Shown: in pieces, positions 1 to 64,000 of the stretch | How positions within the stretch are numbered: the stretch's first letter is position 1 | Layout: every line of letters begins with the position of its first letter | IMG/VR virus record: IMGVR_UViG_3300006226_001702 | Coordinates: 75,064 to 139,063 of that record | Length of the DNA: 64,000 nucleotides | Direction: 5' to 3' (one strand) | DNA from: a virus | Lineage: Duplodnaviria > Heunggongvirae > Uroviricota > Caudoviricetes | The notes under the pieces: generated by a model | The model's database searches: none | Seen by the model: the letters and a program-made list of their open reading frames with translations, nothing else | What the model was told of the DNA's origin: nothing | Program-made: the position numbers and the translations under genes

Positions 1-1
1 A

Positions 2-3000
2 TGATGGGCCATTTGTTACAAATGTTTCATCATCATGATACATGATTCTAAATCTATAATCTTCTTTTCTAATAGTTGATTTTCTTAATATCAATCTGCT
101 GTTATCAAATAATTCTCGTTCTTCAGCTCTTGGTGTGTTAACTGGTTGTCCACCAACATTTGTGTCAAGCCAAGCTAAATCTTGAACAATTTTCATGTTT
201 TCTAATTTAACTAATTGTCTGAAAGTATATTCATACCAGAGGCTTTCATCACCATAAACTGGAGTTTTTCCTTCCATATCAAATGCTTGTGTTGAACCAG
301 CTGCTTTTGATGGAGTTACAACTCTTAATTTTACTACGTTTTTATTATCAGGAGCACCTGGAATTATTAAGAAATCTCTATCTCCAGGTTTTTCTAATAA
401 TTTAATACCAAACTTGTACATATTTATTACTTCAGCTTGTGATAATTGAGCTGTAATATCATCTGAATGTTTGAACAATATTACTTTAATCTGAGTTGTG
501 TCGTACATTGTTATGTACACAGGCTCTGGTCTAATTAAAGGATTTTGTGACCAATCATTATTGATCATGAATTCTTTATTTATAAAATCGATATCAATTT
601 TGTTTAAAGTATCGTCTTCATAATAAATCAATTCTTTCTTATCAGATGTGAAATTATTTACAACTGATAATTCAGGTTTAGTTCCATTATAGAATATTTT
701 TCTATAAATAAATGGTGTCATTACTAATACTTGACTAAATTTTCCTAATGCAGGTTCATCAATTGTTGGCACATAATTTGCATCAATGCTAGTTAAAGCA
801 TTACCTTCATAAGTTTTATCATCCCAAATTTTTCCTCTAACAGGCATTCTTGTAATTTTAAAGTCCCACTTATTTTTAATTATATGTCTGTTTGTGTTTT
901 CACCCGTGTTGTTTTTGAGACTGTGAATGAAATATCCAACATCACCAGCATCTGGAACTAAATTAAGTTCAAATTTGATTTCGTCATAATATGATTGGAA
1001 TTTCATATTATAGCCACTATCATCATATAAATGATGAGATGAATGAATTAAGTTCTTTGGTAAGTGTCTGTTTATATCAACAGTAACTATATGAGGAACT
1101 GGTCTAAAGTCAATTCTTAAGTCATAAATTCCAGTATCAGTGTCTTTAACTTCAGGGAATACGAATACGTTACCTGTTCCATCTACTTTGTCATGCTCAC
1201 CCATCATTACACGACCTCTTGCTAGAACTCTATTAGCAAATTCTGATGAGTTTTCTTTAGCAACGTCAATGATTTCCCAGTCATAGCCGAGCTCATAGTT
1301 GTGAGTCCAACCGTTACAAATTCCACTTAATTCACTATCAGTTGTTAAGTTAGGATCTCTATCAGCATCCTTGTTAGTGAATAATGAATTAATGAAGATT
1401 TTTTCTCCAGGTCGTCTAACGATGTATGTTACTTTTTCTCTATCAAGTTCGAGACTTCTAAATCTTGAGTCTCCCATTGACATTAAGTCTTTATTTTTAC
1501 TAAAAAGTTTTACTGCATCTTCAGTACCTCTAAATGTTGAATTAAGAGGGAATTCTCCTTTTATATTACCTAAGAGAATTGAAATACCATCAATTACAAT
1601 GTTCTTAACATTTGGTGTAGTCTGTTTAATAACGAGACCATTTCTATCATTTTCTTGATAACCAATTGCATGAATCACACTCATTGCGTTTATTTCTAAG
1701 TTCTCTAATCCAACTTCATATAAGTCAACTGCATTGTGTAAGTGGTTATTGATTTTGAAGTTACAAATTTGTCCGTCTTTGCCTTGTTCAACATAGAATG
1801 TGTAATGTCTTCCATTTATCACATTTGTAAATTGAACTTGTGCATCTACTAAGAGCACTATTTTGTAAACTGAATGATATTTGTCAAGCTCAATAGTTGT
1901 TGTACCAGCATCACCAACTTTATCAATTGTGTAAGTTTTAATGCTACTTCCATAAGCATTGAGATAAGTTTCTTTCTTGTGTAAGTTACCAAATATTTCA
2001 ATATTTTCAAGTAACATATTATCATAAGAATCATTTTTAAATTCAGCTTCATTTAAGTCAATAGGAGCAATATATTCTTCTCCCTTAATGAATTTGATGT
2101 TACTGAAGTCAATAACTTTTCTATCATTTTCAGGTTTAACATAAGAATAGTTAACACCATCTGTTGGTTGCTTAAAGAGAATTCTTTCAGCTAATTCAAA
2201 TGTGCCATCATTAAGCCATTCATTAAATTTAACATTATCTTCAATAACTAAATCAAACTGTTCAATGCTATATGAAGCCCATTCATTGGCTTCACTATGA
2301 ATTGTTGAAACAGTTTCAGTTTTAGTATAAACATCTTTTTTAGTATAAAATTCATCTCTTATATCTTCTTCAGTTATATAAGGTTTAATGTTTTCATCAA
2401 AGTTATCTTTAACAATACCAGGAATTGAATCTTCAAGAGTATCAATTTTTTCATCAAGTCTTTCAACTTCTTCTTTATATTCTTTTTCAATTCTTACATT
2501 CTCTCTAGTACGTTCATCAACTTCATTTTCTAAAAGAACTGAAACAGCTTTAAAATCTCCAGATATAGCATCTGTAAATTCTCTACCAGCATATCTACTA
2601 TCAATTTCTTGGCCATAAACTTTTATCTCTGGGTGTTCTTCAATTCTTTCATAAACATAAACTTGGTCAACTACATTTAATTTATGTGTGTCACCATATT
2701 CAATTCTTTCATCTTCACCAATAACTATGTCATCAGCGGTGAGATTAAACTTCTCAGCATCAATTCTAAGCTCTTCAGTTACAACTCTAATATCCTTTGC
2801 ATTAGTTAATGAGAAGTGTTCAGTTTCAATTATAGCATCAGTTGCTTTGATGTCTAAATCTTTTTCAACATCAATAGTAAAATTGCCATCTTCATCTGAG
2901 CCGTCACTATCAACTGTTATTCCCATGTTAGTCTCAGTAGTTAAGTTATAATTGCCAATAACACTAATTTCTTCATTTCCATCAAGTTGTGTTACTCTTG

Positions 3001-5539
3001 TGCCAATAAAGTGTTGGTCAGTTGTTTCTTGAACTTCTAATTTAAGATTGCCACTGATTGTAGATGTAACATCTTTTTCAACATGTGAAGTAACATTTCC
3101 GCTAATATTTTCAATTTGGTCTTTAACTACATAACCGTGAACATTTCCGCTAATTGTGTAATTAAGATTTTCATCAGTGTTTAAGTTATAGTTAAGCGCA
3201 TTTTGTGTCCAATTGAGAAGAGTTCCTTCTGGGAATTGGTCACTGTTTATTAAGCTTCTAGCTTCAGCAATAACATCAGCATATTGGATAACCCAAAGCT
3301 CAACACTAATGTTTGTGAGTGCAGCAGCTCCGTTACCTCTTACAAATACTTTGTCAAATTTCTGTAATGATGCACCTGGCCAATTGATTGTATCTCCAGT
3401 CATACTACCAGCAGTATCAGGAACTAAAACACCTTCTTCATCAAGTTTGTTAAAGCCAAAAGAGCCAACAGTTACTGAAGGAGAAGCAGGCATGAATTTA
3501 TTATCAGTTCTAAAATGGATTGGAATGTATTTATCTTCACCATCCATTAAAGATGCAACTGCTTGAACTTTTAGTTTGCTGTTAAATACTATAAATCCTT
3601 CTTTTTCTAAAGAAGCAATAAATGGTAACAAGCCATGGAATATTTCATCACCAACATTAACACCAGTTGGTTTACTATATTGACTTGCAGGTGGTACACC
3701 AGTTTCAACATAATTTGGATGTGTTGAAGGATTCCATACTGACATTCCAGGAACCCAAACGATTCTTTTTGATTCACTTTCAGGTTGCTGAATTAATGAT
3801 GGAATAACTACATTTCTGTAAATGTCCCAGCGTTCGTGGTTTCTATCCCAGTTAGCATGATCATCATTCATTGGGATGTTTATCTTATTTGCTAAGAGAA
3901 CATCAAGCTCTCTAAAGAGATCAGTTTGTTCTTGGATGTCGCCTTCTATTTTGCCCCAAGATGCTTTTAAGTGATGTTCACCTTTAGTTATAACGTGTGA
4001 TAATGGAGTACCATTATAAAGTGGCTCGCCTTCACCTGTGTCTGGGTCCCATTTTGGTCCAACGAGATTAAGAGCAAGACGATCATTCATTGTTTCTCGT
4101 CTATCACCAATATCAACAGTTTGCATTTGTGCATAAGTGAAAGTTATTCTAAAGCTACCAATATTTATTGGCATGTTTGTATTATATTCACCAGAGTTTG
4201 AACTTCTAACTCTTAGTCTAATGTTGTTAAAAGTTTCAAGTGGTTTAATTTTCCAAATATCTACAGTGTTTTTGAAGTCAAATGTTCTTGACCTATGTTT
4301 TGGTCTGTGGCCTGTTGCTGAGTATAAATCAGTTTCAAACCAAGCTTCAATATTTAATGCTCCGACTGCAACATTGTTTATCTCAATCTTAACTTCTTTA
4401 ACTCTACAATTTCTATTTTTGAATTCATTGAAGACAAGAGCTAATTGGTCAATTACTATATCATTATCTCTTCCTGAGAAAGTTTTGTTTAAGTTTCCAC
4501 CTTCTAAAACTTGAGTCTTATCTTCTTCTTCACCTATTTGTTCGAATGCTTTTTCAAACACACCATTAGTTGCGATGAATCTATCATTATCTTCTGGAAG
4601 AGGTTGAATTGCACCATAAGTGTACTCGAGCATTGCTCTTTCCTCAGGACTAAAGTGAGGTGAAGTTACATTACCAATATCATTTATGTGATGGTCAAGT
4701 TGATTTCTAGTTTCGTCAAAAGCCTCATTTAAGTAGCCGCTAACTTCATGTAAGAGTCCACTTGCATTATTCCAAGCTTCTCTTTCAAAATCACCACTTA
4801 AGTGATAGTTCCAGTTGTTAGTGTGCTGATGATGTGCTGGATATGTTACGAATGCGCGCATATCAGGAATGCCAACTTCAATCCAACCTTCTTGAATTGA
4901 ACCCTTAACTCCTTGATGTTTATCATGCTGTCGTAAGTCCCAAATCCAATAAGTTGCTTCTTGCTTGTCTAAGTCTGTTCCTGGTTTTGGTTCAACGAGA
5001 TAGAAGTTTTCAGTCATACCTCCGTCCATGAATGTTTGATTAAGAACATCTTCTGGAGTTTCACACCAGTCACCAGTTTTTGGGTCTATGCACCATGAAA
5101 CGTAAATGTAAGTTCTGTCATTATTATCGTTTATCTTCTTTGAGATTAAGTCGTAAATTTCTTGTTTAGTGAATGTGTCGATTATCTGTGGAGTAATCTG
5201 AAGTTTAATAGCTCCATCAGCATTTGGGAGTTGTAAAGGTCTATCATTAATTGCAATAGCTTGAATACCATTGATTTCAGCTTCTGGCAATTCCATCCAA
5301 CCAGTCCAAGTTGGGTTACCATAGATATCTTTTACTAGTCTTTTTTCCCAGAGTTTTCCAGGTGCTCCGTCTTCATCTTTTGCTCTAAAGACTTGTCTAC
5401 CAGCGTCAAAGTTATAGCGCCATGATTGGAAGATACCATCACGAGCCTGCGGGAAGTCATTAAGTTTTCCCTCTTTGTAATAAATTGTTCCATTGTGTTG
5501 TCTTTCAAACGTTTCCTGTGGATATATAGGTATAGACAT
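2..5539 (-). CDS. Giant virion structural protein (tail fibre/baseplate-associated), >1846 aa, 3'-truncated at window edge; absent from ORF track
   Basis: ATG at 5539 with AGGAG SD. Manual translation (MSIPIYPQETFERQHNG...) stays in one frame at every checkpoint down to position 2, with no stop found. Contains 16-aa ISGN repeats at ~3000-3160. Confidence 0.85.
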   Translation of the reverse strand, partial: MSIPIYPQETFERQHNGTIYYKEGKLNDFPQARDGIFQSWRYNFDAGRQVFRAKDEDGAPGKLWEKRLVKDIYGNPTWTGWMELPEAEINGIQAIAINDRPLQLPNADGAIKLQITPQIIDTFTKQEIYDLISKKINDNNDRTYIYVSWCIDPKTGDWCETPEDVLNQTFMDGGMTENFYLVEPKPGTDLDKQEATYWIWDLRQHDKHQGVKGSIQEGWIEVGIPDMRAFVTYPAHHQHTNNWNYHLSGDFEREAWNNASGLLHEVSGYLNEAFDETRNQLDHHINDIGNVTSPHFSPEERAMLEYTYGAIQPLPEDNDRFIATNGVFEKAFEQIGEEEDKTQVLEGGNLNKTFSGRDNDIVIDQLALVFNEFKNRNCRVKEVKIEINNVAVGALNIEAWFETDLYSATGHRPKHRSRTFDFKNTVDIWKIKPLETFNNIRLRVRSSNSGEYNTNMPINIGSFRITFTYAQMQTVDIGDRRETMNDRLALNLVGPKWDPDTGEGEPLYNGTPLSHVITKGEHHLKASWGKIEGDIQEQTDLFRELDVLLANKINIPMNDDHANWDRNHERWDIYRNVVIPSLIQQPESESKRIVWVPGMSVWNPSTHPNYVETGVPPASQYSKPTGVNVGDEIFHGLLPFIASLEKEGFIVFNSKLKVQAVASLMDGEDKYIPIHFRTDNKFMPASPSVTVGSFGFNKLDEEGVLVPDTAGSMTGDTINWPGASLQKFDKVFVRGNGAAALTNISVELWVIQYADVIAEARSLINSDQFPEGTLLNWTQNALNYNLNTDENLNYTISGNVHGYVVKDQIENISGNVTSHVEKDVTSTISGNLKLEVQETTDQHFIGTRVTQLDGNEEISVIGNYNLTTETNMGITVDSDGSDEDGNFTIDVEKDLDIKATDAIIETEHFSLTNAKDIRVVTEELRIDAEKFNLTADDIVIGEDERIEYGDTHKLNVVDQVYVYERIEEHPEIKVYGQEIDSRYAGREFTDAISGDFKAVSVLLENEVDERTRENVRIEKEYKEEVERLDEKIDTLEDSIPGIVKDNFDENIKPYITEEDIRDEFYTKKDVYTKTETVSTIHSEANEWASYSIEQFDLVIEDNVKFNEWLNDGTFELAERILFKQPTDGVNYSYVKPENDRKVIDFSNIKFIKGEEYIAPIDLNEAEFKNDSYDNMLLENIEIFGNLHKKETYLNAYGSSIKTYTIDKVGDAGTTTIELDKYHSVYKIVLLVDAQVQFTNVINGRHYTFYVEQGKDGQICNFKINNHLHNAVDLYEVGLENLEINAMSVIHAIGYQENDRNGLVIKQTTPNVKNIVIDGISILLGNIKGEFPLNSTFRGTEDAVKLFSKNKDLMSMGDSRFRSLELDREKVTYIVRRPGEKIFINSLFTNKDADRDPNLTTDSELSGICNGWTHNYELGYDWEIIDVAKENSSEFANRVLARGRVMMGEHDKVDGTGNVFVFPEVKDTDTGIYDLRIDFRPVPHIVTVDINRHLPKNLIHSSHHLYDDSGYNMKFQSYYDEIKFELNLVPDAGDVGYFIHSLKNNTGENTNRHIIKNKWDFKITRMPVRGKIWDDKTYEGNALTSIDANYVPTIDEPALGKFSQVLVMTPFIYRKIFYNGTKPELSVVNNFTSDKKELIYYEDDTLNKIDIDFINKEFMINNDWSQNPLIRPEPVYITMYDTTQIKVILFKHSDDITAQLSQAEVINMYKFGIKLLEKPGDRDFLIIPGAPDNKNVVKLRVVTPSKAAGSTQAFDMEGKTPVYGDESLWYEYTFRQLVKLENMKIVQDLAWLDTNVGGQPVNTPRAEERELFDNSRLILRKSTIRKEDYRFRIMYHDDETFVTNGPS

Positions 5540-5571
5540 TAATTTGCTAATCTCCTTTTATTCGATTTATT

Positions 5572-5579
5572 AAGTTAGT
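5572..5579 (-). promoter_or_regulatory. Class I (late-like) motif ACTAACTT upstream of the giant ORF
   Basis: Matches the recurrent ACTAAnT(A/T) motif; followed by SD AGGAG and ATG 5539. Confidence 0.5.
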
Positions 5580-5631
5580 TATTTTGACTTTTAATAATAT
5601 GACTTCTTAATTTTTTAGAGAAGTCTCAAGG

Positions 5632-5639
5632 ACTAACTA
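5632..5639 (+). promoter_or_regulatory. Class I motif ACTAACTA, 2 nt before an SD-less ATG
   Basis: ACTAACTA-AT-ATG(5642). Confidence 0.6.
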
Positions 5640-5641
5640 AT

Positions 5642-5887
5642 ATGATGTATGAGTGGTATAACAATGGACAAGTCAACAAAAAAGTTAACTTAGGAGATGA
5701 GCCACCAGAGGGCTTTATTAAGGGATATAAGCTCAAAAATAATATGAAAAAACTAAGAGAATTGACTAGAATTTATGAGATTCGTGTGGAAAATGCTCGA
5801 ATTAAATATAACGAAAAATTTGAAAAAGAGAAAGAAAAGTTAGAAAAAGAGCTGCTAATTAGGCAGAAACTTTTAACTCCGTTTTAA
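5642..5887 (+). CDS. Small protein with a WxNNG..K....PEGF.KG module
   Basis: N-terminus resembles the C-terminal module of the HNH protein at 39704-40468 (WVNNGVNNKRVKENEIPEGYVRG); class I motif upstream. Confidence 0.6.
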   Translation: MMYEWYNNGQVNKKVNLGDEPPEGFIKGYKLKNNMKKLRELTRIYEIRVENARIKYNEKFEKEKEKLEKELLIRQKLLTPF

Positions 5888-6073
5888 GTCGTCTATTTTT
5901 TGAATGTTAAAACTTTTATCTTCATCATAATTTCTACAATGGTTCAAGTAATAGTCAGATTGTGGTTGCCTCAATTCTGACCACCCATCATAATTATCAC
6001 ACTTTTTCTTAGAAACTGAAGTTTTCCAATTTTTACACTTTTCACAAAAATAATCTGTTGCTGGACTAAACAT
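5873..6073 (-). CDS. Small Cys-containing hypothetical protein
   Basis: CEKC plus further Cys; GTTAATATA motif 5 nt upstream of the ATG. Confidence 0.55.
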   Translation of the reverse strand: MFSPATDYFCEKCKNWKTSVSKKKCDNYDGWSELRQPQSDYYLNHCRNYDEDKSFNIQKIDDLKRS

Positions 6074-6162
6074 AGTAATATATTAACTATATTTAATTTT
6101 TAGTAATAAAATTACATTTTAACTATTAAAATATAACTAACTACACATAGGAGAAACAAGTT

Positions 6163-6834
6163 ATGAAAACTCGATTTTTAACGGGTGCATGCTTAGCACT
6201 TATTTTAAGCATATTTATGTTCGGATGTACTTGGGGTGATGAAGATGAAAAGGATGAACCAAATAATCCAATCATTGGAACCATCAATGCCGAAGTACAA
6301 GTCTCAGGAGTAGTAGTACCATTTACTGGAACTGATATCACTACAGGCGAAGTTTTACGCTTTAGATTTTCAGAAGCAATAGCTGATGTTGCATTAGAGA
6401 TTACAGTTGAAGATGTTGATGGAAGCAGCACAACTCGAAATGTAGTGAACACCTACACAATTCCAACTGTATCATCAGTCGGCGATAGAATTCAAATTGT
6501 TGCAACTTTACAAAGTGGCTCATTGATCACGAGAACATTTAACTTCGTTGTTGTTGAAGAACTCATACCAGAATTTAGCATTAGAGCTGTTGATGGTGTT
6601 AGAGCCGATTTAACAGATGATGATGTAACTTTGAAGTTTGAAGTTGCTAGAACTGATACTTTAGGTAAGAGAATTGATGACGATGATTTTGTCTGGAACC
6701 CTGGCAATAAAAATGGAAACACATTTAGTTTAGAACTAAAAGCTGCCGATCATAGCGAAGATACTACTGTTGATGTAGTACTAACATATGGTGAAATTGA
6801 GAAAAAAGTAACTGTAACTGTAATAGCTGAATAA
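6163..6834 (+). CDS. Lipoprotein with predicted beta-rich (Ig-like) body
   Basis: MKTR + hydrophobic stretch + FMFG-C lipobox; SD AGGAG; ACTAACTA motif at 6136-6143. Confidence 0.75.
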   Translation: MKTRFLTGACLALILSIFMFGCTWGDEDEKDEPNNPIIGTINAEVQVSGVVVPFTGTDITTGEVLRFRFSEAIADVALEITVEDVDGSSTTRNVVNTYTIPTVSSVGDRIQIVATLQSGSLITRTFNFVVVEELIPEFSIRAVDGVRADLTDDDVTLKFEVARTDTLGKRIDDDDFVWNPGNKNGNTFSLELKAADHSEDTTVDVVLTYGEIEKKVTVTVIAE

Positions 6835-6929
6835 TGCGTTAACTTTGCTAGCTCATCAGTGTCGGATGACCTTGTTAAGTAAATGTGCGAAAGAGAGTGG
6901 AATGAATATTTCACTCTCTTTTTTTATGT

Positions 6930-6937
6930 ACTAATTA
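6930..6937 (+). promoter_or_regulatory. Class I motif ACTAATTA, 2 nt before ATG 6940
   Basis: ACTAATTA-TT-ATG. Confidence 0.6.
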
Positions 6938-6939
6938 TT

Positions 6940-9579
6940 ATGAAAAGATTTGATCAGACTTCTATATATAATAGATTGATCCAACGATTACAAGTCAAAG
7001 AAGACTGGGCCAACATTCTTGGCGTAGGAACAATTGGTAACTTAATTCAAGTAATATCTGAAGGTAATGCCGAATTAGCGCGCTATCTTGAATATCTCTA
7101 TAACGAAAAGAAATGGCGCAATGCCAGAAATATGTCATCATTAATGCACTTATCTGACTTAATTTCGTATAAGCGACAACTTCCAAAAAGTGCCGTTGGT
7201 CATGTTGTTGTATCACATTCAGACATACACAATGTTGAAAGATTGCCAAATTATGGCATCACTTTTTTCGATTTAGACCAGCCTTCAAACTTTGACGATT
7301 TAGTTGAAGACGCAAGAGCCTCATATGTTGAAACTACAGCTTTAGTGCCATGGACTTCAGATAGCAGATACATGATCCCAAAAGGAACTGAGTTCAAAAC
7401 TAATTCAGGTATCACATTCGTTAGCCTCGAAACTATAGAATCTCGTGCACTCAAAGAGCCTTACTCACTCATAAAAGCTGACCCAGCCAAATTAGAAGAT
7501 TTTAGACGAGCTGGTGGTTGGAATGGAATTAAGTACGTCAAAGTGCCAGTCATTCAAGGTGAGCTTGTAACGATACAGTTTGGTTTAACTAAAGGTAGAA
7601 GATTTGAATCATTCGTAATAGATAGTTTGAGCGTTGAAAATGCTAGTAACATTGTGTCAGAACAATTCTTCAAAGTTGAATTACACTTTGCTAACACTGG
7701 GGTAACTGAAACTTGGGAAAAAATCCACAACATACGATTAGCGGGTCCTTATGATCGCGTCTTTGAAGCTAGAGTGCTTAACAACGAGAATGCAGTCCTC
7801 ATTAAGTTCGGTGACGGCATAACTGGTAGGATGCTTCCAACTGGTGCAAACTTAGTAGTCAAGTACATTGAAACTTTGGGAAGTCGCGGTAATGTGTTTG
7901 AGCGCTTCCAAATTGTGAGCATGCAATTCCCAGCAGGCCACAGGATGATTGACCCGAGGACGAATCAACAGTCAGGCTTTTTGAACTGTACTAACATCCT
8001 TCCGGTTATGGGTGGGCATGACATCGAGCTTGAAGAAGACATCCGCCAAAACGCCCCGCCATCATATTTGCAATCATATACGATATCAACACAACCTTCA
8101 TATTATGAACAGATAATGAAGAACAGTCCAATTAGCTTATTGCACTGTAAAATCTTCTTTTCAAATGTGTATGAAACTCAAGGATATGGGTCAAACCCAA
8201 CTATATCAAGTAACTTCATATCAAACTTAAACACTTCAGTTAGCAGCAATGTTCTTCAAGAAATATCAATGAATAAGAATATCCTGCTCATAACAGCTAT
8301 TAAGTCAAATGGCCAAAAAATTGATGACCCTCAAAATGAACTCATTGACCCAATTATTAAGGCCTTCGTAGATGTTAAGTCACCTTCAGACTCATTCGAT
8401 TACATTGAGCCAAACTACATTGAGATACGCCCAAATATATTGATCAACACAACTGAATCACTCACAGAGAACGATATAATTGCTAAAGTGCAGCCAAACA
8501 TCATGAACAGGTATAGCATCTTTAACACTGACTTTGATGAACCATTTTACAAGAGTGATATTGTTGATATAACTCAGAGCAGTCTAATCAGTACTTACAG
8601 TGAAGTTTTCTTAGAGGCAAAAGCTGCATTAGCCCCGCTTCCAATTGTGTTAAGTCATAGAGGAGATGGTAAAGAAGTCATGAATGATGAAACAGCTCTT
8701 TTGGCTTTCCCATTTAACTTTGACAAAGTATTTGCACAGAATAAGTTGAACCCAGGCTTTAAGAACTTCAAAGTTAAATCACCATATCTCATTAGAGCCG
8801 ACATATCATTTAGAAGCATACCAGAAAAGAATCGCTCGTTATTCTTATTAGATGAACGAACTCATCTACAGGATGTTATCACTCTAATTGAAGCTGAGCA
8901 AACTCCGATTGACCCATCAATAACGATTCCAATCATTAAGGATGTTAGAAGATATGATAACTTCGAAGAGTTTGTGCTATTCAACAATTATGCAGAAAGC
9001 TTCTTTAATCAGCAGTCTCGCACAATTCAGTTTAACTCAATTGAAAGAATAACGACACCAACTTACTTTTATCAGATGAGACAATTCAACATTAGTCCAG
9101 TGGAAAACAGGCCGCTCTATATTGATGAAAGTGGAAAGAACAAACTTTTTGAAAGAGAAGAAGTTATCCCACAAGAAAGAATCTCATTAAACTTCACAAC
9201 TGAAGATGTAGGACAATTTTGTTACAGAAAAAACACTCAGTTTATTGAAGACTGCAAAATCATTTTCCATGAGAATTATCATGACACTAAGTCACCACAA
9301 TATGCAAGAGGGTTTGTCGTTATTCCATTGAAGTATGTATTTGGCGGGGCTCAAGGACAAACGTCAGTTGAAATGGAACAGTTGGGAAATTCAATGACTG
9401 AAGATCGAGATAAAGTTGTTATGGCAGAGAAAATGAACTTCTTATTAAGGGACCAGTTTACATTGAATGTTTATGCTATTCCAATGGAGGATAATTTCCA
9501 TTGTGAAAATCCATTTGATATCATATTTACTGCTAGAGATAACTGTTTAATTCAGAAACAATTTATAACTTCTAAATAA
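6940..9579 (+). CDS. Baseplate wedge protein (T4 gp6 / baseplate J-like)
   Basis: IPKGTEFKT..GITFVSLE, VPVIQG, LIKFGDGITGRMLPTGA..VKY..TLGSRGN and GGHDIE.EEDIRQNAP are typical gp6/J-like segments. Start moved from 6883 to 6940 on the basis of the motif. Confidence 0.8.
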   Translation: MKRFDQTSIYNRLIQRLQVKEDWANILGVGTIGNLIQVISEGNAELARYLEYLYNEKKWRNARNMSSLMHLSDLISYKRQLPKSAVGHVVVSHSDIHNVERLPNYGITFFDLDQPSNFDDLVEDARASYVETTALVPWTSDSRYMIPKGTEFKTNSGITFVSLETIESRALKEPYSLIKADPAKLEDFRRAGGWNGIKYVKVPVIQGELVTIQFGLTKGRRFESFVIDSLSVENASNIVSEQFFKVELHFANTGVTETWEKIHNIRLAGPYDRVFEARVLNNENAVLIKFGDGITGRMLPTGANLVVKYIETLGSRGNVFERFQIVSMQFPAGHRMIDPRTNQQSGFLNCTNILPVMGGHDIELEEDIRQNAPPSYLQSYTISTQPSYYEQIMKNSPISLLHCKIFFSNVYETQGYGSNPTISSNFISNLNTSVSSNVLQEISMNKNILLITAIKSNGQKIDDPQNELIDPIIKAFVDVKSPSDSFDYIEPNYIEIRPNILINTTESLTENDIIAKVQPNIMNRYSIFNTDFDEPFYKSDIVDITQSSLISTYSEVFLEAKAALAPLPIVLSHRGDGKEVMNDETALLAFPFNFDKVFAQNKLNPGFKNFKVKSPYLIRADISFRSIPEKNRSLFLLDERTHLQDVITLIEAEQTPIDPSITIPIIKDVRRYDNFEEFVLFNNYAESFFNQQSRTIQFNSIERITTPTYFYQMRQFNISPVENRPLYIDESGKNKLFEREEVIPQERISLNFTTEDVGQFCYRKNTQFIEDCKIIFHENYHDTKSPQYARGFVVIPLKYVFGGAQGQTSVEMEQLGNSMTEDRDKVVMAEKMNFLLRDQFTLNVYAIPMEDNFHCENPFDIIFTARDNCLIQKQFITSK

Positions 9580-9605
9580 AAATGGGAGCCATTTGGCCCC
9601 CCATT
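9575..9605 (-). terminator. Hairpin between convergent genes, probable intrinsic terminator
   Basis: Minus strand AATGGGGGGCC-AAAT-GGCTCCCATT followed by TTTATT. Confidence 0.6.
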
Positions 9606-9608
9606 AAG

Positions 9609-10025
9609 TTATTTTGCAAATTGTAATTCTTTTAAGTCCTCATTATAAATAACAAGTTTTACGTTTTTAGTTTTCAAGTAATCCAAAAGTTCTTTAACTT
9701 GATGTTTATAAGCAAGATCTACGCAGTCAACTCTTCCCCCATGTTTTTTTAGAAACTTAGTTTTTACTGGTACACAAAGTCCTTGATAAGTTTGTCTCGT
9801 GCCAGGGGTGTCACCAAAACCCCCACCATAGCAATACATAAAATCATCAGTTAAATTCCTCACAAATTTATAAATGACATCATCAAGTTCATTAGCCATG
9901 TCATTGTCGCTCATGAAAAAGTTAATTTCCCACGACCTTTGCCAATTTTTGTTTTGAATTTTGACATCAATTGTTTCGACCCATTTGTTAGTGTACACAA
10001 CTTGCCTTTTTGTCTTTACTTCCAT
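9609..10025 (-). CDS. Hypothetical protein
   Basis: 138-aa ORF with a purine-rich SD-like leader. Confidence 0.7.
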   Translation of the reverse strand: MEVKTKRQVVYTNKWVETIDVKIQNKNWQRSWEINFFMSDNDMANELDDVIYKFVRNLTDDFMYCYGGGFGDTPGTRQTYQGLCVPVKTKFLKKHGGRVDCVDLAYKHQVKELLDYLKTKNVKLVIYNEDLKELQFAK

Positions 10026-10136
10026 AAAACCCTACCCTTTGTTTTAAAAGATCTCTGTGCCATTAACAATGGCATTAATAATATATAAGATTTGCTTTTT
10101 AAATGTTCAATTATCTTTTCCCCAACTATTTAATAT

Positions 10137-10571
10137 ATGGAAAATGATAATGATACTTTAATAACGAATGAAAAATCGTTATTTCAAAAGAAGATAAACA
10201 ATATACTAAAAAAGGATGTCTCAGAAGAAGTCATCAAGGACTTAATCAAGTTACACTATTTACGACTAGCCTCTAAAAATGAATCACAATTTTTGCTAGT
10301 TGAAATCTATGAATTGTTGGGCTCTGAGTTATTTGCTGAGTTTATTGAATTGATGAATGGTAGAACTTTCACATTCCCTGATAGAGAGTCATTCAAAGAG
10401 TCAGTTCAAATTGCCCTCTGCTATTATTTCAAGTACTTCAAGCACAAAAAGTGGGACGAGATTAAGAACATTCTACAGGACGAGGAAGTGAGTTCAATTA
10501 AGTACGGGATTAACTGTAATAAGTTGAACAGCTTTATCAATGAAATGGCAGGCAAGATTGTTGATGAATAA
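10137..10571 (+). CDS. Possible Mor/C-family-like transcription activator
   Basis: ELLGSELFAEFIELMNGRTFTFP resembles the Mor-family core (IG.E....L...FGG..IYIP). Confidence 0.4.
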   Translation: MENDNDTLITNEKSLFQKKINNILKKDVSEEVIKDLIKLHYLRLASKNESQFLLVEIYELLGSELFAEFIELMNGRTFTFPDRESFKESVQIALCYYFKYFKHKKWDEIKNILQDEEVSSIKYGINCNKLNSFINEMAGKIVDE

Positions 10572-10701
10572 TGATGAAGGCTACCAAGAATTGCAGGACT
10601 TACTAGAAGATTTAGAGTCCACCGACAAATACCAAACTCCAGACATTTTAGAAGTCATCCTCAAATATGTCAAAAGACTTCGAGACTTTATTAAGAAATA
10701 G
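10564..10701 (+). CDS. 45-aa hypothetical protein (not in track)
   Basis: MNNDEGYQELQDLLEDLEST...FIKK*; start overlaps the end of the previous gene. Confidence 0.55.
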   Translation: MNNDEGYQELQDLLEDLESTDKYQTPDILEVILKYVKRLRDFIKK

Positions 10702-10731
10702 CATACTAACTCATTTTGTTAACTAAATATT

Positions 10732-12207
10732 ATGAACACAGCTGTAATATGTTTCCCAGGTGGAAATGACTTCATAAAGCAAAAACAGATTAAGCAAATC
10801 TTAAAAGAAGAGAATGAACGAAAAGCTATCCTTTGTGAGGATTATGACCAACTCGATGAAGTTGTACAAATTCTAAGAGAAGATGGTATTAAAAATCTCG
10901 TTATCATACATGAAGAAGATGAGAATTTTCGTAATTCAGTTATGGAAGAATATGACACACTTTTTGAGAAAATAGAAGTAGTTAACGATTTTAGTAAAGA
11001 TAAACATAGTTTGAAAGATGTGCCTTACTATAGAGCACATTTATTAGAGGCAAATTGGGGTGATACATCGATGGCTGAAGATGCTGAAGGATGGAATGAA
11101 GATGGGACTCCAATTAATCAAATTGAAAAAATAAGACAAGATATTGATAGTGTGGGTGGAGTTGGTGTAGGAACAGCATTAATTACTCAGGTTAAAAATC
11201 AAATATTACCTATGCAACAAATGACTCAAGAACAAAAACTTGATTTAATTATTAGAGGGGTTTTTGATTTAGCTGTAAAAAATGGTTATTTTAATCAAGA
11301 TGATAAAGATAAATATGTAAAAAAAGATAATAATTCAATAACTAAAATTATTATACTTCCAGTAAACCCACCAATAGTTGGCACAAATGCAATACTTCCA
11401 CAAATTAAAAGTAAAATTGATAGTTTTGTAGATGAAAATACTAGAGTCATAGTTTGTACTAATAAAGAAGATGGCGCATGGTGCTCAAAGGTTGTTGAAT
11501 GTATAACTCTTTTATCAAATGGAGAAGGCCTTGGACAACAAATTAAAGATTTTGATTTAAATCCAGAAGGCGAAGAAATTGATTCAAAATATCCAATGGT
11601 TAGATCTGTTTTAGCTACAGCCCGTGATATTAAAATTTCTAAATCATTAAAATTAAAAGGATTATATGAAAGTAGAGATCCTACAAAGTATCAAGATTTT
11701 GGAATTGATACTGAAAAATATACAACAATTGGTTTAAAATCAATGAAATTATATTCCGAAATGCTTAAAGACAAAGGTTCTCTTTCATTAGATTTTGACA
11801 AAGAAAAGTTACAACAAGCACAAGAATGGCTTGGAAAAGAAGAAAATTCAAAACAGATTGGCTTCTTTAAAATGATATTTGATGATATTGAAACATTTTT
11901 AAGAGGTGATGGAAGTGATAGACCAAAAGGAAATAATGGTAAAAGTGTTTTAGATAATGCTCTTAATAAACTTGGAGTTTATAAAGATATTGCATCAGCT
12001 AAACAACAAGCTAATTTAGCTGGTGCTGGTTTACTTTGGTCAGCAGCAGGAGTTGTTAAAGATGCTGTTAAAAAAGGTCTTGAAAAGAATGATGAAAAGA
12101 AAAGGAAAAAATTTATAGAGCAGTATAAAGGAATTCTTCCATTCATAACACATGATAATTGGGAAGAATTTGCAGCTTGTTTTGACAAAGGGAGTGAATT
12201 CAAATAA
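10732..12207 (+). CDS. Hypothetical late/virion protein
   Basis: 491-aa ORF; ACTAAATA-TT-ATG start. Confidence 0.75.
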   Translation: MNTAVICFPGGNDFIKQKQIKQILKEENERKAILCEDYDQLDEVVQILREDGIKNLVIIHEEDENFRNSVMEEYDTLFEKIEVVNDFSKDKHSLKDVPYYRAHLLEANWGDTSMAEDAEGWNEDGTPINQIEKIRQDIDSVGGVGVGTALITQVKNQILPMQQMTQEQKLDLIIRGVFDLAVKNGYFNQDDKDKYVKKDNNSITKIIILPVNPPIVGTNAILPQIKSKIDSFVDENTRVIVCTNKEDGAWCSKVVECITLLSNGEGLGQQIKDFDLNPEGEEIDSKYPMVRSVLATARDIKISKSLKLKGLYESRDPTKYQDFGIDTEKYTTIGLKSMKLYSEMLKDKGSLSLDFDKEKLQQAQEWLGKEENSKQIGFFKMIFDDIETFLRGDGSDRPKGNNGKSVLDNALNKLGVYKDIASAKQQANLAGAGLLWSAAGVVKDAVKKGLEKNDEKKRKKFIEQYKGILPFITHDNWEEFAACFDKGSEFK

Positions 12208-12680
12208 TGAAATATTATCAAGATGATTATTTACAACGATTAACTGAATCTGAACCGTTTGGTGGTTGGAGAATTAGAGAAAATAAAGCTGAAAAAAATG
12301 AATTAGAAGAAATTAGAAAATATATAACTGATAGATCACATACTAAAAACAAAACAGGTTATTATGTTTGTATAACTAATGGTAAAGCAACTGATATATT
12401 TGAAATGAATTCCTCAAGTATATTTAGAATAAATGGTAGTAAAATTTTTGATGTTAAAGAATTAAGTTTTGGCTCACAAAAATTTGGGGGTTTAGTTTTT
12501 ATAAATGAAGCCGCTGCCAAATTTAAGCATAAACTAGATGAAGGTGACTTCAAAAAAGATAGAGCTATGACTACTTATGAAATTTCGGCATTTGATAAAA
12601 AAAATCTTGAAACTCCAGTTCTTGATAATATATTAGACCATTCAGTTGGAGAAATTAGTTGGTTAGGACCAACAAAATAA
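12207..12680 (+). CDS. Hypothetical protein
   Basis: 157-aa ORF coupled to the upstream gene (TAATG overlap). Confidence 0.7.
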   Translation: MKYYQDDYLQRLTESEPFGGWRIRENKAEKNELEEIRKYITDRSHTKNKTGYYVCITNGKATDIFEMNSSSIFRINGSKIFDVKELSFGSQKFGGLVFINEAAAKFKHKLDEGDFKKDRAMTTYEISAFDKKNLETPVLDNILDHSVGEISWLGPTK

Positions 12681-12692
12681 GGAAGAGGAAAG

Positions 12693-13919
12693 ATGTTTTT
12701 AAGCGCAAAAGAATACGATATAGAGGACTTTCTAAAGTCATTAAAGTTTATCCCACCAAAGGGAACCTCAGTTCAATATTTCATTTCACCAAAATCAATG
12801 GGTGATGTACCAGAACAAGCTGGGTTTGAACCACAAGTTAAAGACGTTCCTCCTGATGAATCAGTCACATATGTTATGACTCCTCCAATTCAAAAGGTTG
12901 ATCAAGCTGTTTCACCAGCTGAATATAGCTCATGGACCCCAGGCGAATTAAGCAGGCGTCAACCAACACCTAACATCTTACCAAAAGTTACTGAACCTGA
13001 AGATTTAGATTGTCCATTCGTACAAGTACTTTCTGAATCAAAAGTGTTTGGAACTGATGTTAAACTTTTAGAGGATTTTGGTCCATTCTATAAAAACACC
13101 GTTTTTCATTGTGTACCGGGAAAATTAAATGAAAGAGGCCTTTTAGATACATTTGTTAACATTGGCCAAAACATTCCACTTCCTGATGGTGACTTAAAAG
13201 ATAGTAGAGACAGAAGTGTTAGAAGATATTGGCTAAAACATTACCCTGATGAAGCAGGTGCTTTTTATGAAAAAGAAGATTTAAGAAGACGAGATGAATA
13301 TGAAGCAGCTAATCCAAGTGCAAAGAAAAAACGATTACAAAAAGAAGCAATAGAAGCTGAAAAAGAAAAATATGGTGGATATAAGGGCTTAAAAAGTCCA
13401 GAAGTTTGGAAAAGATACTTTGATGAAGTAGCGCCTAATAATGAAGAGTTTATGTCTCATTTTGAAGGCCCAGTTGATATGAAAAGAAAAGTTTTAGCCC
13501 GTATGAATTGTGGCAGCACAATTACAAATACTTGTCAAAAACAATTAGCAACAAATAGAATGCTAAGTAGACATAGTGAAAAACCTGTAAGGAGACCAAA
13601 ATTGGCAAATGCAATAAGCAAAAAAGATAGTGAATTATTTGAAAGTATCTATCATTTAGGAAATACAATGAACTTAAAAGAAGGCTCAGTTGGAAAAGTT
13701 TTTAAGCATCGTGGTGCTGGAATGTATGAACCAACTGAAGAAGGCATCGTTAAGTTTGTATATGACAGAGGACATCTTGGAGAAAATGGAATTGACCAAT
13801 CAATTAAGTCATTTGCATTAGCTCATGATATGACAAAAAGAGAAGCCATCACTTTATATAACGATGGCATGAAAGCTATGCGAGCTAGAAACAAAGCTAG
13901 AGCGGAAGCAAACATATAG
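12693..13919 (+). CDS. Hypothetical protein with Pro-rich N-terminus
   Basis: 408-aa ORF; SD-like GGAAGAGG. Confidence 0.7.
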   Translation: MFLSAKEYDIEDFLKSLKFIPPKGTSVQYFISPKSMGDVPEQAGFEPQVKDVPPDESVTYVMTPPIQKVDQAVSPAEYSSWTPGELSRRQPTPNILPKVTEPEDLDCPFVQVLSESKVFGTDVKLLEDFGPFYKNTVFHCVPGKLNERGLLDTFVNIGQNIPLPDGDLKDSRDRSVRRYWLKHYPDEAGAFYEKEDLRRRDEYEAANPSAKKKRLQKEAIEAEKEKYGGYKGLKSPEVWKRYFDEVAPNNEEFMSHFEGPVDMKRKVLARMNCGSTITNTCQKQLATNRMLSRHSEKPVRRPKLANAISKKDSELFESIYHLGNTMNLKEGSVGKVFKHRGAGMYEPTEEGIVKFVYDRGHLGENGIDQSIKSFALAHDMTKREAITLYNDGMKAMRARNKARAEANI

Positions 13920-13965
13920 TTAGTTCATTTACTAAATTATTATAAGAAATTAAGGAGACTAATAA

Positions 13966-16680
13966 ATGGCATTTAGTAGCAGAAAATCATGGCGATTGAG
14001 ATTTATTGATATAGACAGCTCATTTACATTAATACCAAGTGAAGACCCACTTAATGGGTATATCGTAGCAAGAGCACCAAAAGGTCAAACGAGACCACAA
14101 TATTTCCCAAGAAATAGCCCACAAGCAATTGATGCTCTTTGCGGTGTAGCATCAGCACATTGGCCTGATCTAATAGAAGCAAAAGCATTTAACGAAGAAT
14201 ACCCAATATATATCTCATCACCATCAGGAACAAGTGAAGCTTATCCTTCATACATTGGTGGTTTTTATGTTACAAAGCATGGTATATATAAGTTCTATAA
14301 CGTATCAGACAAGTACGAACTTGAAGATGGTGTTGGTAATGCATTCAAGGTTGTTGTTGAACCAGGTAGAGAACATATGTTCAGTAGAGATTTTGCTGAA
14401 CGAAGGTCACAAATAATCATACAAGGCCCAGAACTTGATGACTGGATTCCAGGTGAAGACGTTCCAGGTTTTGGTATATTTGAATTTAGAAAAGATGAAA
14501 ATGCTGCCTTAATGATAACTAAAGATCGAAGACTAAATGTTACTGAAATAGATTATGATAGAATGGTAAGAGGTATTGTAGCACCAGTAGGCACAACTAA
14601 AACTTATTGGGGTGATAATGACCAAGACCTTTGGGTGTTTGATGGCCAAACAGCTATTATGCCTGATTTTGGTATTAAATATCGAACTGATGATATTAGA
14701 GCTCCTCTTAAAGATTGGATTGGCGAAGACAACTGGGAAGTTCTCTTTGGTGGTGAAGAACCAAACTTAGAAGGCTTCTGTCGCTTACTAGCTAATGGCT
14801 GGTGGGCAGATGATGATGACAACGTAATCTATCTTCCATTCGCACTTCAAGATATTATCACATTCCTCGTTTCAATTCGAGGTGATACATATGCTTATTT
14901 CAATCAGAAAGGCGCAACTGAAAAAGTTACTAACATCAAAATTGGTGATATTGGTTATGACAAATATCGCTATGACGCAATTTGGCCTTATGCTGCTTAT
15001 GATACTAGAGAGTATGATGATACTGGTAAGATTAGGATTGAACTCCCACCTGGTTTAGTGGCAGAAGAACTTGTAGAGATTTTTGCTGAAATGGCAAATC
15101 ATGACTATGTAGTTTTCTATGACCCAGAAAGACCAGATAGAGTTCGTTTCATTGGTCAGTACACAGAAGCTGAAGATGTTGGTGATCCTCCATACTACAA
15201 AGATGTTACAGCCAATTATATCACACGCATATTCACTTGTCAAGACCCAGTTTATGGCCCAGAAAATGACAACTTATATCACAGAATCTTCTTAATTGAA
15301 GGTCTTAATCAGATTAAACACCTCTTAACTGAGGAAGAAAATATTGCACTTTATGGAATTGACCAAGGACCAAATGCTTACATTAAGGGCATGGCAACAA
15401 GTGATAGTGCACCAAAGAACAACATGTTCAACAACATAACTTTAGCTTGTGCTGAAGAAGTGTATGCTGGTAGAGTTACATCAGGTGGTGAGTTTACTGG
15501 CTCACTTGATGAAATGGGTAGAGATACTTTTGGCACACCAAACTACTGGCCTGAAATTCTCCAAGATGATGACATGTCATTCCTTGAAGTTAGAGTCCTT
15601 AAGAAGTTCGGTGATGACCCAGAAGATTTAGATGAAACTGGCTTCTGGACACACAAGCGAATTGTTGACCCATTTGATATGGACAGAGATGGAAACTATC
15701 TCACTGAAAGAAACTTCACTATTGAAGGTGACCGCTATGCAACACTTGTGTCTACAATGAATGTGCTTGAACAAAAAACTGGTGGTATTTGGAGAGATGA
15801 ATGGATTAACATCATAAGAGAAGGTTTGCAGGAAGCAACTAACACTGAATATGATGATGCATACATCTTTATGGAGCCAACTGGGCAAGAAGTATTCAAA
15901 ACAGATTTAGCAAATATCAATAGAAATCATGAGTTTGCAACCGTTATATCACCTAAGCTTTTACAAGCAAACAACAGAGGCGTTTTCACAGCACAACTTG
16001 CTGATAGAGTTGTAGTTAATGGAAGAATTTCCACACGCTCAAATGCACAGTTTGCTGGAGAATTTGAAGTGTATGACCACATCACTTACAAGAAATATTG
16101 GAGACTTCCAATTGGTGATGTTGCTTGTAACTTAGCTAGAATCATCGAGAAGAAATATGGTGGTTGGGGCCCAATGTGGTACAACATTGCTGGTGACCTT
16201 GGTGGACAACTTAAGGGTACTGTTCTTAGAGCTAAATACTCATTTGAAGACGAAGCTACTAGAATTCTTGATAAGAAAGGTATCAACCCAATTTCATACA
16301 CATCAGATGATGGTTTAATGATTCTCTCACAGAAAACTACACAGGATCCAAACTTTACATCAGACTGGTCATACTTAGGACACAGTATGTCATTCGACCT
16401 CGTAAAACGTGAGATTAGAGATAATGTCATGAGGTCACAAATTGGTAAACCAATCAATGACTACTGGATGGGATTAAGAACTGGTCAAGTTGAAAACATA
16501 CTTGCTAAGAGAACATCAGGAAGCTCACCAATTTGGGCATGGGCAACTTGTGATATCGAAGGACAAAATACTGCCCTAACTAAGGCACAACGTAACTTCG
16601 TTATTAAGGTTGATTTAAGAGTGTACGTATTCTCAGAGACAGTTACACTAATCTTAGAAAATCACGCTCAGGGCGATTAA
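13966..16680 (+). CDS. Contractile tail sheath protein
   Basis: C-terminal sheath signature PIGDVA...LDKKGINPI...GLMILSQKT...LGHSMSFDLVKR...QNT......RNFVIKVDLR; SD AAGGAG. Confidence 0.8.
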   Translation: MAFSSRKSWRLRFIDIDSSFTLIPSEDPLNGYIVARAPKGQTRPQYFPRNSPQAIDALCGVASAHWPDLIEAKAFNEEYPIYISSPSGTSEAYPSYIGGFYVTKHGIYKFYNVSDKYELEDGVGNAFKVVVEPGREHMFSRDFAERRSQIIIQGPELDDWIPGEDVPGFGIFEFRKDENAALMITKDRRLNVTEIDYDRMVRGIVAPVGTTKTYWGDNDQDLWVFDGQTAIMPDFGIKYRTDDIRAPLKDWIGEDNWEVLFGGEEPNLEGFCRLLANGWWADDDDNVIYLPFALQDIITFLVSIRGDTYAYFNQKGATEKVTNIKIGDIGYDKYRYDAIWPYAAYDTREYDDTGKIRIELPPGLVAEELVEIFAEMANHDYVVFYDPERPDRVRFIGQYTEAEDVGDPPYYKDVTANYITRIFTCQDPVYGPENDNLYHRIFLIEGLNQIKHLLTEEENIALYGIDQGPNAYIKGMATSDSAPKNNMFNNITLACAEEVYAGRVTSGGEFTGSLDEMGRDTFGTPNYWPEILQDDDMSFLEVRVLKKFGDDPEDLDETGFWTHKRIVDPFDMDRDGNYLTERNFTIEGDRYATLVSTMNVLEQKTGGIWRDEWINIIREGLQEATNTEYDDAYIFMEPTGQEVFKTDLANINRNHEFATVISPKLLQANNRGVFTAQLADRVVVNGRISTRSNAQFAGEFEVYDHITYKKYWRLPIGDVACNLARIIEKKYGGWGPMWYNIAGDLGGQLKGTVLRAKYSFEDEATRILDKKGINPISYTSDDGLMILSQKTTQDPNFTSDWSYLGHSMSFDLVKREIRDNVMRSQIGKPINDYWMGLRTGQVENILAKRTSGSSPIWAWATCDIEGQNTALTKAQRNFVIKVDLRVYVFSETVTLILENHAQGD

Positions 16681-16686
16681 AATTAT

Positions 16687-16717
16687 ATGGGAACCTACTA
16701 AAGGTTCCCATTTTTTT
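16687..16717 (+). terminator. Intrinsic terminator after the sheath gene
   Basis: Perfect 10-bp stem ATGGGAACCT/AGGTTCCCAT, 5-nt loop, T-tract. Confidence 0.85.
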
Positions 16718-16746
16718 GGACTAAATTATTAAAGGATTAAAATTAA

Positions 16747-17493
16747 ATGGAAGTTATTGGCATAATGCTTGAATCTGTACAAGGTACTGTTCTCCTCTTT
16801 ATGATATTTTTCGCAATCATAGCTTTTCTTGCTTTTCTTTTCATAAAAATATTGCCAAACATTGGTCATATTGGAAAGAGTGGCATTAAGTTCAATGGCG
16901 GAAAGAGTAGTAATGTCTCCATACCTCTACTTGTTAGAATTATTGGTGATGAATATGAGAAATACTTACTATCAAAAGAAGAAGTACATACACAGATAAA
17001 TCAACAAATTAAGAATGTACAACAAACTGCACTAACTCGAGCTATTGAATATCTTTGTTTAGAATTTAGCAATCTTTATATTGACACACCTGAAGATAGC
17101 CTAAGTAAAATGGGAAAAATATTGGAGCTTTATTTACATAAAGACTTCAGTAAGATTTTATTACATCAATTGGATATGTTATACACTTCAGCAACATTTA
17201 TGAATAAAACAGATTTAGAAATAAATAATGAGATTCAATCAATTACTGATGATAGCATAAGAGCAATGAAGCTCAAAATAAATGAATACATATTATTTTC
17301 TGACACAAAATTATTGCACAAATTATTTGATACTGCTACTAGCAAGATAAAAGAATCAATAGATGAAGCAATTAAAAACTTCATTAAATTGTCAAAAGAA
17401 CAGCAGCTTAGAATAATTGAACTAACAAAAGTTAAAACGGAGTCAATTGAAAAGAAGTTAAAAGAACTAACCAATGAACCGGAGAAAGCGTAG
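16747..17493 (+). CDS. Single-pass membrane protein with helical/coiled-coil C-terminus
   Basis: One N-terminal hydrophobic helix; ACTAAATT motif at 16720-16727. Confidence 0.7.
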   Translation: MEVIGIMLESVQGTVLLFMIFFAIIAFLAFLFIKILPNIGHIGKSGIKFNGGKSSNVSIPLLVRIIGDEYEKYLLSKEEVHTQINQQIKNVQQTALTRAIEYLCLEFSNLYIDTPEDSLSKMGKILELYLHKDFSKILLHQLDMLYTSATFMNKTDLEINNEIQSITDDSIRAMKLKINEYILFSDTKLLHKLFDTATSKIKESIDEAIKNFIKLSKEQQLRIIELTKVKTESIEKKLKELTNEPEKA

Positions 17494-17495
17494 AT

Positions 17496-18227
17496 ATGGT
17501 ATTTTTTAATTCAGTCTTGATAATGATACTAATGGGATTTTTAATCTTTTTAATTGGTTACATTATTAGACTAGTGATTCAGAATAAATGGACCCCAATT
17601 AACTTTGCATGGCTTTTATCATCAAAAGTTACTCTGTTAATTATGCTATATTTTATGTTTAGATATCATAGCATTAGTTTTCTTCAAAATGTAACTTATA
17701 GAGATTTTCAATATCTGTTAATTCTTGGGATTATGAATGCTGGACTTTTAGAGAATTTATTTTTTACTAAAATGTATAATTTATTTTATAACATAACTTT
17801 TAAGAAAGTCTTTGTCTTTGTTTCTATCGTTAGCATTTTTATAGTTATATTTTATACATCACATCTATTGACACAAAATCCAGAAGGTTTAGCTTTATTA
17901 AGTGATTCAAAACTTCCTGGGTATATTTGTCTATTTTTAGTTGATGGTTATAGAATAGATTATTCATATGTTTTAGTACCATTGGTAAATACTTTGATGT
18001 TAGCCTCATTATTATTTAACGTTAAAGAGCTTAACAAATTAAATGTTTGGACTAAACTTTTATTATTATTATGTGTCTTAAAATATATCACATTTTATAT
18101 CTTTATTCCAAATCCACCAAATAGTGAAATGATAGTTACTATGTTACTATTATTGAATATTTTATCTAATATTTGTTTTATAAAATATTTAATCATAAAT
18201 AGAGGAAGACAATATGATAGTGACTAG
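17496..18227 (+). CDS. Polytopic membrane protein (~7 TM)
   Basis: About seven hydrophobic segments by eye. Confidence 0.65.
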   Translation: MVFFNSVLIMILMGFLIFLIGYIIRLVIQNKWTPINFAWLLSSKVTLLIMLYFMFRYHSISFLQNVTYRDFQYLLILGIMNAGLLENLFFTKMYNLFYNITFKKVFVFVSIVSIFIVIFYTSHLLTQNPEGLALLSDSKLPGYICLFLVDGYRIDYSYVLVPLVNTLMLASLLFNVKELNKLNVWTKLLLLLCVLKYITFYIFIPNPPNSEMIVTMLLLLNILSNICFIKYLIINRGRQYDSD

Positions 18228-19131
18228 TATATTCGTTATATTTTTTGCATTTACTGTGTTATTCAGTTTACGACAACTAATAGTTCTTTCAAAAAATTAT
18301 CTAATTGCTGGGGCAGATGAAAGAGCCCCATATATAGTAGCCGGATATTTAATAACGATAATAATAAATTGTTTTCTCATATATTGTTTGATAGATAATC
18401 ATATCACAACAATGTTCTCTTTTTATATCTATTTTCTCTATATAATTATAATATCAATGTCAACAATGACTAGATTACTTGGATTTAAGATAAACAGAAA
18501 ATACAATTCATTACAGATTATTCAAAGTGTATATGCATTCTTATTTGTGGCTATCATTTTAATGAACAGTATAAACTTAGAATATTTTAACATAGAATTA
18601 AATAATGGAAACTTTTTCAGTTTTATGTCAATATTTTGTAGTTCAATATTATTGAATCAAACTAACGTTAAAATGATAGTTGTTGTAGTTTTTTTATTAG
18701 CATCATGTGTCTTTAATATCATATTTGATTTACTAACTCATCAATCTAAGAAACATTTAATCATCAATATTATAAACTTCTATCCAGTGTTTTTCATTAT
18801 TTATTTCTTAAATGCCAGCCCAGATAGCCACTTAGTTTTAAGCTTTATTCTTTGTCTCGTTTATTTCATTATACCAAACTTAGAATTGAATAAAGAATTC
18901 GTATCAATTTCAAATAGATGTTTTGGATTAGATAGTCGAATTGAATCAATTCATAACATACTTAAAACTTTCAAAGAGGATGAGGAAATCTCTTCTAAAC
19001 AGTCTTTCCAATTAAAGCTTATCAAAAAGCTCTTTAATGAAGACCCAACTATTAAGAAGATATGTTTTTCTAAGTTTTTCAATAAAAAGAAACAGAAATA
19101 TTTTAACAAACTTTTAGATGAATGTTGTTAA
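18214..19131 (+). CDS. Polytopic membrane protein (~8 TM) with soluble C-terminal tail
   Basis: About eight hydrophobic segments then a charged ~70-aa tail. Confidence 0.65.
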   Translation: MIVTSIFVIFFAFTVLFSLRQLIVLSKNYLIAGADERAPYIVAGYLITIIINCFLIYCLIDNHITTMFSFYIYFLYIIIISMSTMTRLLGFKINRKYNSLQIIQSVYAFLFVAIILMNSINLEYFNIELNNGNFFSFMSIFCSSILLNQTNVKMIVVVVFLLASCVFNIIFDLLTHQSKKHLIINIINFYPVFFIIYFLNASPDSHLVLSFILCLVYFIIPNLELNKEFVSISNRCFGLDSRIESIHNILKTFKEDEEISSKQSFQLKLIKKLFNEDPTIKKICFSKFFNKKKQKYFNKLLDECC

Positions 19132-19135
19132 TATA
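19127..19135 (+). promoter_or_regulatory. Class II motif GTTAATATA, 5 nt before ATG 19141
   Basis: TGT-TAATAT-ATACTC-ATG, i.e. an extended -10-like box with the ATG at +1. Confidence 0.65.
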
Positions 19136-19140
19136 TACTC

Positions 19141-19470
19141 ATGAAACAGAACCCATTAGAAGATATCCAAAAAATTCGCTTAAATGAAGAAGAATATAAG
19201 TTTTGCGGTAAACTTGCCAAAAAAATAGAACGATATAATTCCTCATTGGAAGAAGATAGACAAAAAGTTTTAGCATATCTTGAAAAAGAATGCAAATCAA
19301 AAAAGTACACTGTCTCATATCATAAAATTGATACTGAAGACGAGTTTATCGTTTATCAATTCAACTTGAACAACAAGCCCTGTTATGTCTCATTTGAGAA
19401 AAATGGCAAAAGTAGTCCAAATCTAATACCTTCTGGTGTAGTGCAATTGGGGAATCCAAATAGCAACTAA
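19141..19470 (+). CDS. Hypothetical protein
   Basis: 109-aa ORF with class II motif. Confidence 0.7.
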   Translation: MKQNPLEDIQKIRLNEEEYKFCGKLAKKIERYNSSLEEDRQKVLAYLEKECKSKKYTVSYHKIDTEDEFIVYQFNLNNKPCYVSFEKNGKSSPNLIPSGVVQLGNPNSN

Positions 19471-19475
19471 TTACT

Positions 19476-20813
19476 ATGCAATATTGCACTAGTGTTATTA
19501 CGTTAAATGAAGTCTATGAAATACCAATCGACGCAATAAAGAAATGGCATATAGCTAATCATCTTGATGATGGTTTGCCTTATGGTTATGTTGACTTTCA
19601 AGATAGAACTGGTGACTTATTTGCTGCGTTTGAACATTTTCAAGTTGGCGCATCAGTTGATATCACTGTAGTCAATTTAGCCAATATGCAAAAACGTGTG
19701 TTCCCAACTTATAGAGTCCTCAAAATAGAAAATGACTTTGCTATTGACACATCATGGATGGCTGGTGTTGTTCGCATTTGGTATGGGCATCCTTGGTTTC
19801 TCTATAAGGACATGACTAATCATGCTTACAAGCCAAAGAATATTGGCGAGCAGATTAAAGATATCCTCAAAGATGAAACGAGAGGAATTAAGTTCAATGA
19901 TGAAAGACCCGCTCCTCCACCAAATAATGACTTTCCACAGTTATACACTGATGACATGGATAAGAACTTTGATAGAACTGATGACACTGGAAAGTTTACT
20001 CGTTACAAAATAGCTGAATCAGACTGGGACTTTATTAAGAATAAGCTTTTGCCATACACTGCTATTGGTCAGTTACCTGCTCACTTTTATACAGATGACT
20101 CAAATGATATGTTCTATTTGAAATCATTCAGAAATCTATATAAGCAAAAGCCAAAAATTGTTTTCCACCAAAAGGAAGAAGTACTTCAAGAGGAAAACAA
20201 CTTGAAGAGATTACAGGACAATATCCGTAACAATAACATTGACTTAAACACTGGACATTTCATTATACAATCTGCCAATATGGTAATCAATGACTTTAAT
20301 TTGATTAAAGAGATCTACCCGTCATTTTATATTGAAAACTTAGAGATGACTACATTCTTAAAAGGTAGTAAACGATTAGCCAACAAATTACGACCAAGGT
20401 CAGGCGTTTCATTTGGTAATGTGCTTCCAATAGATGCAGTACTTGCCTCTTCAATAAATGGCACTGATGCTAAGCTTATTCATAATCGGCAGCTAATCGA
20501 TGGTTTATTCTTGCTCTTTCAAACTTCAAAAGAGTTAGACAAGATGTTCTCATTAAATGTTGTGACTTATTTCAATGGACATGTCATTACAGTTGGCAAC
20601 ACAGCTGAAATCTTTTTAGCTCCAGTTGAAATGCCAAATGGAAAGAAAACACACTGGATGAATGGAAAGTGGCTCATAACTGGAGTGGAACATTTTATGG
20701 CTGATAATAACCCAAGGTTGATATTCACTAATACAACTATTATCCGTCCATCATTTATTGGTACTGACACTAAAACATCATTACAATCATTGCCGCTACT
20801 TTATGAGAACTAG
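19476..20813 (+). CDS. Baseplate hub-like protein (gp27/gpD-like)
   Basis: C-terminal GKWLITGVEH strand typical of hub proteins; position before a spike-like gene; ACTAATTA-CT-ATG start. Confidence 0.5.
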   Translation: MQYCTSVITLNEVYEIPIDAIKKWHIANHLDDGLPYGYVDFQDRTGDLFAAFEHFQVGASVDITVVNLANMQKRVFPTYRVLKIENDFAIDTSWMAGVVRIWYGHPWFLYKDMTNHAYKPKNIGEQIKDILKDETRGIKFNDERPAPPPNNDFPQLYTDDMDKNFDRTDDTGKFTRYKIAESDWDFIKNKLLPYTAIGQLPAHFYTDDSNDMFYLKSFRNLYKQKPKIVFHQKEEVLQEENNLKRLQDNIRNNNIDLNTGHFIIQSANMVINDFNLIKEIYPSFYIENLEMTTFLKGSKRLANKLRPRSGVSFGNVLPIDAVLASSINGTDAKLIHNRQLIDGLFLLFQTSKELDKMFSLNVVTYFNGHVITVGNTAEIFLAPVEMPNGKKTHWMNGKWLITGVEHFMADNNPRLIFTNTTIIRPSFIGTDTKTSLQSLPLLYEN

Positions 20814-20821
20814 GAGATATT

Positions 20822-21619
20822 ATGGACGATAAACAATCACTCTTTCAAGAGTTTATGAATAACCCATTAGATATGGATAAACGAAAACAAGCTGCTTTTT
20901 CAGATGAGTTAGTTGTTCGTAAAGCCAAAATCTACAAAGTGTTAGGCCCAAATGATGATAGACTTCAAGTTCAAGTTCTTCCTGAATTACAGAGCATTCC
21001 AGATAATGAGATGGATGATTTACCAAAATATCCACCATTCATTAAGGGTCATGTAGTTACTGGAAAATCTCACGTTAAATATGGAAAAGAAGCAGAGTTC
21101 GTTTGGGTGTTTTGTACAGCTGACTTACAAGTTGGCTACATATTGGGCAAGGCTAACCGTTTTGAAAAGAGCACTCAACGTTTTAATGATAGCTATTCAT
21201 ACAGAGATATCAAATCATTCATATCAGCTCGTAGAGCTCTTCCAAGTGACTTTGACTACGAGCATTTAGATGTAGTTCATTGGGTTAGCACTGACAAAGG
21301 TGGTATGATTCAATGTTACAACTATCTCACTGGAGACTGGGTGCTTCTAAACACATCAGGAGCTATCTTAACAGTTCAACAGAAAATGATCTATCTCAGA
21401 GTTGGTACGCCGCCATTCCCACCAAAGCTTGGGCCTGTTGCATTTAGCGCAATCACACTAACACCTGACAAGATTCATTTCAAAGCACCTAACATTGAGT
21501 TCGATGCTATTGACTTAATCTTAGCTCATAATGGGTTTAGCGCAACTGGCATATTGGGACAAGTTCCTTCAGCTGATAATGGCGTACCTGTAATTCCCGT
21601 GCGAAACGTTCATATCTAG
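20822..21619 (+). CDS. Baseplate spike / gp5-gpV OB-fold-like protein
   Basis: RKAKIYKVLGPNDDRLQVQVLPEL resembles the gp5/gpV OB-fold start; beta-strand-rich C-terminus; SD AGGAG. Confidence 0.5.
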   Translation: MDDKQSLFQEFMNNPLDMDKRKQAAFSDELVVRKAKIYKVLGPNDDRLQVQVLPELQSIPDNEMDDLPKYPPFIKGHVVTGKSHVKYGKEAEFVWVFCTADLQVGYILGKANRFEKSTQRFNDSYSYRDIKSFISARRALPSDFDYEHLDVVHWVSTDKGGMIQCYNYLTGDWVLLNTSGAILTVQQKMIYLRVGTPPFPPKLGPVAFSAITLTPDKIHFKAPNIEFDAIDLILAHNGFSATGILGQVPSADNGVPVIPVRNVHI

Positions 21620-21620
21620 A

Positions 21621-24600
21621 CTACTCATAATCGTCAATTCCAACCATAAACTGCTGCCAAATTTCTGGCACTTCACCATCAACACCTGGAACAGCTCTAT
21701 CTTGCTTTCCAGTTATTGGGTACACTGAATAAGCCATTGGGCCCAATAGTGTAACGTATGCATCCTTTCTAATTGAAGGTTTAATGTTTGGTGCTTCATA
21801 TAAGCGCAATTTCAAGTCCGTCTTGTAACCAGTGTTTCGTGGCCATTGATTTTCTGGTACTCTAATTGTCCAGAAGTCTGCTCCCTCTTCAATGAGACAG
21901 AGAAGTTCCTCAGGTGAAATTGACTCTTTACTGTACTCAATTAAGTTGTCAACATTTATTGTCCCAAAAACATTCCATCTAATTGGAGTTAAAGTATCTT
22001 GATTGCCCCAGAAAATCTGCCAAATTGCTGTATCATAATCTTCAACTGGTCGTTGTGGATCATTTGGATGTAACTCATTCCACTTCATGTCTCTGTCGTT
22101 GTTGAGCCATTCTTTACTAAATAGTTGATACATTCCATCCCGTGGTTTTTCGGCATACTTAATTTCGCCGTCATGTTCGATAATAACTACTTCTTCAACT
22201 TCAACATATTGGTTTGGATTATCTCGATATTTAATCCACTTATCATAAGCCTTTTCATCAACCCATTTAACTCTAACATACACAACGTTAACTCTGTCAT
22301 CATCTAATTCATATTCATTCATTAGAGCTTCATGCTTTATAGTTGTGTTATTCTGTAACTCATAGAATGCAACCTTATATGAAATGAGCTTAGTTTGTAG
22401 TCTAGTTGGTGATGGCGGAGGATTATGTTTGTCAGTGAATGGCACCATAAACTCGAGAATTGATTCAAGTTGTCTCATTATCCACATTGTGCCATCTTCT
22501 TTATTAAAGCGCTTACATATGAAGTAAAGTCTATAATTGTAGAGAATATTCAAATAAGCAAACATAAAGTTGTCAATTAAGTCGCGAGGTTCAACCGCCT
22601 TAAACTCAGCTAACAAGTCAAAGGCTGAACATATTTCGTTAAATGTCCATTCCCATGGGTCTCTTAATACGAGTGATGTAAAGTGTTGAATTGCTACCTT
22701 AAACATACGGATTCTATTGTTGACTAACGTTTTTAGCTCATCTTTAGTTTTCTCATGTGTTGCTTTATCACCAAAAAGTTGTACCGCCATATCAGTCCAG
22801 TAAGCATATAATGGGTGATCTTTGTCAGCACCAATCATTTCGCCATCTGGAGTTAAACCATTTGCTTTAATCACACACTTATCAACACATTCAAATAATG
22901 CATTATGCATAACTTCAAAGTCAACTGTTTCAACAATGCTTTCTTTCATTATCTCATAATAAGGAAGTTGAGTCTGTAATATTGATAAGAAGTTTCTAAA
23001 TGGCACATCAATGCTAATGAATGAGTAGGGCTGTTCTTCTACAAATTCAGGCTTAAACAATGCTCTAGTGTACATCTTAATGAAAGTCATTTTGAGTGCA
23101 TCATCCATATCAGTTGTTGTGTATGTCGTTTCATTAGTTGTCCAATGATGATAGCCATACTGATTGTGATAACGATAATATCCATTATGCCAACCATATC
23201 CCCAACTGTTGTAACCGTAGCCATAACCTACATTGTGGCCATAACCGGGCCAGCCCCAATACCCGTGCCCATAGTATGAATACCAAGAGTTTCCCCAACC
23301 CCAACCGTAGCTCCAGTTCCATCCCCAGCCTCGATTGTAGTAGTGGTTATAACCGTAACCCCAACCAAAGTGGCGATAGTTCCAATTCCAACCACCATAC
23401 CAACCCCAGTTCCATCCATAATTGTAGCCCCAGTTGTTGTAGTAGTTGCCATAGTTGTAATAGTCATTGTGGTAATAATCTTGGTCAGCTGTATGAAACT
23501 TGAACTCGAGATCTTTTAATGGGACATCTTTACTGTAGTCTGGAAGTGCTCCATGTTTTCTGAAATAGATTGCTACATTTGGCTCGACACTATCTTCAAT
23601 GTCTGGGTCTAATCCCATCATATCAGAGAGAATGCCAATGCCTGATATTCCCTGTGTTGCTGTTGATGTCCACCATATTGGATTGAACCAAAAGCCCCAG
23701 CCCCAACCTCTATAGCGCCAAGAGCTTCCCCAGCCACCTCGCCAGTTGTAATACCAGTTGTTCCAGCCAGACCCTCTCCAGCCCCAGTTCCATCCCCATC
23801 TCCAACGACTCCAATACCAAATGTGAGCTGTTACAACATCATAATGATTGTTCGTAAACTTGTTCATTATGTTGTCAAAATAAGGAGCTGATTCATATCT
23901 ATTCTTAATGAGCTTAATGTGTAATGGTACATCATGCCCGCTTTCATATTTGTTTGTAAACAATGGTGCTTGTAAGTTATCTTCAAAGAAGTCTATTGAA
24001 GTTAAATCAACTGAGATATAATAGACTTTCTTGAAACGAGGCCACCACCAACCCCATCCCCATCCACGCCAGCCCCAGCCACCGCGGTTCCATCCCCACC
24101 AGGAATGATTATTACCTCCCCAACCTCTTCGGCCCCATGAGCCAAACCAGTTACCAAGACGATGACCCCAATAACCACCGCCTCTCCAACCCCAGCGGCC
24201 CCAACCGCCCCAGGATCGGCAAGCATCCCAATAGTAACTAACGGAACACTTTGCTCTAAAGATTGCATCAGGTCCTTGTGTGTATCTATTATCTTCATTT
24301 CCTAACAAGAACAATAGTGAAACTTCGTTCTTGCCATGATAATCGTTATTCAACATTCTTCTAATGAAGCGGTTTTCTAAATCACTGTCTCCATAGAACT
24401 TTAACACATAGGCATTCTTTTTCTGAACTTCACGAGGTTGATACCAATGTCCTCCCCAACCCCAATAGCTGCTATGTCTCCAAGTTCGATAGTTGTAACG
24501 ATGATATCTATTCCATCCCCAATAGCCAGAAGTGTAATAAGCACCCCAGCCTCCCCAAGGATTGGCCCAAGAATATCTCCATCCCCAGCCCCAACCCCAG

Positions 24601-27188
24601 CCAAATGATGGTGGCTGAGTATCACCAAACTCATGGTGGATAATGTTCCACTTAACATCTGGCATATCTTCAAAGACGTACTTTTTATATGGGACTAAAC
24701 CAACTTCATAGTAGGTTCCCATTCTGAAAACGTCATAAGTGATTAAGTTGTAGCGCCAGCCACCACCCCAATATCCATAGTAGTATGAGTTGTAATAGTT
24801 ATGATAACTGTAGTAATTGTAGTACCAATTGCGATAAGTCCAAGGATGCCATGCCCAAGTGATTCGTCTCTGTCTGTACTCTATCTCTCCAGTGTAAGTG
24901 ATTGGGTAACCCTGTGATGTGTGGTTTGGGAAAGTGAAGTTACTGAAGTTGTACCACCAGTAGTGCCAACTAACATTGCCCTGCACCCAATCAGTCTTAT
25001 ATTGACCGCCCATTTTGTAGTCAATAACGTATGTGTTTAGTCCTTGAACTAACTTCTTTAATCCAGAATGGAAAGTTTGTGATTTCTTCTCTTCATCATC
25101 TCTGTGGTAAAAGTCATTCAAGTCTTCTATTGTGTCTTCATATCCCTTAGTTGTAAAGTACTCATTGTTGAGATGTGATATGCGCGGGATATTGCGAAGA
25201 TATTTGCTATCTTGTTGGAACCAAGCTCTGTATGTAATCGGTGAGAAGTCAGATGAATGAGGACCGCCCCAAATTGGTGGACTGTATCTGTTTATACCAG
25301 TCATCTTACCCATTTGAGATGCATCAGGTTTCATGTTCAAGCCAGCATCTAAGAATGCTTTAGCTTGATCGTTGTTCATTGGGTCACCTGACATGCCTCT
25401 CAAGAAATCTTCAAATGGTGAAACGTCTTGCCCATCACCAGCTCCGATTAGTCTGTTTGCTGCATCTAAACCAGCCTGATGTGATGATTTCTTCTGTCGC
25501 TTATCAGTTGAACGACCTCGGCGTATCTTTTGGTCTCCATCTTTAACGATAGACATACCAGCATGAACACCTAAACCAGAGTGAACACTCCAATGAGGGG
25601 CAATGTGAGCTAAAACTCCAGTGTCAACAAACGGCTCCATCTTTTGCATAATATGTTGCCATTCACCTGGGTCATCATATTTCATTCCTAAAGCTGACTT
25701 AACTTCTTCTCTACCTTGGTAACCTGTGCCTAAACCCGCTGGGTCTGGTTTACCATTTAGCCCACCATTACAAAGCATTTCAACCTTAGCTAAAAAGGCA
25801 AGTTCACCTGCATCAATGCCAACTTCTTTTGGCATTCCAGGAGGTGCTCCTTTGATTAGCGACATCATGTACTCAAGTTCAACTTCAAAGTTAGTGAGTG
25901 CTTCATGATCAGATGAATAGAACACTTCATAATACTTGCTATTGAAGTTTGCATGAGCACCCATTATCATACCTTGATAATCTTGATGTCTAAATATGTC
26001 TCTTAAACTCCATTTATCTTCATATGTAAAGTCTGGGTCCCATCGATCATAAATGTCAATGTATGGCATTTTGATATCCATTGCAAGTTGCCCATTATAG
26101 TACTCAAAAAATGCGATGTCATAATCTCTACCGGCAACGTATGGAAGATGCCATTGTGCTAGCGGGAAGTCTGAAGGGCGCCAATGTGCTTGACAGTCAA
26201 ACCTAACTTTTGAAACAGCACTACCTGCAACATTAAAACATAGAGCCTTTTCAGTTGTGCTGTAATCACTATCAACTGCTGCCATTGGGTTATCTTGATA
26301 GATTCTGTAATTCAAGAAAAGATGAATTGGTCCGCCATTTGCCATTGGAGTCATCATTCTTTCTTGCATGTAAATTGATAAGTCCCATTCAGTTAAGAAT
26401 GTTGAAGTTACCCCAGTGATGCCTTCAGCTAACCATTGAAGATAAATGATGTTGTCATTTATTGCCTTAAATCCTGGGTCTCTATAAGTAAATCCATTTT
26501 TTCGGATTCTGAAATTATCTTGGTCAAATGCTATATTTGGTTGGTCCTCTTTAATCCTGTGCATGAACAATGTGTTTTGATCAAGCTCTGGGAATAAACC
26601 AACTTTGAATGGCGGAAAGAATAATGTTGTGTAAAACTCACGCCTAGATGATATGCTATTATTGTCAATGAACTCACGAGTATATGGAATAGCAAAATTT
26701 GAGCGAGTGTACATTTCACCATTTACTATCGTTCCTAACTCATCTGTTTTTGCTGTATCTAAAACAGTACCAGTAACTGGGCCCAATCTCCAAAGTGAGT
26801 CTGACAATTTTGGTGACATATAACAGTCGAAATAAAGTTGAAGAAACTTAAGCTTCATTTCTTCTTGAAGCTGTTTGTAAATAACATCAGCCTCTTCTGA
26901 CATATCTTCTGGTGCATCAGTACCATCAACTAATTTCTGTAAGTCTTCTTCAAACTTCTGTTTTTTAGTGATTGTTCTGTCTTGGCTGTCTATCTTTTTG
27001 CTAATGAGAATATTGAACCAAGATAAGTCAGTATCTTTTGCGTCTCTAATAGTTGGATTAGCCAACCAATAGTTTACATCAGCCCACTTCTTGTACTCTT
27101 CGATTCTTTCCCATAGATTAGCAAAGTCGTTAACACCAGTGAAATGATCATTTCGTATAAAATCTTCTCTGTTATATGGAGTAAACAT
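21621..27188 (-). CDS. 1855-aa probable virion protein with W/G/Y/N-rich low-complexity islands
   Basis: Long ORF; SD AGGAG; located in the structural module. Confidence 0.85.
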   Translation of the reverse strand: MFTPYNREDFIRNDHFTGVNDFANLWERIEEYKKWADVNYWLANPTIRDAKDTDLSWFNILISKKIDSQDRTITKKQKFEEDLQKLVDGTDAPEDMSEEADVIYKQLQEEMKLKFLQLYFDCYMSPKLSDSLWRLGPVTGTVLDTAKTDELGTIVNGEMYTRSNFAIPYTREFIDNNSISSRREFYTTLFFPPFKVGLFPELDQNTLFMHRIKEDQPNIAFDQDNFRIRKNGFTYRDPGFKAINDNIIYLQWLAEGITGVTSTFLTEWDLSIYMQERMMTPMANGGPIHLFLNYRIYQDNPMAAVDSDYSTTEKALCFNVAGSAVSKVRFDCQAHWRPSDFPLAQWHLPYVAGRDYDIAFFEYYNGQLAMDIKMPYIDIYDRWDPDFTYEDKWSLRDIFRHQDYQGMIMGAHANFNSKYYEVFYSSDHEALTNFEVELEYMMSLIKGAPPGMPKEVGIDAGELAFLAKVEMLCNGGLNGKPDPAGLGTGYQGREEVKSALGMKYDDPGEWQHIMQKMEPFVDTGVLAHIAPHWSVHSGLGVHAGMSIVKDGDQKIRRGRSTDKRQKKSSHQAGLDAANRLIGAGDGQDVSPFEDFLRGMSGDPMNNDQAKAFLDAGLNMKPDASQMGKMTGINRYSPPIWGGPHSSDFSPITYRAWFQQDSKYLRNIPRISHLNNEYFTTKGYEDTIEDLNDFYHRDDEEKKSQTFHSGLKKLVQGLNTYVIDYKMGGQYKTDWVQGNVSWHYWWYNFSNFTFPNHTSQGYPITYTGEIEYRQRRITWAWHPWTYRNWYYNYYSYHNYYNSYYYGYWGGGWRYNLITYDVFRMGTYYEVGLVPYKKYVFEDMPDVKWNIIHHEFGDTQPPSFGWGWGWGWRYSWANPWGGWGAYYTSGYWGWNRYHRYNYRTWRHSSYWGWGGHWYQPREVQKKNAYVLKFYGDSDLENRFIRRMLNNDYHGKNEVSLLFLLGNEDNRYTQGPDAIFRAKCSVSYYWDACRSWGGWGRWGWRGGGYWGHRLGNWFGSWGRRGWGGNNHSWWGWNRGGWGWRGWGWGWWWPRFKKVYYISVDLTSIDFFEDNLQAPLFTNKYESGHDVPLHIKLIKNRYESAPYFDNIMNKFTNNHYDVVTAHIWYWSRWRWGWNWGWRGSGWNNWYYNWRGGWGSSWRYRGWGWGFWFNPIWWTSTATQGISGIGILSDMMGLDPDIEDSVEPNVAIYFRKHGALPDYSKDVPLKDLEFKFHTADQDYYHNDYYNYGNYYNNWGYNYGWNWGWYGGWNWNYRHFGWGYGYNHYYNRGWGWNWSYGWGWGNSWYSYYGHGYWGWPGYGHNVGYGYGYNSWGYGWHNGYYRYHNQYGYHHWTTNETTYTTTDMDDALKMTFIKMYTRALFKPEFVEEQPYSFISIDVPFRNFLSILQTQLPYYEIMKESIVETVDFEVMHNALFECVDKCVIKANGLTPDGEMIGADKDHPLYAYWTDMAVQLFGDKATHEKTKDELKTLVNNRIRMFKVAIQHFTSLVLRDPWEWTFNEICSAFDLLAEFKAVEPRDLIDNFMFAYLNILYNYRLYFICKRFNKEDGTMWIMRQLESILEFMVPFTDKHNPPPSPTRLQTKLISYKVAFYELQNNTTIKHEALMNEYELDDDRVNVVYVRVKWVDEKAYDKWIKYRDNPNQYVEVEEVVIIEHDGEIKYAEKPRDGMYQLFSKEWLNNDRDMKWNELHPNDPQRPVEDYDTAIWQIFWGNQDTLTPIRWNVFGTINVDNLIEYSKESISPEELLCLIEEGADFWTIRVPENQWPRNTGYKTDLKLRLYEAPNIKPSIRKDAYVTLLGPMAYSVYPITGKQDRAVPGVDGEVPEIWQQFMVGIDDYE
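23143..24990 (-). repeat. Five imperfect Trp/Gly/Tyr/Asn/Arg-rich peptide repeat islands
   Basis: e.g. GWGWGWGWRY, WGGWGRWGWRGGGYWG, WRWGWNWGWRG, YGWNWGWYGGWNWNY; islands at ~24740-24990, 24437-24610, 24038-24240, 23670-23826, 23143-23481. Confidence 0.9.
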
Positions 27189-27196
27189 CCAATCTC

Positions 27197-28765
27197 CTAT
27201 TCATAATCTTCTATATCAAATTGTGGGCTTTGAACTAATGATTGTTCACTTGCTCCACTACTCTTACTTACCATTGCTGTTGCAAGTTGTAATCCCGCTT
27301 TTGCATCCATCATTGCGTCAAATACACCATCAGCTTCATCTGCCAAATCACCGAGGCTACCTTTTAACCTGTCGGCTGTATCATTGAATTTGCCCATACT
27401 ATTTGCTAAACCAGTTTTAACACCAGTCATAACAGCATTTTGCATATCTTGTCCGGCCTTTTTGATGTCAATGCCATTTTGGAATTTCTCTTTCATCTCT
27501 GCACCAAATGCAGCCCAAGCTTCTTTCTTGCCTTTTGCATCAGCCATGATTTCTTCGAGAGGATCCATTATATCACTCTTAAGTTTACCTGCTAACATAT
27601 TAACTGCGGTGGGATTGAATGCATTCATTATTGATTTGAACATGGAAATTGCTCTTCTAATTTGCTCGATAATATCAGCTGTTTGATCAGCAACACAGTC
27701 TAAGTTCAACATATCCCAAATGAGCTGCGTAATCATACCAATTAGCTTAACGATTAGCGCAACAATTAGTTCAAGAACTTTTTGAGCAATCATTGGAATG
27801 TTTGGTGGGTTTATCCACGCACCTGACGCAAGGTGTAAAATGTCAATGAGTGGAAAAATGATCGCCATAATTAGCTCAATGATTATCTTGAGGATTTTGA
27901 TAAGCTTAACTAATATGAGCAACATCTTTAACCAAGTCATTTCAATTTCAGTACACTCACGCATTTCGCGTTCAGCTTTTTCCTCGGGTGATTCATCATA
28001 GATATCATCATCACCATCGTCATCATCCATTCCATCATCTAAATTGTCAGCGCCGTCTCCGCCATCACCATAACCATCATCACCATCTCCGCCATCACCT
28101 CCAGGGCCACCTGGAGAATCTGGGCCACCACCTCCGCCTGGGCTATCGTCGTCACCGCCATCTTCACCGCTTCCTCCACCAGAACTATCGCCACCTTCAC
28201 CACTGTCAGTTGGAATGTGATAACCATCTTCTAAGTCATACACCTCAGATTCAGCATCATCAAATTCAAACTTCTTCAAGATGTACTCACAATCTAAAAT
28301 GATTGGATGGTCAAGTTCCTGTAACAAATCAGGCATTGGAAATAAGCCAATAACTTCTTCAAGCAACTTTTCCATTGGTGAAGCATCATGAGATGAGCCC
28401 GGAGCTACAACACCATTTACGAGAAACTTTGAGGGTGAATTGAAATTGATAACTGGGAATAAAAGTGCGTTGCCTAAACCACCAGTTTGAGCTAATAGTC
28501 GCTGCTTCTTAATTGGAATACCTTGAGGAAAAGTTTCTCCGCCTAAAGCATGTGAATAGATCTCAACAGGTGTTGCTGCTGGTTGGATTCTTTTGAGAAC
28601 AATATTGTCAGTGACTTCTTGAAGCTTCTTAGCAATTTTGTCCAATTGGTCAAATGATATTTCACGTTTTGGATTTAAGTTTACTGAGTCTACGCTTGAA
28701 TAATCGAAGTCTTTTTGGGTATATTGGTCATATAACCGTTTAATGGTGAGATTGTTCTCATTCAT
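27197..28765 (-). CDS. Probable virion protein with Gly/Asp-rich linker and long hydrophobic helices
   Basis: GGDSSGGGSGEDGGDDDSPGGGGG linker followed by WLKMLLILVKLIKILKIIIELIMAII; ACTAATTA-CT-ATG start. Confidence 0.75.
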   Translation of the reverse strand: MNENNLTIKRLYDQYTQKDFDYSSVDSVNLNPKREISFDQLDKIAKKLQEVTDNIVLKRIQPAATPVEIYSHALGGETFPQGIPIKKQRLLAQTGGLGNALLFPVINFNSPSKFLVNGVVAPGSSHDASPMEKLLEEVIGLFPMPDLLQELDHPIILDCEYILKKFEFDDAESEVYDLEDGYHIPTDSGEGGDSSGGGSGEDGGDDDSPGGGGGPDSPGGPGGDGGDGDDGYGDGGDGADNLDDGMDDDDGDDDIYDESPEEKAEREMRECTEIEMTWLKMLLILVKLIKILKIIIELIMAIIFPLIDILHLASGAWINPPNIPMIAQKVLELIVALIVKLIGMITQLIWDMLNLDCVADQTADIIEQIRRAISMFKSIMNAFNPTAVNMLAGKLKSDIMDPLEEIMADAKGKKEAWAAFGAEMKEKFQNGIDIKKAGQDMQNAVMTGVKTGLANSMGKFNDTADRLKGSLGDLADEADGVFDAMMDAKAGLQLATAMVSKSSGASEQSLVQSPQFDIEDYE

Positions 28766-28785
28766 AGTAATTAGTAGAAAAAGGA

Positions 28786-28944
28786 TTACTTATGAACTTT
28801 AATCTTTAAATTGTTCTTAATTGCATTACGAAATTCAGCTAATAATGCTCGCAACATTTTGACTTTGTTGTAATCATTTTTGCTTTTATCGTTAGTAACA
28901 TCTTCTAGAAATTTAATGAATTCGATAATCTCTTCATGGTTCAT
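28786..28944 (-). CDS. 52-aa hypothetical protein (not in track)
   Basis: MNHEEIIEFIKFLEDV...VHK*; ATGA overlap with the upstream stop. Confidence 0.55.
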   Translation of the reverse strand: MNHEEIIEFIKFLEDVTNDKSKNDYNKVKMLRALLAEFRNAIKNNLKIKVHK

Positions 28945-29132
28945 TGAGTTATTGAATACTCCACTCTTTGTGTAAATTCGGCTTGCTTGCCATCATTAAA
29001 GTTTGTAACCGGTCTATAATATCCGCTTACGCGAGTATAGCATTCTGCTGTGCCTTCACAAAGTTTTGGGTCATTTAATTTTGATTGTATCTGTTGAATT
29101 TGTTCGTCAATTCTTTCAATTTGTTTATTCAT
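28941..29132 (-). CDS. nrdD: Stand-alone glycyl-radical domain of anaerobic ribonucleotide reductase (NrdD C-terminal fragment)
   Basis: YTRVSGYYRPVTNFNDGKQAEF is the NrdD glycyl-radical loop; N-terminal coiled coil; SD AGGAG. Confidence 0.85.
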   Translation of the reverse strand: MNKQIERIDEQIQQIQSKLNDPKLCEGTAECYTRVSGYYRPVTNFNDGKQAEFTQRVEYSITQ

Positions 29133-29565
29133 TATGCTCTCCTATTTGTTTTCTGCTCACTAAATCATCTATAGCTTTCATCCAAAAATCACTTCGTCTG
29201 GCTTTCCACTTAACTTGAAATGAAACTGGCAAAGGACTTCCTTTGAATTGGCTTATTGATTCCTGAATATATCTCACTTGTGGATTACCAGTTGCGTTAG
29301 CACATTTACCTTCTATTTTATCAATAAAAGATCTACTATCACTGTACATTATGTAATTGTCCACTTTATTACTGATAACATCTTTGATAACTTGAAACAT
29401 AGCTTCACTTTCGGCTGTTTCAACATCCGCTGTACCGGCAGCACTTTTGACTCCATTCTTTTTAGAGATGACTTTATTATCTTGAACGACAATATAGCCC
29501 CAAGTTATTAAGTTTAAGTCTTTATAGTAACCACCATCTGTATAGCATTCTATATAGCTTTTCAT
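29125..29565 (-). CDS. rnhA: Ribonuclease HI-like protein
   Basis: YTDGG, AESEAM, YSDSR and a C-terminal IDDL helix match the RNase H acidic tetrad. Confidence 0.75.
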   Translation of the reverse strand: MKSYIECYTDGGYYKDLNLITWGYIVVQDNKVISKKNGVKSAAGTADVETAESEAMFQVIKDVISNKVDNYIMYSDSRSFIDKIEGKCANATGNPQVRYIQESISQFKGSPLPVSFQVKWKARRSDFWMKAIDDLVSRKQIGEHNE

Positions 29566-29574
29566 TAAATTAGA

Positions 29575-29814
29575 TTAACTTACTTCGTATATGTGTTTTG
29601 ATTCTTTTACTGCGAGTTGACCGAAATCTTTGATATTTCTATTACATCTAAAACATATTAGATTCACACTATTTCGTAATCTTTGAATTGTTTCTCTACC
29701 ACAAACATCACAATCAAATCTTATTCTAATTTGTCTAGCTCTATAAAATGTTATTTCTGGGTCATTTTTTAATGCATTAAAATCGTCTATGTTATCTATG
29801 TCTCTAATATCCAT
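29575..29814 (-). CDS. Small putative Zn-ribbon protein
   Basis: CDVC...CFRC; ACTAACTA-TTT-ATG start. Confidence 0.6.
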   Translation of the reverse strand: MDIRDIDNIDDFNALKNDPEITFYRARQIRIRFDCDVCGRETIQRLRNSVNLICFRCNRNIKDFGQLAVKESKHIYEVS

Positions 29815-29830
29815 AAATAGTTAGTAGAGT

Positions 29831-30046
29831 TTAATCCGCTAACTCAAAATTTACAGAATTGAAACGTCCCTTAATTCCTTCTAAAGTTATTTTAGTGTGC
29901 CATGAATGAACATCTACACTCTCTAAGATATAAGTTTTTCCAATTTCGACCAGATTATTTGGGTCATCATTACTTCCCCATCTAATCTGGTCTTTGTCCT
30001 GCTTTTCTACAAGTTTGACTCTATCGCCTGGTCTCCATGTTGGCAT
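29831..30046 (-). CDS. Small hypothetical protein (SH3/KOW-like beta fold possible)
   Basis: WRPGDRVKLVE start; SD AGGAG. Confidence 0.6.
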   Translation of the reverse strand: MPTWRPGDRVKLVEKQDKDQIRWGSNDDPNNLVEIGKTYILESVDVHSWHTKITLEGIKGRFNSVNFELAD

Positions 30047-31830
30047 GTTTGCTCCTCTAATAATTTTCTCTTTTTCTCTTCTAATTCATTTAACTTTTCT
30101 TGATATTGCTCAACAGCTGCAGCTTTACATTGTGGACAAATCCCACGCATATTTCCCTTAATAAAACCATGAGTTTGACAATGACTGAATGTTGGTGTTA
30201 TAGTCAAATAAGGAAGTTTAGTGTTGTACATTACTTTCTTAACGAAGTCTTTTATCCTTGGCCAATCATCTAATCCTTCACCGAGGTAACAATGGAAAAC
30301 TGTGCCACCAGTGTATTTATTTTGTAATTCAACTTGATGTTCAATTGCCTCCCATGGATTTTCAGTAAAACTAACTGGCAAGTTTGAACTATTTGTGTAA
30401 TAAGGATGCTGAATTGTGCCTGCTGTTAAAATATCTGGATATTTCATTTTATCATGTCTAGCCAATCTATATGAACAACTCTCAGCTGGTGTTGATTCTA
30501 AGTTATATAAATTTCCAGTCTCTTCTTGAAAGTCTGAGCATTTATTTCGCATAAAATCTAAAACATCTAAGGCCAATTGTCTCCCATCTTTTGTAGAAAT
30601 ATCCCAATCTTTTTTCTTAACATTTCTAAAAAAGTTACGACACAATTCATTCATACCAACTAACCCAATAGTGCTAAAATGATTTTCATATTTAGCAGGA
30701 AGATATCGTTTAGTGTAAGGATATAGTCCTCTGTCAAACCATTCATTTAATTTGACTCGCTTTAGTTCCAATGAACGTTTAGCGATATTCATACATGAAC
30801 CAATTCGTTCCAATAGCTCTTCTTTTGTATGTGAAAGATAACCAATTTTTGGTAAATTCAAAGTAACAACTCCAATAGAACCAGTGTTATCACCACTACC
30901 AAAAAGTGAGCCATTTTTTCTAGTCAATTCCCTCAAGTCTAATCTTAATCTACAACACATTGACCTCGTTTCAGAAACATCCATATCAGAATTAACATAA
31001 TTACTGAAATAAAAGCTGCCGAACTTGCCAGTGAGCCTGTAGATTCTTTCTTCAAGTTCTGGGTCTAATGATTCAAAAAACTCTTTAGTACAATTTAATG
31101 TGGGAATTGGATATTGAAATATGTTGCCTAAACCATCACCATTCTCTAACAAATCAAAAAAGATTTTGTTAAGCATATTCATCTCATTTTGTAAGTCGCC
31201 ATAAGTGAATTGTTGCTTTCTTCCACCAATTACTGGTTGTTTATCTTTTAAGTCATGAGGTGGAACCAAATCTAAAGTGATGTTGCTAAATGGGGCCTGA
31301 CTGCCCCATCGTGATGGAATGTTAATTCCATATAGAAAATATTGCAAGCACTGTTTTATCTCAGTACAATTCATATTGTCTTTTCTAATAAATGGCGCCA
31401 AATAAGTATCAAAACCATTTAATGCTTGTGCGCCATTCCATTCATTCTGTAAAATGCCCAAGAAATTCACGAGCTGTTGAACAGCTGTACCCAAGTGTTT
31501 TGGAGGGCGTGAATTTATCTTGCCTCTTACACCTCCTAAACCTTCCTCTAAAACAGTTGCAATTGACCACCCCGCACAATATGCCGCTACTAATTGTAAG
31601 TCGTGAATATGAAAATCACATGACTTATGAGCACTCCTAACATCTGATGGGTAAACTTTATTTAGCCAATATTGTGCTGAAACAGTTCCAGCCTGATGAA
31701 GTATCAAGCCGCCAATTGAATATGACGAGGTACTATTTTCTCGTACTCGCCAATCCTGCTTATCCAAATAAGAATCAGTAACAAGACATGGATCAATTGT
31801 TACTGGAGAATAATCACCGTTATCTGCCAT
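30007..31830 (-). CDS. nrdD: Anaerobic (class III) ribonucleotide reductase catalytic subunit lacking the glycyl-radical loop and ATP cone
   Basis: HIHDL, YCAGWS, GAQA, SQAPFSNITLD, YPIPT, MCCRL, TGSIGVVTLN, NLESTPAES, YTGGT and C-terminal CxxH/CxxC Zn site. Confidence 0.95.
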   Translation of the reverse strand: MADNGDYSPVTIDPCLVTDSYLDKQDWRVRENSTSSYSIGGLILHQAGTVSAQYWLNKVYPSDVRSAHKSCDFHIHDLQLVAAYCAGWSIATVLEEGLGGVRGKINSRPPKHLGTAVQQLVNFLGILQNEWNGAQALNGFDTYLAPFIRKDNMNCTEIKQCLQYFLYGINIPSRWGSQAPFSNITLDLVPPHDLKDKQPVIGGRKQQFTYGDLQNEMNMLNKIFFDLLENGDGLGNIFQYPIPTLNCTKEFFESLDPELEERIYRLTGKFGSFYFSNYVNSDMDVSETRSMCCRLRLDLRELTRKNGSLFGSGDNTGSIGVVTLNLPKIGYLSHTKEELLERIGSCMNIAKRSLELKRVKLNEWFDRGLYPYTKRYLPAKYENHFSTIGLVGMNELCRNFFRNVKKKDWDISTKDGRQLALDVLDFMRNKCSDFQEETGNLYNLESTPAESCSYRLARHDKMKYPDILTAGTIQHPYYTNSSNLPVSFTENPWEAIEHQVELQNKYTGGTVFHCYLGEGLDDWPRIKDFVKKVMYNTKLPYLTITPTFSHCQTHGFIKGNMRGICPQCKAAAVEQYQEKLNELEEKKRKLLEEQTCQHGDQAIESNL

Positions 31831-31879
31831 ACTTTCCTTTTTTCCAATTATGTATTATAGTTAGTTGATCTAAAGGATT

Positions 31880-32995
31880 TCAGAACTTATCATGTTGTCT
31901 ATTTACTCTAATGAAGGAACAACACTTCCCGAAATGCTTCAATTCTGATGCGCCAATATAAGTACATGCGGACCTAAGTCCTCCTAATATATCGTTAATT
32001 ATTGGTTGCACTGGCCCCTTATAATCAACTTCTTCAACAGCTCCCTCAGATGTGGCATAAGATTTATTTTTTCCAATATTTAATGGAGATATTTCACTAC
32101 TCATTCCATAGAATATTTTAAACTTTTTTTCTATTGGAGCAGTGTGTGCCCAACCACCATTTTCCCAATAAACTTCATCTGTACGAAAATATTTTGTAAT
32201 AATCTCTCCCTCACATTCATCTGTGCCTGCTAACATTCCTCCTAACATGACAAAATCTGCGTTTGCTCCAAAAGCCTTTGCAACGTCTCCAGGAACTCTC
32301 ATACCACCATCTAAACAAATAAGTGCATTCAATCCATGAGCAACATCTGCATTTTCCATTGCTGCGCTTATTTGTGGGTAACCAACTCCTGTCTTTTTTC
32401 TAGTTGTACATACTGACCCTGGACTAATTCCAATTTTGATAATATCAGCTCCCGCCATAATCAATTCTTGAGTCATTTCTGGTGTACAAACATTTCCTGC
32501 CATAATAACATTTTCTTTAAATCTTCTTCTAACTTCTCTAATAAAGTCAGCAAATGTCTGTGAATAACCATTAGCAATATCTACACATATTTTCAAATCT
32601 CTTTTGACGAGAATTTTATTAGCAAATTTCTCTAAAGCGTTTAATTCATCGTCACTCATTCCAATTGTGTAAAAACAAGTTTCTACAGCCATTTCTAATT
32701 TATCATTCCAAGCTTTAGACTGCTGGCCACCATTGCCTAACAATTCTTCCCATTTATGATTATTATGTTTAGCAATTGAAACTAGCATATTGTTCTTTCT
32801 AAAAACTTCAGCCATTTCAAATGTGCCAGTAGCCATATTTGATGCAATAATTGGAACACAACTTAATGTGGATCTAGAATGTAAAGTTTTGAAAGTTCTT
32901 TTTAATGAGACGTCTTTTCTTGATAAAAGGGTACTGCGCTTTGGCCTAATTAAAACAGAGTCAAAGTCCAATTTGAGTGAGGGATCTATATACAT
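31880..32995 (-). CDS. guaC: GMP reductase
   Basis: LDFDSVLIRPKRSTLLSR, PIIASNM, CVDIANGYS, MAGNV, GISPGSVCTTR, GVGYPQISA, LGGMLAG, FYGMSS, ILGGLRSACTYIGA. Confidence 0.93.
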   Translation of the reverse strand: MYIDPSLKLDFDSVLIRPKRSTLLSRKDVSLKRTFKTLHSRSTLSCVPIIASNMATGTFEMAEVFRKNNMLVSIAKHNNHKWEELLGNGGQQSKAWNDKLEMAVETCFYTIGMSDDELNALEKFANKILVKRDLKICVDIANGYSQTFADFIREVRRRFKENVIMAGNVCTPEMTQELIMAGADIIKIGISPGSVCTTRKKTGVGYPQISAAMENADVAHGLNALICLDGGMRVPGDVAKAFGANADFVMLGGMLAGTDECEGEIITKYFRTDEVYWENGGWAHTAPIEKKFKIFYGMSSEISPLNIGKNKSYATSEGAVEEVDYKGPVQPIINDILGGLRSACTYIGASELKHFGKCCSFIRVNRQHDKF

Positions 32996-33000
32996 GAGTT

Positions 33001-33009
33001 TAAATTAAC
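33001..33009 (-). promoter_or_regulatory. Class II motif GTTAATTTA, 5 nt before the guaC ATG
   Basis: GTTAATTTA-AACTC-ATG. Confidence 0.65.
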
Positions 33010-33372
33010 TTAAGGATTTAAGTTATCGATGACTTTATTAATGAAGTTTTCTTGGAAGAATTGTACTAAACCTGTGTCATAACCATTGCGCAAATTCTTA
33101 ATAACTTCTTTAACGTTGGAATCTATCAACAAAAATTGCTCAAAGTCATTGTTGTCTTCATTAAAACGAAGCATAATTTTTCCAATGTAAGGGATTTTCA
33201 TTTCGCAAGTCTTTTTATCTTTCTGTTCTAACAAAGATAAATATGTACTAAAAAATGTGTATTGCCAAACTTGTTTAATTATGTCTTGCTTTAAGCCACA
33301 CAACGCCGAAATTTTTGTTATTAGTTCTTTTTGATCAGCATCCTGAACAAAGATTTTTTCGATATTTTTCAT
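33010..33372 (-). CDS. Possible HU/IHF-like DNA-binding protein
   Basis: ELITKISALCGLKQDIIKQVW....MKIPYIGKIMLR follows the HU helix-helix-strand pattern; class II motif at 33378-33386. Confidence 0.4.
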   Translation of the reverse strand: MKNIEKIFVQDADQKELITKISALCGLKQDIIKQVWQYTFFSTYLSLLEQKDKKTCEMKIPYIGKIMLRFNEDNNDFEQFLLIDSNVKEVIKNLRNGYDTGLVQFFQENFINKVIDNLNP

Positions 33373-33385
33373 ATTGTTATATTAA

Positions 33386-33417
33386 CACAAAAAGGGCTTC
33401 CTGTTACAGAAGCCCTT
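33386..33417 (-). terminator. Intrinsic terminator
   Basis: AAGGGCTTC/GAAGCCCTT 9-bp stem followed by a T-tract on the minus strand. Confidence 0.8.
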
Positions 33418-33448
33418 GGAAGGAAGTAAGCTTAAAAGATATAAGCTC
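33386..33448 (-). ncRNA. Candidate ~60-nt small RNA
   Basis: Class II motif at 33454-33462 predicts +1 at 33448; 7-bp 5' hairpin, C/U-rich linker, then terminator; no ORF. Confidence 0.45.
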
Positions 33449-33462
33449 AATTATAAATTAAC

Positions 33463-33867
33463 TCAATCACCCAAATGTGCATCTCTCAAAGTAAAGTTCA
33501 CTAACGAGTGCGATGTTTCTATCCCCGGTTTACGATGCAAAGTTATGATGTATCTGTCAGGATAGAGCCGCCAGAAAACTATCACATCGGGGTCAATATA
33601 ATTGATATAAGAGTGATATCCCCTTAACTCATCAAAAGGAAGCTCAAACACTCTACAATCAAATTCCTCATAGCCCCTGAGAATGTAATAAGCTTCCATT
33701 TGGGTCGCCATATCCCATTCACCAAAAGTTTCAAAATCTAACTGAACTTTATGGTCAGCATAAATTGACATTGACTGGCCATTAAGTCTCGTGGTTGCAA
33801 AAAATGCTAACAAAACAATCATTAGAATCAGCAACCAAAGTTTTCGATACTCATCGTTTATATACAT
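33463..33867 (-). CDS. Secreted or membrane-anchored hypothetical protein
   Basis: Start moved to 33867 (SD AGGGGGAG); N-terminal signal-like hydrophobic stretch. Confidence 0.7.
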   Translation of the reverse strand: MYINDEYRKLWLLILMIVLLAFFATTRLNGQSMSIYADHKVQLDFETFGEWDMATQMEAYYILRGYEEFDCRVFELPFDELRGYHSYINYIDPDVIVFWRLYPDRYIITLHRKPGIETSHSLVNFTLRDAHLGD

Positions 33868-34116
33868 ATTTTCTCCCCCTAAATGTAAGCAGTCCATTGC
33901 AGGACTGATGGCTCATAGTTGACAAAGTTATGAGCTCGTCGCCTCCTGTGGGCTGTCGGACCCGTGAGGCCTCAGGCTTAGACGGGTTACAAATCCGCCT
34001 TTTACGTCCCTTTGCAGAACTCCTTCCACAAAGCTTATTAAGACAACCTAGCGCTTGCACTTACATTCCAAAATGAGTCCCGCTCTTCCACTTAAGGATG
34101 CGGTAACTCATTTGGA
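33868..34116 (-). ncRNA. Candidate ~245-nt structured RNA or 5' leader
   Basis: GC-rich intergenic region with several hairpins and a 9-bp long-range closing stem; class II motif at 34117-34125. Confidence 0.45.
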
Positions 34117-34124
34117 TAAATTAA

Positions 34125-34499
34125 CTACCTAATCTTTTCAAGCTCAGCGATGCGAGCACTGTAGAACTGGCGAGTTATGGGATTTTGACGCCAGACACGC
34201 GCTTGCTCAATCTCAATGTTTATCTCATTGGCGGCATTAAGCACGCCGGCTCGTTCAATATCCACACCATTGGCCCTGAAGTCAGCTATCGTTTCCACCG
34301 TTGCGTTGTACTTCGCTTCGAAGGATGTTGCTGTAATTGGGACAAGTAAGAGCAAAAGCCCTACGAACAGAACCCCAATTCCACCAATAACTGCCGTTAT
34401 AATTCCGGACACACCGAGTGCATTAAACCACCCGCTGTCAATAATTGTCATTACAATCCCTGCCCCAAGCAATGCGATGAAAATTAACAATAAAATCAT
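34125..34499 (-). CDS. Two-TM membrane protein
   Basis: Two N-terminal hydrophobic helices; SD GGAGG; GC-richer codon usage. Confidence 0.7.
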   Translation of the reverse strand: MILLLIFIALLGAGIVMTIIDSGWFNALGVSGIITAVIGGIGVLFVGLLLLLVPITATSFEAKYNATVETIADFRANGVDIERAGVLNAANEINIEIEQARVWRQNPITRQFYSARIAELEKIR

Positions 34500-34546
34500 T
34501 TTCTACCCTCCGATATTATATAAGATACGCAAGACTTGCGTTTACT

Positions 34547-35074
34547 TCAACCAGCACCCCAGCCATGTCTGGGTTTGGGAGCCCTTTCATCTTCCTTAAC
34601 TTTTGCCATAAACTCACCTTTTGTGAGGATATCATACATCTCAATCTCAACGTTGAATAAGTTGGGCTGTTTATGCATGGCGCCACCTGTTTTAGTAACA
34701 TTAAAATGGGGGAACATCCAAGGGCGGGCAGCGTAGTATTTCATAAGCCGCTGAACATCGGTGCTCTTTTGATTTTCCCAGACAAGGCGGCGAGTGAATC
34801 TTTCCTCGACCACATTCCGCTTTTCCTCAGAACTGTAGAATTCTACATAATAAGTGTTAGTTCTTGCCACTTTAATCTCCCTTAAGTTTATTGGTTTACC
34901 GTATAATAATATATAAGACTGATAGAATTCATGTTCAAAATCAATAGTAATTCTACTCCAGAGAAAAGGCCCAAGTCTTCTGGAGTTTAGCTTGACCTCA
35001 GCTTTTCTTTCATAGCTAAATTTATCTTTAAAGATGAAAGAGTTTTCATAGTCAAGAATGATTATATCTAACAT
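34547..35074 (-). CDS. Hypothetical protein
   Basis: 175-aa ORF. Confidence 0.6.
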   Translation of the reverse strand: MLDIIILDYENSFIFKDKFSYERKAEVKLNSRRLGPFLWSRITIDFEHEFYQSYILLYGKPINLREIKVARTNTYYVEFYSSEEKRNVVEERFTRRLVWENQKSTDVQRLMKYYAARPWMFPHFNVTKTGGAMHKQPNLFNVEIEMYDILTKGEFMAKVKEDERAPKPRHGWGAG

Positions 35075-35085
35075 ACTAAATAGAT

Positions 35086-35787
35086 ATGGCTACTAACAAA
35101 GTATTTGGTATATTAAAAGGAACATGTCCATACGTAATTTTCTTTGGATTTTTCGTGGGAGTGTGCTTGCTTCTTCAATGTTTTATTCCCTTCATTCAAA
35201 GAATGGCAGAACTAAGTGGGAATGGATCTTACAACTGGAGTTTTTGGTTACAAGTGTTAAACACTCAATTTGTTCTACCAATGGAACTCATATCACAATT
35301 TTGGGCAGCCATTGCTGCAACTTATGTTGGTTTAGATAGAACAGCATTCGCAGTAGATGCATTCAAGCATGGCACAAATGGCGGACACGCTTTTAATGAT
35401 GAAAAGTTGAGCCAATTAAATTCTATTATTTGGTTATCATTTGGCATATTTATTTTAGCAACTTTATTAAACACATTCTTTCAAGCAGAATTAGCATTAG
35501 CCCCATTATTTGCTTGTTTTGGCGCAACAGTTTTATTCTATGTTGGCGGAAATAAATCTGTTAGAACAATGGAAAATATCTGTCCAGAAGAATATTCAGA
35601 AGCTTTTATTAGGGAAAGTGATCTAGATTTGAAAGACTTATGTGAAGCCGTTTGTAAAGATGAGACTTTAACAGATGATGATAGAAAAACTATTATTGTT
35701 GTTGCTAATATGTTAAAAAGAGACGAACCATTTACAATGAAAGTTTGTGAAAATGGGAAAATTCAAACACTAAATAAAAAATCATAA
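35086..35787 (+). CDS. Multi-pass membrane protein (holin candidate)
   Basis: About 4 hydrophobic segments and a charged C-terminus; ACTAAATA-GAT-ATG start. Confidence 0.55.
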   Translation: MATNKVFGILKGTCPYVIFFGFFVGVCLLLQCFIPFIQRMAELSGNGSYNWSFWLQVLNTQFVLPMELISQFWAAIAATYVGLDRTAFAVDAFKHGTNGGHAFNDEKLSQLNSIIWLSFGIFILATLLNTFFQAELALAPLFACFGATVLFYVGGNKSVRTMENICPEEYSEAFIRESDLDLKDLCEAVCKDETLTDDDRKTIIVVANMLKRDEPFTMKVCENGKIQTLNKKS

Positions 35788-36351
35788 CATTGGTTTCTTT
35801 TTCTTTTCGTTTAGAGAAGTAATAATAGTCATAAACTTATTAAAGTTGTTTTTAACTGAAGAAAACTTAATTTTATCCAACACATTATCTTGATACTCTT
35901 TATGAACTTGCTTAAAGTTTTCAGTGAGTGCTTCTTTTACTAAAGATTTTCTAGTTTCAACTAATAATTCTTGTGGGTTTATTTTAGATAAGTCAACCCT
36001 TTCAGTAACTTGTTTGAATATGTTTTCTTTTCTATCATAATGAAATATGCCGCCATACACGTTTAATGACTCTTTAATTCTAAATAGCGTATATTGGCAT
36101 TCTTTTAATAGTGTTTCATTTAATAAATCTTCCATAATTTTTAGAAACTTATCTCGTTTCATGTAAAACTTAATTGTGCCATCATCTAAAATAATTCTAA
36201 CATTATCTTTTACTGGATTAACGAAGTATAATAAAAAGACAAATTGATTTAAGTATTCAGTTGGGTCTGGTATAACAAACTTTGGAACTTCTTCTAAACT
36301 TTTTGGGTTAACCATCTGTGCTGTTTCAGCATTTAAGATTCTATCTTCCAT
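35782..36351 (-). CDS. Hypothetical protein
   Basis: 189-aa ORF; ACTAAATT-TT-ATG start. Confidence 0.7.
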   Translation of the reverse strand: MEDRILNAETAQMVNPKSLEEVPKFVIPDPTEYLNQFVFLLYFVNPVKDNVRIILDDGTIKFYMKRDKFLKIMEDLLNETLLKECQYTLFRIKESLNVYGGIFHYDRKENIFKQVTERVDLSKINPQELLVETRKSLVKEALTENFKQVHKEYQDNVLDKIKFSSVKNNFNKFMTIITSLNEKKKKPML

Positions 36352-36356
36352 AAAAT

Positions 36357-37661
36357 TTAGTCACTATATTTTGATTGTTCCGGCCTAACATTATTGTGAA
36401 AATAGATATTTGACTTATTTCCTTCTGGATGAATTATTCGTTTGTTGTCCCAATCTTCAAGCACTTTTCTACATTCGTCAATCCAAAACTTAGTTGTACG
36501 AACTGGAACATTTTGGCCAACTACTGAACCAAAAGAATGGAAATTATGTAAATAGTTTAAGTCATGTGGAAGTCCCATAAAGTGCATATATTCTCTAAAA
36601 GTGAAACATCTATCTTCTATTGGATGTAATGCGCTCCAAGTGTTACCATGATAAACAGTTGGCATTTTCTCATTAGCAACTGAAAAGAATGACCTATCAT
36701 AATAGCCCATTCCAATTGCTTTTTTACCCAAACAATAATCATAATGTGCTTTTAATTTTTCATCTTTGTGGAACTTGTAAAACTCATCAGCTAATCCATT
36801 TAGAATAATAAAGCTTTTTAATCTATATCTTCCAACTGTATCTCGCCAATTTTTTCCAAACTTTTTGCTAATAAAAGCATACTCTTGATTTCCATCTAAA
36901 GTGTAACATTCAAACTCTTTAGTATTCTGAGTTGCGTTTGTTGGTATTCTTGAAAGGTATTCCGTAATAGTGCCAACTTTTTTGCTTTCAAATCCAATTA
37001 CAGGTGGTGGAATATCATCTTTTAACCACTTCCAAAATATCACATAAGTTCGTGGTCTATATTGAATGTTGTCATGAAGATAAGTATCTGTTTTAACATA
37101 AGTTACAGAATAACCAGAAACTTCAGCAATTTCATTTAAGTAATCTCTAACAACTTTTCCCTTTGGTGTATAAAGAGCAGGAGCATTTTCAAATAAGTAC
37201 ACTTTTGGTCTAACTGATTGTAAAACAAATTTAGTGAGAAACTTGAGGTTGTTGTTTTTCATTGAGTCATCTTTGCCATGGTCAGCTGTATTTGCTGCTG
37301 ATAAACCACTACAAACTGGCACTGAAACTATTAAGTCAACTGACTTTAAAGTTGTATCTTCTGGATTAAAATTGGCATTGCTATATTCATTATCATTTGT
37401 TATAGCAACTGGTCCATTTATATCATCAAACATTCCTCTGTTAAATTGTACATAAGGAGGAAGTTTTTTCTTTTTCTTGAGGTATTCTAAAAAATGTCTT
37501 TCGTTTCCAATGCCTCGTAAAGAGCCATCTTTTCCAAAAATTTCTTTTTCTAATCCAGGATATGATAATATCCAATTTGCCTGTTTACCAAATGATTGTT
37601 CGCCTGCGAAATAAGCACCACCAGTTAGCGGTTGAATTGCGGCCCATGTTAAATTACTCAT
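36357..37661 (-). CDS. Divergent DNA cytosine-C5 methyltransferase-like protein
   Basis: Motif IV PVCSGLS, VI FENAP, VIII IQYRPRTYVIF, IX FTFREYMHFMGLP, X GQNVP; atypical motif I (QPLTGG). Confidence 0.75.
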   Translation of the reverse strand: MSNLTWAAIQPLTGGAYFAGEQSFGKQANWILSYPGLEKEIFGKDGSLRGIGNERHFLEYLKKKKKLPPYVQFNRGMFDDINGPVAITNDNEYSNANFNPEDTTLKSVDLIVSVPVCSGLSAANTADHGKDDSMKNNNLKFLTKFVLQSVRPKVYLFENAPALYTPKGKVVRDYLNEIAEVSGYSVTYVKTDTYLHDNIQYRPRTYVIFWKWLKDDIPPPVIGFESKKVGTITEYLSRIPTNATQNTKEFECYTLDGNQEYAFISKKFGKNWRDTVGRYRLKSFIILNGLADEFYKFHKDEKLKAHYDYCLGKKAIGMGYYDRSFFSVANEKMPTVYHGNTWSALHPIEDRCFTFREYMHFMGLPHDLNYLHNFHSFGSVVGQNVPVRTTKFWIDECRKVLEDWDNKRIIHPEGNKSNIYFHNNVRPEQSKYSD

Positions 37662-37694
37662 AAATAATGAGTTATTGGTGGCTACTATGACAAA

Positions 37695-37937
37695 TTATTT
37701 ACCAATATGACTATCACCATAACCGGCTGGCCACTTAAATTCTCTGCCGTATTTTAATTTTCTCACATGAAACTCAGTTGGCCCTTCGGTGTCCATAAAA
37801 TCTTTTACATATTCAATAAGTTGTATATCTGTTTTAGCTATATAGCTTTCTTCTTCCCCATCATGGCCTTTTTCTACAAATTCATATCTTCCATCAGATT
37901 CTTTTAAGCTTTCTTTATATATTTTTTCAAAATCCAT
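37695..37937 (-). CDS. Small acidic hypothetical protein
   Basis: 80-aa ORF; SD GAGG. Confidence 0.65.
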   Translation of the reverse strand: MDFEKIYKESLKESDGRYEFVEKGHDGEEESYIAKTDIQLIEYVKDFMDTEGPTEFHVRKLKYGREFKWPAGYGDSHIGK

Positions 37938-37938
37938 T

Positions 37939-39702
37939 TTATATCCTCACTACTGTTTTAAGCCATGGTATAACTTTTCGTCTCATCATTTCTGGAATTA
38001 AGTCATTTGAGATTTTAGTCATTAAAGCTTTATCATCAACATTTAAGTCCTTACCATAAACACGCTCACATCTATCCATTGCATATCGTTCCCAAGCTGA
38101 AACGAACTCATCAAACATTCTGAACGTTAACTTTCTGTTTATTTCAACTGGTTTACCAAAAACTGGTCTATTTGCTTTCCAACATTCAATTGCAATTCCA
38201 ATTAAAGTGTAAACACATTCACGAGACCATTTTCTAACTTTTGGGTCAACCAAAGAAGAGTCACCAATTTTGGCAAGATTTGAATAGATTTTTCCAAGTC
38301 TTTCAAGATATTGGTCAAGAGATAATTTAACTTCAACAGATTCAGTTCTGTCCAAAACAGCTGAATTGATGTCATCCATCTCTAAATTTGAAATAAAGAT
38401 AATTGAAGAGTTAAATAAGAATCTGCGTGGGAATGATTCACCCTCACCAAAGGATTCAGTGGCACCAGAGTCTTTCATTGACTTCATTGCTTTAATATCT
38501 TCTTTAGTGTAACCAGCATATTCATCTTCGTCTTCATCTGAACCAATTAAATCATCGAGAAGTTCCTTATTGGTTCCCATTTTTCCTTCTCGTAAATAAT
38601 CCCATGACTTCGTATAATTTTCATCAGTATTATCAATTATTCTATTTTGTAAGTTTTGTGATTCTCTTAATGAGATGTAATTATCAACAACTATCTCATC
38701 ATCAACCGCCACTACGAATCTATTTTCCTTAAGAGCCTCTGTATCAACTTCAATCCAAACACCTTCTTTTAATGCTTCTGCATCAGCAGATACTAAGTCA
38801 TCATATTGATTTTGGAATGCTTTCATCAATGTACCGCGTACAGTAATTGGTTTTTCCTTTGCTGCTTTTGGGTCCATAATGGCTTTCATGATATTTAAGA
38901 TACTCTGTTCTAATCCTTTCATAATCATTTTATCATTATCATCAAGGACTATAACTTTGTTATTTGAGTGATAATAGAAGAATGGCACAAGAGATGACAT
39001 TGCACTACCAATATCACCAGCTTCATACACATATTTAGCCTTTGATGGAGACTGCGGCATGTATCGTTTACAAACTTCCATAACTTCGAAAGTTTTACCA
39101 ATTCCAGGGTCTCCATAGATAATAGCATGGGTTTTATCCGTTTTCTTTAATATGATATTTTTAACTACATTGTAGATATCTTGAAAAGTTTCCTCAGCTG
39201 AACCTTTTAATGATGCTTCACCATATTTGGAAAACAAACCTTCTGCCTGCTTTGAATATTCGCCAGCTTCATAATTTTCATCTCTTTCGTATGGCCCAAT
39301 TGCTTTTTTCTCTTTACTAGAACCACCCGCTCCATAGCTTTTACCAAGAGTTGAAAACTGTTTTCCAGTTCCAATATAACCCTTATTAGTTAACCAAGAG
39401 ATATCCTTATCGAATTGCTCTTTAGTACAGTTTGGGTGTGCCCATTCTGACTTCATGAATCCTTCATAAGTTGGGTTTTCAACATTGTTTGCATAGGCAT
39501 TGACTAAATCACCTCTTTTTGCTTCTTGCAACCTTCGTTGCATATTAGCAAGATATGATTCTCGTATCATTTCTGGGTCTTTAGTTTCATCATACACAAA
39601 ACCAGACTCAGTTGTTCCATCACAATCAGGAGCTAAAACGTCAGCAGATACGGGAGCTCCACCTTGCTCCACATCCGAAATAAACTCTATAAAATCACTC
39701 AT
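37939..39702 (-). CDS. AAA+ family ATPase
   Basis: Walker A GDPGIGKT, Walker B VIVLDD, sensor IIFISN and AVLDR; ACTAAATA-AC-ATG start. Confidence 0.8.
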   Translation of the reverse strand: MSDFIEFISDVEQGGAPVSADVLAPDCDGTTESGFVYDETKDPEMIRESYLANMQRRLQEAKRGDLVNAYANNVENPTYEGFMKSEWAHPNCTKEQFDKDISWLTNKGYIGTGKQFSTLGKSYGAGGSSKEKKAIGPYERDENYEAGEYSKQAEGLFSKYGEASLKGSAEETFQDIYNVVKNIILKKTDKTHAIIYGDPGIGKTFEVMEVCKRYMPQSPSKAKYVYEAGDIGSAMSSLVPFFYYHSNNKVIVLDDNDKMIMKGLEQSILNIMKAIMDPKAAKEKPITVRGTLMKAFQNQYDDLVSADAEALKEGVWIEVDTEALKENRFVVAVDDEIVVDNYISLRESQNLQNRIIDNTDENYTKSWDYLREGKMGTNKELLDDLIGSDEDEDEYAGYTKEDIKAMKSMKDSGATESFGEGESFPRRFLFNSSIIFISNLEMDDINSAVLDRTESVEVKLSLDQYLERLGKIYSNLAKIGDSSLVDPKVRKWSRECVYTLIGIAIECWKANRPVFGKPVEINRKLTFRMFDEFVSAWERYAMDRCERVYGKDLNVDDKALMTKISNDLIPEMMRRKVIPWLKTVVRI

Positions 39703-39703
39703 G

Positions 39704-40468
39704 TTATTTAGTTATATTTTTATGTTTCATTACACCTCTAACATATCCCTCAGGAATCTCATTTTCTTTTACTCTTTTGTTATTTACACCGTTATTCACC
39801 CAAATAAGCGAACTAAAATGATTTCGTAATAATTGTTTTGATTCAGATGTATGATTTTTTCCTTTCATCCATGTAGTTTTTCCTTTATTTGATTGACCTA
39901 TTTTTATTTTTGTTTCTTCAGAATGCTGATAATCAATTCTTGATTTAAGTCTTTTTTGTACTGTTTCTGATGTTTGTTTTTTTCCTGTAAGTGCTTCACT
40001 TATTCTTAAACAAAATTCTTTAGACCTCTTTTTTCCTTTATTTGCAATTCTTATTTTTTCTATAGTTTCTTTTGATGGTTTTCTGCCCATCATTCTCAAA
40101 CTTTGTCTTCTGTTCATTTCTTCTGTATGTTTTTTACCACTTATTCCTTTTCTATTTTCACTCATTTTTCTAACTGCTTCAGAAGTTTCTTTAGTTTGTC
40201 CTTTTCTATGATAATTATTATGTTCTTCAATAGTCATTTTAACAGCATATTTCATTATACCATCAAAATCAAATCCCCATCGTTCATAATGAGCATCATT
40301 AAAAGCTCTTTGTTCTTCTGTCTCACGAAGATGATGAATTACATAGCCTTTTGTTATATTAAAATAACCTACAGCCATATTTTTAAATTTATATGACCTA
40401 TTTGTTGATGTTCTCCATTCTTTTATATTCATAATATTTAGTATTAAACATTCAAATAACTCACTCAT
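39704..40468 (-). mobile_element. Free-standing HNH homing endonuclease with NUMOD3-type repeats
   Basis: VIHH...EEHNNYH nuclease core; repeated H(T/S)EE.K.KI/S..KGK units; WVNNG tail. Confidence 0.75.
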
Positions 40469-40506
40469 AAATTAATGAAATTAAAAACTTAAAACTACTA
40501 ATTACT

Positions 40507-40923
40507 ATGGAAGGCCGCAATTTTATCGAGTGGACTGATAAAGAATTCTCAATAAATAACGACATTCTAGATGCACAGCATAAAGGATTCGTTAAAATGA
40601 TTAATGATATCTTTAATAACATAAACTTAATTGACAGAAGTAAAGAGTTTGAATATTTTGAATGTGTTAAAGAAGACATCTCTAATTATCTAAAAATCCA
40701 CTTTTACACAGAAGAAAAGATAATGGGGAAACTCAATATTTGTAAGGAACTAGTTAAGGCTCATATTAAAGAACATGATAAGTTTATTGAAAACTTTGAT
40801 ATGATAATTAAGAACTTCAAAAAAGAGGACCTAAATCTTGATGAATTAGTTTTTTTCTTAATAGACTGGATTGCTGATCACGTCCAGACTATTGATAAAA
40901 AAACTTTTAAGGAAGTAAACTAA
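40507..40923 (+). CDS. Bacteriohemerythrin
   Basis: Complete di-iron ligand set: QH, HFYTEE (HxxxE), HIKEH (HxxxH), HVQTID (HxxxxD); N-terminal IEW..EFS. Confidence 0.9.
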   Translation: MEGRNFIEWTDKEFSINNDILDAQHKGFVKMINDIFNNINLIDRSKEFEYFECVKEDISNYLKIHFYTEEKIMGKLNICKELVKAHIKEHDKFIENFDMIIKNFKKEDLNLDELVFFLIDWIADHVQTIDKKTFKEVN

Positions 40924-41507
40924 TGAATAGAAATATCATTATCGCTGATATAGACGACACACTGATAAAATCATCTCCAGACGATATTGGTATTTGGAAA
41001 ATGAAAGATGGAGAAGAAACTCGACTAACGACTGAGGAGTTTGCTGAAGACCCAGATAAGGGAAAGCCTGGAATAACTTATGATTATTGGGAGTTTGAAG
41101 ACCCAAAAAGAGTTAGAGACAGTATTATGAATGGCACACCTCTTATTAGAAACTTAGAGATTATTGATGATTATCTTGATAATGGATATGATTTCGTTTT
41201 CCTAACAGCCCGTGGTTGTGAAGATGTTATCAAAGATGTAATGGCTGACTTTATGAAATATCGTTCAAAAGATGGTGAGTTAAAAGAATTGGGTGATAAG
41301 TTCAAAAGAAGTCTTTCTTATGCTGTTAATGATGAAAAATATTGTGAGATATTTGATGGCTTAAAAGATTTTGAAAGAAAAGCCAGCGTTATTAAACATA
41401 TTGCTAGAATGTATGATGACGTTATTTTCATTGATGATGATGATAGAAACTTAGAAGCTGTTAAAAATCTAGACTTACAAAACGTTTCAGTAGTTAAAGC
41501 GACTTAA
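40923..41507 (+). CDS. HAD-superfamily phosphatase
   Basis: Motif I DIDDT, motif II LTARG, motif IV FIDDD..N. Confidence 0.8.
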   Translation: MNRNIIIADIDDTLIKSSPDDIGIWKMKDGEETRLTTEEFAEDPDKGKPGITYDYWEFEDPKRVRDSIMNGTPLIRNLEIIDDYLDNGYDFVFLTARGCEDVIKDVMADFMKYRSKDGELKELGDKFKRSLSYAVNDEKYCEIFDGLKDFERKASVIKHIARMYDDVIFIDDDDRNLEAVKNLDLQNVSVVKAT

Positions 41508-42184
41508 ATCCTTTTTCCCATTCTAACAAAAGCCTCTGTGTTACCAAATCTTTTTAAGTCTCTATTATAAAGAACATCAAAGTTATCTTCAAACCATTTT
41601 AATAGCTCCCTAGATTCTTCTTCTTTTTTCCTACAGTGAATTTCGATAGCAAGATACTTAATGTATTTTGGAAGCTTAGTCCAGTCAATAGTGTATTCAC
41701 CACCTTCTGTGTCCATCTTCAAAATAGTTGGTTTGTATTTTTTGAGCTCATCATAAAATGACAAAGTTGGAACAGTTATCTTATCTCTTCCTCTCACTGG
41801 AATAATTGAATGAGTTCCCATGCATGGTTTAGTACCAGCTTTTCTTCTAGTTATGTAAAAATCAATTGTGCCAACTTCTCCAGCCATTGCGACATTATTT
41901 AGAATTGCATTACCCAATTTCTGTTTAGACAACACTTGAAAGTTTTCAGGTTCTGGCTCGTAAGAGATAACTTGTTTTGCTCCATATTTTAGAGCATTAT
42001 ATGCAAAGACGCCAATATTAGCACCAACGTCCATAACGACTTGGTCTTCACAAACTTTGAAAATTTCTTTATATTCATACATCTCTTTTAAGACGTCTAA
42101 ATCTCCAGTGTCAGGTCTATAAAATAATCCAGTTTTAGCATCTTCTAAAATAACGAGATTATTATTTCCAAATGTAAATGACAT
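41504..42184 (-). CDS. FkbM-family SAM-dependent methyltransferase
   Basis: MDVGANIGVF, ISYEPEPENF, ILKMDTEGGEY. Confidence 0.85.
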   Translation of the reverse strand: MSFTFGNNNLVILEDAKTGLFYRPDTGDLDVLKEMYEYKEIFKVCEDQVVMDVGANIGVFAYNALKYGAKQVISYEPEPENFQVLSKQKLGNAILNNVAMAGEVGTIDFYITRRKAGTKPCMGTHSIIPVRGRDKITVPTLSFYDELKKYKPTILKMDTEGGEYTIDWTKLPKYIKYLAIEIHCRKKEEESRELLKWFEDNFDVLYNRDLKRFGNTEAFVRMGKRI

Positions 42185-43083
42185 TAAAGTCCTCCAAATT
42201 TAAATCCATTCAATTGTTTGTATTCATCAGGATATTCTTTTATGTACCATTCTGGATATTTGACAGCATTTTTTGCACTAATTTTTGCTCCCATGACTCC
42301 ATTCAAATCCCAATGAATAATGTTTGGATATTTTTTAATTAGATATCTATAAACATCTTTATGCTTTTTGGACTGTTCTGCCTTTTTAGTTTGCTCTACA
42401 TTTAAGTCCCATGCTTGTGATTTAATTTTCTTGTCATAAACTGCTTCTAAAAAGTTTACTGTCTTTCCAGAAAAACCACTCTTAATAAATCTACAAACGA
42501 GTTCAACATCTTCTCCAACACCTAATGGACAATCTTTATCAAAGTTTATGTTGTGCTGTTTCATTAGTTCAATGTTTATTCCATAACAACCAGCAAATAA
42601 AGTATGTGAACTTTTAGATAATGGAGTTGTTCCTTTATAAGATTTGTTTGGACCAAATAATTTTAATCCAATTTGACTAGAAGGTATTTTAACAAACCAA
42701 TCTTTTTCAACATCAATATATTGTTCAATAGTGGCAAAGAAAGAAGCAATATCGACTGGGATGTATTTTGAATCTAAATCCTTAGTTTGGAACTTGATAT
42801 AATCATCATCAATGAACCAAGCAAATTTAGTTCCCAATTCCTGCTGATGCTTAATCATATCATATCTTTTTTCAGCAATATTTCTCTTTGGACCTTGTAC
42901 AATTATGTTACCAGTTTTTTCGTATTCTTCTTTATCATCAGTTACATCAATATAAATGTAAGCACTTAATTTTGATTTCTTTAAATGCTCAAAAGTATGT
43001 CCAACTGGCCTCTGATGACTGGGCACACAAATTGGATATTTTGGTGTGCCTTTTATAATGTAATCTAAATGAGTTTTCATCAT
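42184..43083 (-). CDS. GT-A glycosyltransferase, TET-associated (TAGT/GREB1-like) type
   Basis: YPICVPSHQR, NIAEKRYDM, AWFIDDD (DxD), GEDVE. Confidence 0.7.
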   Translation of the reverse strand: MMKTHLDYIIKGTPKYPICVPSHQRPVGHTFEHLKKSKLSAYIYIDVTDDKEEYEKTGNIIVQGPKRNIAEKRYDMIKHQQELGTKFAWFIDDDYIKFQTKDLDSKYIPVDIASFFATIEQYIDVEKDWFVKIPSSQIGLKLFGPNKSYKGTTPLSKSSHTLFAGCYGINIELMKQHNINFDKDCPLGVGEDVELVCRFIKSGFSGKTVNFLEAVYDKKIKSQAWDLNVEQTKKAEQSKKHKDVYRYLIKKYPNIIHWDLNGVMGAKISAKNAVKYPEWYIKEYPDEYKQLNGFKFGGL

Positions 43084-43085
43084 AT

Positions 43086-44390
43086 TTAATTTATGAAACT
43101 AGAATGCTGCACTTTGTTAGTTTCAAGCTCCATCAATATTTTGTTAGTTTCTGCTATCTTACAATTTATTGGGCAATATCTAGTATTTAATTCCTCCCCT
43201 TGTTTATAACGATAATCACTATTCCAAATATCAATTAAACGATTATCTGCTGTTATTTTTCCATAATAGCCACTCTTTGATCCATTATTGTAATCATTTA
43301 ATTTGAAACAACAAGTTAGGACTACACCTTCTGAAGTGATAGTTGGATATAATGCATGTCCATAACATTTCTTAAAAGGTATTCCAGTTTTTTCATATTT
43401 AATCAATTCTGCAAACTTATATGAGATAGTATAAACTTTGAAGGTGTCAGTTGAATAAGCAGACACATTAGATAATAGACTAAATATCTCCTTATCCCAA
43501 AATATGAAGGCAAGATTTAATCTATCTTCTGGGAATAAAACTATTGGTTTAATTTGTATATAATCGACACCAATTTTTCTAAAAGTATTTATTGCAGGAA
43601 GTACATCGAGATAATTATATGGAGTTAAAAGATAAGACACCCCAATAGTTATATCTGAATTATTTTCTCTTTTACATTGGACTGCTCTTTCAATAGCAGC
43701 AACAGTTTCATCAAAGTCAGCTACATTTCCATGCATCTCTTTATAAACTGTATCACTACCAGCATCAACTGAAAATCTAACCCATTGACAATAATCAATA
43801 ACAGGTTTTGGGTCCTTCAATAATTGACCATTAGTTATTAAGCCAACATCAAAATGTTGATTTAATGCTCTAATAATCTCTTGCCATTTTGGATGGCATA
43901 ATGGTTCACCACCTCCAGATAAGTTAACACCCTTAACCCCAAGTGTCTTCATATCTTCAACTAAGTTTGGCAATAATTTCATGTCAAAATTATGTTTCTG
44001 TTGTGGTGATAATTCTTTAACTGAAAAGGTACAACCTGGGCAAGCATGATTACAGAAAGTAGAAGGATGCATTTCAACAGTAACTGGTCCAACTTCTTTT
44101 CGAGTTTCTGGACAGAGATAATCTCTTAATTTGTCAAAATGAGATAATATCTTATTTGAAGTAAAGATAGAAGATTTTTGATTTGCAAATCTATTGTAGA
44201 ATTCCTCTAAGTTTTTCTGTTCTTCATCTAACATAATAGTTTTGACTTTAATAACAGTTTGTGCAGGTAACATTTCGGTGTTGTGAATAAACATATTATA
44301 GTCACTCAATGTGAGTCCTATCTGATTTGCAAAATCGTCTTTAGACAATTTTAATTGATTTCTTAATTTTTCTAAAACTTCTGTTCTCAT
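43086..44390 (-). CDS. XRE-type HTH fused to a radical SAM enzyme with SPASM/twitch-like tail
   Basis: N-terminal LEKLRNQLKLSKDDFANQIGL HTH; CNHACPGC (CxxxCxxC); SGGGEP; LITNG; C-terminal KCY...TCC...CPINC. Confidence 0.85.
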   Translation of the reverse strand: MRTEVLEKLRNQLKLSKDDFANQIGLTLSDYNMFIHNTEMLPAQTVIKVKTIMLDEEQKNLEEFYNRFANQKSSIFTSNKILSHFDKLRDYLCPETRKEVGPVTVEMHPSTFCNHACPGCTFSVKELSPQQKHNFDMKLLPNLVEDMKTLGVKGVNLSGGGEPLCHPKWQEIIRALNQHFDVGLITNGQLLKDPKPVIDYCQWVRFSVDAGSDTVYKEMHGNVADFDETVAAIERAVQCKRENNSDITIGVSYLLTPYNYLDVLPAINTFRKIGVDYIQIKPIVLFPEDRLNLAFIFWDKEIFSLLSNVSAYSTDTFKVYTISYKFAELIKYEKTGIPFKKCYGHALYPTITSEGVVLTCCFKLNDYNNGSKSGYYGKITADNRLIDIWNSDYRYKQGEELNTRYCPINCKIAETNKILMELETNKVQHSSFIN

Positions 44391-45361
44391 AATTGACCAA
44401 ATTTCTCCTTGAAACTTTTTGGTGTTGCATTCTTGATTAGATTAACCCATTCATAACCGTCGGATTTTGATTTCATTGAATCTCTAGCATAAAAAGTTTC
44501 ATTCTCTTCTAATATGTCCTGTAAAAAGTTATCCAATGAATCTGTTCTCCATCTATATTGAATTGGTCTCAATGATGATAAGCCTCGTCTAATAACGATA
44601 TCCGCCATATTGACTTTTCTCATTGCCATTACATTTTCACTTCCCCATTTCTTGTAAAGATTAAAACCTAACATACAAGTTTTATCTAAACCAGTAGAAA
44701 AGAATGCTCCCTTTTTAACTCGAGCATCTTGTGAAGTAGCTTTTTGAGCAGCATATTCAATATAAGTCATGGGTCTAATTCCCTGCTCTAATAATTGTAA
44801 GAAGTAATCATAATCTTCCCACATCATAATATCAGTAGTGTGATAAATAAGTTTACCACATTTTTCTCTCATTTTTTTCAAGTCCCAATAATGAATTGAT
44901 ATTGGACTCATGTGACAATATTTTGCTGGACGATGAATTCTATTCTTAATAAAATTGCTTCCTGCCATACCTCCATAAATGTGTTCGATTTCTGGAAGCT
45001 CTGGCCATCTAACATAAGGTACAGTTAGATTACGAATAAAATCTTCTTTACTGTAAGGGCCAAACTTACAAAGTCGTGATATGTTTTCATCAAACATCCA
45101 AACTTTATTATAGCCGTGAGCCTCTGCCCAATCCATAACATAATTCTTTAATGATGACATATTAGACTGTGTATCTTTATATGGCATTCCGTTATGTTCA
45201 ACAGCAAAATTTTTCGGTTTCCAATCTGGAAATTCGTTTTTATCTACAAATGCTACGACATCTTGTTTGTCATTAGAATGAAAAACATTCTTATATTTAA
45301 TGTCATCATATTTACAAAACGGTCCCCTTCCAGCCAAAATTGTTACTAAAGTTTTACTCAT
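44387..45361 (-). CDS. Second GT-A glycosyltransferase, TAGT-like
   Basis: NYVMDWAEAHGYNKVWMFDENI and WEDYDYFLQLL. Confidence 0.65.
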   Translation of the reverse strand: MSKTLVTILAGRGPFCKYDDIKYKNVFHSNDKQDVVAFVDKNEFPDWKPKNFAVEHNGMPYKDTQSNMSSLKNYVMDWAEAHGYNKVWMFDENISRLCKFGPYSKEDFIRNLTVPYVRWPELPEIEHIYGGMAGSNFIKNRIHRPAKYCHMSPISIHYWDLKKMREKCGKLIYHTTDIMMWEDYDYFLQLLEQGIRPMTYIEYAAQKATSQDARVKKGAFFSTGLDKTCMLGFNLYKKWGSENVMAMRKVNMADIVIRRGLSSLRPIQYRWRTDSLDNFLQDILEENETFYARDSMKSKSDGYEWVNLIKNATPKSFKEKFGQL

Positions 45362-45756
45362 GTCCTTTCCTTGATATTTTTAAGTACTCCATATCCTGAA
45401 GTTACTAGTATTGGTATGTTGTTTTTAATATGTATTAGAATGCTTTCAAATTCATCTACAATTGGTGGATAAGCATTTTTATTTCCAAGGCTCACCGCAA
45501 TTCTTGCACTCTCTAAAATCTTTTGCATATCCACACAAGCATTTAAAGTTTTTTCTACTGCTTCTGTTAGTTGTGTTACTCTTCTATTAGCTAATTCTCT
45601 ATTTACTCCAATTCCAAACATTGCGTTATAGATACTTTTTTCTTCATCATCTTCACCAACTAAATCATCTAAATCTATTGGTTGATAGTCCATAGCATCT
45701 TCTACATCTGAGAGAAGTTGGTCGATTTCTTTTTGACTCAAAGTTCCATCACTCAT
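45358..45756 (-). CDS. Protein with N-terminal FliM/FliY-like CheY-binding peptide
   Basis: MSDGTLSQKEIDQLL; class II motif 5 nt upstream. Confidence 0.7.
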   Translation of the reverse strand: MSDGTLSQKEIDQLLSDVEDAMDYQPIDLDDLVGEDDEEKSIYNAMFGIGVNRELANRRVTQLTEAVEKTLNACVDMQKILESARIAVSLGNKNAYPPIVDEFESILIHIKNNIPILVTSGYGVLKNIKERT

Positions 45757-45761
45757 ATTCT

Positions 45762-45770
45762 TATATTAAC
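45762..45770 (-). promoter_or_regulatory. Class II motif GTTAATATA
   Basis: GTTAATATA-AGAAT-ATG(45756). Confidence 0.65.
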
Positions 45771-46083
45771 TTTTACAAAACTGGCAATTACAATTAGTCT
45801 TACCAGAGAAAATGCAAACATCGTCATTTTCAGTTTTATCTTCCTCTGGAAAATTAAAGTCAGCAAAATCATCGAATTCTATTCCTGGAAACTCTAATTT
45901 TTTCGGAGGAAGATTTAACTTCACATTAACTTGTTTTACTACTTTCGGTTGTGGGGATTCAATAACTGTTGGTTTATATGGCCTGTTATATGTATGTCTT
46001 TTATATAAAATTGGAATAATAATCGTCAAGAGCCAGACGCCAGTCATTGATATGATAATTGAAAGTAGAATTTCTTCAATCAT
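45766..46083 (-). CDS. Small single-pass membrane protein
   Basis: N-terminal TM helix; C-terminal CxxC. Confidence 0.65.
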   Translation of the reverse strand: MIEEILLSIIISMTGVWLLTIIIPILYKRHTYNRPYKPTVIESPQPKVVKQVNVKLNLPPKKLEFPGIEFDDFADFNFPEEDKTENDDVCIFSGKTNCNCQFCKS

Positions 46084-46241
46084 TTTCTTGTATAAGTTTC
46101 CTCTTCTCCATATATCATTTTATTATCTTCATACAATTTAATTAAAATGTTGTATAATTCTTCTTGTTCTTTTTTATCTAATTCTACCTTCCCAACTGGA
46201 GTCTTAAATTCGTGAATCCAATATTCTATTCTGTCAGTCAT
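46080..46241 (-). CDS. 53-aa hypothetical protein (not in track)
   Basis: MTDRIEYWIHEFKTPVG...; SD AAGGAG; ATGA overlap with the next gene. Confidence 0.6.
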   Translation of the reverse strand: MTDRIEYWIHEFKTPVGKVELDKKEQEELYNILIKLYEDNKMIYGEEETYTRK

Positions 46242-46252
46242 AATTATGCTCC

Positions 46253-46441
46253 TTAATCAAATAATTCTGATCTTCCAAGTAGTTTTTCTACTGTCTTTAG
46301 TGCTTTAGTGAGTCTTAAATCAAATATGTTTAATCTCCTATTTACTACACTTACATCATTTTCTACTCTTGCTATTGTTGTTTCTAACTCCTTTAAGTAC
46401 ACAAACCAATCATTGTTTGTTTTTACTTGTTCTATTGTCAT
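46253..46441 (-). CDS. Small coiled-coil hypothetical protein
   Basis: 62-aa ORF; SD AAGGA. Confidence 0.6.
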   Translation of the reverse strand: MTIEQVKTNNDWFVYLKELETTIARVENDVSVVNRRLNIFDLRLTKALKTVEKLLGRSELFD

Positions 46442-47360
46442 TAATGCATTCCTTTATAGTTTTTCTAACTGCATCATCAGATGATCTATCAACTATAAAA
46501 CCTAATTTCTGTAATTTATCGACATTAAAACTGAATGTGTTAATGTCGCCCACATACCCGGTGGGGTTTGCTCCGTATTGAATGTTATTGCAATTAAATT
46601 CTTTAGCTACCCATTCGGCCATATCCTTCAATTTAGTTTTCGATTTATCGTATGGCGCTACATTAAATACATTAACCTTCTTAGCAGAATTAAACCACAA
46701 AAAGATTATTGCATCAATTAAATCTTTAACATGTATGTACGGTTTGCATTGAGACCCATCTCCCAACACTTCTAATTTTTTTGGATTTTCTTTTAACTGT
46801 CTAATAAAATTCCAAAGAGCTCCATGAGTCATTCTTGGGCCAATAACATTTGGGAATCTTATTATTAAAGTATGCATTCCATAGTTTTCAGCAAAGGAAG
46901 ATATAAAAGCTTCAGAAGCTAATTTTGCTGCCCCATAATGTGATAATGGTAAAAGTGGCCCACTAGATTCTAACAAACTCATATTTCCATGGTCACCATA
47001 AACTGTTGACGATGATGAAAATATGAAGTTCTTTATTTTATTTACACGGGCTATTTCAAGCATATAAAATGTTGAAAGAAAAGTTTCATTCAAATCAAAA
47101 GAGCTATCCTCTATTGACTTAAAAGTATCAGCATTAGAAGCGATGTGAAAAATTGCATCCACTCCTTCAAATATTGAATCTGGAAGTGTTTTAATATCTT
47201 TTGCAATTAACTGAAACTTATCACTTTTAATATGTTTGATATTATTTTCAGTTCCTTTGGAGAAATTATCAATCCCAATAACTTCGTAATCTTGAGCTAA
47301 TAATGCGTCAACTAAATGACTACCAATAAAGCCAGCGGCACCCGTACAAATAACTTTCAA
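46410..47360 (-). CDS. NAD-dependent NDP-sugar epimerase (UDP-glucose 4-epimerase-like extended SDR)
   Basis: TGAAGFIGSHL, SSSSTVYG, YGAAK (YxxxK), RFPNVIGPR, LEVLGDGSQ; TTG start with GGAGG SD. Confidence 0.9.
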   Translation of the reverse strand: MKVICTGAAGFIGSHLVDALLAQDYEVIGIDNFSKGTENNIKHIKSDKFQLIAKDIKTLPDSIFEGVDAIFHIASNADTFKSIEDSSFDLNETFLSTFYMLEIARVNKIKNFIFSSSSTVYGDHGNMSLLESSGPLLPLSHYGAAKLASEAFISSFAENYGMHTLIIRFPNVIGPRMTHGALWNFIRQLKENPKKLEVLGDGSQCKPYIHVKDLIDAIIFLWFNSAKKVNVFNVAPYDKSKTKLKDMAEWVAKEFNCNNIQYGANPTGYVGDINTFSFNVDKLQKLGFIVDRSSDDAVRKTIKECINDNRTSKNKQ

Positions 47361-47370
47361 AAGTTACCTC

Positions 47371-48033
47371 CTATAATTCTAATAATTTATTTAAAGTTTC
47401 TTCTGCGCTATTTCCAGGTTGAACAGTTTTCCAGACTTCATATTCACCACCATCTTTATGAACCATTGAAGCCATATCTTCATAAGCTTGTTTAACTCTA
47501 GTTTCAAAAGAGTCACCGGCTGTTTCAAACAAATCATTTACTCCAATAGAACGATTTCCCACTCTATCTGGAAAATAGTAAATGATATTTGGTGTTACAT
47601 CTGGATAAGGATTTTTGAAAAAGTTTATAACATGCATTACTTTTTCTTTTGAATGATACTTTAACATATCATCAATAATTTGCTTGCCATAAAATTGATA
47701 AGCAATGCACGAATAAGTGTGTCTATCACATATAACAGTTTTACCTGCTTTCAAGTTCGGTCTAATTATTTTGGCAATGCATTCAGCTTTATCCAACATA
47801 AATGCATGCATATTTCCATAAGAAGATAATTCCCATCGTTTATCTTTACAAAGAGAACGAAGCGTTGTTGCTAATGGACCCCAATCACCACCAGGTTGTC
47901 TAGTCATAATTGTGTCAATTCCCTCTGAGTTTAGTTTATCGGCCAAAAGTTTTGCAACACTAGTTTTTCCAGTAGCGTCAAAACCTTCAAACACGATAAA
48001 TTTATTCTTGAATTTGTTCATTAAAAGCTCCAT
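47371..48033 (-). CDS. tmk: Thymidylate kinase-like dNMP kinase
   Basis: FIVFEGFDATGKT, TRQPGG, VICDRH. Confidence 0.85.
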   Translation of the reverse strand: MELLMNKFKNKFIVFEGFDATGKTSVAKLLADKLNSEGIDTIMTRQPGGDWGPLATTLRSLCKDKRWELSSYGNMHAFMLDKAECIAKIIRPNLKAGKTVICDRHTYSCIAYQFYGKQIIDDMLKYHSKEKVMHVINFFKNPYPDVTPNIIYYFPDRVGNRSIGVNDLFETAGDSFETRVKQAYEDMASMVHKDGGEYEVWKTVQPGNSAEETLNKLLEL

Positions 48034-48253
48034 AGCTTAATTTAGTCATAATACTGTCACCTTGAATCGCTACAAAATCAGCAGCTCTTAACTCTAAAAT
48101 TATTTTAGATAACTCAATAAAGTTTATATTTCCACCAGCATCAAGTTTAGTGTGAATTAAATGTTCGAGACAATTTAACACACCATCTCTAGTGTTATCA
48201 GAAACTAAATGAATTTCTTTTTCGCTCAATAACATGCGCTTTCCAGATGACAT
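48002..48253 (-). CDS. Hypothetical protein
   Basis: 83-aa ORF in operon. Confidence 0.6.
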   Translation of the reverse strand: MSSGKRMLLSEKEIHLVSDNTRDGVLNCLEHLIHTKLDAGGNINFIELSKIILELRAADFVAIQGDSIMTKLSYGAFNEQIQE

Positions 48254-48262
48254 TATTATTTC

Positions 48263-48904
48263 CTATTTTAGATTATCGTCATAAATATCGTTATATGCCG
48301 TTTCAGTCATGTTCAAATTAGTTATTTTAGTTTGATAAATGTCGTCAACATCTTTTTCTTCTGTAACTTTTGCATATAAATTAAGAGCACCTTTAAATTC
48401 TGCTTTTGGTGAGAAATTAATGTCTTCAGCAACTTGTGTACAACCAAAATTTATCTCATCAGCAAGCTCACAAATAGTAGCTTGAAAACCTTTCATGTTA
48501 TCTATTGCGGCCCAAGTTTCGTCAATGTCATTTACTCTAACATCTTTGTTTTTAACTTTAATCTCAATACCATGAGCTGCCATTGCTTCAAAGTATGGCT
48601 CTAACAAATCTGGATTACCAGTTGCATACAAGTCATCAATTATTTGAAGTAACTTCTTAAAAGTTGGACTCACTCTGTCCTTAAATTTTTCATTTGGGTC
48701 GAGCTCTAATGGGTTACCCATCCAGCCTCTTTTGTGGTAGTAAGAATAATCCTTACAACGAATCATGACAGGCTTCTCGATTTTTTGCATCTTTGCCATA
48801 TCTGCTGCCACCATGTTCATATGCTTTGAAGCAGTTTTCTTTTCAGTTAAAAGACCATAAGCTTCCGATAGCAATTCTTTTGGTGTCGTTTGTTTTTCTG
48901 ACAT
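48263..48904 (-). CDS. Hypothetical protein
   Basis: 213-aa ORF; SD AAGGAG; class II motif at 48924-48932. Confidence 0.7.
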   Translation of the reverse strand: MSEKQTTPKELLSEAYGLLTEKKTASKHMNMVAADMAKMQKIEKPVMIRCKDYSYYHKRGWMGNPLELDPNEKFKDRVSPTFKKLLQIIDDLYATGNPDLLEPYFEAMAAHGIEIKVKNKDVRVNDIDETWAAIDNMKGFQATICELADEINFGCTQVAEDINFSPKAEFKGALNLYAKVTEEKDVDDIYQTKITNLNMTETAYNDIYDDNLK

Positions 48905-48931
48905 ATTTTATCTCCTTGAATGTTATATTAA

Positions 48932-49786
48932 CTATTGTATAAATCCAGAATTTGGATTTTCATACATCTTTTTGACTTCTGGTTGATTATGTAGATATTC
49001 AAAATACTCTTTAATGATTTTATCAAGTAATTCAAAGTCTCTTTCATAAATGTGAAGTGAGCCTGCATTCCAATAAATGTTTCCACGTTCTGGATCCATG
49101 CTACTAAACATTCTAATATCTTTTAGAAAATATTCATAAACAAATCCATGCCATGGTAAGTCACCACAATGAAGTCCTCTAATAACATCATTACTTCTCA
49201 TTGTAACAATATAATCAAATCTATTTTTTCTAATAAAATGTTGTGTTGTTATAGTACAAGTAAAATCAGATTTAGCATTTATTCCATCATTCCATTCCCA
49301 TTGCATTTGTGGACGACCATAATAGATTATTGACTGTCTTCCATCTGGTTTTTCAATAAGTTGTTCTAAAGCATATTTATATTGAGATTTTTCAACTTTA
49401 TTTCTTGGTATATAAATATGTCTTTTATTATCAGTAAGTCCATCATAATAGATCCTTCCATTTTCTGGACTAAAAACACACCAACCATAATTTGAATTAA
49501 CTCGGCCATCATCAGTACAAATGCGGGACCAAATTTTATTATCTTCAATTCCCTTATGTCCCTTAATACATCTGTCTTGACTCATGTACCATTTGTGTTC
49601 ATTTTCTATATATTTATGTTGAGCTTTTCTGGATTCACCAAGATGAAGTTTAGTATCAGTTGCATCAAAAACAAGATTTGCATTAATGATTTCAGCTGTT
49701 CCTGCAACTAAATCATTTTTCTTAATTTTTTCCTGTAATGGAATTAAAACATTTTCAATGAGATAAATAGCGTTTTTTGTGTACAT
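48932..49786 (-). CDS. dCMP hydroxymethylase-like enzyme (T4 gp42 branch of the thymidylate synthase superfamily)
   Basis: NSNYGW..F, RQSIIYYGRPQMQ, DFTCT, MRSNDV..G....DLPW and IYWNAGSLHIY mirror T4 gp42 (DFMCT, MRSNDVVFGFRNDYAW, IIWNVGSLHVY, as recalled). Confidence 0.8.
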   Translation of the reverse strand: MYTKNAIYLIENVLIPLQEKIKKNDLVAGTAEIINANLVFDATDTKLHLGESRKAQHKYIENEHKWYMSQDRCIKGHKGIEDNKIWSRICTDDGRVNSNYGWCVFSPENGRIYYDGLTDNKRHIYIPRNKVEKSQYKYALEQLIEKPDGRQSIIYYGRPQMQWEWNDGINAKSDFTCTITTQHFIRKNRFDYIVTMRSNDVIRGLHCGDLPWHGFVYEYFLKDIRMFSSMDPERGNIYWNAGSLHIYERDFELLDKIIKEYFEYLHNQPEVKKMYENPNSGFIQ

Positions 49787-49807
49787 ATTCCTTTCCTTAA
49801 GTTTATT

Positions 49808-50356
49808 TTATAAAAACTTATTTGCGTGTAAATGATGTTTAACTTCATCAAATACTTGTTCTATTGTCTTTCCAGTTATATTGATTAATGTTTTGTGTTT
49901 AATGTTACTCTTTTCATAAAACTCTTTGAAACGATTTATCTCATCAGTTTTCTTTTCAAGTTCAACTGAAAAAGATTTTCCATCATCTCTGCTAATTAAA
50001 TCTTGTGGGTCAGCAACGAATACATATAATTTTATATTATTTAAGACTCGCCTGCCAAATCTTTCTTCAATTTCATAAACATAGTCACCAATGTAATTTC
50101 TATAAATTGAACTATAAACTGTTTCACCACCATGTGCTCTATCCATTGCAAGATTCAAATTATTATAAGTGGCGAACTTAATTAGATTAAACATTTCTGT
50201 GTAATGACGTTCTGATTTCTCTTTAACATTATCTCCCTTAATAGATGAATAATGCAAAACATGAATCGTTTGTCCATTTTCTTCCAGATATTTTTTGATT
50301 AAATCTAACTGTGTTGATTTTCCAACCCTATCAGGTCCTTCTATCAAAATAACCAT
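49808..50356 (-). CDS. Second nucleoside-monophosphate kinase (P-loop)
   Basis: ILIEGPDRVGKST, MDRAH..E.VY. Confidence 0.8.
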   Translation of the reverse strand: MVILIEGPDRVGKSTQLDLIKKYLEENGQTIHVLHYSSIKGDNVKEKSERHYTEMFNLIKFATYNNLNLAMDRAHGGETVYSSIYRNYIGDYVYEIEERFGRRVLNNIKLYVFVADPQDLISRDDGKSFSVELEKKTDEINRFKEFYEKSNIKHKTLINITGKTIEQVFDEVKHHLHANKFL

Positions 50357-50387
50357 TATTTTCCCTCTTCTTATTTTATAAATTAAC

Positions 50388-51056
50388 TTAGATTTCTTCG
50401 CCAGTTAGATTCTTATATTCAAGTGTATAACGCTCTTTCTCTTCTTCACTTAAAGTTTCAGGTTCATTCCTCAATTTGTTAAATAAAAAATGAATTCTTG
50501 CCCCAATTTCTGCGTTATAATTAAGTCCCTCTTCTGATAGTTTTAAGTTAACTGGTTCTTGATCTTTTTTACCAAATAAATTGATGTTTAACTTAAGTTT
50601 ACCATTATTTTCAAATAACTTATCATAATTGATACTATTTTCTATCATTACTTGTGGCCACATCATATTCTCTTTAATAAAAAGACTAATGAATAATGAA
50701 ACTTTTTCTGATATTGAAGCGTCCTTAAGTGACTCCTTAAAAGCTTCTCTATGAGATTTATTGGGCCATTGAAATGATTTTTTCATTTTACAATGCTTAC
50801 TGTTTTTAACGTAATTATCAATCCATTGTTTGCATCTATATTGTTCACCAGCGGGAACAGCTCTGTTTAATTCACAAATGTAATTACTTCTGTGATAAAA
50901 TAAACCATCAGTAGCATGAATTGTCTTTTTGACTTTACAATTTTTTAATCCTTGCTTTTTTGCATAATCAAATAAATAAGCTTTTAATTCGTTAAATCTT
51001 TTAAATTGATCTGCATCTTTTTCTACTCGTTCTTCATCTAAACTTTTATGTATCAT
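50388..51056 (-). CDS. Hypothetical protein
   Basis: 222-aa ORF. Confidence 0.65.
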   Translation of the reverse strand: MIHKSLDEERVEKDADQFKRFNELKAYLFDYAKKQGLKNCKVKKTIHATDGLFYHRSNYICELNRAVPAGEQYRCKQWIDNYVKNSKHCKMKKSFQWPNKSHREAFKESLKDASISEKVSLFISLFIKENMMWPQVMIENSINYDKLFENNGKLKLNINLFGKKDQEPVNLKLSEEGLNYNAEIGARIHFLFNKLRNEPETLSEEEKERYTLEYKNLTGEEI

Positions 51057-51734
51057 TTAAACTCCTATTTCTAAAAAATGTTGGCCAACAGATGCATGAT
51101 TATATTTTAGTTTTTTAGTAAAGCAATATTGTGCAACTTTATCTTTTCCATTATTTTTAGTATCAAGAATAATAAGCTTGTGGTCTAACTTATATTTTCC
51201 TCTAATTTCTGTGATTAAATCATCTTGGTCATTCAATACTATAATTGAAGAAAATTGATGATTTATTATTTCCTGTAAAGCGAGCTGCCCATAATCTTTA
51301 TTTTTTAATAATCCATAAGTGCAGTTAAAATATTGATAAAATTGTCTGTTACCAGTAAAATCAGTTGGGACACCAGCCCAAATACAGAATGGTGGACGAA
51401 CTTGGTCAGGACGAAGCTTTAAAGTTTTTTGTACGTCTAATGAATTACGAGATAATACTCTATTGAAATTATCCCATTCCAACCAATGCTTTTCTTTTTC
51501 AATAACGCCGCCAGTAAAAACTATAAATACAGATAGAGTTCCATTTATTGCATTTAACCATTCTTGTTCTAAGTCTTGTTCTTTTATTTTCTCAACAATA
51601 TCATTATATAAAGTTGAATGATCATTCTTTTTTAATTCTTCATCATTTTCTCCAATGTCCAACTTTACTGCTGGTTGGCCATTACCTGGTCCAAATGGAA
51701 TTAAACCAAAATCTACTTTATTGATTTTTAACAT
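51057..51734 (-). CDS. Hypothetical protein, possibly a degenerate QueE/NrdG-like fold
   Basis: MLKINKV...GPGNGQPAV and IVFTGG; no CxxxCxxC. Confidence 0.5.
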   Translation of the reverse strand: MLKINKVDFGLIPFGPGNGQPAVKLDIGENDEELKKNDHSTLYNDIVEKIKEQDLEQEWLNAINGTLSVFIVFTGGVIEKEKHWLEWDNFNRVLSRNSLDVQKTLKLRPDQVRPPFCIWAGVPTDFTGNRQFYQYFNCTYGLLKNKDYGQLALQEIINHQFSSIIVLNDQDDLITEIRGKYKLDHKLIILDTKNNGKDKVAQYCFTKKLKYNHASVGQHFLEIGV

Positions 51735-52128
51735 TAAGTTTTTCCCTCATTTCTTTTTTGATATCTTCTTTATTTTCAATAAACATATCAACTCTTCTTC
51801 TCAATTCCTCAAATGCTTTTCTAAAAGTTACTGAACCTCGAGGTGCTTCTGTTGTAAAGAGCTCTGCTACTGCATATTCAGAATGATCCGTTTCATCATG
51901 ATAGTATAGCGTCATTCTATCATTTATGCCTGGACGAATTGCGCATCTTAATCCTTTGTCAATAGTATATTCCATAATATCATCCATCAAAGGATCCGTC
52001 TTAAACTCATGTAACATTCTTTGGTCATTTGGTCCAGGAGCTACTTCAACTTTTTTCTTGTAAAGAATAAAACCAAAAATGATAATTGCCAGCAGTTGTG
52101 CTGCTTGTAGTATAATAATCGTACTCAT
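51718..52128 (-). CDS. Single-pass membrane protein
   Basis: N-terminal TM followed by KKK; class II motif at 52134-52142. Confidence 0.65.
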   Translation of the reverse strand: MSTIIILQAAQLLAIIIFGFILYKKKVEVAPGPNDQRMLHEFKTDPLMDDIMEYTIDKGLRCAIRPGINDRMTLYYHDETDHSEYAVAELFTTEAPRGSVTFRKAFEELRRRVDMFIENKEDIKKEMREKLNVKNQ

Positions 52129-52132
52129 GTTC

Positions 52133-54013
52133 TTATATTAACCTCAAAAAATTTGTTTGTGCTTCATAATCTCCGCCCAAAGTTAGTTTCCATTCTTCAG
52201 GTGTGAGTGTGTTTTTTCTAATAAGTCCGTCAAGAACTTTCCCCTTTTGTTCTAAGTTCAACAACATTAAATTATCAATAGAATTATGATAACATAAGTT
52301 ATAATATCTAGTTTCCTCATCTTGTCCAATGCGATGAATTCTTCCTCTGAATTGCTCATAAGTTATGTATGCCCAAGTTCTCTCAAAGAAAACTGCTGCT
52401 TTACATTCAGTTAACGTAAAAGAAGAATTAGCAATATTTATTGATGCAAGAAGAATCTTATTTTTGCTTTTCTTAAAATCAGCAATTAATGGAAAACGAT
52501 CTTCCTTTGCGACATCAGCTGATATTACATGAAAATCAAATTTAAGATGCTGTTTCAAACATTCAAGCGTAATTGGATGATAATATGATATGATAATTTT
52601 GTTATCTTTTTCTACACACTCCTCTTCAATAATTGCATCCAATAATTTTAACTTTTCAAAATCTCTTTCAAAATTAAAGTTCTTAACATTTTGTTGTAAT
52701 ATTGGGTCGAACTTATCAAAGTTTGGCGTCTTTAATAAACACAATGGATTATCAATAGATAATTGTAAATATTGGAATGTATTAGTTAAATTAGCAACCA
52801 ATCCGGCATTATTTGAAAAGTTTCTTTTCTTAACATCATTAATAACTTCATATGTAAATGCCTCATAAATTTCTCTATGTGGTTTAGACATGTTCGTATA
52901 AATAGTTGGCACATCATAAGCTGTTGGAAGATTTAATAAACTTTTTTCTCTTTTAACAGCATAATTTTTATATAAGTTGTCTTGCAATTCAGTCCACTTT
53001 TGATAATTCCAAGTGTCTTTATTTATTCCATAACGGGACCATTTATTTCCCAATGTGCAATATTCAGTTAACCAATTTGTGTAATCTAATCCATTTACTA
53101 GAGCATTATTTAGCACTTTTAATAACAGATACATCTTCTCTTCTTTGTCAGAAGGAGTTGCACTAAATTGATAACGATATTCAAAATATTGCAAGTTCAT
53201 GTCAATAAACTTTGACCTCAAAGAACTTGGACTTCCTAAAAAGTGGCACTCATCTAAAAATAATAATCCTTTATATTTTCCAAACCATTCTTTTAATGGA
53301 AGAGGTGATTTTCTATATTTAACTTTTTTAGTTCTTTTATTTATAGCCTTATCATAAGCATCCCCAATAGACCTAAATGAATCATATCCACAAATTATTA
53401 TATCATAATCTTTATCAAAAACTAATCTATCTTTTAATGATGATATTGATTTAATAACGAGCGTTTTTTCTTCATCATAATCTTTAATAAACTTTTTTAA
53501 TTCATGTGGCAAGTTTAAAACACCAATGGGAGAAGTTAAAATAATTGCTTTGTAACATTCACCAGCTAATCTCAAATGTGATAACAGAGCAGCAAGCACG
53601 TAACTTTTTCCTAATCCAGTTGCATGCGCAAATAAAAATCTGTTTTGATTTAAGCCTCGAACTATATCAATTTCTTGAAAACTTCTAATATCTTTTTCAA
53701 CTTGATATGGTTCACATAATAAAAGTTCTTGATTAAACTTGCGATATTCTGAACGCTTATTTATAACTTTTAATTCATCTATATTGTCAAAATATTTAAT
53801 TATTTCTCTTTTGTCATATTCATTTAAGTCAATGTGGTAAGGCTCTAATTCTTTGAAAACTTCGTTAAACTTCCCCACACCAATTTGCCAAATCTTTTTA
53901 GTTGGTTCAAATCTAGCGCCTAATAATTTTAACGTTTCAATTTGCTCACTAAATTGATTTCCTGAGGGTTTAATGTTTAATAGTTTTTCATCATCATAAC
54001 TTAACTGTATCAT
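52133..54013 (-). CDS. SNF2-like SF2 helicase/ATPase
   Basis: ATGLGKS, LDECH, FSATP, QFRGRIHRIGQ. Confidence 0.85.
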   Translation of the reverse strand: MIQLSYDDEKLLNIKPSGNQFSEQIETLKLLGARFEPTKKIWQIGVGKFNEVFKELEPYHIDLNEYDKREIIKYFDNIDELKVINKRSEYRKFNQELLLCEPYQVEKDIRSFQEIDIVRGLNQNRFLFAHATGLGKSYVLAALLSHLRLAGECYKAIILTSPIGVLNLPHELKKFIKDYDEEKTLVIKSISSLKDRLVFDKDYDIIICGYDSFRSIGDAYDKAINKRTKKVKYRKSPLPLKEWFGKYKGLLFLDECHFLGSPSSLRSKFIDMNLQYFEYRYQFSATPSDKEEKMYLLLKVLNNALVNGLDYTNWLTEYCTLGNKWSRYGINKDTWNYQKWTELQDNLYKNYAVKREKSLLNLPTAYDVPTIYTNMSKPHREIYEAFTYEVINDVKKRNFSNNAGLVANLTNTFQYLQLSIDNPLCLLKTPNFDKFDPILQQNVKNFNFERDFEKLKLLDAIIEEECVEKDNKIIISYYHPITLECLKQHLKFDFHVISADVAKEDRFPLIADFKKSKNKILLASINIANSSFTLTECKAAVFFERTWAYITYEQFRGRIHRIGQDEETRYYNLCYHNSIDNLMLLNLEQKGKVLDGLIRKNTLTPEEWKLTLGGDYEAQTNFLRLI

Positions 54014-55155
54014 TATTGGCTCTTATAGAAATTATATTTCTTATTTTTATTATATTTGAATGGAGCATGATTACAATTATGTTTTACGAATAAAATATCT
54101 TCTTCTGAGTAAGAATCCTGCAATCCATTAGTTTCAATAAATAAATCTTTATAATAAGTATATTCTTCTGACGAGCGGCAATATTTCCATTTTTTAACTG
54201 CCCACTGTAAATTATATTTTCTTGGCTTTGGAGCATTTTTCAAATACAAGTTACAATATTTTCTAGCTTGTTCCAAATCAATTTTAGTCCAATCTAAAAC
54301 TATATATGAAAATCTCTTTTGAGTCTTTAATACATTTTTATGATACAACATTGGCTCTTTGGACAATAAGTTTTTAGTATGAAGTCGAACTATATTTCCC
54401 ATGCCTTGAGTTGTTTTTGGCCATTGCCACATTCTTCCGAAGTGTACTAAGTCACTTAAGTTAACGAATAATTTCCACTCAAAATAAGATTCATTATCTG
54501 AGTTTTCAATTCTAAATACACCATATTTTGGTTTACTGCTTTGATTATATGCTCTTAAATTAAAGTTTAGAAATGCATCTGAAAAAGTTATATTTTTTAT
54601 GTTACCAGTTCTTCTATTATTAAACATATCATAATATTCAAAATCATGAGTTGTAAAATCAATTAAGCCAAACCAATGTACTAAATCAACTTTACTATAA
54701 TTAAATAAATCAGATATGTAAATTTCGTAATTTTTAAGTTTAGTTGGTTGATATGGAATTAAACCAAGCCCCATAGCATGCTGTAACTCTTTACAATCAA
54801 CCATTAAAAATAAATCACCACAAGTAAAGAAAATGTATCTACCTAAATGAAAATATTTGTAATCCTCTATTGGAAATTGAATTGAATTGCTGATATCTAA
54901 ACAGGAAGATAATCTAACAGGATGCTCATCAATTTTAAGATGTCCATAAACTCTATTATCAGAAGAATTAGTCATTGTACATCTTGGATGTAATTTGCTG
55001 ATTCGATGCATTCCAAATACTGTTTTAATTACAGCAGCATAATATTTGTTAAAATTATCATTGAGAAATTTTAGATTACTAATTTTATCTTGAGACTTCC
55101 ATTTGTTATGAACTGATTTAGAAACTAATGTAGCCCAATTGTTATAATTTCTCAT
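54013..55155 (-). CDS. Hypothetical protein
   Basis: 380-aa ORF; GTTAATTTA-GAGAT-ATG start. Confidence 0.65.
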   Translation of the reverse strand: MRNYNNWATLVSKSVHNKWKSQDKISNLKFLNDNFNKYYAAVIKTVFGMHRISKLHPRCTMTNSSDNRVYGHLKIDEHPVRLSSCLDISNSIQFPIEDYKYFHLGRYIFFTCGDLFLMVDCKELQHAMGLGLIPYQPTKLKNYEIYISDLFNYSKVDLVHWFGLIDFTTHDFEYYDMFNNRRTGNIKNITFSDAFLNFNLRAYNQSSKPKYGVFRIENSDNESYFEWKLFVNLSDLVHFGRMWQWPKTTQGMGNIVRLHTKNLLSKEPMLYHKNVLKTQKRFSYIVLDWTKIDLEQARKYCNLYLKNAPKPRKYNLQWAVKKWKYCRSSEEYTYYKDLFIETNGLQDSYSEEDILFVKHNCNHAPFKYNKNKKYNFYKSQ

Positions 55156-55164
55156 ATCTCTAAA

Positions 55165-55521
55165 TTAACTGAACTTCTTTTCGTATGCTGCTTTAACTTC
55201 TTCGTAAACTTCTCTTAATGAATCAACGAATGACCAACAAGCCTCTTTTTCCGTTAAAAAGAAACCAGTACTAATATCTGTTTTTAATTCTACCTTATCG
55301 AATCTTTCGTCTTTTAATTCAGCTAAAATTGCTCCCTCTTTTTCGTCTAATCCTTCAATGTGATTATTAGAATCATGAAATCTAACGAATGTTAATTCTC
55401 TAGTTTCAAGAACTCCTTCACTATCTCCATCTTTAGAAAATTCAACAGTATAAAGTTTATCACCTTCTTTTAGGCTGTTAAAATCTATTTCACTTATTTG
55501 TGGTAACGTTTGTCTTTGCAT
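55165..55521 (-). CDS. Hypothetical protein
   Basis: 118-aa ORF; SD GAGG; class II motif at 55536-55544. Confidence 0.7.
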   Translation of the reverse strand: MQRQTLPQISEIDFNSLKEGDKLYTVEFSKDGDSEGVLETRELTFVRFHDSNNHIEGLDEKEGAILAELKDERFDKVELKTDISTGFFLTEKEACWSFVDSLREVYEEVKAAYEKKFS

Positions 55522-55542
55522 ATAACCTCTTACTTTAAATTA

Positions 55543-55560
55543 ACTGCCCCGAAGGGCAGC
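55543..55560 (-). terminator. Intrinsic terminator with UUCG tetraloop after uraA
   Basis: GCTGCCC-TTCG-GGGCAGT followed by an AT-rich tract. Confidence 0.75.
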
Positions 55561-55568
55561 CGTTATTT

Positions 55569-56819
55569 CTATTTCTTCAAGTTAACTATTAAGTTTGCAA
55601 CAATCCCAAGAACTGCTCCAAGTGCGACACCAGATAATGAGAATTGACCAGCATTCAATGCAAGGCCTCCCAAACTTGGTGCTAAAATACAAGCTGTTAC
55701 ACACAAGTTTTTGTTATCAGAATAATCAACTCCATTTTTAACTAACATTCTTAATCCACTTGCTGCTATTAAACTGAAGAGCAACATACAGACACCACCA
55801 AGAACTGGCGTTGGAATAGTTTGAATTACAGCTCCAAACTTTCCAAAGAATGAAATAACTATTGCAATAATTGCGCCTAAACCAATGACCCAAACTGAAT
55901 AAACTTTAGTGATAGACAATACACCAACATTTTCTCCGTATGAGGTGTTTGGCGGTCCACCAAATAATGCAGCGAAAGAAGTTGCTAAACCATCACCAAT
56001 TAAAGTTCGATGAACTCCTGGGTCCTTAAACAATTCTCTATTAGTTATTGAACTCACTGCATACACATCACCAAAGTGTTCAATCATTGTTGCAATTGAC
56101 ACAATTAAGAATACGACAATTGCTGCCCATGAAAATTGTGGAACTATTATCTGTGGGAAATTAAGCCAAGGTGCAGACGCTACAATACTAAAATTGATTA
56201 AATTGTATGCTGGAAAAAATTGTCCCATTATTAAAGTGAAAACATAACCAACGATTATGCCACCAAGAATTGGAATAATTTTGAAAAATCCCTTAGAAAA
56301 AACAGACAAGAAAATAGTTGCCGCAAGTGAGACTGCTGCAATTGATAGTAAAACTAAACTGTAACCATTACCTGCACCGTCTAAAGTCATAGCCATATTT
56401 ACTGCAACTGGTGCTAAATACAAACCAATTGAAATAATAACTGAACCAATAACGACTGGAGGGAAAACAGTGTCAAACCATTTAGTGCCGAACTTCTTAA
56501 TAATTGATGCAATTATAATGTAGAATAAACCAACACATATCGCACCACCCATTGCATAACTCCAACCTAAACTACTGCTAATTGCAATTAGTGCTGGAAT
56601 AAACGCAAACGAACTCCCCAAAAACATTGGTACCTTAGCTCCAGTAATTGCAATAAAAAGCAAGGTACCAATACCTGCTGTAAATAATGCCGTTAGTGGA
56701 TTAAGTCCAACTATTATTGGGACTAGAATTGTTGCTCCAAACATTGCAAACACATGTTGGAAACTTAATACAAACCAAGATGCAATCGATTTTGGCTTCT
56801 CGTGAATGTCATAAACCAT
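55569..56819 (-). CDS. uraA: Uracil permease (NAT/NCS2 family)
   Basis: QHVFAMFGATILVP, LGSSFAF, FPPVVIG, EHFGD, HRTLIGDG, PNTSYGENVG, IPTPVLGG. Confidence 0.93.
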   Translation of the reverse strand: MVYDIHEKPKSIASWFVLSFQHVFAMFGATILVPIIVGLNPLTALFTAGIGTLLFIAITGAKVPMFLGSSFAFIPALIAISSSLGWSYAMGGAICVGLFYIIIASIIKKFGTKWFDTVFPPVVIGSVIISIGLYLAPVAVNMAMTLDGAGNGYSLVLLSIAAVSLAATIFLSVFSKGFFKIIPILGGIIVGYVFTLIMGQFFPAYNLINFSIVASAPWLNFPQIIVPQFSWAAIVVFLIVSIATMIEHFGDVYAVSSITNRELFKDPGVHRTLIGDGLATSFAALFGGPPNTSYGENVGVLSITKVYSVWVIGLGAIIAIVISFFGKFGAVIQTIPTPVLGGVCMLLFSLIAASGLRMLVKNGVDYSDNKNLCVTACILAPSLGGLALNAGQFSLSGVALGAVLGIVANLIVNLKK

Positions 56820-57033
56820 TAAAAATACTCCTTCTTCGTGGGTTTAATTTTTCTTTAACTTTTTCTTTTAATTTCTCTGTGCAATACTTTTTAGCTTCTG
56901 TTGCATCTTCAAATGATTTTTCTACAATGTCTGATGGCTTTCCCCAATAACAATTGTACATTTTATCTTCTAATTTAATTGTGTAAAATCCCGCTCCTGG
57001 GAAGTTTTTTGATTCTATTTTATATGATATCAT
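56809..57033 (-). CDS. Small WGR-domain-like protein
   Basis: FYTIKL......YWGK.....KSF.D..EAKK....KL.EK. Confidence 0.45.
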   Translation of the reverse strand: MISYKIESKNFPGAGFYTIKLEDKMYNCYWGKPSDIVEKSFEDATEAKKYCTEKLKEKVKEKLNPRRRSIFNGL

Positions 57034-58060
57034 TCTTCTTTAATAATTTTTGTATAACGTATCTACCATCTAATAATTCACTAATAGATTCCTTCTTAAA
57101 GATTTTAGAAATAATTGTTGCAAAAAACTTAGTTACATCTGCTTCTAAAAACCACTCATTGTTCCAAAGATGTGGATTATAAACTGCATTGGTTCCAATC
57201 ACATAATTAAAGTCGCCATTTTTGAATGCCTCATCAAAAGAGTCAACCGCATTGCCATTAAAGAATGGAAGTGATGTCCCAATAGTTACTGTCTGTGCTC
57301 CTTCTGCTTTCAATAATTGCGCTGCTCTTAAAATAGTTCCGCCAGTATCAATCATATCATCAAAGAGGAAACAATCTTTTCCCTTAATATCACCCAACAC
57401 TTTCATTGATATGATGTTTGAATCTTTTACTGAATCAGAAACTCTCTCATAATCTCGCTCTTTGTAAATAACAGCATAATCAGCTTTTAGAATTCTAGCA
57501 AAAAACTTATTCCGTTCAGCAGCACCTGTATCTGGAGCCACAACGCAGATATTGTCAGCCTCTTTTAATGATGGTAATAACTTTTTCATTATGTAATATG
57601 AAGCATGAAGATTTTCTACGACAATGTTACAGAACGCATTTTCTAATTCTCTATTATGTAAGTCGAGCGTAATAATTCTATCGATATTGAAAGTCTCAAA
57701 AAACTGTGCCAACATTTTAGCAGTTAGTCCTTCTCTGCCAGCCTTACGATGTTGTCTAGCGTATGGAAAAGTTGGAAGGATTAGTGATATGCTGTTAGCC
57801 CCGCTTCGGCGTACTGCGTCAGTTATAACGAATAACTCAAATAAGTTATCGTGAATGTGCCCTGGCATATTAGCAACATCTTGAATTATGAAAACTTCAC
57901 ATCCTCTTACGGATTCTAACAATTCAGATTTAAGTTCACCGTTCTTAAATTTAGTCCACTTAACTGGGATTTCAAGTTCATGGTCAAACTTCTCTTTAAG
58001 ATGATAACATACTTTGTTTCCAAAAAACGTTGCTGATGGGCAGCTGATTATCTTAAGCAT
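57020..58060 (-). CDS. prs: Ribose-phosphate pyrophosphokinase (PRPP synthetase)
   Basis: FKNGE, VRGCEVFIIQ, PYARQHRK, TLDLH, VAPDTG, FDDMIDTGGT. Confidence 0.93.
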   Translation of the reverse strand: MLKIISCPSATFFGNKVCYHLKEKFDHELEIPVKWTKFKNGELKSELLESVRGCEVFIIQDVANMPGHIHDNLFELFVITDAVRRSGANSISLILPTFPYARQHRKAGREGLTAKMLAQFFETFNIDRIITLDLHNRELENAFCNIVVENLHASYYIMKKLLPSLKEADNICVVAPDTGAAERNKFFARILKADYAVIYKERDYERVSDSVKDSNIISMKVLGDIKGKDCFLFDDMIDTGGTILRAAQLLKAEGAQTVTIGTSLPFFNGNAVDSFDEAFKNGDFNYVIGTNAVYNPHLWNNEWFLEADVTKFFATIISKIFKKESISELLDGRYVIQKLLKKNDII

Positions 58061-58065
58061 GATTA

Positions 58066-58074
58066 TATATTAAC
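58066..58074 (-). promoter_or_regulatory. Class II motif GTTAATATA
   Basis: GTTAATATA-TAATC-ATG(58060). Confidence 0.65.
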
Positions 58075-58714
58075 TGTTCGGTGGAAGCCACTTGAATTCA
58101 GTTCCGCCAACGTGACCTTTTGTCCACATCATCCAACAAAATGCTACTGAGCCACCATTGTTGAACCCATCCATTAAACCTTCTGGAGAGCAGCCTTGCC
58201 TGCTAGAATGAAGAAAGATGTACTTTGGAGGAAGCTTCTTAAAGAGCTCGTATCTCTTTTTTCCTTCGAGATAAGTGAGTTTTAGATACATGATAGTCCA
58301 ACCATGGGCTGGAAGCAAATCAACAGAATGTCGAATAAAATCCTCGGCTTGCTTGAAAGGAGGGTTAGTCATTATAACGTTAACATTTCTATCAATTAAG
58401 TCGCTCTTTAAAAAGTCACGGGGTTCGTGTATTTTTCCAATGTCTGGTAATTTGCTGTATCTATCAATCAAATCAGATGAATGAGTTATGAAGTTATTCT
58501 TGACTAAAGTTCTAGATATGTTGCCCATTCCGCAGGCCGGTTCCCAAACTACTATTCGTTTTCTAATAAAGTCCTGTCCATTCCAACAAGTAGAAAAAGC
58601 GTGGTCAATAAAAGTTTGGACTGAATTTTGGTGAGTTGAATAGAATTCATATTCAGATATCTCTGACTCTGGCTTTCTATGATTAGTTAAATAAACGTTG
58701 TGATTTTTTTTCAT
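58070..58714 (-). CDS. N6-adenine DNA methyltransferase-like protein
   Basis: FYST, WEPACGMG, IMTNPPF; start moved to 58714 (class II motif at 58721-58729). Confidence 0.75.
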   Translation of the reverse strand: MKKNHNVYLTNHRKPESEISEYEFYSTHQNSVQTFIDHAFSTCWNGQDFIRKRIVVWEPACGMGNISRTLVKNNFITHSSDLIDRYSKLPDIGKIHEPRDFLKSDLIDRNVNVIMTNPPFKQAEDFIRHSVDLLPAHGWTIMYLKLTYLEGKKRYELFKKLPPKYIFLHSSRQGCSPEGLMDGFNNGGSVAFCWMMWTKGHVGGTEFKWLPPNS

Positions 58715-58730
58715 TAGATTTAAATTAACA

Positions 58731-58755
58731 AAGGACTGCACAATGGCAGCCCCTT
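58731..58755 (-). terminator. Hairpin terminator after the lipoprotein operon
   Basis: AAGGGGCTGC-CATTGT-GCAGTCCTT followed by TGTT. Confidence 0.65.
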
Positions 58756-58758
58756 AAA

Positions 58759-60348
58759 TTAAAAATTTATATTCAGTCTTTCAGCAGTCCAAGGTCTTGG
58801 AGCAGGCAATGGTTCAATAAATTTATGTCCAGCGGCATATCCAGCTCCAAATAAGTTATTACCTCTAGCAAATAAAACATTATGTTTACCACCACCTAAA
58901 TCAGTAACATTAGTTGCTCTTAAAATTACAGATGCACCTCCAACATTATATCCCTCAGAACCCCATGTAAAAACTCTTCCCATATTTGTTATAGCAACAG
59001 TACTTATAAAACGTGAATGTAAAGATGCCCATTTTTCTCCAGCTAATGGACTTGGAATTTGTATGAAAATCGGATTATGTGTCCACCCTGTTCCACTTCT
59101 TGCTATTCTATTATTTTCACCCCATGCTATAATGTCACCATTATTTAATAATGCATGTCCATGTCTATAACCGCCAGCTATATATTCTATTTGACTTGCA
59201 TATCCACTTAATGCTGTTGATTCTGTTGGTGTTGGTCTTCTTTCAATTAAATAATTTCCATTTAAATCACCTGGTAATCCAAGACTTCCTGATGCATTTC
59301 TGCCCCAAACAAAAACTTTATTATCATTATTTATGGCAAAAGCACCTTCATATGAAGCCCCAATTAAGCGAACATTTCCTATACCTGTAACTTGAATTGG
59401 ATTATTTCTATTAGTAATAATAGAGTTTCTTTGTCCCATCTGTCCAAAGTTATCATGACCCCAGACCCAAACAGTTCCATCAATTCCTCGTGCTATCATA
59501 AAATATTCACCAGCTGCCAACTGATCAACTTTTACAGGAATTGGCACTTGTTCAGGTGAGTTTATTGTACCAATTTGACTAATCCCAGTTGCTCCATGTA
59601 AGTTTTGTCCCCAGCCCCAAACATTTCCATCGATATCAATTGCTGCTAATGAGTAAGCGCTTCCTGTTACATGAACAATTTTTGGTAAACCCATAACCCT
59701 AGCTGGTGCTCTAGTTTCACCAATAGCCATTGTGCCATTTCCTTGTTGTCCGCTTCCCCTAAAACCCCAAACCCATACTTCTCCATTTTCAGTTAAGAAA
59801 ACAGATGTATCAATTAAAGTGTTACGAGTTGCAGCAAATCCCCAAGTAAATGAAGGGGGATTAGTTGGAATTAATGCACATTGGCAATCAATTCCATTAC
59901 AATCACAATTATCTTTATTTGTATCAGTACAGTTACAAGTTATTGGAGCAGTACAATTACATCCATTATTACAATCACAATAAAGTTTATTATCACAATC
60001 ACAATTTGGATTACCATCATCACACTCACATGGGTTATAACCATAGCAACCATTATTTGGATTATCATGGCCACAATTACATTCACCATACAAATCCATA
60101 CAATTACAGAATCTTGGATTACATGGAGGCATTGGGGTGCAACCGCAATTATCCCAAAGAGTACAATTACAGCCATTACCATCACAATCGCCACAATCAC
60201 AACCATTTATTGGGCCACCAGCTATATCACAAGCACAATTATCTTCGTATTCTCTCCACCAACCATCTCCTATTGATATTGGGTCCATACAGGTTGATAT
60301 TGATAATGAAAATAAAATTATGCTTAAAATAATTAAAAACTTTTTCAT
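58759..60348 (-). CDS. Lipoprotein with Cys-rich CxC repeat region and RCC1/BLIP-II beta-propeller
   Basis: MKK-hydrophobic-ISTC lipobox; ~125-aa Cys-rich tract; repeats VW.WG.N..GQ.G and LAAG..F. Confidence 0.85.
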   Translation of the reverse strand: MKKFLIILSIILFSLSISTCMDPISIGDGWWREYEDNCACDIAGGPINGCDCGDCDGNGCNCTLWDNCGCTPMPPCNPRFCNCMDLYGECNCGHDNPNNGCYGYNPCECDDGNPNCDCDNKLYCDCNNGCNCTAPITCNCTDTNKDNCDCNGIDCQCALIPTNPPSFTWGFAATRNTLIDTSVFLTENGEVWVWGFRGSGQQGNGTMAIGETRAPARVMGLPKIVHVTGSAYSLAAIDIDGNVWGWGQNLHGATGISQIGTINSPEQVPIPVKVDQLAAGEYFMIARGIDGTVWVWGHDNFGQMGQRNSIITNRNNPIQVTGIGNVRLIGASYEGAFAINNDNKVFVWGRNASGSLGLPGDLNGNYLIERRPTPTESTALSGYASQIEYIAGGYRHGHALLNNGDIIAWGENNRIARSGTGWTHNPIFIQIPSPLAGEKWASLHSRFISTVAITNMGRVFTWGSEGYNVGGASVILRATNVTDLGGGKHNVLFARGNNLFGAGYAAGHKFIEPLPAPRPWTAERLNINF

Positions 60349-60354
60349 AATTTC

Positions 60355-61854
60355 CTACCTAAAATAAATTGTAAGACTTAAATTTTCTCCATTATTAACA
60401 CTTGGATGAATTCTATATCTTAGCCATCGATCTTCTAATGGAGACCCGTCTATTACTGCATAATATGGAGTTAAACCCCACGGTGCACCAGATGATGTAA
60501 TTCCTGGGCCAGTCACTATATTCCCACCCTCTCCATCATTCCATGCAGCATTTGACTGATTAACATAAACTTGTCTTTGAGCTGGTGTTTCACCTGGTGC
60601 ATGGAAAATTACAGATGGAAGCCAAACTGAATTAGCATTTAAATTTACTTGGGTATCTCCATAACCCACAGTAGTTAAACGAACTCCTGCTGATAAAACT
60701 GAAAAAGAAATTCCTGTAAATCTTGGAGTTCCTGGAAGAGGTGGTTCTGGTAAGTTTTCAAACTTATGTAAGTTTGCATTAGCACTTCCTGATGCGCTAT
60801 CAGCTACAACAACCACTTGTCTAATAACAGCACTATTATTAACTACAATATCATATGTTCCAACTGGAAGAATTAGTTCACCTCTACTTGGTGTATTATT
60901 ACCACCTTCAAATTTTGGAATTTCAGTTAAAATGGATTCAAATCTTCTAATTGATACGTATCCAAATTCCTCATCTAATGGTAATGGAGAATAAGAATAT
61001 CTTTGATTAAATATTTCAATAGTTGTTATTGGTTGGTCTGATAAGTTTTCAATAACTAATGTACCAAAATTAAATCCTCTTGATATTGTTGTGTTTAATA
61101 AAGCAAATCCATTTCTTATTTCAGTCCCCATTATATTTACACCATTAGTTAAATCAACTAATATTTCTTGTGTTCTATTAAAATGTTGAATTAAACTCTG
61201 ATCTATTTTAAGTTCTGAATTTATAGTTACAGAAGTACCACCGCCTGGATTAATATTTATTTCAATTGGAATTGTGTCATCAATATCACTTTCATTCATA
61301 ACATCAACTGGATTTTCAGTTAAACGTACATTTCCATTTCTATCAATAAAAAGATAAAATTCTCTAACCATACGAGAAGCAGGTATTGCTAAACTTCTTT
61401 TTAATGGGCTAATTCCCTGTGCTGATGGATGTGTCCAAAATAATTCAAAACTATAATTATGTTCTGAAGCATTAGCAAAAATTGCTCTTTGATTTTGTGG
61501 CTCAATAACTGGTGAAATTGATGAATCAATTCTATTACCAAATCTTCTAAAATTAGCAGCACCATCTACTACGACAATAGTGCCAGCCATTCCTGAATTT
61601 ATTATTCTTTCTTCTGTTAAATCTCTATAAGACCAATGTCTTACATCTATTTGGTCTACAACTAAAGTTCGTGACAAATTATTTATAACAAACGCACCAG
61701 CAGTCACATCTGTCATATTAAAATCACCTTGTAATCTTGGAAAATCTGGCATCATAGAAATTGGATCCAAACAACCAACGAATGATAGCACTAAAATTAA
61801 TGCAACTCCTAAGATGACTACTCCCCTCATTAACGATTTTTTCGTCTTCTTCAT
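60355..61854 (-). CDS. Lipoprotein, beta-rich
   Basis: MKKTKK...LSFVG-C lipobox; SD AAGGA; start moved to 61854. Confidence 0.75.
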   Translation of the reverse strand: MKKTKKSLMRGVVILGVALILVLSFVGCLDPISMMPDFPRLQGDFNMTDVTAGAFVINNLSRTLVVDQIDVRHWSYRDLTEERIINSGMAGTIVVVDGAANFRRFGNRIDSSISPVIEPQNQRAIFANASEHNYSFELFWTHPSAQGISPLKRSLAIPASRMVREFYLFIDRNGNVRLTENPVDVMNESDIDDTIPIEININPGGGTSVTINSELKIDQSLIQHFNRTQEILVDLTNGVNIMGTEIRNGFALLNTTISRGFNFGTLVIENLSDQPITTIEIFNQRYSYSPLPLDEEFGYVSIRRFESILTEIPKFEGGNNTPSRGELILPVGTYDIVVNNSAVIRQVVVVADSASGSANANLHKFENLPEPPLPGTPRFTGISFSVLSAGVRLTTVGYGDTQVNLNANSVWLPSVIFHAPGETPAQRQVYVNQSNAAWNDGEGGNIVTGPGITSSGAPWGLTPYYAVIDGSPLEDRWLRYRIHPSVNNGENLSLTIYFR

Positions 61855-61944
61855 AAAATATTCCTTTTTTGTATTTACTATTAACGACAATCGCTTAATC
61901 ATAGCGATGAACAAAGGTGGGTGTTTTTCAACGTTTTTCTTGTT

Positions 61945-61999
61945 TAATTAGTATGTAATTTTGTTATAAATTATTATACTATCTTAACATTATATTAAC
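61945..61999 (-). promoter_or_regulatory. Tandem class II (61991-61999) and class I (61945-61952) motifs upstream of the lipoprotein operon
   Basis: GTTAATATA and ACTAATTA in the same orientation. Confidence 0.55.
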
Positions 62000-62003
62000 A
62001 CTG

Positions 62004-62654
62004 TTAACTTTTAATGTTGGGTCGGAAAGAAGTTTTCTTATCAAAGCCATGATTTTCAATCTTTTGGACGTCTGAGTTGACAATTTCGACAGTTTTGTCA
62101 TTATACATTCCACTAAAATAGTTGGCCAAAATATTGTAGAATTCCCGGCTATCAATCAAACTTGGGATAAAAGTCTCTCCCCAGATACAATCACCAAAAT
62201 TGTGGTTGTATGCTTTTTCTGAGACTATTATGTTTTCTAGCTTATCGAAACTTAACATCCTCCTTTTACTTAAATCTATTCCAGTCCTAAAATGCGTAAA
62301 AGTTACTGTGTTTTTAGTTATCTTTTTATTCTCTTTGAAGATGCGATCAATTTTTTGCCATTTTCTTGAGACATCAATTATATATTGGACATTACCAATT
62401 TCAAAGAGAATTTTGCCAAACTTTTCTCTGTTTTTATCTCTCCAATCTCCTGTCCAATTTATATTCCAATCCCATCTTCTTAGAGCGTATTCGTAAGTGT
62501 TTTCTGCTAAACAATAATCAAGTAAAGTTTCCTCAGTTATGATTCGGCTTTTTCTTCTGTCGTAAGTTGCAGCTTTATCTGGTTGGCCGAACTCAAACTG
62601 ATGCCAGTCGTAGTAATCTTTCTTATTATCTAAGATTTGCATGTCACACCCCAT
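62004..62654 (-). CDS. Hypothetical protein
   Basis: 216-aa ORF. Confidence 0.7.
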   Translation of the reverse strand: MGCDMQILDNKKDYYDWHQFEFGQPDKAATYDRRKSRIITEETLLDYCLAENTYEYALRRWDWNINWTGDWRDKNREKFGKILFEIGNVQYIIDVSRKWQKIDRIFKENKKITKNTVTFTHFRTGIDLSKRRMLSFDKLENIIVSEKAYNHNFGDCIWGETFIPSLIDSREFYNILANYFSGMYNDKTVEIVNSDVQKIENHGFDKKTSFRPNIKS

Positions 62655-63016
62655 TTACTTCTAAATGACGGCTTAAATTTACTGAAAGGCTCTTTATTCC
62701 AAAATTCATCATTAGTTATATCATCCTCTAAAACGTTACCCACTTGAAAATTACCACCTGGAAATTTCTCAATACAGAACTTAATTGCTTCTGGGTCAAT
62801 GTCAACACCATATAAATCTTCATTTGAGATAAAATCATAAGTATTAAGAACTGCTACGAAGAGATTACCCTTACCACAACATGGGTCTAACACTTTACAT
62901 TTTTCTTTTAGTTTAAGCATTTTAGCCATTTTGATAGCCAACTTTTCTGGTGTATAAAAGCTGCCTTGAGATTGGGCTTCTTCTTTATTTAAATGATCAG
63001 CTATTTCATAATCCAT
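62630..63016 (-). CDS. Short SAM-binding half of an N6-MTase (motifs X-I-II-III only)
   Basis: GSFYTP, VLDPCCGKGNLF, LYGVDIDP; no NPPY motif. Confidence 0.7.
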   Translation of the reverse strand: MDYEIADHLNKEEAQSQGSFYTPEKLAIKMAKMLKLKEKCKVLDPCCGKGNLFVAVLNTYDFISNEDLYGVDIDPEAIKFCIEKFPGGNFQVGNVLEDDITNDEFWNKEPFSKFKPSFRSKWGVTCKS

Positions 63017-64000
63017 AGTATTTTCTCATGTCTGAAATCATTTTATTATTTCCAATTTCTCTAAATTCTAAACTTCTTTTTGCTAATTTTTCAATTTTTG
63101 ATAAAAGATTACTTATTCCCATTTGAGCTATATATTCATCTTCTGTAATATGTTGTGAATAATCATTAAGCATTTTTAATTCTTCAAGAGCATTTCTCCC
63201 TGTATTATTACCTGCTTTTAATGCTAAATTTAATTTTTTAATGATCATGAGATCGAATGAATTAATTATATTTTCAGCAATTTTTTTATTTTTTACATAA
63301 ATTACTTTATCCCAAGAATTTTTTGTTGGAGACCAATTATCACCAGGTTTTATTAGTTTTTGTTTTCCAGTTAAACTTCCAATAAAAGTTGCTATATTTA
63401 TTGCAAATTGTTTTTTATTATTATCAAAAGTTTCGAGATTATCTTTTATAGACTTAAAATTTTTCCAATTACATTTTTTTAATTCATTTATTAAATCATC
63501 TCTTTCTTGTCTTAAATTTATATCTTTCATAAAAGCATCATAATCAATTTTACCTTTATTTTTTTCTAAGATAACAATAGCAAGTTCTTGTTCAAACCAA
63601 ATATCAGTAAAAGCTTTACATAAATCTTTTGACATTTCAACTTCAATTAAAGAATTTTCAAATGCTGTTCTAAACTTTTCATGTTTATTTTGTGAGTTAG
63701 TTTTCAAAAAGTCAGGTGGTAATAACATTATTGATTTTTTTGCTATATTTAAAGATTTTTCTAATATCTTTGTATGAAGATTAGACTTCATATTATAAGG
63801 TGGATTTGCAATAATTACATCAAATTTCATAGAGTCTACTACCTTTATATTAAAATTAACTTGAAGATATTCTATATGATCTTCAGTCCAAATATTCATA
63901 ATATCAAATAATTTTACATTACAATCATGATTCTTCATATAAATGTAAAAATCAAAATTTAATGTACCAAAATTATCTTTATTATTTAGGTGTTTGTTAA
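63006..64000 (-). CDS. N6-adenine methyltransferase (Eco57I-like), 5'-truncated at window edge
   Basis: FDVIIANPPY; the frame stays open upstream of 63938 to the window end. Confidence 0.7.
   Translation of the reverse strand, partial: NKHLNNKDNFGTLNFDFYIYMKNHDCNVKLFDIMNIWTEDHIEYLQVNFNIKVVDSMKFDVIIANPPYNMKSNLHTKILEKSLNIAKKSIMLLPPDFLKTNSQNKHEKFRTAFENSLIEVEMSKDLCKAFTDIWFEQELAIVILEKNKGKIDYDAFMKDINLRQERDDLINELKKCNWKNFKSIKDNLETFDNNKKQFAINIATFIGSLTGKQKLIKPGDNWSPTKNSWDKVIYVKNKKIAENIINSFDLMIIKKLNLALKAGNNTGRNALEELKMLNDYSQHITEDEYIAQMGISNLLSKIEKLAKRSLEFREIGNNKMISDMRKYYGL

What the first reader, a model, noticed from the sequence alone, without database searches (positions are those of the whole stretch)
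23143..24990. Giant structural protein with five W/G/Y/N/R-rich islands
Seen: ~1.85 kb of the 1855-aa ORF alternates ordinary sequence with five islands made almost only of W, G, Y, N, R, H and S (e.g. WGGWGRWGWRGGGYWG, GWNWGWYGGWNWNY). The tryptophan density is extreme and the islands are costly for an AT-rich genome (TGG/GGN codons), which argues for selection. Inference: these may be looped-out segments of a baseplate/tail protein acting as membrane-interface or penetration peptides (like W/R antimicrobial peptides), aromatic glycan-stacking adhesins, or prion-like/phase-separating stickers.
Basis: partly seen in the sequence, partly recalled or inferred. Interest (0 to 1): 0.8.

Follow-up and report, generated by a model that had tools for sequence, protein, structure and literature searches.

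The report
Tryptophan-rich loops in giant phage protein
A 1855-residue protein of an uncultivated giant phage carries five real, selected patches made mostly of tryptophan, glycine and tyrosine. Four of them are lineage-specific expansions at fixed loop sites of a protein family with no known relatives, probably sticky pads for touching the host envelope, though that role is untested.

Summary
ORF 21621-27188 (minus strand, 1855 aa) has five islands totalling 356 aa, with 20.5% Trp, 20.5% Gly and 17% Tyr. The background in this 198.6-kb phage record is 1.6% Trp, and no other ORF there has such islands.

**Real and selected.** The closest relative (P0002) has all five islands. Synonymous sites between the two are saturated, yet 55% of island residues and 49 of 73 island Trp are conserved. 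Gly codons are mixed and there are no strong DNA repeats or G-quadruplex motifs.

**A new family.** About 100 full-length metagenomic relatives exist, one in a termite-gut virome. None matches Pfam, PHROGs, NCBIfam, PDB sequences or cultured phages, and no fold search gave a significant hit.

**Anatomy.** An AlphaFold model puts island 1 inside confident long β-strands. Its slot has a fixed length of 78 aa and is aromatic-rich in many relatives. Islands 2-4 are low-confidence inserts, two of them between modelled flanking strands; islands 2-5 sit at length-variable sites. Trp-richness of the middle region changed at least 14 times on the family tree.

**Context.** The gene is coupled to an upstream gene with a hydrophobic hairpin, behind a late-promoter-like motif, next to the baseplate genes.

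The virion location and the adhesive or membrane-interface role are inferred, not shown.

The parts
21621..27188 (-). Giant ORF, P0001, 1855 aa. It is the founding window member of an unannotated jumbo-phage protein family.
   Evidence: Searches give the open frame. Searches give 8 close homologues and 134 representative homologues. Searches find no Pfam, PHROG or NCBIfam match.
25674..27188 (-). N-terminal domain, aa 1-505. It is a conserved α/β domain (motifs FPPY, GFKAINDNI, LTEWDLSxYMQE).
   Evidence: Alignments A1 and A3. AF2 pLDDT is about 90. It co-occurs with the C-domain in about 100 representatives. No fold match.
25314..25673 (-). Low-confidence linker, aa 506-625. It is G/S/K/D-rich and length-variable in the family.
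   Evidence: pLDDT is below 50. The segment is indel-rich in A1. G/S-rich runs occur at this position in other members.
25239..25298 (-). Near-invariant motif GINRxSPxhxGGPH(G/S), aa 631-650 (the window protein reads GINRYSPPIWGGPHS).
   Evidence: G631 and G642 are invariant, and P637, G641, P643, H644 and P650 are at least 90% conserved across 76 sequences.
23859..25091 (-). β-rich middle module, aa 700-1110, with very long strands. It carries islands 1-3; island 4 begins just after it.
24729..24860 (-). Island 1, aa 777-820: Y 32%, W 14%, net charge +1. It is part of a conserved aromatic β element.
   Evidence: pLDDT is 77-96. Its slot is 76-80 aa long in seven of the nine close relatives and 101-103 aa in P0008 and P0009. 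W/Y-rich patches map to this slot in 23 of 74 other members.
24426..24611 (-). Island 2, aa 860-921: W 21%, G 19%, net charge +5. It is an insert between strands 848-855 and 923-930.
   Evidence: pLDDT is below 50. The slot is 76 aa here against 36-51 aa in relatives. It aligns without gaps to P0002.
24024..24245 (-). Island 3, aa 982-1055: W 26%, G 28%, R 12%, net charge +10. It is an insert between long strands 975-993 and 1048-1061.
   Evidence: pLDDT is below 50 over residues 995-1047. The slot is 78 aa here against 36-51 aa in relatives, and it differs from P0002 by indels.
23667..23834 (-). Island 4, aa 1119-1174: W 30%, net charge +6.
   Evidence: Composition. It aligns without gaps to P0002. 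P0004, P0006 and P0007 have shorter W-rich patches at the same slot.
23127..23486 (-). Island 5, aa 1235-1354: Y 25%, G 22%, N 15%, W 15%, aliphatic 1%, net charge -1. It lies just before the C-domain.
   Evidence: Composition. The slot is 134 aa here against 11-37 aa in relatives and 106 aa in P0002. It was not covered by the model.
21624..23108 (-). C-terminal domain, aa 1361-1855 (motif KRFNKEDGTMWIMRALES).
   Evidence: Alignment A2. Its profile finds 134 representatives. The only model is poor, with pLDDT 55.
27197..28765 (-). Upstream partner gene, P0143, 522 aa: an N-terminal domain, an acidic G/D linker, two strongly hydrophobic segments (aa 274-353) and a helical A/K-rich tail. Its stop lies 8 nt before the giant gene's ATG.
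   Evidence: A homologue sits directly upstream of the giant gene in L002, L004 and L015.
28768..28775 (-). ACTAATTA motif 2 nt before the P0143 ATG, with no Shine-Dalgarno sequence. The identical 12-mer CTAATTACTATG stands before the gene at 19476.
   Evidence: Earlier scan notes read this motif class as a late-type promoter; that reading is unverified.
19476..21619 (+). Two convergent genes of 445 aa and 265 aa that travel with the partner and giant genes in distant relatives.
   Evidence: BLASTP to L004, L002, L015 and L014 gives E-values from 1e-23 to 0. The 265-aa family has 71 unnamed relatives.

Best explanation
**Shown.** The ORF encodes a genuine giant protein of a previously undescribed family from uncultivated jumbo phages. 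The architecture is a conserved N-domain, a flexible linker, an invariant GGPH motif, a β-rich middle module and a conserved C-domain. Island 1 is a conserved aromatic β element of the middle module. Islands 2-5 are expansions, specific to this lineage, of loops at fixed sites. They are built from aromatic residues alternating with Gly, Arg or Asn and are kept by purifying selection.

**Inferred.** The protein is made late together with its hydrophobic upstream partner and is part of, or delivered by, the tail/baseplate. The aromatic islands, cationic in islands 2-4, project as sticky pads. These pads hold the protein at the host envelope during adsorption or penetration, either at the membrane interfacial zone or by stacking on surface sugars or choline head groups. 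The repeated gain and loss of Trp-richness across the family would then reflect tuning to different host surfaces.
For: - **Real and under selection:** against P0002, pS is 0.78 (saturated) and pN is 0.32. Island identity is 55%, 49 of 73 Trp are conserved where about 15 are expected by chance, and islands 1, 2 and 4 align without gaps.
- **Protein-level cause, not DNA-level:** Gly codons are mixed (GGT 29, GGC 24, GGA 17). Tandem-repeat scores are at most 44, and there is no canonical G-quadruplex motif.
- **Fixed sites:** in 74 other members, W/Y-rich patches fall only in the same slots and almost never in the N-domain. Slots 2-5 are 30-100 aa longer here than in relatives.
- **Topology:** islands 2 and 3 lie between modelled neighbouring strands, and island 1 lies within confident strands.
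- **β-like pattern:** aromatics avoid adjacent positions and favour i+2 and i+4 in islands 2, 4 and 5, with z down to -3.9 at lag 1 and up to +3.4 at lag 2.
- **Labile trait:** the state 'at least 5% Trp in the middle region' needs 16 changes on the tree, at least 14 of them forced by well-supported branches.
- **Context:** gp5-like hub and gp6-like wedge genes are nearby. A four-gene module survives inversions. The same start-proximal motif precedes P0143 and the gene at 19476.
- **Partner and virome source:** the partner has two TM-like segments while the giant protein has none. A relative lies on a contig from purified termite-gut virus particles.
Against: - No sequence or fold search links the protein to any known virion, baseplate or entry protein.
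- In distant relatives the gene's neighbours are recombination and replication genes (RecA, Metallophos, 5'-3' exonuclease). Linkage to baseplate genes is therefore not universal.
- The 'late' reading of the ACTAAxTx motif is untested, and the motif is not enriched overall: 39 copies against 34 expected.
- Low pLDDT in islands 2-4 may only reflect their absence from most alignment rows, so exposure is not proven.
- Many family members do without large islands, so the islands are not essential to the family's core function.
- The host assignment (Treponema) comes from earlier unchecked notes.
Confidence: 0.4

Rival explanations
1. The islands act as internal glue. They are self-associating aromatic/glycine 'zippers' that lock copies of the giant protein to each other or to neighbouring virion proteins. 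This would resemble the glycine loops of high-glycine-tyrosine keratin-associated proteins, or tryptophan-zipper hairpins, and would not involve contact with the host.
For: The alternating aromatic/Gly pattern gives one all-aromatic face and one Gly face, which suits sheet stacking. Island 1 is already an integral β element. Island 5 is neutral and G/Y/N-rich like known matrix and adhesive proteins. Positional conservation of Trp is high.
Against: Repeated gain and loss across close relatives is unusual for an interface on which assembly depends. Islands 2-4 carry net charges of +5 to +10, which would repel like copies. No oligomer test was run.
Confidence: 0.2
2. The protein is not a virion component. 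It works inside the infected cell, for example as a scaffold whose aromatic/Arg/Gly islands drive condensate formation or bind nucleic acid, together with the membrane-anchored partner P0143.
For: In distant relatives the gene's neighbours are recombination and replication genes. In the window the gene follows the NrdD block. Island 5 resembles prion-like or FUS-like low-complexity sequence, and islands 2-4 are R/G/W-rich. No virion-protein homology was found.
Against: The module stays next to baseplate genes in the window's clade, and P0143 shares its start-proximal motif with a gene of the structural block. Size and architecture (1500-2400 aa, β-rich middle) are typical of tail or baseplate giants. 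Trp is rare in known condensate-forming regions (general knowledge).
Confidence: 0.15
3. The islands are tolerated low-complexity expansions with no function of their own, produced by slippage or biased mutation in loops that accept any insert.
For: They sit at indel-prone slots. Islands 3 and 5 differ from P0002 by indels. Weak 9-15-nt repeats exist in the DNA. Many relatives lack large islands. Islands evolve somewhat faster than the rest of the protein, with pN 0.32 against 0.21-0.24.
Against: pN is far below the saturated pS, and two thirds of Trp positions are kept. Trp and Gly codons run against the genome's AT bias. The same unusual composition recurs independently in many branches of the family and only at these sites. 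Synonymous Gly codon diversity argues against recent slippage.
Confidence: 0.12
4. The islands mimic or feed a specific partner system. Two candidates are GW/WG 'Ago-hook'-like decoys for a host defence protein, and Trp-rich substrates cross-linked by one of the phage's radical-SAM/SPASM enzymes, as in darobactin-type W-x-W chemistry.
For: There are 33 GW and 32 WG dipeptides, and WNW and WGW triplets are common. The genome encodes several radical-SAM enzymes according to earlier scan notes.
Against: There is no gene linkage between the giant gene and any radical-SAM gene in relatives. W-binding pockets are known only in eukaryotic Argonautes (general knowledge). Embedding in a conserved 1855-aa multi-domain protein does not fit a decoy peptide.
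Confidence: 0.03

Closest known systems
Trp/Arg-rich cationic antimicrobial peptides (indolicidin, tritrpticin, synthetic (RW)n; reviewed in PMC6017362)
   Same: Islands 2-4 share the composition: W 21-30%, R 10-12%, almost no acidic or aliphatic residues, and net charge +5 to +10. Such sequences partition into the membrane interfacial zone (general knowledge).
   Different: Those peptides are free and about 13-20 residues long. The islands are 56-120-residue inserts in a 1855-aa protein, are much richer in Gly, and islands 1 and 5 are neutral. No homology exists and activity is untested.
Aromatic-rich membrane-proximal regions and fusion loops of enveloped-virus entry proteins (HIV gp41 MPER; W/G-rich flavivirus E fusion loop)
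   Same: In both, Trp/Gly-rich segments are displayed by a viral entry protein to engage the target membrane interface. In class II proteins the loops sit at tips of long β-hairpins, which resembles the modelled positions of islands 2 and 3.
Glycine-loop, high-glycine-tyrosine and prion-like low-complexity proteins (keratin-associated HGT proteins, FUS-type [G/S]Y[G/S] regions)
   Same: Island 5 has Y 25%, G 22%, N 15% and GYG/GYGYGY runs with 1% aliphatic residues. Aromatic 'stickers' are spaced by Gly in both.
   Different: Those proteins have little Trp. In this protein Trp makes up 15-30% of each of islands 2-5. The islands are inserts within a folded protein, not a free tail. No evidence on disorder or phase behaviour was obtained for island 5.
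GW182-type GW/WG Argonaute-binding repeats
   Same: High density of GW and WG dipeptides, 33 and 32 respectively.
   Different: Ago hooks are isolated Trp residues in long, polar, disordered regions of eukaryotic or plant-virus proteins. In these islands Trp is five to ten times denser, alternates in a β-like pattern, and sits in a phage giant protein.
T4-type baseplate hub and tube-initiator gene cluster (gp27-gp28-gp29-gp48-gp54)

Membership tests
Any Pfam, PHROG or NCBIfam family | Profile match above threshold | tested here: not met
   P0001 matches no family. No shared family appears among 25 diverse members or 9 short-form members.
Choline-binding / cell-wall-binding aromatic repeats (CW_binding_1) and Listeria GW modules | Regular repeat of about 20 aa (or a module of about 80 aa) recognised by the Pfam profile | tested here: not met
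   The Pfam scan at E up to 0.1 returns nothing. No regular period is present: the best tandem-repeat score is 44 with 2-3 copies.
Trp-rich cationic antimicrobial peptides | High Trp plus Arg content and net positive charge | tested here: met
   Islands 2-4 have W 21-30%, R 10-12% and net charge +5, +10 and +6. Islands 1 and 5 do not fit, with net charge +1 and -1.
Trp-rich cationic antimicrobial peptides | Short free or released peptide | tested here: not met
   The islands are internal segments of a continuous 1855-aa ORF. No processing signal was identified.
Trp-rich cationic antimicrobial peptides | Membrane-perturbing activity | not testable with these tools
   This needs liposome or cell assays.
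Tape measure protein | Predominantly α-helical, extended protein | tested here: not met
   The middle 400 residues are modelled as long β-strands and the N-domain as a compact α/β fold.
Tail tube / Hcp-fold proteins (tube, tube initiator, hub domains) | β-barrel of the tube fold recognisable by structure comparison | tested here: inconclusive
Class II viral fusion proteins | Three-domain elongated β fold | tested here: inconclusive
T4 baseplate proteins with solved structures (gp5, 6, 7, 8, 9, 10, 11, 25, 27, 29, 48, 53, 54) | Sequence-profile similarity | tested here: inconclusive
   Profiles of the N-domain, N plus middle region, and C-domain, and of the three neighbouring genes, give no PDB hit better than E = 0.18 and none to a phage protein. 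Remote homology is not excluded.
Prion-like / FUS-like low-complexity domain | G/S/Y/N/Q-rich composition with few charged or aliphatic residues | tested here: met
   Island 5 has Y 25%, G 22%, N 15%, aliphatic 1% and net charge -1. It also has 15% Trp, which is atypical.
Prion-like / FUS-like low-complexity domain | Intrinsic disorder and phase separation or amyloid formation | not tested
   Island 5 lay outside the 1200-residue model. No disorder predictor or assay was available.
GW182-type Ago hook | Multiple GW/WG motifs | tested here: met
   The islands hold 33 GW and 32 WG dipeptides.
GW182-type Ago hook | Binding to Trp pockets of an Argonaute PIWI domain | not testable with these tools
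   No host genome or partner was identified. This needs binding assays.

The most novel reading that the evidence does not exclude
The middle module of this phage protein family is a new kind of host-envelope contact device. It would be a β-hairpin scaffold whose tips carry evolvable Trp/Gly/Arg 'interfacial pads' that bind lipid head groups directly, for example the phosphocholine-rich, LPS-poor outer membrane of treponemes, instead of a protein or polysaccharide receptor. If so, these jumbo phages adsorb to or breach a spirochaete outer membrane by direct aromatic insertion.
Probability: 0.12. Interest if true: 0.85.

Novelty: new variant of a known kind. Interest (0 to 1): 0.6.

Why it matters
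Segments of 56-120 residues with 15-30% tryptophan, kept by selection in an AT-rich genome, are very unusual. A word-based search of 5.8 billion proteins with island 5 found only 68 candidates sharing any 5-residue word, and none scored.

The islands sit in a large, widespread jumbo-phage protein family of about 100 representative clusters, which has no annotation and no recognisable fold.

If the islands are envelope-binding pads, they would show how giant phages of spirochaetes engage an outer membrane that lacks classical LPS. They would also provide natural, long Trp/Arg/Gly sequences for membrane and glycan biophysics. If instead they are assembly glue or condensate stickers, they extend the known sequence range of such elements to Trp-dominated ones.

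Either way, the family and its conserved four-gene module are a defined target for structural work on uncultivated jumbo phages.

Tried and rejected
- **DNA-level explanation.** There is no canonical G-quadruplex motif (G3+ runs with loops of 1-7 or 1-12 nt) in the gene or the window, and this does not differ from synonymous-codon shuffles. Tandem repeats are weak. I dropped this idea.
- **Fold searches.** The 1200-residue model was searched against PDB, BFVD, AFDB clusters, the ESM Atlas and VIA-wide. Nothing was significant.
- **C-domain model.** The model built from nine sequences was too poor to search, with pLDDT 55.
- **ESM Atlas feature searches.** Searches with P0001 and P0129 gave no usable hit.
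- **Other collections.** tblastn of P0001 and P0129 against 50,697 phage records found no match. A scan of 185,579 prokaryote species genomes with the C-domain found no relative, so there is no sign of a prophage copy or a named host.
- **Complex prediction.** The P0001 N-domain with P0143 returned no verdict, score 0.00. This is not evidence either way.
- **Island 5 against longer proteins.** No hit.
- **T4 late promoter.** TATAAATA is not enriched: 10 copies against 9.8 expected.
- **Literature.** Searches for Trp-rich phage virion proteins found nothing relevant.
- **Antisense ORF 23138-23503 (+).** I treat it as a by-product of the low-complexity coding strand.
Full report
**Observation.** The window's minus strand holds an uninterrupted ORF at 21621-27188 that encodes 1855 aa. 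A sliding-window scan finds five islands made almost only of W, G, Y, N, R, H and S. They lie at aa 777-820, 860-921, 982-1055, 1119-1174 and 1235-1354, or nt 23127-24860 overall. Together they are 356 aa with 73 Trp (20.5%), 73 Gly and 60 Tyr. GW and WG are the commonest dipeptides, at 33 and 32. ORFs of at least 150 aa in the whole 198,648-bp virus record average 1.6% Trp, and no other ORF has such an island. The binomial chance of this Trp count is about 1e-56. The islands raise local GC to 49.5%, against 37.5% for the rest of the gene.

**The five islands are not alike.** Island 1 is Tyr-rich and near neutral. Islands 2-4 are W/G/R-rich with net charges of +5, +10 and +6. Island 5 is Y/G/N/W-rich and neutral.

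**Not an artefact and not a DNA-level phenomenon.**
- The closest homologue, P0002 (62% identity), lies on an independent 13.4-kb contig and has all five islands.
- The identical 1855-aa protein is also recorded on a 183,314-bp contig.
- Between P0001 and P0002 synonymous sites are saturated (pS 0.69-0.81). Non-synonymous divergence in the islands is only pN 0.32, against 0.21-0.24 elsewhere in the protein.
- Island identity is 55%, and 49 of 73 island Trp align with Trp where about 15 are expected by chance. Islands 1, 2 and 4 align without a gap, while islands 3 and 5 differ by indels.
- Gly codons are mixed and tandem repeats are weak.
- There is no canonical G-quadruplex motif, which matches synonymous shuffles.

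Selection therefore acts on the protein sequence in this frame.

**The protein family.** P0001 has no Pfam, PHROG or NCBIfam match and no tblastn match in 50,697 phage records. A word-indexed search found eight homologues of 1552-1780 aa. A profile of the C-terminal 500 aa then found 134 cluster representatives, 84 of them at E below 1e-30 and most 1500-2400 aa long. The N- and C-terminal domains co-occur in about 100 full-length representatives, including minimal forms of about 1050 aa. None of 34 diverse members shares any Pfam or PHROG family. No relative exists in 185,579 prokaryote species genomes. One member, P0019 (1829 aa), lies on LSPZ01000001, the largest contig (299,025 bp) of a termite-gut metavirome made from purified particles (PMC5759034). 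The family is thus a widespread, unannotated component of uncultivated jumbo phages.

**Architecture.** An AlphaFold2 model of residues 1-1200, built from a 76-row alignment, has mean pLDDT 72 and pTM 0.65. It shows the following parts.
- A compact α/β N-domain, residues 10-505, with pLDDT about 90.
- A low-confidence G/S/K-rich linker, residues 506-625.
- A well-modelled stretch that starts with the near-invariant motif GINRxSPxhxGGPH(G/S), residues 631-650.
- A β-rich module with very long strands: 720-736, 762-778, 810-837, 975-993 and 1048-1061.

Island 1 falls inside confident strands (pLDDT 77-96). Islands 2, 3 and 4 have pLDDT below 50. Islands 2 and 3 lie between consecutive strands: 848-855 and 923-930 for island 2, and 975-993 and 1048-1061 for island 3.

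**Islands across the family.**
- In the nine closest relatives the slot holding island 1 is 76-80 aa in seven and 101-103 aa in P0008 and P0009, and it is always Tyr-rich (10-19 Tyr).
- The slots of islands 2-5 vary in length. In P0001 they are 30-100 aa longer than in most relatives, and the extra residues are nearly all W, G, Y, R or N.
- In 74 more distant members, W/Y-rich patches map to the same slots: slot 1 in 23 members, slot 2 in 4-5 and slot 3 in 3-4. They are almost never found in the N-domain. Their sequences are unrelated but similar in composition, for example WWWWGWGWYRW and WRWSWRWSWHWFHFHWW.
- The middle region averages 3.6% Trp against 1.9% in the flanking domains. P0001 and P0002 are the extremes at 10-11%.
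- On a tree built from the N- and C-domains, the state 'at least 5% Trp in the middle' needs 16 changes, at least 14 of them forced by well-supported branches.
- Aromatic residues avoid adjacent positions and favour i+2 and i+4 in islands 2, 4 and 5, as expected for β-strands with one aromatic face.

**Genomic context.**
- The giant gene is the last gene of a long leftward block that also holds a split NrdD. It converges on a rightward block that contains a gp6-like wedge gene.
- That rightward block is preceded by a gp5-like hub gene of 2218 aa and a tail-fibre-like gene.
- Directly upstream, with its stop 8 nt before the giant's ATG, lies P0143 (522 aa). It has an N-domain, an acidic G/D linker, two strongly hydrophobic segments (aa 274-353) with conserved Cys, and an A/K-rich helical tail. 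The giant protein has no such segment.
- Homologues of P0143 precede the giant gene in L002, L004 and the distant L015. The 445-aa and 265-aa genes that converge on it here are also its neighbours in those three contigs, in different orientations. In L014 only the 265-aa homologue was found. The four genes therefore travel together.
- P0143 has no Shine-Dalgarno sequence and is preceded by CTAATTACTATG, the same 12-mer as the 445-aa gene. Earlier notes of this scan read this motif class as a late, leaderless-type promoter, but I did not verify its timing.
- In other distant relatives the neighbours are recombination and replication genes, so linkage to the baseplate is not universal.

**Interpretation.** What is shown is a real, conserved giant protein of a new family. 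It has one conserved aromatic β element and four lineage-specific, selected Trp/Gly/Tyr/Arg-rich loop expansions at fixed sites.

What is inferred, with confidence about 0.4, is that the protein is a late, tail- or baseplate-associated component working with its hydrophobic partner. On this reading the islands are exposed sticky pads that engage the host envelope, either at the membrane interface or by stacking on sugars or choline head groups. Their lability across the family would then reflect adaptation to different host surfaces.

I rank the rivals as follows:
- intra-virion glue (0.2);
- an intracellular scaffold, condensate or nucleic-acid role (0.15);
- tolerated low-complexity expansion (0.12);
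- partner mimicry or radical-SAM cross-linking (0.03).

An assembly or frame artefact is effectively excluded. The host (Treponema) is taken from earlier unchecked notes. The termite-gut relative is compatible with it.

**Comparison with known systems.** In composition, islands 2-4 resemble Trp/Arg antimicrobial peptides and the Trp-rich membrane-proximal or fusion-loop segments of enveloped-virus entry proteins. Island 5 resembles glycine-loop, high-glycine-tyrosine and prion-like sequences. GW/WG density recalls Ago hooks. None of these is a homologue, and the defining functional features could not be tested here. The gene order loosely recalls T4 gp27-gp28-gp29-gp48/54, but no profile or fold result supports membership.

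**Verdict.** This is a striking, selected sequence feature in an undescribed jumbo-phage protein family whose function is still open. I rate interest at 0.6.

Noticed in passing
window 27197-28765 (-): The upstream partner P0143 has a 70-residue acidic Gly/Asp linker, then a hydrophobic hairpin (aa 274-353) with an invariant NP (NPPNI in the close relatives) and two invariant Cys that is highly conserved. Both P0143 and the giant protein end in D-Y-E. It might be a membrane-inserting or tape-measure-like protein.
   Followed up: partly
window 19476-28765; L004, L002, L015, L014: A four-gene module (445 aa, 265 aa, partner, giant) is conserved. The first two genes are inverted relative to the last two between the window and its closest relative L004, and all four are co-oriented in the distant L015.
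   Followed up: partly
window 19462-19478 (+) and 28763-28779 (-): The identical 12-mer CTAATTACTATG, which includes the start codon, precedes two genes that lack a Shine-Dalgarno sequence. This fits the leaderless late-promoter idea in earlier notes. The octamer class ACTAAHTW is not enriched overall: 39 copies against 34 expected.
   Followed up: partly
window 25239-25298 (-), aa 631-650: The motif GINRxSPxhxGGPH(G/S) follows the disordered linker and has the only invariant positions outside the N-domain across 76 family members (G631 and G642). It could be a processing, hinge or metal site.
   Followed up: no
L016:1-4980 (LSPZ01000001, termite-gut metavirome): A coiled-coil protein of more than 3216 aa, with faint tropomyosin and scaffold-like Pfam hits, lies 7 kb from the family member on this 299-kb contig.
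   Followed up: no
G000:C1:54051-57038 (about 18-21 kb before the window start): A 995-aa ORF has almost no aromatic residues (W 0.2%, Y 0.3%) and a weak 'tail protein' PHROG hit. It is a better tape-measure candidate than P0143.
   Followed up: no
window 23138-23503 (+): A 121-aa antisense ORF lies exactly opposite island 5. It is most likely a by-product of the stop-poor low-complexity sequence.
   Followed up: no

Follow-up and report, generated by a model that had tools for sequence, protein, structure and literature searches.

What does a giant phage make with a run of genes that sets a predicted dCMP hydroxymethylase beside two glycosyltransferases (GTs), a radical SAM enzyme (rSAM) and a methyltransferase? 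The run occupies positions 40923-50356 of a 64,000-nt window, the whole stretch of DNA analyzed, from an uncultivated giant phage (IMG/VR record IMGVR_UViG_3300006226_001702). It sits among genes for replication and nucleotide metabolism, with a helicase and NrdD close by, and outside the structural block; the encoded NrdD points to an anaerobic setting and a probably anaerobic host. An earlier note had described a co-oriented run of named genes here, each of which is indeed an intact ORF. Genes from the kinase through FkbM are on the minus strand, and a HAD-like gene converges on them from the plus strand. The predicted features are as follows.

49808..50356, minus strand: P-loop NMP kinase, divergent and Tmk-like, 182 aa; PF02223 (Thymidylate_kin) 4.2e-10, P-loop only
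48932..49786, minus strand: dCMP hydroxymethylase (5hm-dCMP synthase), ThyA fold; best solved relative 1b49 (T4 gp42), E 2.6e-34
48263..48904, minus strand: conserved all-helical protein, 213 aa, overlooked in the earlier note; every relative has an ortholog (51-67% identity)
48002..48253, minus strand: 83-aa ORF overlapping the Tmk start, overlooked earlier
47371..48033, minus strand: thymidylate kinase (Tmk), 220 aa; PF02223 3.7e-20
46410..47360, minus strand: NDP-sugar 4-epimerase (extended SDR), 316 aa; PF01370 3.6e-45
45766..46441, minus strand: three small ORFs of 62, 53 and 105 aa, overlooked earlier
45358..45756, minus strand: acidic 132-aa ORF that opens the GT operon and shares 4 nt with GT1, overlooked earlier
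44387..45361, minus strand: GT1, TAGT-family GT-A, 324 aa; PF20691 2.1e-09, 38.1 bits
43086..44390, minus strand: XRE-HTH, radical SAM and twitch/SPASM-like enzyme (rSAM), 434 aa; HTH_19, Radical_SAM, SPASM
42184..43083, minus strand: GT2, TAGT-family GT-A, 299 aa; PF20691 9.8e-10, 39.1 bits
41504..42184, minus strand: FkbM-family SAM methyltransferase, 226 aa; PF05050 2.6e-13, TIGR01444 66.5 bits (cut-off 37.7)
40923..41507, plus strand: putative HAD-like phosphatase, 194 aa; weak DUF2608 match, 4.9e-06 over 28 residues

The hydroxymethylase was assigned by its active site. Three diagnostic residues tell whether the product is methyl, hydroxymethyl or hydroxyl and whether the substrate is dUMP or dCMP (PMC13326640). 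In the window, the motifs DFTCT (L143D plus the catalytic Cys), MRSND (D169 retained) and GLHCGD (N177D) give the TS homolog the signature of a T4-type dCMP hydroxymethylase, and L143D, D169 and N177D are also present in the L001, L002, L005 and L007 orthologs. Its closest cultured homologs are T4-like gp42 proteins (34-37% identity), and it carries an insert of about 25 aa. Assignment as a dTMP, hm-dUMP or 5-hydroxy-dCMP enzyme was rejected, as those residue signatures do not match. A separate ThyX in the same record (E 6.2e-47) makes a ThyA-fold gene unneeded for dTMP. The gp42-like assignment in the earlier note is thus borne out, as are its NMP kinase and second Tmk-like kinase.

The 182-aa kinase, directly upstream of the hydroxymethylase, matches phrog_761 (1.7e-08, residues 1-172) and, weakly, the PDB entry for Tmk 3hjn. 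Its orthologs (46-59% identity) adjoin the TS homolog in L001, L002, L005, L007 and L016, and it is a candidate hm-dCMP kinase. The Tmk scores 84.7 bits against TIGR00041 (cut-off, 83.25) and matches the Tmk structure 5x8v (3.5e-17). Between hydroxymethylase and Tmk there is always the 213-aa protein, for which Pfam, PHROG and NCBIfam searches gave no match, nor did fold comparison of its AF2 model (pLDDT 97.5). This family comprises at least 106 representative clusters, and a distant member sits directly upstream of a TS homolog and a TAGT in L014. A family search with the 83-aa ORF gave no match; relatives have small ORFs (57-86 aa) in the same slot.

Both GTs exceed the 27.5-bit cut-off of the TAGT profile (Pfam PF20691), and published GT-A motifs were found in them. 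This family includes the T2/T6 enzyme that places a second glucose on glucosyl-hmC (PMC13216743), and in several lineages its members keep synteny with the hydroxymethylase. GT1, with conserved D-[ED]-[ND] and [ED]-D-Y-D motifs, occurs as an ortholog (37-75% identity) in every relative, even in L007, whose contig has no rSAM; it is the conserved GT and a candidate hmC glycosyltransferase. GT2 (motifs FIDDDY and GEDVE) matches phrog_842 (3.1e-14), annotated as a beta-glucosyl-HMC-alpha-glucosyltransferase. Only three GT2 homologs are detectable, and its slot is variable, being occupied by other TAGT-like GTs in L001, L002, L005 and L011. We regard GT2 as a candidate second-sugar transferase.

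The remaining genes are less widely shared. The epimerase, with GAAGFIG, SSSST and YGAAK motifs, has as structural relatives 8rdg (6.8e-62), a promiscuous GDP-sugar 4-epimerase (PMC12171764), and the archaeal GalE 3ehe (6.6e-58); it is a clade-specific accessory, shared by the window with the L016/P0003 clade alone. FkbM is optional, present in L016/P0003, L002 and L011 and absent from L001 and L005. The 132-aa ORF has weak orthologs in L001 (29%) and L016 (32%), while BLAST showed no conservation of the 62-, 53- and 105-aa ORFs, the last of which combines a hydrophobic N-terminal helix with a Cys-rich C terminus. From the 132-aa ORF through GT1, rSAM, GT2 and FkbM, neighbors overlap by 1 to 4 nt or lie 3 nt apart, which suggests translational coupling. 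Epimerase, flanking TAGT-like GTs, HTH-rSAM and FkbM all stand as first described. For the converging HAD phosphatase, the convergent plus-strand ORF is confirmed and the HAD call is weak: DIDDT and FIDDDD motifs (DxDxT/DD) were read by eye, and a PDB search gave no relative. An ortholog (60% identity) occupies the same position in L016.

The neighborhood search that the earlier note proposed turned up six or more further metagenomic phage contigs with the same gene order, protein identity being 37-75%. The set shared by L001, L002/L003, L005, L011 and L016/P0003 consists of kinase, hydroxymethylase, 213-aa protein, Tmk, GT1, rSAM and a second TAGT-like GT. Gene content forms an omission series: L007/L008 have the hydroxymethylase and GT1 only, L001/L005 add the second GT and rSAM, L002/L011 add FkbM, and the window and L016 add the epimerase. 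In one relative with hydroxymethylase and GT1, rSAM and second GT are absent from its 18-kb contig. Judged by this recurrence and by the overlapping or close-set genes, the block order is more than chance; family assignments, active-site signatures and conserved synteny are direct readings of the sequences. Presence of the rSAM tracks the second GT, not GT1, a pattern that would also suit an rSAM whose product is a special donor or a second acceptor.

The rSAM matches PF12844 (2.7e-07, above cut-off), PF04055 (2.2e-15) and PF13186 (1.1e-04). A CxxxCxxC core is accompanied by four or five invariant C-terminal cysteines, the invariant positions being C113, C117, (C120), GGGEP, C342, C360, (C361), C406 and C410. 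The structures nearest to its AF2 model (pLDDT 89.9) are DesII (Z 25.9) and BlsE (Z 25.0), compared with Z 22.8 for SkfB and 20.8 for SuiB among peptide maturases. This lead of only 2 to 5 Z units counts against the main reading given below. No curated NCBIfam equivalog reaches its cut-off (DesII TIGR04426, 33 bits versus 450). Every HTH-bearing rSAM found adjoins a TAGT, and the three phage backbones involved are unrelated. Relatives lacking the HTH number >500 in IMG/VR; the clusters around the 20 sampled are rich in GTs and methyltransferases, and neighbors of this short form in other phages include GTs, methyltransferases, RmlD/DegT and SDR epimerases.

Most likely, the phage swaps its DNA cytosine for hydroxymethylcytosine (hmC), adds sugars and alters these with the rSAM and methyltransferase. 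We assign a probability of about 0.58 to the block being a two-stage DNA cytosine hypermodification pathway that yields glycosyl-hmC with radical-SAM and methyl tailoring. The inferred scheme, from DNA as the acceptor through the sequence of steps and the rSAM chemistry to the end product, is as follows. Stage 1 would precede replication: the ThyA-fold enzyme would turn dCMP into 5-hydroxymethyl-dCMP, which the divergent P-loop kinase and/or Tmk would phosphorylate; hmC would enter DNA via host NDP kinase and then phage polymerase, with phage ThyX supplying dTMP. In stage 2, on DNA, GT1 would glycosylate the hydroxymethyl group, with a host NDP-sugar as donor. The HTH-rSAM, aided in the sugar conversion by its auxiliary Fe-S cluster, would take hydrogen off a sugar carbon, most likely either oxidizing the sugar to its keto form or, by a DesII-type elimination, leaving a deoxy-keto sugar. 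The variable GT2 would attach a second sugar, its donor in the window clade coming from the phage 4-epimerase, and FkbM would methylate a sugar hydroxyl. Methylated and radical-tailored, the resulting di-glycosyl-hmC would protect the DNA from host nucleases. The nearest rSAM structures, being sugar-modifying radical enzymes, support the earlier suggestion of tailoring beyond glucosyl-hmC.

How completely cytosine is replaced is a separate matter. A C5 DNA methyltransferase lies 5 kb from the block (one is also near in L016 and L014) and is hard to square with complete hmC substitution. MazG was not found, and no dCTPase was identified, the record having a dUTPase-family gene only; full replacement thus stays putative.

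The rSAM substrate may be a DNA-bound sugar, a free NDP-sugar or a base. With a free NDP-sugar, which we consider possible at fairly long odds, the pathway would be the same, the rSAM converting the sugar in DesII fashion to a keto or deoxy donor that a TAGT transfers to hmC. Its N-terminal helical domain would then be no DNA-binding device; DesII likewise carries such a domain (PMC11434129), and the substrates of DesII and BlsE are soluble sugar nucleotides or nucleosides. The association of rSAM with second GT, an SDR NDP-sugar enzyme in the loci of 31/80 rSAM relatives, RmlD and DegT as immediate neighbors and an SDR epimerase/dehydratase adjoining the rSAM in L010 all point the same way. 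However, divergence is far greater for the second GT (window versus L002, 21% identity) than for the rSAM (49-52%), which is unexpected if the donor were the rSAM product. The XRE-type HTH is limited to the TAGT-linked subfamily, and VIA-align does not put rSAM residues 1-67 onto the DesII N-terminal domain.

It is unlikely that the rSAM acts on a DNA base, anaerobically making a second acceptor (e.g., by abstracting H from a thymine or 5mC methyl, with radical oxidation by the auxiliary cluster and capture of water), so that GT1 serves hmC and the second TAGT the rSAM-made site. The rSAM would here stand in for the O2-dependent TET/JBP enzymes of other phages, whose TET chemistry would be unavailable in the anaerobic host setting. 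A nearby C5 methyltransferase and the restriction of rSAM, within the jumbo-phage clade, to members with a second TAGT-like GT accord with this. So do L017, L018 and the P0022 contig, which have HTH-rSAM with a single strong TAGT and no TS homolog in the 33 to 36 kb available; there the rSAM might create the acceptor instead of tailoring a sugar. Yet L017 (30% complete) and L018 (52% complete) are fragmentary, and each has a second rSAM that could do the same job. The fold is nearest to sugar-modifying enzymes, with spore photoproduct lyase outside the top 50 matches, short-form relatives lie in plain glycan-type clusters, and the literature searched offered no earlier case of a radical SAM enzyme that hydroxylates a base.

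For the wider rSAM family, a non-DNA glycan target is possible: distant relatives adjoin capsid/portal genes, in loci that also hold GT2/GT4 enzymes, methyltransferases, a NodB-like deacetylase and a PhyH dioxygenase, and surface-glycan pathways typically use FkbM and GalE-type enzymes. That the GT1-rSAM-GT2-FkbM operon itself makes or alters a virion-protein or host-envelope glycan, beside an ordinary hmC supply module, is quite improbable. Both GTs are TAGT members, and that family is known for glycosylating hm-pyrimidines in DNA; GT1-hydroxymethylase synteny is kept without the rest of the operon and also in the distant L014, and the operon, placed outside the structural block, encodes neither a signal peptide nor a membrane GT. 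A peptide or protein maturase apart from the sugar pathway, RiPP-like or acting on a small neighboring ORF, is very improbable despite SkfB, SuiB, CteB-type and anSME structures at Z 19-23, a cofactor-maturase family as best NCBIfam match and four small ORFs just upstream, one Cys-rich at its tail, as TAGTs and not small ORFs are conserved with the rSAM, its N-terminal domain has four XRE-type helices and not a beta-sheet-containing RRE, and neighbors of the family are overwhelmingly GTs.

The hypermodification pathway proposed here would extend known phage DNA glycosylation. By model comparison, the rSAM fold appears closest to DesII and BlsE, both of which act on hexose carbons. The earlier note did not recognize the combination of hmC, sugars, radical SAM and methyltransferase, nor was it found in the literature searched. 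Two-GT and GT-plus-epimerase layouts on 5hmC have already been described in metavirome clusters (Pyle et al., bioRxiv 10.1101/2023.12.21.572611), and relative to the literature searched, the novelty is confined to the rSAM and FkbM.

The block at 40923-50356 had been read in the earlier note as a pathway of hmC supply, sugar transfer, and radical-SAM and methyl tailoring amounting to cytosine hypermodification. Every gene named there was found in the block by ORF listing and three profile libraries, which together provided the gene calls, and sequence, predicted structure, and synteny all support the pathway interpretation.

Genes of the block and its convergent neighbors (coordinates, strand, product, basis)
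49808-50356, minus: divergent Tmk-like P-loop kinase (profile matches)
48932-49786, minus: ThyA-fold enzyme (T4 dCMP hydroxymethylase is the best solved relative)
48263-48904, minus: 213-aa protein (no family)
48002-48253, minus: 83-aa ORF (ORF listing)
47371-48033, minus: bona fide Tmk (TIGR00041, 84.7 bits against a cutoff of 83.25; PDB Tmk, 3.5e-17)
46410-47360, minus: putative extended-SDR 4-epimerase (profile and solved relatives)
45358-46441, minus: four small ORFs (ORF listing)
44387-45361, minus: GT1, predicted TAGT glycosyltransferase (PF20691)
43086-44390, minus: HTH_19, Radical_SAM, and SPASM enzyme, hereafter rSAM (profiles)
42184-43083, minus: GT2, predicted second TAGT (PF20691)
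41504-42184, minus: FkbM methyltransferase (PF05050, TIGR01444)
40923-41507, plus, convergent: HAD-like gene (short DUF2608 match, motifs read by eye)
40507-40923, plus, convergent: hemerythrin (PF01814, 1.9e-10)

From the 132-aa ORF to FkbM (five genes), neighbors overlap by 1 to 4 nucleotides or sit 3 nucleotides apart. The whole record is 198.6 kb long (CheckV completeness, ∼60%); the G+C content is 28 to 43%. Other products of the window (bases 75064-139063 of the record) include baseplate proteins, helicases, and an anaerobic ribonucleotide reductase of the NrdD type. At the nucleotide level, the block had no match among 50,697 phage records, and a scan for sigma-70 promoters and terminators did no better than on shuffled sequence.

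The phage hemerythrin adjoins the HAD-like gene and faces the operon with its oxygen-labile radical SAM enzyme. Just upstream of the GT operon, the product of a 105-aa ORF (45766-46083, minus strand) begins with a hydrophobic helix and ends in a Cys-rich tail (C-x8-C-x-C-x2-C); by BLAST, the relatives have no conserved counterpart. A NUMOD3-containing homing-endonuclease-like gene (39704-40468, minus strand; PF07460, 1.7e-13) lies between an AAA-type protein and the hemerythrin, and relatives carry GIY-YIG or HNH/NUMOD3 genes elsewhere within the same block.

Among solved structures, the ThyA-fold enzyme retrieved T4 dCMP hydroxymethylase (1b49) at an E value of 2.6e-34, versus 1e-05 for true thymidylate synthases, and its nearest cultured homologs are T4-like gp42 proteins (34 to 37% identity). 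It matches PF00303 (1.2e-13), and its DFTCT motif places a Cys opposite the catalytic one of T4 (DFMCT). Three positions, numbered as in E. coli ThyA, discriminate among such enzymes (Lee et al., NAR 2026, PMC13326640). Replacement of L143 by D or E indicates hydroxymethylation instead of methylation, through water access; N177D indicates dCMP instead of dUMP as the substrate; and D169 is kept in hydroxymethylases but is N in RB69 and DLP3, whose 5-hydroxy-dCMP synthases depend on flavin and O2. The window enzyme has D at 143 (DFTCT, three residues before the catalytic Cys, as in T4), D at 169 (MRSND; RSND or RSGD in the orthologs), and D at 177, where GLHCGD aligns with T4 GFRND at the position marked by the D179N mutant chain 6l18. 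All three Asp residues are common to the orthologs from four related metagenomic phage loci (L001, L002, L005, and L007). Because D169 is kept in the window enzyme and its orthologs, a hydroxymethyl product is predicted, and the enzyme is classed, from its sequence, as a predicted T4-type dCMP hydroxymethylase. Two other identities were considered and ruled out, 5-hydroxy-dCMP synthase by the residue at D169 and dUMP hydroxymethylase by that at N177D. Since a ThyX is encoded elsewhere in the same record (G000:C1:34531-35079; E value, 6.2e-47), the ThyA-fold gene is not needed for dTMP supply.

Neither window kinase matched PF18723, the HMUDK helical domain, at an E value of 0.01; the same model fires on a neighbor of a distant rSAM relative. 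With this domain missing, a 5-HMUDK identity was ruled out for both kinases. PF12851 (Tet_JBP) gave no match in the 198.6-kb record, which is ∼60% complete, and the control genomes were silent too. A dCMP deaminase, MazG, and NTP_transferase were likewise not found in the record, whose incompleteness makes such absences weak evidence. A dUTPase-family ORF (198 aa; E value, 1.4e-11), at 180889-181164 of the record and thus beyond the window, could be a candidate dCTP/dUTP-clearing enzyme for excluding cytosine.

We note that a C5 cytosine DNA methyltransferase (434 aa; 36357-37661, minus strand; PF00145, 4.2e-12) is encoded 5 kb from a pathway expected to occupy cytosine C5. Its ortholog is at the same place in the related locus L016 (65% identity), and in the unrelated L014, TS homolog, TAGT, NTP-transferase, and dUTPase genes neighbor a C5 methyltransferase.

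The 213-aa gene lies between the hydroxymethylase and Tmk genes in all relatives and directly upstream of the TS homolog in the distant L014; in another locus (L012), its homolog adjoins DNA polymerase pieces instead. The protein model is all helical (pLDDT, 97.5), and the family comprises at least 106 representative clusters. Searches against Pfam, PHROGs, and NCBIfam gave no match, a PHROG scan of 79 family members returned nothing usable, and a profile search against the PDB retrieved only a 26-residue PPR-like hairpin. The ESM Atlas also yielded nothing usable, its own model being poor (pLDDT, 0.38). No fold match was obtained by Foldseek against the PDB and BFVD or in a comparison with AFDB clusters, and the best match of a wide VIA-align search (Z, 5.1) was a single helix.

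Both glycosyltransferases exceed the PF20691 (TAGT) gathering cutoff of 27.5 bits (GT1, 38.1 bits; GT2, 39.1 bits; 38.9 and 38.8 bits in the genome search), and GT2 matches a PHROG annotated as beta-glucosyl-HMC-alpha-glucosyltransferase (3.1e-14). PF20691 includes the enzyme by which T2/T6 attach a second glucose to glucosyl-hmC (PMC13216743), and R...DDD...EDY/F are the GT-A motifs of 5hmC-modifying phage GTs (Pyle et al., bioRxiv 10.1101/2023.12.21.572611). GT2 carries FIDDDY and GEDVE, while GT1 orthologs carry D-[ED]-[ND] (DEN in the window, a variant first motif) and an invariant DYD within [ED]DYD. These profile and motif matches place GT1 and GT2 among the TAGT-family GT-A enzymes, with sugar transfer to hmC or glycosyl-hmC as the predicted activity. 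A tblastn search with GT1 and GT2 against 50,697 deposited phage records gave no match. TAGT and hydroxymethylase genes are syntenic in the window, L001, L002, L005, L007, L011, and L016, and a TAGT stands beside the TS homolog of L014. Both window GTs and the second TAGT of L002, an unrelated protein, end in a short [KR]-F-G tail (KFGQL, FKFGGL, and FKFGKL; window 42184-42200 and 44387-44405, minus strand, and L002 at about 9980-9995); it may be a shared docking peptide, e.g., for a replisome or clamp protein.

The epimerase contains GAAGFIG (GxxGxxG) and, for the Ser/Thr-Tyr-Lys triad, SSSSTVYG and YGAAK, without the Asp-Glu dehydratase pair. Its best solved relatives are 4-epimerases (8rdg, 3ehe, and 3icp). 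On these features it is classed as a GalE-type NDP-hexose 4-epimerase of the extended SDR type. Its score of 119.5 falls below the TIGR01179 galE equivalog cutoff of 262.3, so the assignment extends to the enzyme type and not to the nucleotide and sugar used. The FkbM gene exceeds the cutoffs of both PF05050 (50.9 bits versus 22.7) and TIGR01444 (66.5 bits versus 37.7).

Full-length homologs of the rSAM (n = 25; 41 to 72% identity) are all metagenomic. Their contigs and those of other relatives differ in which parts of the block they carry.

Gene content of the metagenomic phage loci compared
L016/P0003: collinearity with the window extends from the 136-aa ORF through the C5 methyltransferase and takes in the epimerase, FkbM, and HAD-like genes
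L002/L003 and L011: kinase, hydroxymethylase, 213-aa protein, Tmk, GT1, a different TAGT, rSAM, and FkbM, without the epimerase
L001 and L005: like L002, with a 248-aa TAGT-like protein as the second GT and without FkbM
L007/L008: helicase, kinase, hydroxymethylase, deaminase, 213-aa protein, and GT1 (53% identical); the 18-kb contig has neither an rSAM nor a second GT nor FkbM
P0022 contig, L017, and L018: unrelated 33- to 36-kb phages with an HTH-bearing rSAM directly beside a TAGT
L010: an SDR enzyme adjoins the rSAM; no TAGT was called

Contig by contig, these contents support the view that GT1 goes with the hydroxymethylase, that the rSAM is accompanied by a second TAGT-like GT that evolves fast, and that FkbM and the epimerase are optional. 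In L017 and L018, the TAGT adjoining the HTH-rSAM was retrieved with E values of 1.5e-34 and 5e-44; both contigs also carry a second rSAM and a terminase, and the P0022 contig carries ParB.

The second radical SAM gene lies upstream of the HTH-rSAM in L017 (3634-4779; one gene away, B12-binding-like) and in L018 (356-1336; adjacent, SPASM-type), and the HTH-rSAM and TAGT cassettes of both sit beside the terminase. A QueC-like PP-loop ATPase is encoded within the nucleotide/GT block of L001 (6645-7409), L002 (3107-3829; PF06508, 6.1e-11), L005 (6626-7420), and L011 (6443-7153) and has no homolog in the window; it could provide a further optional tailoring step. In L007, the slot after the 213-aa gene is filled not by Tmk and rSAM but by a protein of ∼446 to 448 aa with about ten FDCS-N-type leucine-rich-like repeats (7697-9043, minus strand). 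As a leucine-rich-repeat-like protein, it was ruled out as a hidden rSAM.

The window rSAM matches PF04055 (2.2e-15), and C113, C117, C120, and GGGEP are invariant or nearly so among 38 homologs, which gives it the CxxxCxxC cluster motif and the GGE SAM-binding motif of the radical SAM superfamily. Its AlphaFold model, built on the homolog alignment (mean pLDDT, 89.9), matches many rSAM structures with Z scores of 17 to 26 and begins with four helices (residues 3 to 68) that match the XRE-type HTH_19 profile above cutoff. In the C-terminal part, only C342, C360, C361, C406, and C410 are conserved in the 38 homologs, i.e., five Cys compared with the seven-Cys SPASM set, and the PF13186 (SPASM) score is 22.8 bits for a cutoff of 21.5. 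These extra Cys suggest enough ligands for one auxiliary cluster, short of the full SPASM set, and with it BtrN- or anSME-like electron handling, i.e., oxidation.

Foldseek with this model placed DesII first (7e-15), as it did again against Swiss-Prot models, and BlsE had the best target coverage (TM, 0.72). The VIA-align Z scores were 25.9 for DesII (347 residues aligned), 25.0 for BlsE (298/327 aligned), 22.8 for SkfB, 20.8 for SuiB, 19.2 for anSME, and 17.3 for BtrN. Judged on the model, the margin of DesII and BlsE over the peptide maturases appears modest. The rSAM misses the equivalog cutoffs for DesII (TIGR04426, 33.0 bits versus 450) and BlsE (TIGR04466, 20.7 versus 400); it resembles both in fold and is not a member of either equivalog. 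A phage tblastn search with the rSAM gave only distant matches.

An alignment-based scan of IMG/VR retrieved at least 589 loci with an rSAM relative; a pattern scan of IMG/VR with the single rSAM sequence retrieved nothing. The HTH is covered only in L016 to L018, and the other IMG/VR relatives begin at residue 54 to 102. We sampled 70 immediate neighbors from 20 diverse loci of the HTH-less short form. These included 12 GT2-family proteins, about 11 other GTs, several class I methyltransferases, and six further rSAMs, with single matches to RmlD, DegT, TAGT, and 5-hmdU DNA kinase (PF18723, 3.5e-58). An SDR homolog of the window epimerase was present within 8 kb in 31/80 loci, and two distant rSAM relatives adjoin capsid or portal genes. 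Taking neighbor content and HTH distribution together, the entire family is sugar linked, and only its TAGT-linked branch has the HTH. We note that GT2/GT4 glycosyltransferases and methyltransferases abound in the clusters around the HTH-less relatives at L019 to L095.

In the best-supported account, hmC would be made before replication and glycosylated by the TAGT enzymes, and the rSAM and FkbM would tailor the sugar. The rSAM may instead act on a free NDP-sugar donor, a reading kept in play by its resemblance to DesII and BlsE and by the NDP-sugar neighbors of its relatives; the presence of an HTH, confined as it is to TAGT-linked enzymes, favors action on a DNA-bound sugar. Alternatively, the rSAM may make the acceptor on the DNA base, consistent with L017, L018, and P0022, which carry HTH-rSAM and TAGT with no TS homolog in the available fragments. 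A non-DNA glycan target and a role as a peptide maturase are weakly supported readings.

For tailoring of the DNA-bound sugar, we put the full proposal at roughly one chance in three. The HTH-rSAM would be the first radical enzyme to work on or next to a DNA-attached glycan, its HTH docking onto double-stranded DNA while a 5'-deoxyadenosyl radical remodels the sugar of glycosyl-hmC, which FkbM would then methylate. The outcome would be a hitherto unreported keto or deoxy, O-methylated di-glycosyl-cytosine formed oxygen-free in phages of anaerobes, and the HTH-less relatives (more than 500 IMG/VR loci) would mark a large class of radical-tailored phage glycans. Both the final product structure and the rSAM substrate are offered as proposals.

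Hypermodifications of phage DNA decide which restriction, CRISPR, and glycosylase defenses are escaped, and the enzymes involved serve as reagents (e.g., T4 beta-GT for 5hmC mapping). Known cytosine glycosylation consists of glucose, gentiobiose, and arabinose (the latter on 5-hydroxycytosine), as well as hexose, HexNAc, and heptose glycans in TET-type clusters. From the block, radical and methyl tailoring of an hmC-linked sugar would be expected under oxygen-free conditions, in which neither TET nor flavin hydroxylases can function. It also draws attention to a very large family of phage radical SAM enzymes that resemble DesII and BlsE. Because the relatives lack one component at a time, they form a natural series and thus a ready experimental design.

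Like the T-even phages with their glucosyl- and gentiobiosyl-hmC pathway, the window phage would make hm-dCMP before replication with a ThyA homolog (cf. T4 gp42; the same three signature residues), has a dedicated NMP kinase (cf. T4 gp1), and would glycosylate after replication, the T2/T6 TAGT (PF20691) being able to add a second sugar. In contrast to the T-even system, no GT-B alpha- or beta-GT is present here, both transferases being of the TAGT type, and the kinases are Tmk-like rather than gp1-like. Radical SAM, FkbM methyltransferase, and 4-epimerase genes are additions, and the phage, which infects an anaerobe, is a jumbo phage with its own ThyX.

DesII, a TDP-4-amino-4,6-dideoxyglucose deaminase/dehydrogenase, and BlsE, a cytosylglucuronate decarboxylase, both begin their reactions with hydrogen abstraction from a hexose carbon. 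They are the best structural matches to the rSAM, in its C-terminal domain as well as its radical SAM core, although sequence identity is 16 to 17%. DesII is described with a single [Fe4S4] cluster (PMC11434129), whereas the window enzyme has four to five invariant extra Cys that suggest an auxiliary cluster (cf. BtrN and anSME), as well as an XRE-type HTH.

The arabinosyl-5-hydroxycytosine pathway of RB69, DLP3, and RL38JI (Lee et al., NAR 2026, PMC13326640) similarly uses a ThyA homolog and a dNMP kinase before replication, followed by DNA GTs and phage NDP-sugar enzymes. Its synthases are D169N and use flavin and O2 to form 5-hydroxy-dCMP, whereas the window enzyme keeps D169 (RS[NG]D); moreover, that pathway has no radical SAM enzyme.

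Phage M6 gp53, a radical SAM glycinyl-thymine isomerase acting with 5-HMUDK and AADT, is the sole radical SAM enzyme described to date as installing a DNA modification, and its substrate is an amino acid adduct of thymidine (Lee et al., NAR 2021, PMC8989533). As proposed for the window enzyme, gp53 tailors a group already on a hydroxymethyl-pyrimidine in polymeric phage DNA. However, its base is thymidine rather than cytidine, and the group is an amino acid attached via the 5-HMUDK phosphate rather than a sugar; the window kinases have no HMUDK_hel match in Pfam. gp53 is absent from the tblastn matches of the window rSAM and is not a detectable relative. A full-text literature search found no paper tying a radical SAM enzyme to glycosyl-cytosine DNA.

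The closest layouts are the 5hmC clusters of Pyle, Lund, O'Toole, and Saleh, in which subclass I has two successive GTs and subclass II a GT and a sugar epimerase (bioRxiv 10.1101/2023.12.21.572611). In that work, metavirome GT-A enzymes act on 5hmC, successive GTs yielding di- or trisaccharides and some depending on the epimerase, and 5hmC GTs associate with 5mYOX or a thymidylate synthase homolog. The block unites both layouts, two GTs and an epimerase. Unlike the clusters tested there, which make 5hmC by a C5 methyltransferase and TET, it would rely on ThyA-type supply and add radical and methyl tailoring. The first reading had not recognized this combination from described systems. For the two-GT and GT-plus-epimerase layouts, that does not hold, as both are described by Pyle et al.; for the rSAM and FkbM it does, the words "radical," "rSAM," and "FkbM" being absent from the text of that paper. 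Measured against the literature searched, what is new here is the proposed radical SAM and FkbM tailoring beside ThyA-type hmC supply.

Follow-up and report, generated by a model that had tools for sequence, protein, structure and literature searches.

An XRE-type helix-turn-helix fused to a radical SAM enzyme in a predicted hydroxymethylcytosine glycosylation cassette of a large uncultivated phage

In the TET-associated and T-even DNA glycosyltransferase cassettes, supply of a hydroxymethyl-pyrimidine is followed by stepwise TAGT-type sugar transfer on DNA (PMC8256090; bioRxiv 10.1101/2023.12.21.572611). In the literature that we examined, the sugar modifications of phage DNA are built by glycosyltransferases alone, and a radical SAM enzyme is mentioned neither in these two papers nor in a study of 5-hydroxycytosine glycosylation (PMC13326640). 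Installation of a DNA modification by a radical SAM enzyme is reported there only for gp53 of Pseudomonas phage M6, which acts on an amino-acid adduct of thymine as an isomerase of N-alpha-glycinylthymidine on DNA (PMC8989533). The literature, of which our coverage was incomplete, yielded no description of DNA-glycosylation cassettes with a radical SAM enzyme or of XRE-radical SAM fusions. The gene described here, P0001, comes from a large uncultivated phage and lies in a stretch of 64,000 nucleotides (the window). An initial annotation of the window had described its product as an XRE-type helix-turn-helix (HTH) joined to a radical SAM/SPASM enzyme with a Cys-rich tail and encoded between two glycosyltransferase genes, and had proposed that the HTH tethers radical chemistry to DNA or, alternatively, autoregulates the operon.

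A helix-turn-helix domain joined to a radical SAM core

P0001 is an intact ORF encoding 434 aa (43086 to 44390, on the minus strand, as are all features given below). Its product begins with an XRE/Cro-C1-type HTH (residues 3-48; 44247 to 44384), which is followed by a flexible linker and then by a radical SAM core with a Cys-bearing C-terminal domain. When the whole protein was searched with Pfam, HTH_19 matched residues 4-48 with 30.8 bits (cut-off 30.2), Radical_SAM (PF04055) matched residues 109-251 with 57.7 bits (cut-off 29.5), and SPASM matched residues 348-410 with a marginal 22.8 bits (cut-off 21.5). The AF2 model of the full protein had a pLDDT of 85 and a pTM of 0.84.

The peptide quoted for the HTH in the initial annotation, LEKLRNQLKLSKDDFANQIGLTLSDY, corresponds to residues 6-31. 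Scanned alone, the N-terminus matched HTH_19 with 34.8 bits (cut-off 30.2), and 11 of 20 family N-termini matched at E<=1. In a reciprocal search, a profile of the N-termini was run against 1.8 billion proteins and recovered only family members and tandem XRE-HTH proteins, the latter matching HTH_3 at E about 1e-56. When the N-terminal sequence was compared with those of solved structures, only chance-level matches resulted: lambda repressor at E 1, the C-terminal region of a Nudix protein at E 0.005, and lethal-factor repeats. Helices of the HTH lie at residues 3-13, 17-23 and 28-34 and from residue 43 onward. Folded alone (residues 1-78), the domain gave an AF2 model with a pLDDT of 85. Its top 50 Foldseek matches were all XRE domains, as were nearly all of its VIA matches, including all of the top ones. 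They comprise HigA2, Aca2, MqsA, SinR and the 434 and P22 c2 repressors, with an RMSD of about 2.1-2.5 A over 52-58 residues and Z up to 6.6; such modest scores are expected because the domain has only 50 residues. By profile and by fold, the N-terminus of P0001 is confirmed as an XRE/Cro-C1 five-helix fold joined to a radical SAM core, as the initial annotation had claimed, and the profile match whose absence it had named as a refutation is present. The invariant Y31 was considered as a sugar- or base-stacking residue and set aside, as it aligns with a buried hydrophobic position of helix 3 in the tandem XRE repeats.

Residues 49-79 (44154 to 44246) comprise a conserved long helix, spanning residues 43-68 in the model and bearing the invariant M53, E57 and N60, and a low-confidence linker. 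In the full-length model the pLDDT drops to 53 at residues 71-80 and below 50 at 75-77, and that of the HTH is equal whether the domain is folded alone or within the full protein, which fits a tethered module. Divergence of the N-terminal domain only moderately outpaces that of the core, so the domain is under selection. However, its most conserved residues (M53, E56, E57, N60 and Y64) are on the long helix into the core and off the recognition helix. The net charge of the HTH ranges from +3 to -6 across the family and is mostly negative, making the domain acidic to neutral rather than basic, and the recognition-helix positions equivalent to base-reading residues vary even among relatives that are 66-72% identical. 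These two properties would be indirect signs, either unfavourable or neutral, with respect to DNA binding. A complex prediction for the HTH domain with both glycosyltransferases scored 0.00, a value that says nothing either way.

The radical SAM partial TIM-barrel core covers residues 100-335 (43386 to 44093). The sequence CNHACPGC (44031 to 44054) holds its CX3CX2C motif, C113-x3-C117-x2-C120. Neither C113 nor C117 varies in any of the 87 aligned family members, C120 is absent solely in P0024, and the SAM-binding GGE motif (G159-G160-G161-E162) is invariant or nearly so in the family. [quoted passage not shown] The top VIA match of the core was BlsE (7VOB; Z 24.2, RMSD 3.8 A, 299 residues aligned), and DesII (8HZV/8HZY) matched with Z 24.0 over 348 aligned residues and a Foldseek E of 4e-14; SkfB, SuiB, MoaA and anSME ranked after these, and then viperins and BtrN (Z 16.4). 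The NCBIfam model for BlsE (TIGR04466) scored 20.7 bits against a cut-off of 400, and that for DesII (TIGR04426) scored 33 bits against a cut-off of 450, so far below it that the resemblance to DesII is one of fold only.

The C-terminal domain (residues 342-416; 43143 to 43367) has Cys residues at 342, 360, 361, 406 and 410. Only four of its Cys residues, C342, C360, C406 and C410, are invariant throughout the family, enough for one auxiliary cluster; C361 is invariant within the HTH clade, and C201, outside this domain, is present in 24 of the 25 HTH-clade members. The tail does not contain the seven-Cys SPASM motif, CX9-15GX4C ... CX2CX5CX3C ... C, and the fold matches to BtrN and MoaA support a twitch type. 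The domain fits a twitch-like or partial SPASM domain with one putative auxiliary cluster, not a full SPASM. Of the enzyme first annotated, the complete CxxxCxxC core stands, but the full SPASM assignment does not.

A conserved cassette around the fusion gene

P0001 is an internal gene of a translationally coupled run. Its ATG shares the sequence ATGA with the stop codon of the upstream glycosyltransferase gene, leaving no spacer upstream, and the downstream glycosyltransferase gene begins 2 nt past its own stop. The upstream gene (glycosyltransferase 1; 44387 to 45361, 324 aa), which has orthologues in loci L005 and L001, matches the TAGT family PF20691 with 38.1 bits; the downstream gene (glycosyltransferase 2; 42184 to 43083, 299 aa) matches it with 39.1 bits (cut-off 27.5 for both) and also matches phrog_842, 'beta-glucosyl-HMC-alpha-glucosyltransferase', at E 3e-14. 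These are the only PF20691 matches in the whole 198.6 kb record. The location between two glycosyltransferase genes is thus as first annotated, and both products are predicted TAGT DNA glycosyltransferases.

The cassette contains several further genes. An FkbM-family methyltransferase of 226 aa (41504 to 42184; PF05050 E 2.6e-13, TIGR01444 66.5 bits) is encoded beyond glycosyltransferase 2; its gene follows the radical SAM gene in L001 and glycosyltransferase 2 in L005. A GalE-like NAD-dependent sugar epimerase of 316 aa (46410 to 47360; PF01370 E 3.6e-45, best NCBIfam match galE) has the sequences SSSSTVYG and YGAAK and is without the dehydratase-type motif TDEVYG. Two proteins resemble kinases: a dNMP (thymidylate)-kinase-like protein (47371 to 48033; PF02223 E 3.7e-20) and a second thymidylate-kinase-like protein (49808 to 50356; PF02223 E 4.2e-10). 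Between them is a dCMP hydroxymethylase-like thymidylate-synthase homologue (48932 to 49786), whose best solved relative is T4 gp42 (E 2.6e-34). In its motif MRSND the ThyA-169 position is still Asp, whereas Asn is reported there for 5-hydroxy-dCMP synthases (PMC13326640). A setting of 5-hydroxymethylcytosine (hmC) glycosylation is supported at the sequence level, because the hydroxymethylase is closest to T4 gp42 and both genes flanking P0001 are of the TAGT family; the glycosyl-hmC DNA envisaged in the initial annotation agrees with this. Neither a 4,6-dehydratase nor an aminotransferase was found in the cassette with Pfam and NCBIfam, the one epimerase being the sole usual nucleotide-sugar tailoring partner. 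A Tet_JBP search of the virus record gave no match, though the control of this search was likewise silent, and no DNA near-identical to positions 41000-48000 was present in the phage collection. An anaerobic ribonucleotide reductase is encoded elsewhere in the window, in keeping with a host that lives where oxygen is scarce.

Distribution of the HTH-bearing form

The HTH is kept in about 25 homologues with 39-72% identity to P0001, a retention that the initial annotation had thought worth checking. It is carried by only 3 of the best 80 of 245 relatives, and a tblastn search of P0001 against phages returned distant HTH-less relatives only. The gene order of the cassette is conserved in relatives with 72% and 50% identity, and a TAGT gene is located within about two genes in 5 of 5 phage contexts of the HTH form (the window, L005/P0010, L001, L006/L007 and P0029). 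HTH-less relatives, of which there are hundreds, adjoin other glycosyltransferases and are far commoner in viral contigs than the HTH form. Among 113 immediate-neighbour proteins of 57 distinct HTH-less viral clusters there was at most one possible TAGT match; these neighbours are rich in GT2, GT1, GT47, RXYLT1 and methyltransferases. A custom TAGT profile had no matches in 78 HTH-less viral loci or in 83 further loci (80 of them genomic). The HTH-less sisters nested in the HTH clade (L008 and L009) are beside GT1, GT2 and methyltransferases, not TAGT. Among the phage loci compared, TAGT accompanies the HTH-bearing form, an association that a single recruitment event could account for.

The same fusion occurs in bacterial-looking contexts. 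In the Pirellulales MAG locus L091 it is accompanied by GcvP, DUF72, a nucleoside transporter and an Iso_dh-family (isocitrate/isopropylmalate) dehydrogenase, and in L090, also from a Pirellulales MAG, by an epimerase fragment, hexokinase and PIG-L. On an unassigned contig (L087) the neighbours are GT4 and LpxC, and in L089 there is just an epimerase and no TAGT gene within 12 kb. No DNA-modification genes were found in these four contexts. The bacterial-context fusions share conserved HTH residues with the phage forms, and in the tree some of them are basal to the phage sequences while others fall inside the phage group. This branching and the lack of DNA-modification genes indicate that the HTH-radical SAM fusion is older than its use by phages and that the HTH is not tied to DNA glycans. 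Since the domain is ancestral and common to the bacterial homologues, DNA docking in the phage, if real, would be a reuse of an older domain.

Proposed function and comparison with known systems

P0001 likely contributes a new step, radical-based tailoring of the sugar, to the hypermodification of glycosyl-hmC DNA. The explanation that we favour, with slightly less than even confidence in it as a whole, is that P0001 is a DNA-glycan-tailoring radical SAM enzyme that acts on a DNA-attached sugar and docks on DNA through its HTH. Its parts carry different weights: the substrate is quite probably a sugar, action on DNA and action on a nucleotide sugar are about evenly balanced, and the HTH as a DNA-docking module is a tentative assignment that we lean somewhat against. 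In outline, P0001 would be a working radical SAM enzyme with one twitch-type auxiliary Fe-S cluster and would tailor a glycan built on hmC DNA. The gp42-like enzyme would hydroxymethylate dCMP, and the two kinase-like proteins, together with host kinases, would phosphorylate the product for incorporation at replication. Glycosyltransferase 1 would transfer a hexose from a donor supplied via the GalE-like epimerase. P0001 would then remove a hydrogen from one carbon of the sugar, the auxiliary cluster serving to take up electrons, and leave the sugar oxidised, epimerised or deoxygenated, and glycosyltransferase 2 and the FkbM methyltransferase would complete the structure. The HTH, on its flexible linker, would provide non-specific docking on the polymer substrate. 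Tethering to DNA, as first proposed, is plausible but unproven: the HTH is real and retained, and the setting is one of predicted hmC glycosylation, but the fusion also occurs in the bacterial contexts described above, and the charge and variable recognition positions of the domain do not favour DNA binding.

A more specific form of this proposal seems to us possible but rather unlikely. P0001 would act directly on the hmC-attached sugar in duplex DNA, with the HTH in the glycan-filled major groove as the polymer-recognition element, and the product, made with the second glycosyltransferase and the methyltransferase, would be an undescribed oxidised, epimerised or deoxy, O-methylated di-saccharide base. 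By analogy, and with similarly low probability, the HTH would be the counterpart in major-groove reading of the leader-binding domain of peptide maturases.

P0001 could have the same pathway role before transfer, a possibility we regard as clearly less probable than the favoured explanation. It would remodel a soluble nucleotide sugar or other small sugar metabolite, TAGT would then transfer this to hmC, and the HTH would be a non-DNA structural, oligomerisation or partner-docking module of the enzyme clade. DesII and BlsE, the solved structures nearest in fold, work on soluble nucleotide or nucleoside sugars, which counts against the favoured explanation, and bacterial homologues of identical architecture are beside the hexokinase, epimerase fragment and PIG-L or the nucleoside transporter, with no DNA-modifying genes. 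The cassette, however, has none of the usual nucleotide-sugar tailoring partners apart from its epimerase, and phage TAGT cassettes use only the rare HTH-bearing clade. The acidic to neutral charge of the HTH, its variable recognition positions and the placement of its strongest conservation on the long helix are consistent with a non-DNA role. Fusion of an XRE-like fold to an enzyme does not have to mean DNA binding; the HTH also matched the folds of HppE, HEPD and MPnS, though weakly (Z 4.6-4.8). DesII too has an N-terminal helical domain (PMC11434129), but this aligns only to model residues 65-99, not to the HTH.

A bifunctional enzyme-repressor, in which the HTH recognises an operator and adjusts how strongly the gene or cassette is expressed, is improbable. 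XRE domains are mostly transcription factors, and enzyme-regulators such as BirA, NadR and the HTH-bearing methyltransferase M.SsoII are precedents. The genes of the bacterial homologues stand alone, each preceded by a spacer of 200-250 bp; one palindrome is present upstream in L087 (13 nt, 46-72 nt ahead of the start) and one in L089, but the upstream regions of L090 and L091 yielded no inverted repeat. The phage gene is inside a coupled run with no spacer ahead of it, and in a promoter/terminator scan of positions 41000-52500 promoter-like sites were no commoner than chance (55, versus 61 expected from shuffles). Recognition positions that differ among close relatives, in a domain that is not basic, also argue against an operator-binding role, and the autoregulation first suggested gained no positive support. 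Least probable, and very unlikely, is a non-sugar substrate, either the DNA base or, as for SPASM maturases, a peptide or protein, with the N-terminal domain as recognition element: SkfB, SuiB, CteB and anSME are strong fold matches (Z 18-22) and peptide maturases bear an N-terminal recognition domain, but that of P0001 is an all-helical XRE domain rather than a PqqD-like winged helix (no PqqD-type Pfam match in the whole protein or the family N-termini), its neighbours are glycosyltransferases, the whole family, with or without HTH, adjoins glycosyltransferases and methyltransferases, and the top fold matches are sugar enzymes.

On the favoured reading, DNA-glycan tailoring by P0001, several phage lineages share a radical SAM step within a glycosyl-hmC cassette, and a new class of tailored DNA glycans is predicted; these would bear on restriction and CRISPR evasion and on DNA-labelling enzymes. 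The natural versions of the family with and without the HTH offer a clean test of a DNA-binding fold as the substrate-recruiting element of a radical enzyme.

Among known enzymes, BlsE (cytosylglucuronate decarboxylase) recalls the setting of the cassette in that its sugar is joined to cytosine, but it has no HTH and works on a free nucleoside in antibiotic biosynthesis. DesII (TDP-4-amino-4,6-dideoxy-D-glucose deaminase) shares the radical SAM core and acts on a sugar, but it has a single cluster and no auxiliary-cluster Cys, and its substrate is a free TDP-sugar; equivalence of its N-terminal six-helix domain to the P0001 HTH was rejected, as the aligned part begins only at model residue 65. 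BtrN and other twitch-domain radical SAM dehydrogenases, whose substrate is a sugar or cyclitol, have the four-Cys auxiliary cluster predicted in P0001 and a shortened SPASM-like domain, but BtrN is about 250 aa long, has no N-terminal domain and shows only distant sequence similarity. HppE/HEPD-type enzymes and RodZ resemble P0001 in having an XRE-like helical domain N-terminal to a catalytic or other domain; their XRE-like folds have non-DNA roles and are joined to cupins or membrane anchors, and the fold scores are weak. Compared with the TET-associated and T-even cassettes, the hmC here would come from a gp42-like enzyme. M6 gp53 is a relative of spore photoproduct lyase, its substrate is an amino-acid adduct of hmU and not a sugar on hmC, and no HTH has been reported for it, but it is a phage enzyme whose radical SAM chemistry reshapes a group that a DNA pyrimidine already carries, a precedent for action on a DNA-bound hypermodification.

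The N-terminal domain and catalytic core of P0001

P0001, the 434-residue product of the ORF at 43086-44390 (minus strand), had been read as a helix-turn-helix (HTH) domain joined to a radical SAM/SPASM enzyme. In a Pfam search with the whole protein, HTH_19 matched residues 4-48 at 30.8 bits against a cut-off of 30.2. Because this single match was marginal, three further tests of the HTH were made. The isolated N-terminus scored 34.8 bits with HTH_19, which was also matched at E<=1 by 11 of 20 family N-termini. A profile built from these 20 N-termini was run against 1.8 billion representative proteins and found 35 at E<=0.001; those examined were either radical SAM family members or proteins with tandem XRE-type HTH repeats, the latter matching HTH_3 at an E of about 1e-56. 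The best non-family matches (P0052, P0053, P0054, P0056 and P0058) are proteins of 600-814 residues, with six to nine such repeats after a coiled-coil-like N-terminus. In the AF2 model of residues 1-78 (pLDDT 85), helices span 3-13, 17-23 and 28-34, and another runs on from 43. All of the best 50 Foldseek matches to this model were Cro/C1/XRE domains, with some 50 residues aligned at about 2.2 A, and an independent fold search of 48,161 chains again returned Cro/C1/XRE families, the highest Z being 6.6. Though modest, as fits a domain of 50 residues, these scores are mutually consistent, and the HTH is borne out by profile, reciprocal search and predicted fold. In the whole-protein model (pLDDT 85, pTM 0.84) the HTH reaches the same confidence as in the model of the N-terminus by itself, and is linked to the core by a low-confidence stretch at residues 69-79; in this model it looks like a tethered module.

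The Pfam Radical_SAM family matched residues 109-251 at 57.7 bits, and SPASM matched residues 348-410 at 22.8 bits against a cut-off of 21.5. Across 87 aligned family members the only invariant C-terminal cysteines are 342, 360, 406 and 410; in the HTH-bearing clade C361 is also invariant and C201 is present in 24 of 25 members. Four invariant cysteines are sufficient for one auxiliary cluster. The radical SAM core of the initial annotation stands; for its SPASM tail, the name twitch-like fits better than full SPASM domain.

The surrounding cassette

The virus record is 198.6 kb long and low in G+C, with the window at 75064-139063. The P0001 start codon shares ATGA with the stop of the upstream gene (44387-45361, minus strand); the downstream gene (42184-43083, minus strand) begins two bases past the P0001 stop, and its own stop overlaps the start of the next gene. 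The P0001 gene thus sits inside a run of translationally coupled genes. Both neighbors match the TET-associated glycosyltransferase family (TAGT, PF20691) above the Pfam cut-off, and the downstream one also matches a PHROG annotated as beta-glucosyl-HMC-alpha-glucosyltransferase. The run is extended on one side by an FkbM methyltransferase and on the other by a GalE-like epimerase, a thymidylate-kinase-like protein, a thymidylate-synthase homolog and a second kinase-like protein. The closest solved relative of the thymidylate-synthase homolog is the T4 gp42 dCMP hydroxymethylase (E 2.6e-34), and its MRSND motif has Asp at the position that is Asn in 5-hydroxy-dCMP synthases (PMC13326640). The gp42-like match and the retained Asp make hydroxymethylcytosine (hmC) the likelier modified base.

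Several other genes of the window are of note. Two genes upstream of P0001, a 132-residue protein (45358-45756, minus strand) begins MSDGTLSQKEIDQLLSD, a start like that of flagellar switch proteins, where the N-terminal peptide binds CheY. The 105-residue protein at 45766-46083 (minus strand) has a hydrophobic N-terminal segment and a Cys-rich end (CIFSGKTNCNCQFC), and no family match to it was found in Pfam or PHROG. A hemerythrin-domain protein (40507-40923) and a small protein that weakly matches DUF2608 (40923-41507), both on the plus strand, converge on the cassette. A C5 cytosine DNA methyltransferase (36357-37661, minus strand; PF00145, E 4e-12), also found in the relative at 72% identity, is encoded in a genome where hmC appears to stand in for C. 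A full-length xanthine/uracil permease (55569-56819, minus strand; PF00860, E 1e-95), an IMPDH/GMP-reductase-like gene (31880-32995) and an anaerobic ribonucleotide reductase (30007-31830) make up a nucleotide-supply set.

Distribution of the HTH form

The HTH is retained by homologs, a point on which the initial annotation had called for a check: among 5.8 billion proteins, about 25 full-length relatives at 41-72% identity have the N-terminus, and more distant relatives of 343-366 residues are without it. Relatives are encoded by 245 IMG/VR stretches (N-terminus in 3 of the 80 best) and number more than 512 in prokaryotic contigs, one genome per species (2 of the 80 best). A core-region tree groups the HTH-bearing sequences in a single clade with strong support (SH-aLRT 99-100). 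A few HTH-less members, L008, L009 and L092, belong to this clade too, and this HTH-less group is located beside GT1, GT2 and methyltransferases.

Gene order in the relative at 72% identity is identical to that in the window; the relative at 50% identity has two TAGT-like genes, then the radical SAM gene, then FkbM. The HTH form is also paired with a TAGT gene in two unrelated small-phage backgrounds, adjoining terminase and portal genes in L006/L007 and a ParB-like gene in the context of P0029. In L006 the TAGT gene directly follows the HTH-radical SAM gene, and two genes before the latter lies the gene of a 381-residue protein (L006:3634-4779) that weakly matches B12-binding and Radical_SAM; that cassette may thus hold a second radical enzyme. 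In the P0029 context a ParB_N-domain gene immediately follows the HTH-radical SAM gene, with TAGT fragments two genes upstream; ParB-dependent thymine dioxygenases are reported in phages in a 2026 paper (PMC13229309). For the HTH-less form, 57 distinct viral clusters have 113 immediate neighbors, in which GT2, GT1, GT47, RXYLT1 and methyltransferase domains abound; TAGT is absent among families having at least two matches, and a purpose-built TAGT profile had no match in the HTH-less loci searched, viral or genomic. In marine myophages, cassettes of radical SAM and glycosyltransferase genes are reported to lie in host-recognition regions and are tied to surface glycans (PMC7029224). Thus the phage HTH form accompanies DNA glycosyltransferases, whereas HTH-less forms accompany other glycosyltransferases.

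The fusion also occurs outside phages and TAGT settings. In L091, from a Pirellulales MAG, it is surrounded by glycine dehydrogenase, DUF72, a nucleoside transporter and an Iso_dh-family dehydrogenase; in L090, also Pirellulales, it precedes an epimerase fragment, hexokinase, PIG-L deacetylase and a flavoprotein; in L087 it has a GT4 enzyme on one side and LpxC on the other. L089 has no TAGT within 12 kb, and an epimerase adjoins. P0024 (L089:2490-3830), its HTH-clade member, has this epimerase and an ankyrin-repeat protein among its neighbors. Where CX3CX2C is expected, P0024 reads CQHACPYLPF, with loss of the third Cys, and it may be an inactive paralog. The proteins of these four loci and the phage HTH forms have E7, R10, Q12, F20, Y31, P42, M53, E57 and N60 in common, and in the tree L091 and L087 are at the base of the HTH clade, with L090 nested beside phage sequences. 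Given these common residues and tree positions, the HTH is older than the phage cassette; its link with TAGT could reflect as few as one recruitment event.

Substrate and role of the HTH

P0001 is probably a radical enzyme that tailors a sugar in the glycosyl-hmC pathway, given its fold neighbors, the glycosyltransferases and methyltransferases that accompany the family as a whole, and its conserved cassette position. Whether it acts on a DNA-bound sugar, as first proposed, rather than on a nucleotide sugar is evenly balanced. The donor side of the cassette consists of the epimerase only, and the P0001 gene sits among transferases; after it comes a methyltransferase, of a type that as a rule works once transfer is complete. 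There is also a known precedent for radical SAM chemistry on a DNA-bound adduct (PMC8989533). The nearest enzymes of solved structure, and the bacterial homologs too, point instead to a soluble substrate.

Docking of P0001 on DNA by the HTH is a tentative reading, on balance somewhat doubtful. The family HTH domains are acidic to neutral (net charge +3 to -6), and the base-reading positions of classical XRE repressors vary even between relatives 66-72% identical; conservation in the N-terminal domain peaks on the long helix running into the core. HppE, HEPD and MPnS, enzymes with no known DNA binding by their XRE-like domains, are among the fold matches of the HTH. Autoregulation of the operon, also proposed initially, is improbable, since scans of the cassette region and of sequence upstream of the stand-alone HTH-form genes gave no conspicuous promoter or operator.

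No account of an XRE-radical SAM fusion turned up in the literature searched, and radical SAM enzymes are not mentioned in the papers on phage TET/glycosyltransferase cassettes or on glycosylated 5-hydroxycytosine. If the sugar-tailoring reading of P0001 is true, phage pyrimidine hypermodification gains a radical sugar-tailoring step. Among solved proteins, those nearest to P0001 in a sequence-profile comparison are MoaA, DesII, BlsE, viperins, SkfB and BtrN. P0001 is outside the NCBIfam families of DesII (33 bits against a cut-off of 450) and BlsE (20.7 against 400). In fold it ranks closest to BlsE (Z 24.2) and DesII (Z 24.0), then SkfB, SuiB, MoaA, PqqE and anSME, then viperins and BtrN; the substrates of BlsE and DesII are sugars linked to a nucleotide or nucleobase.
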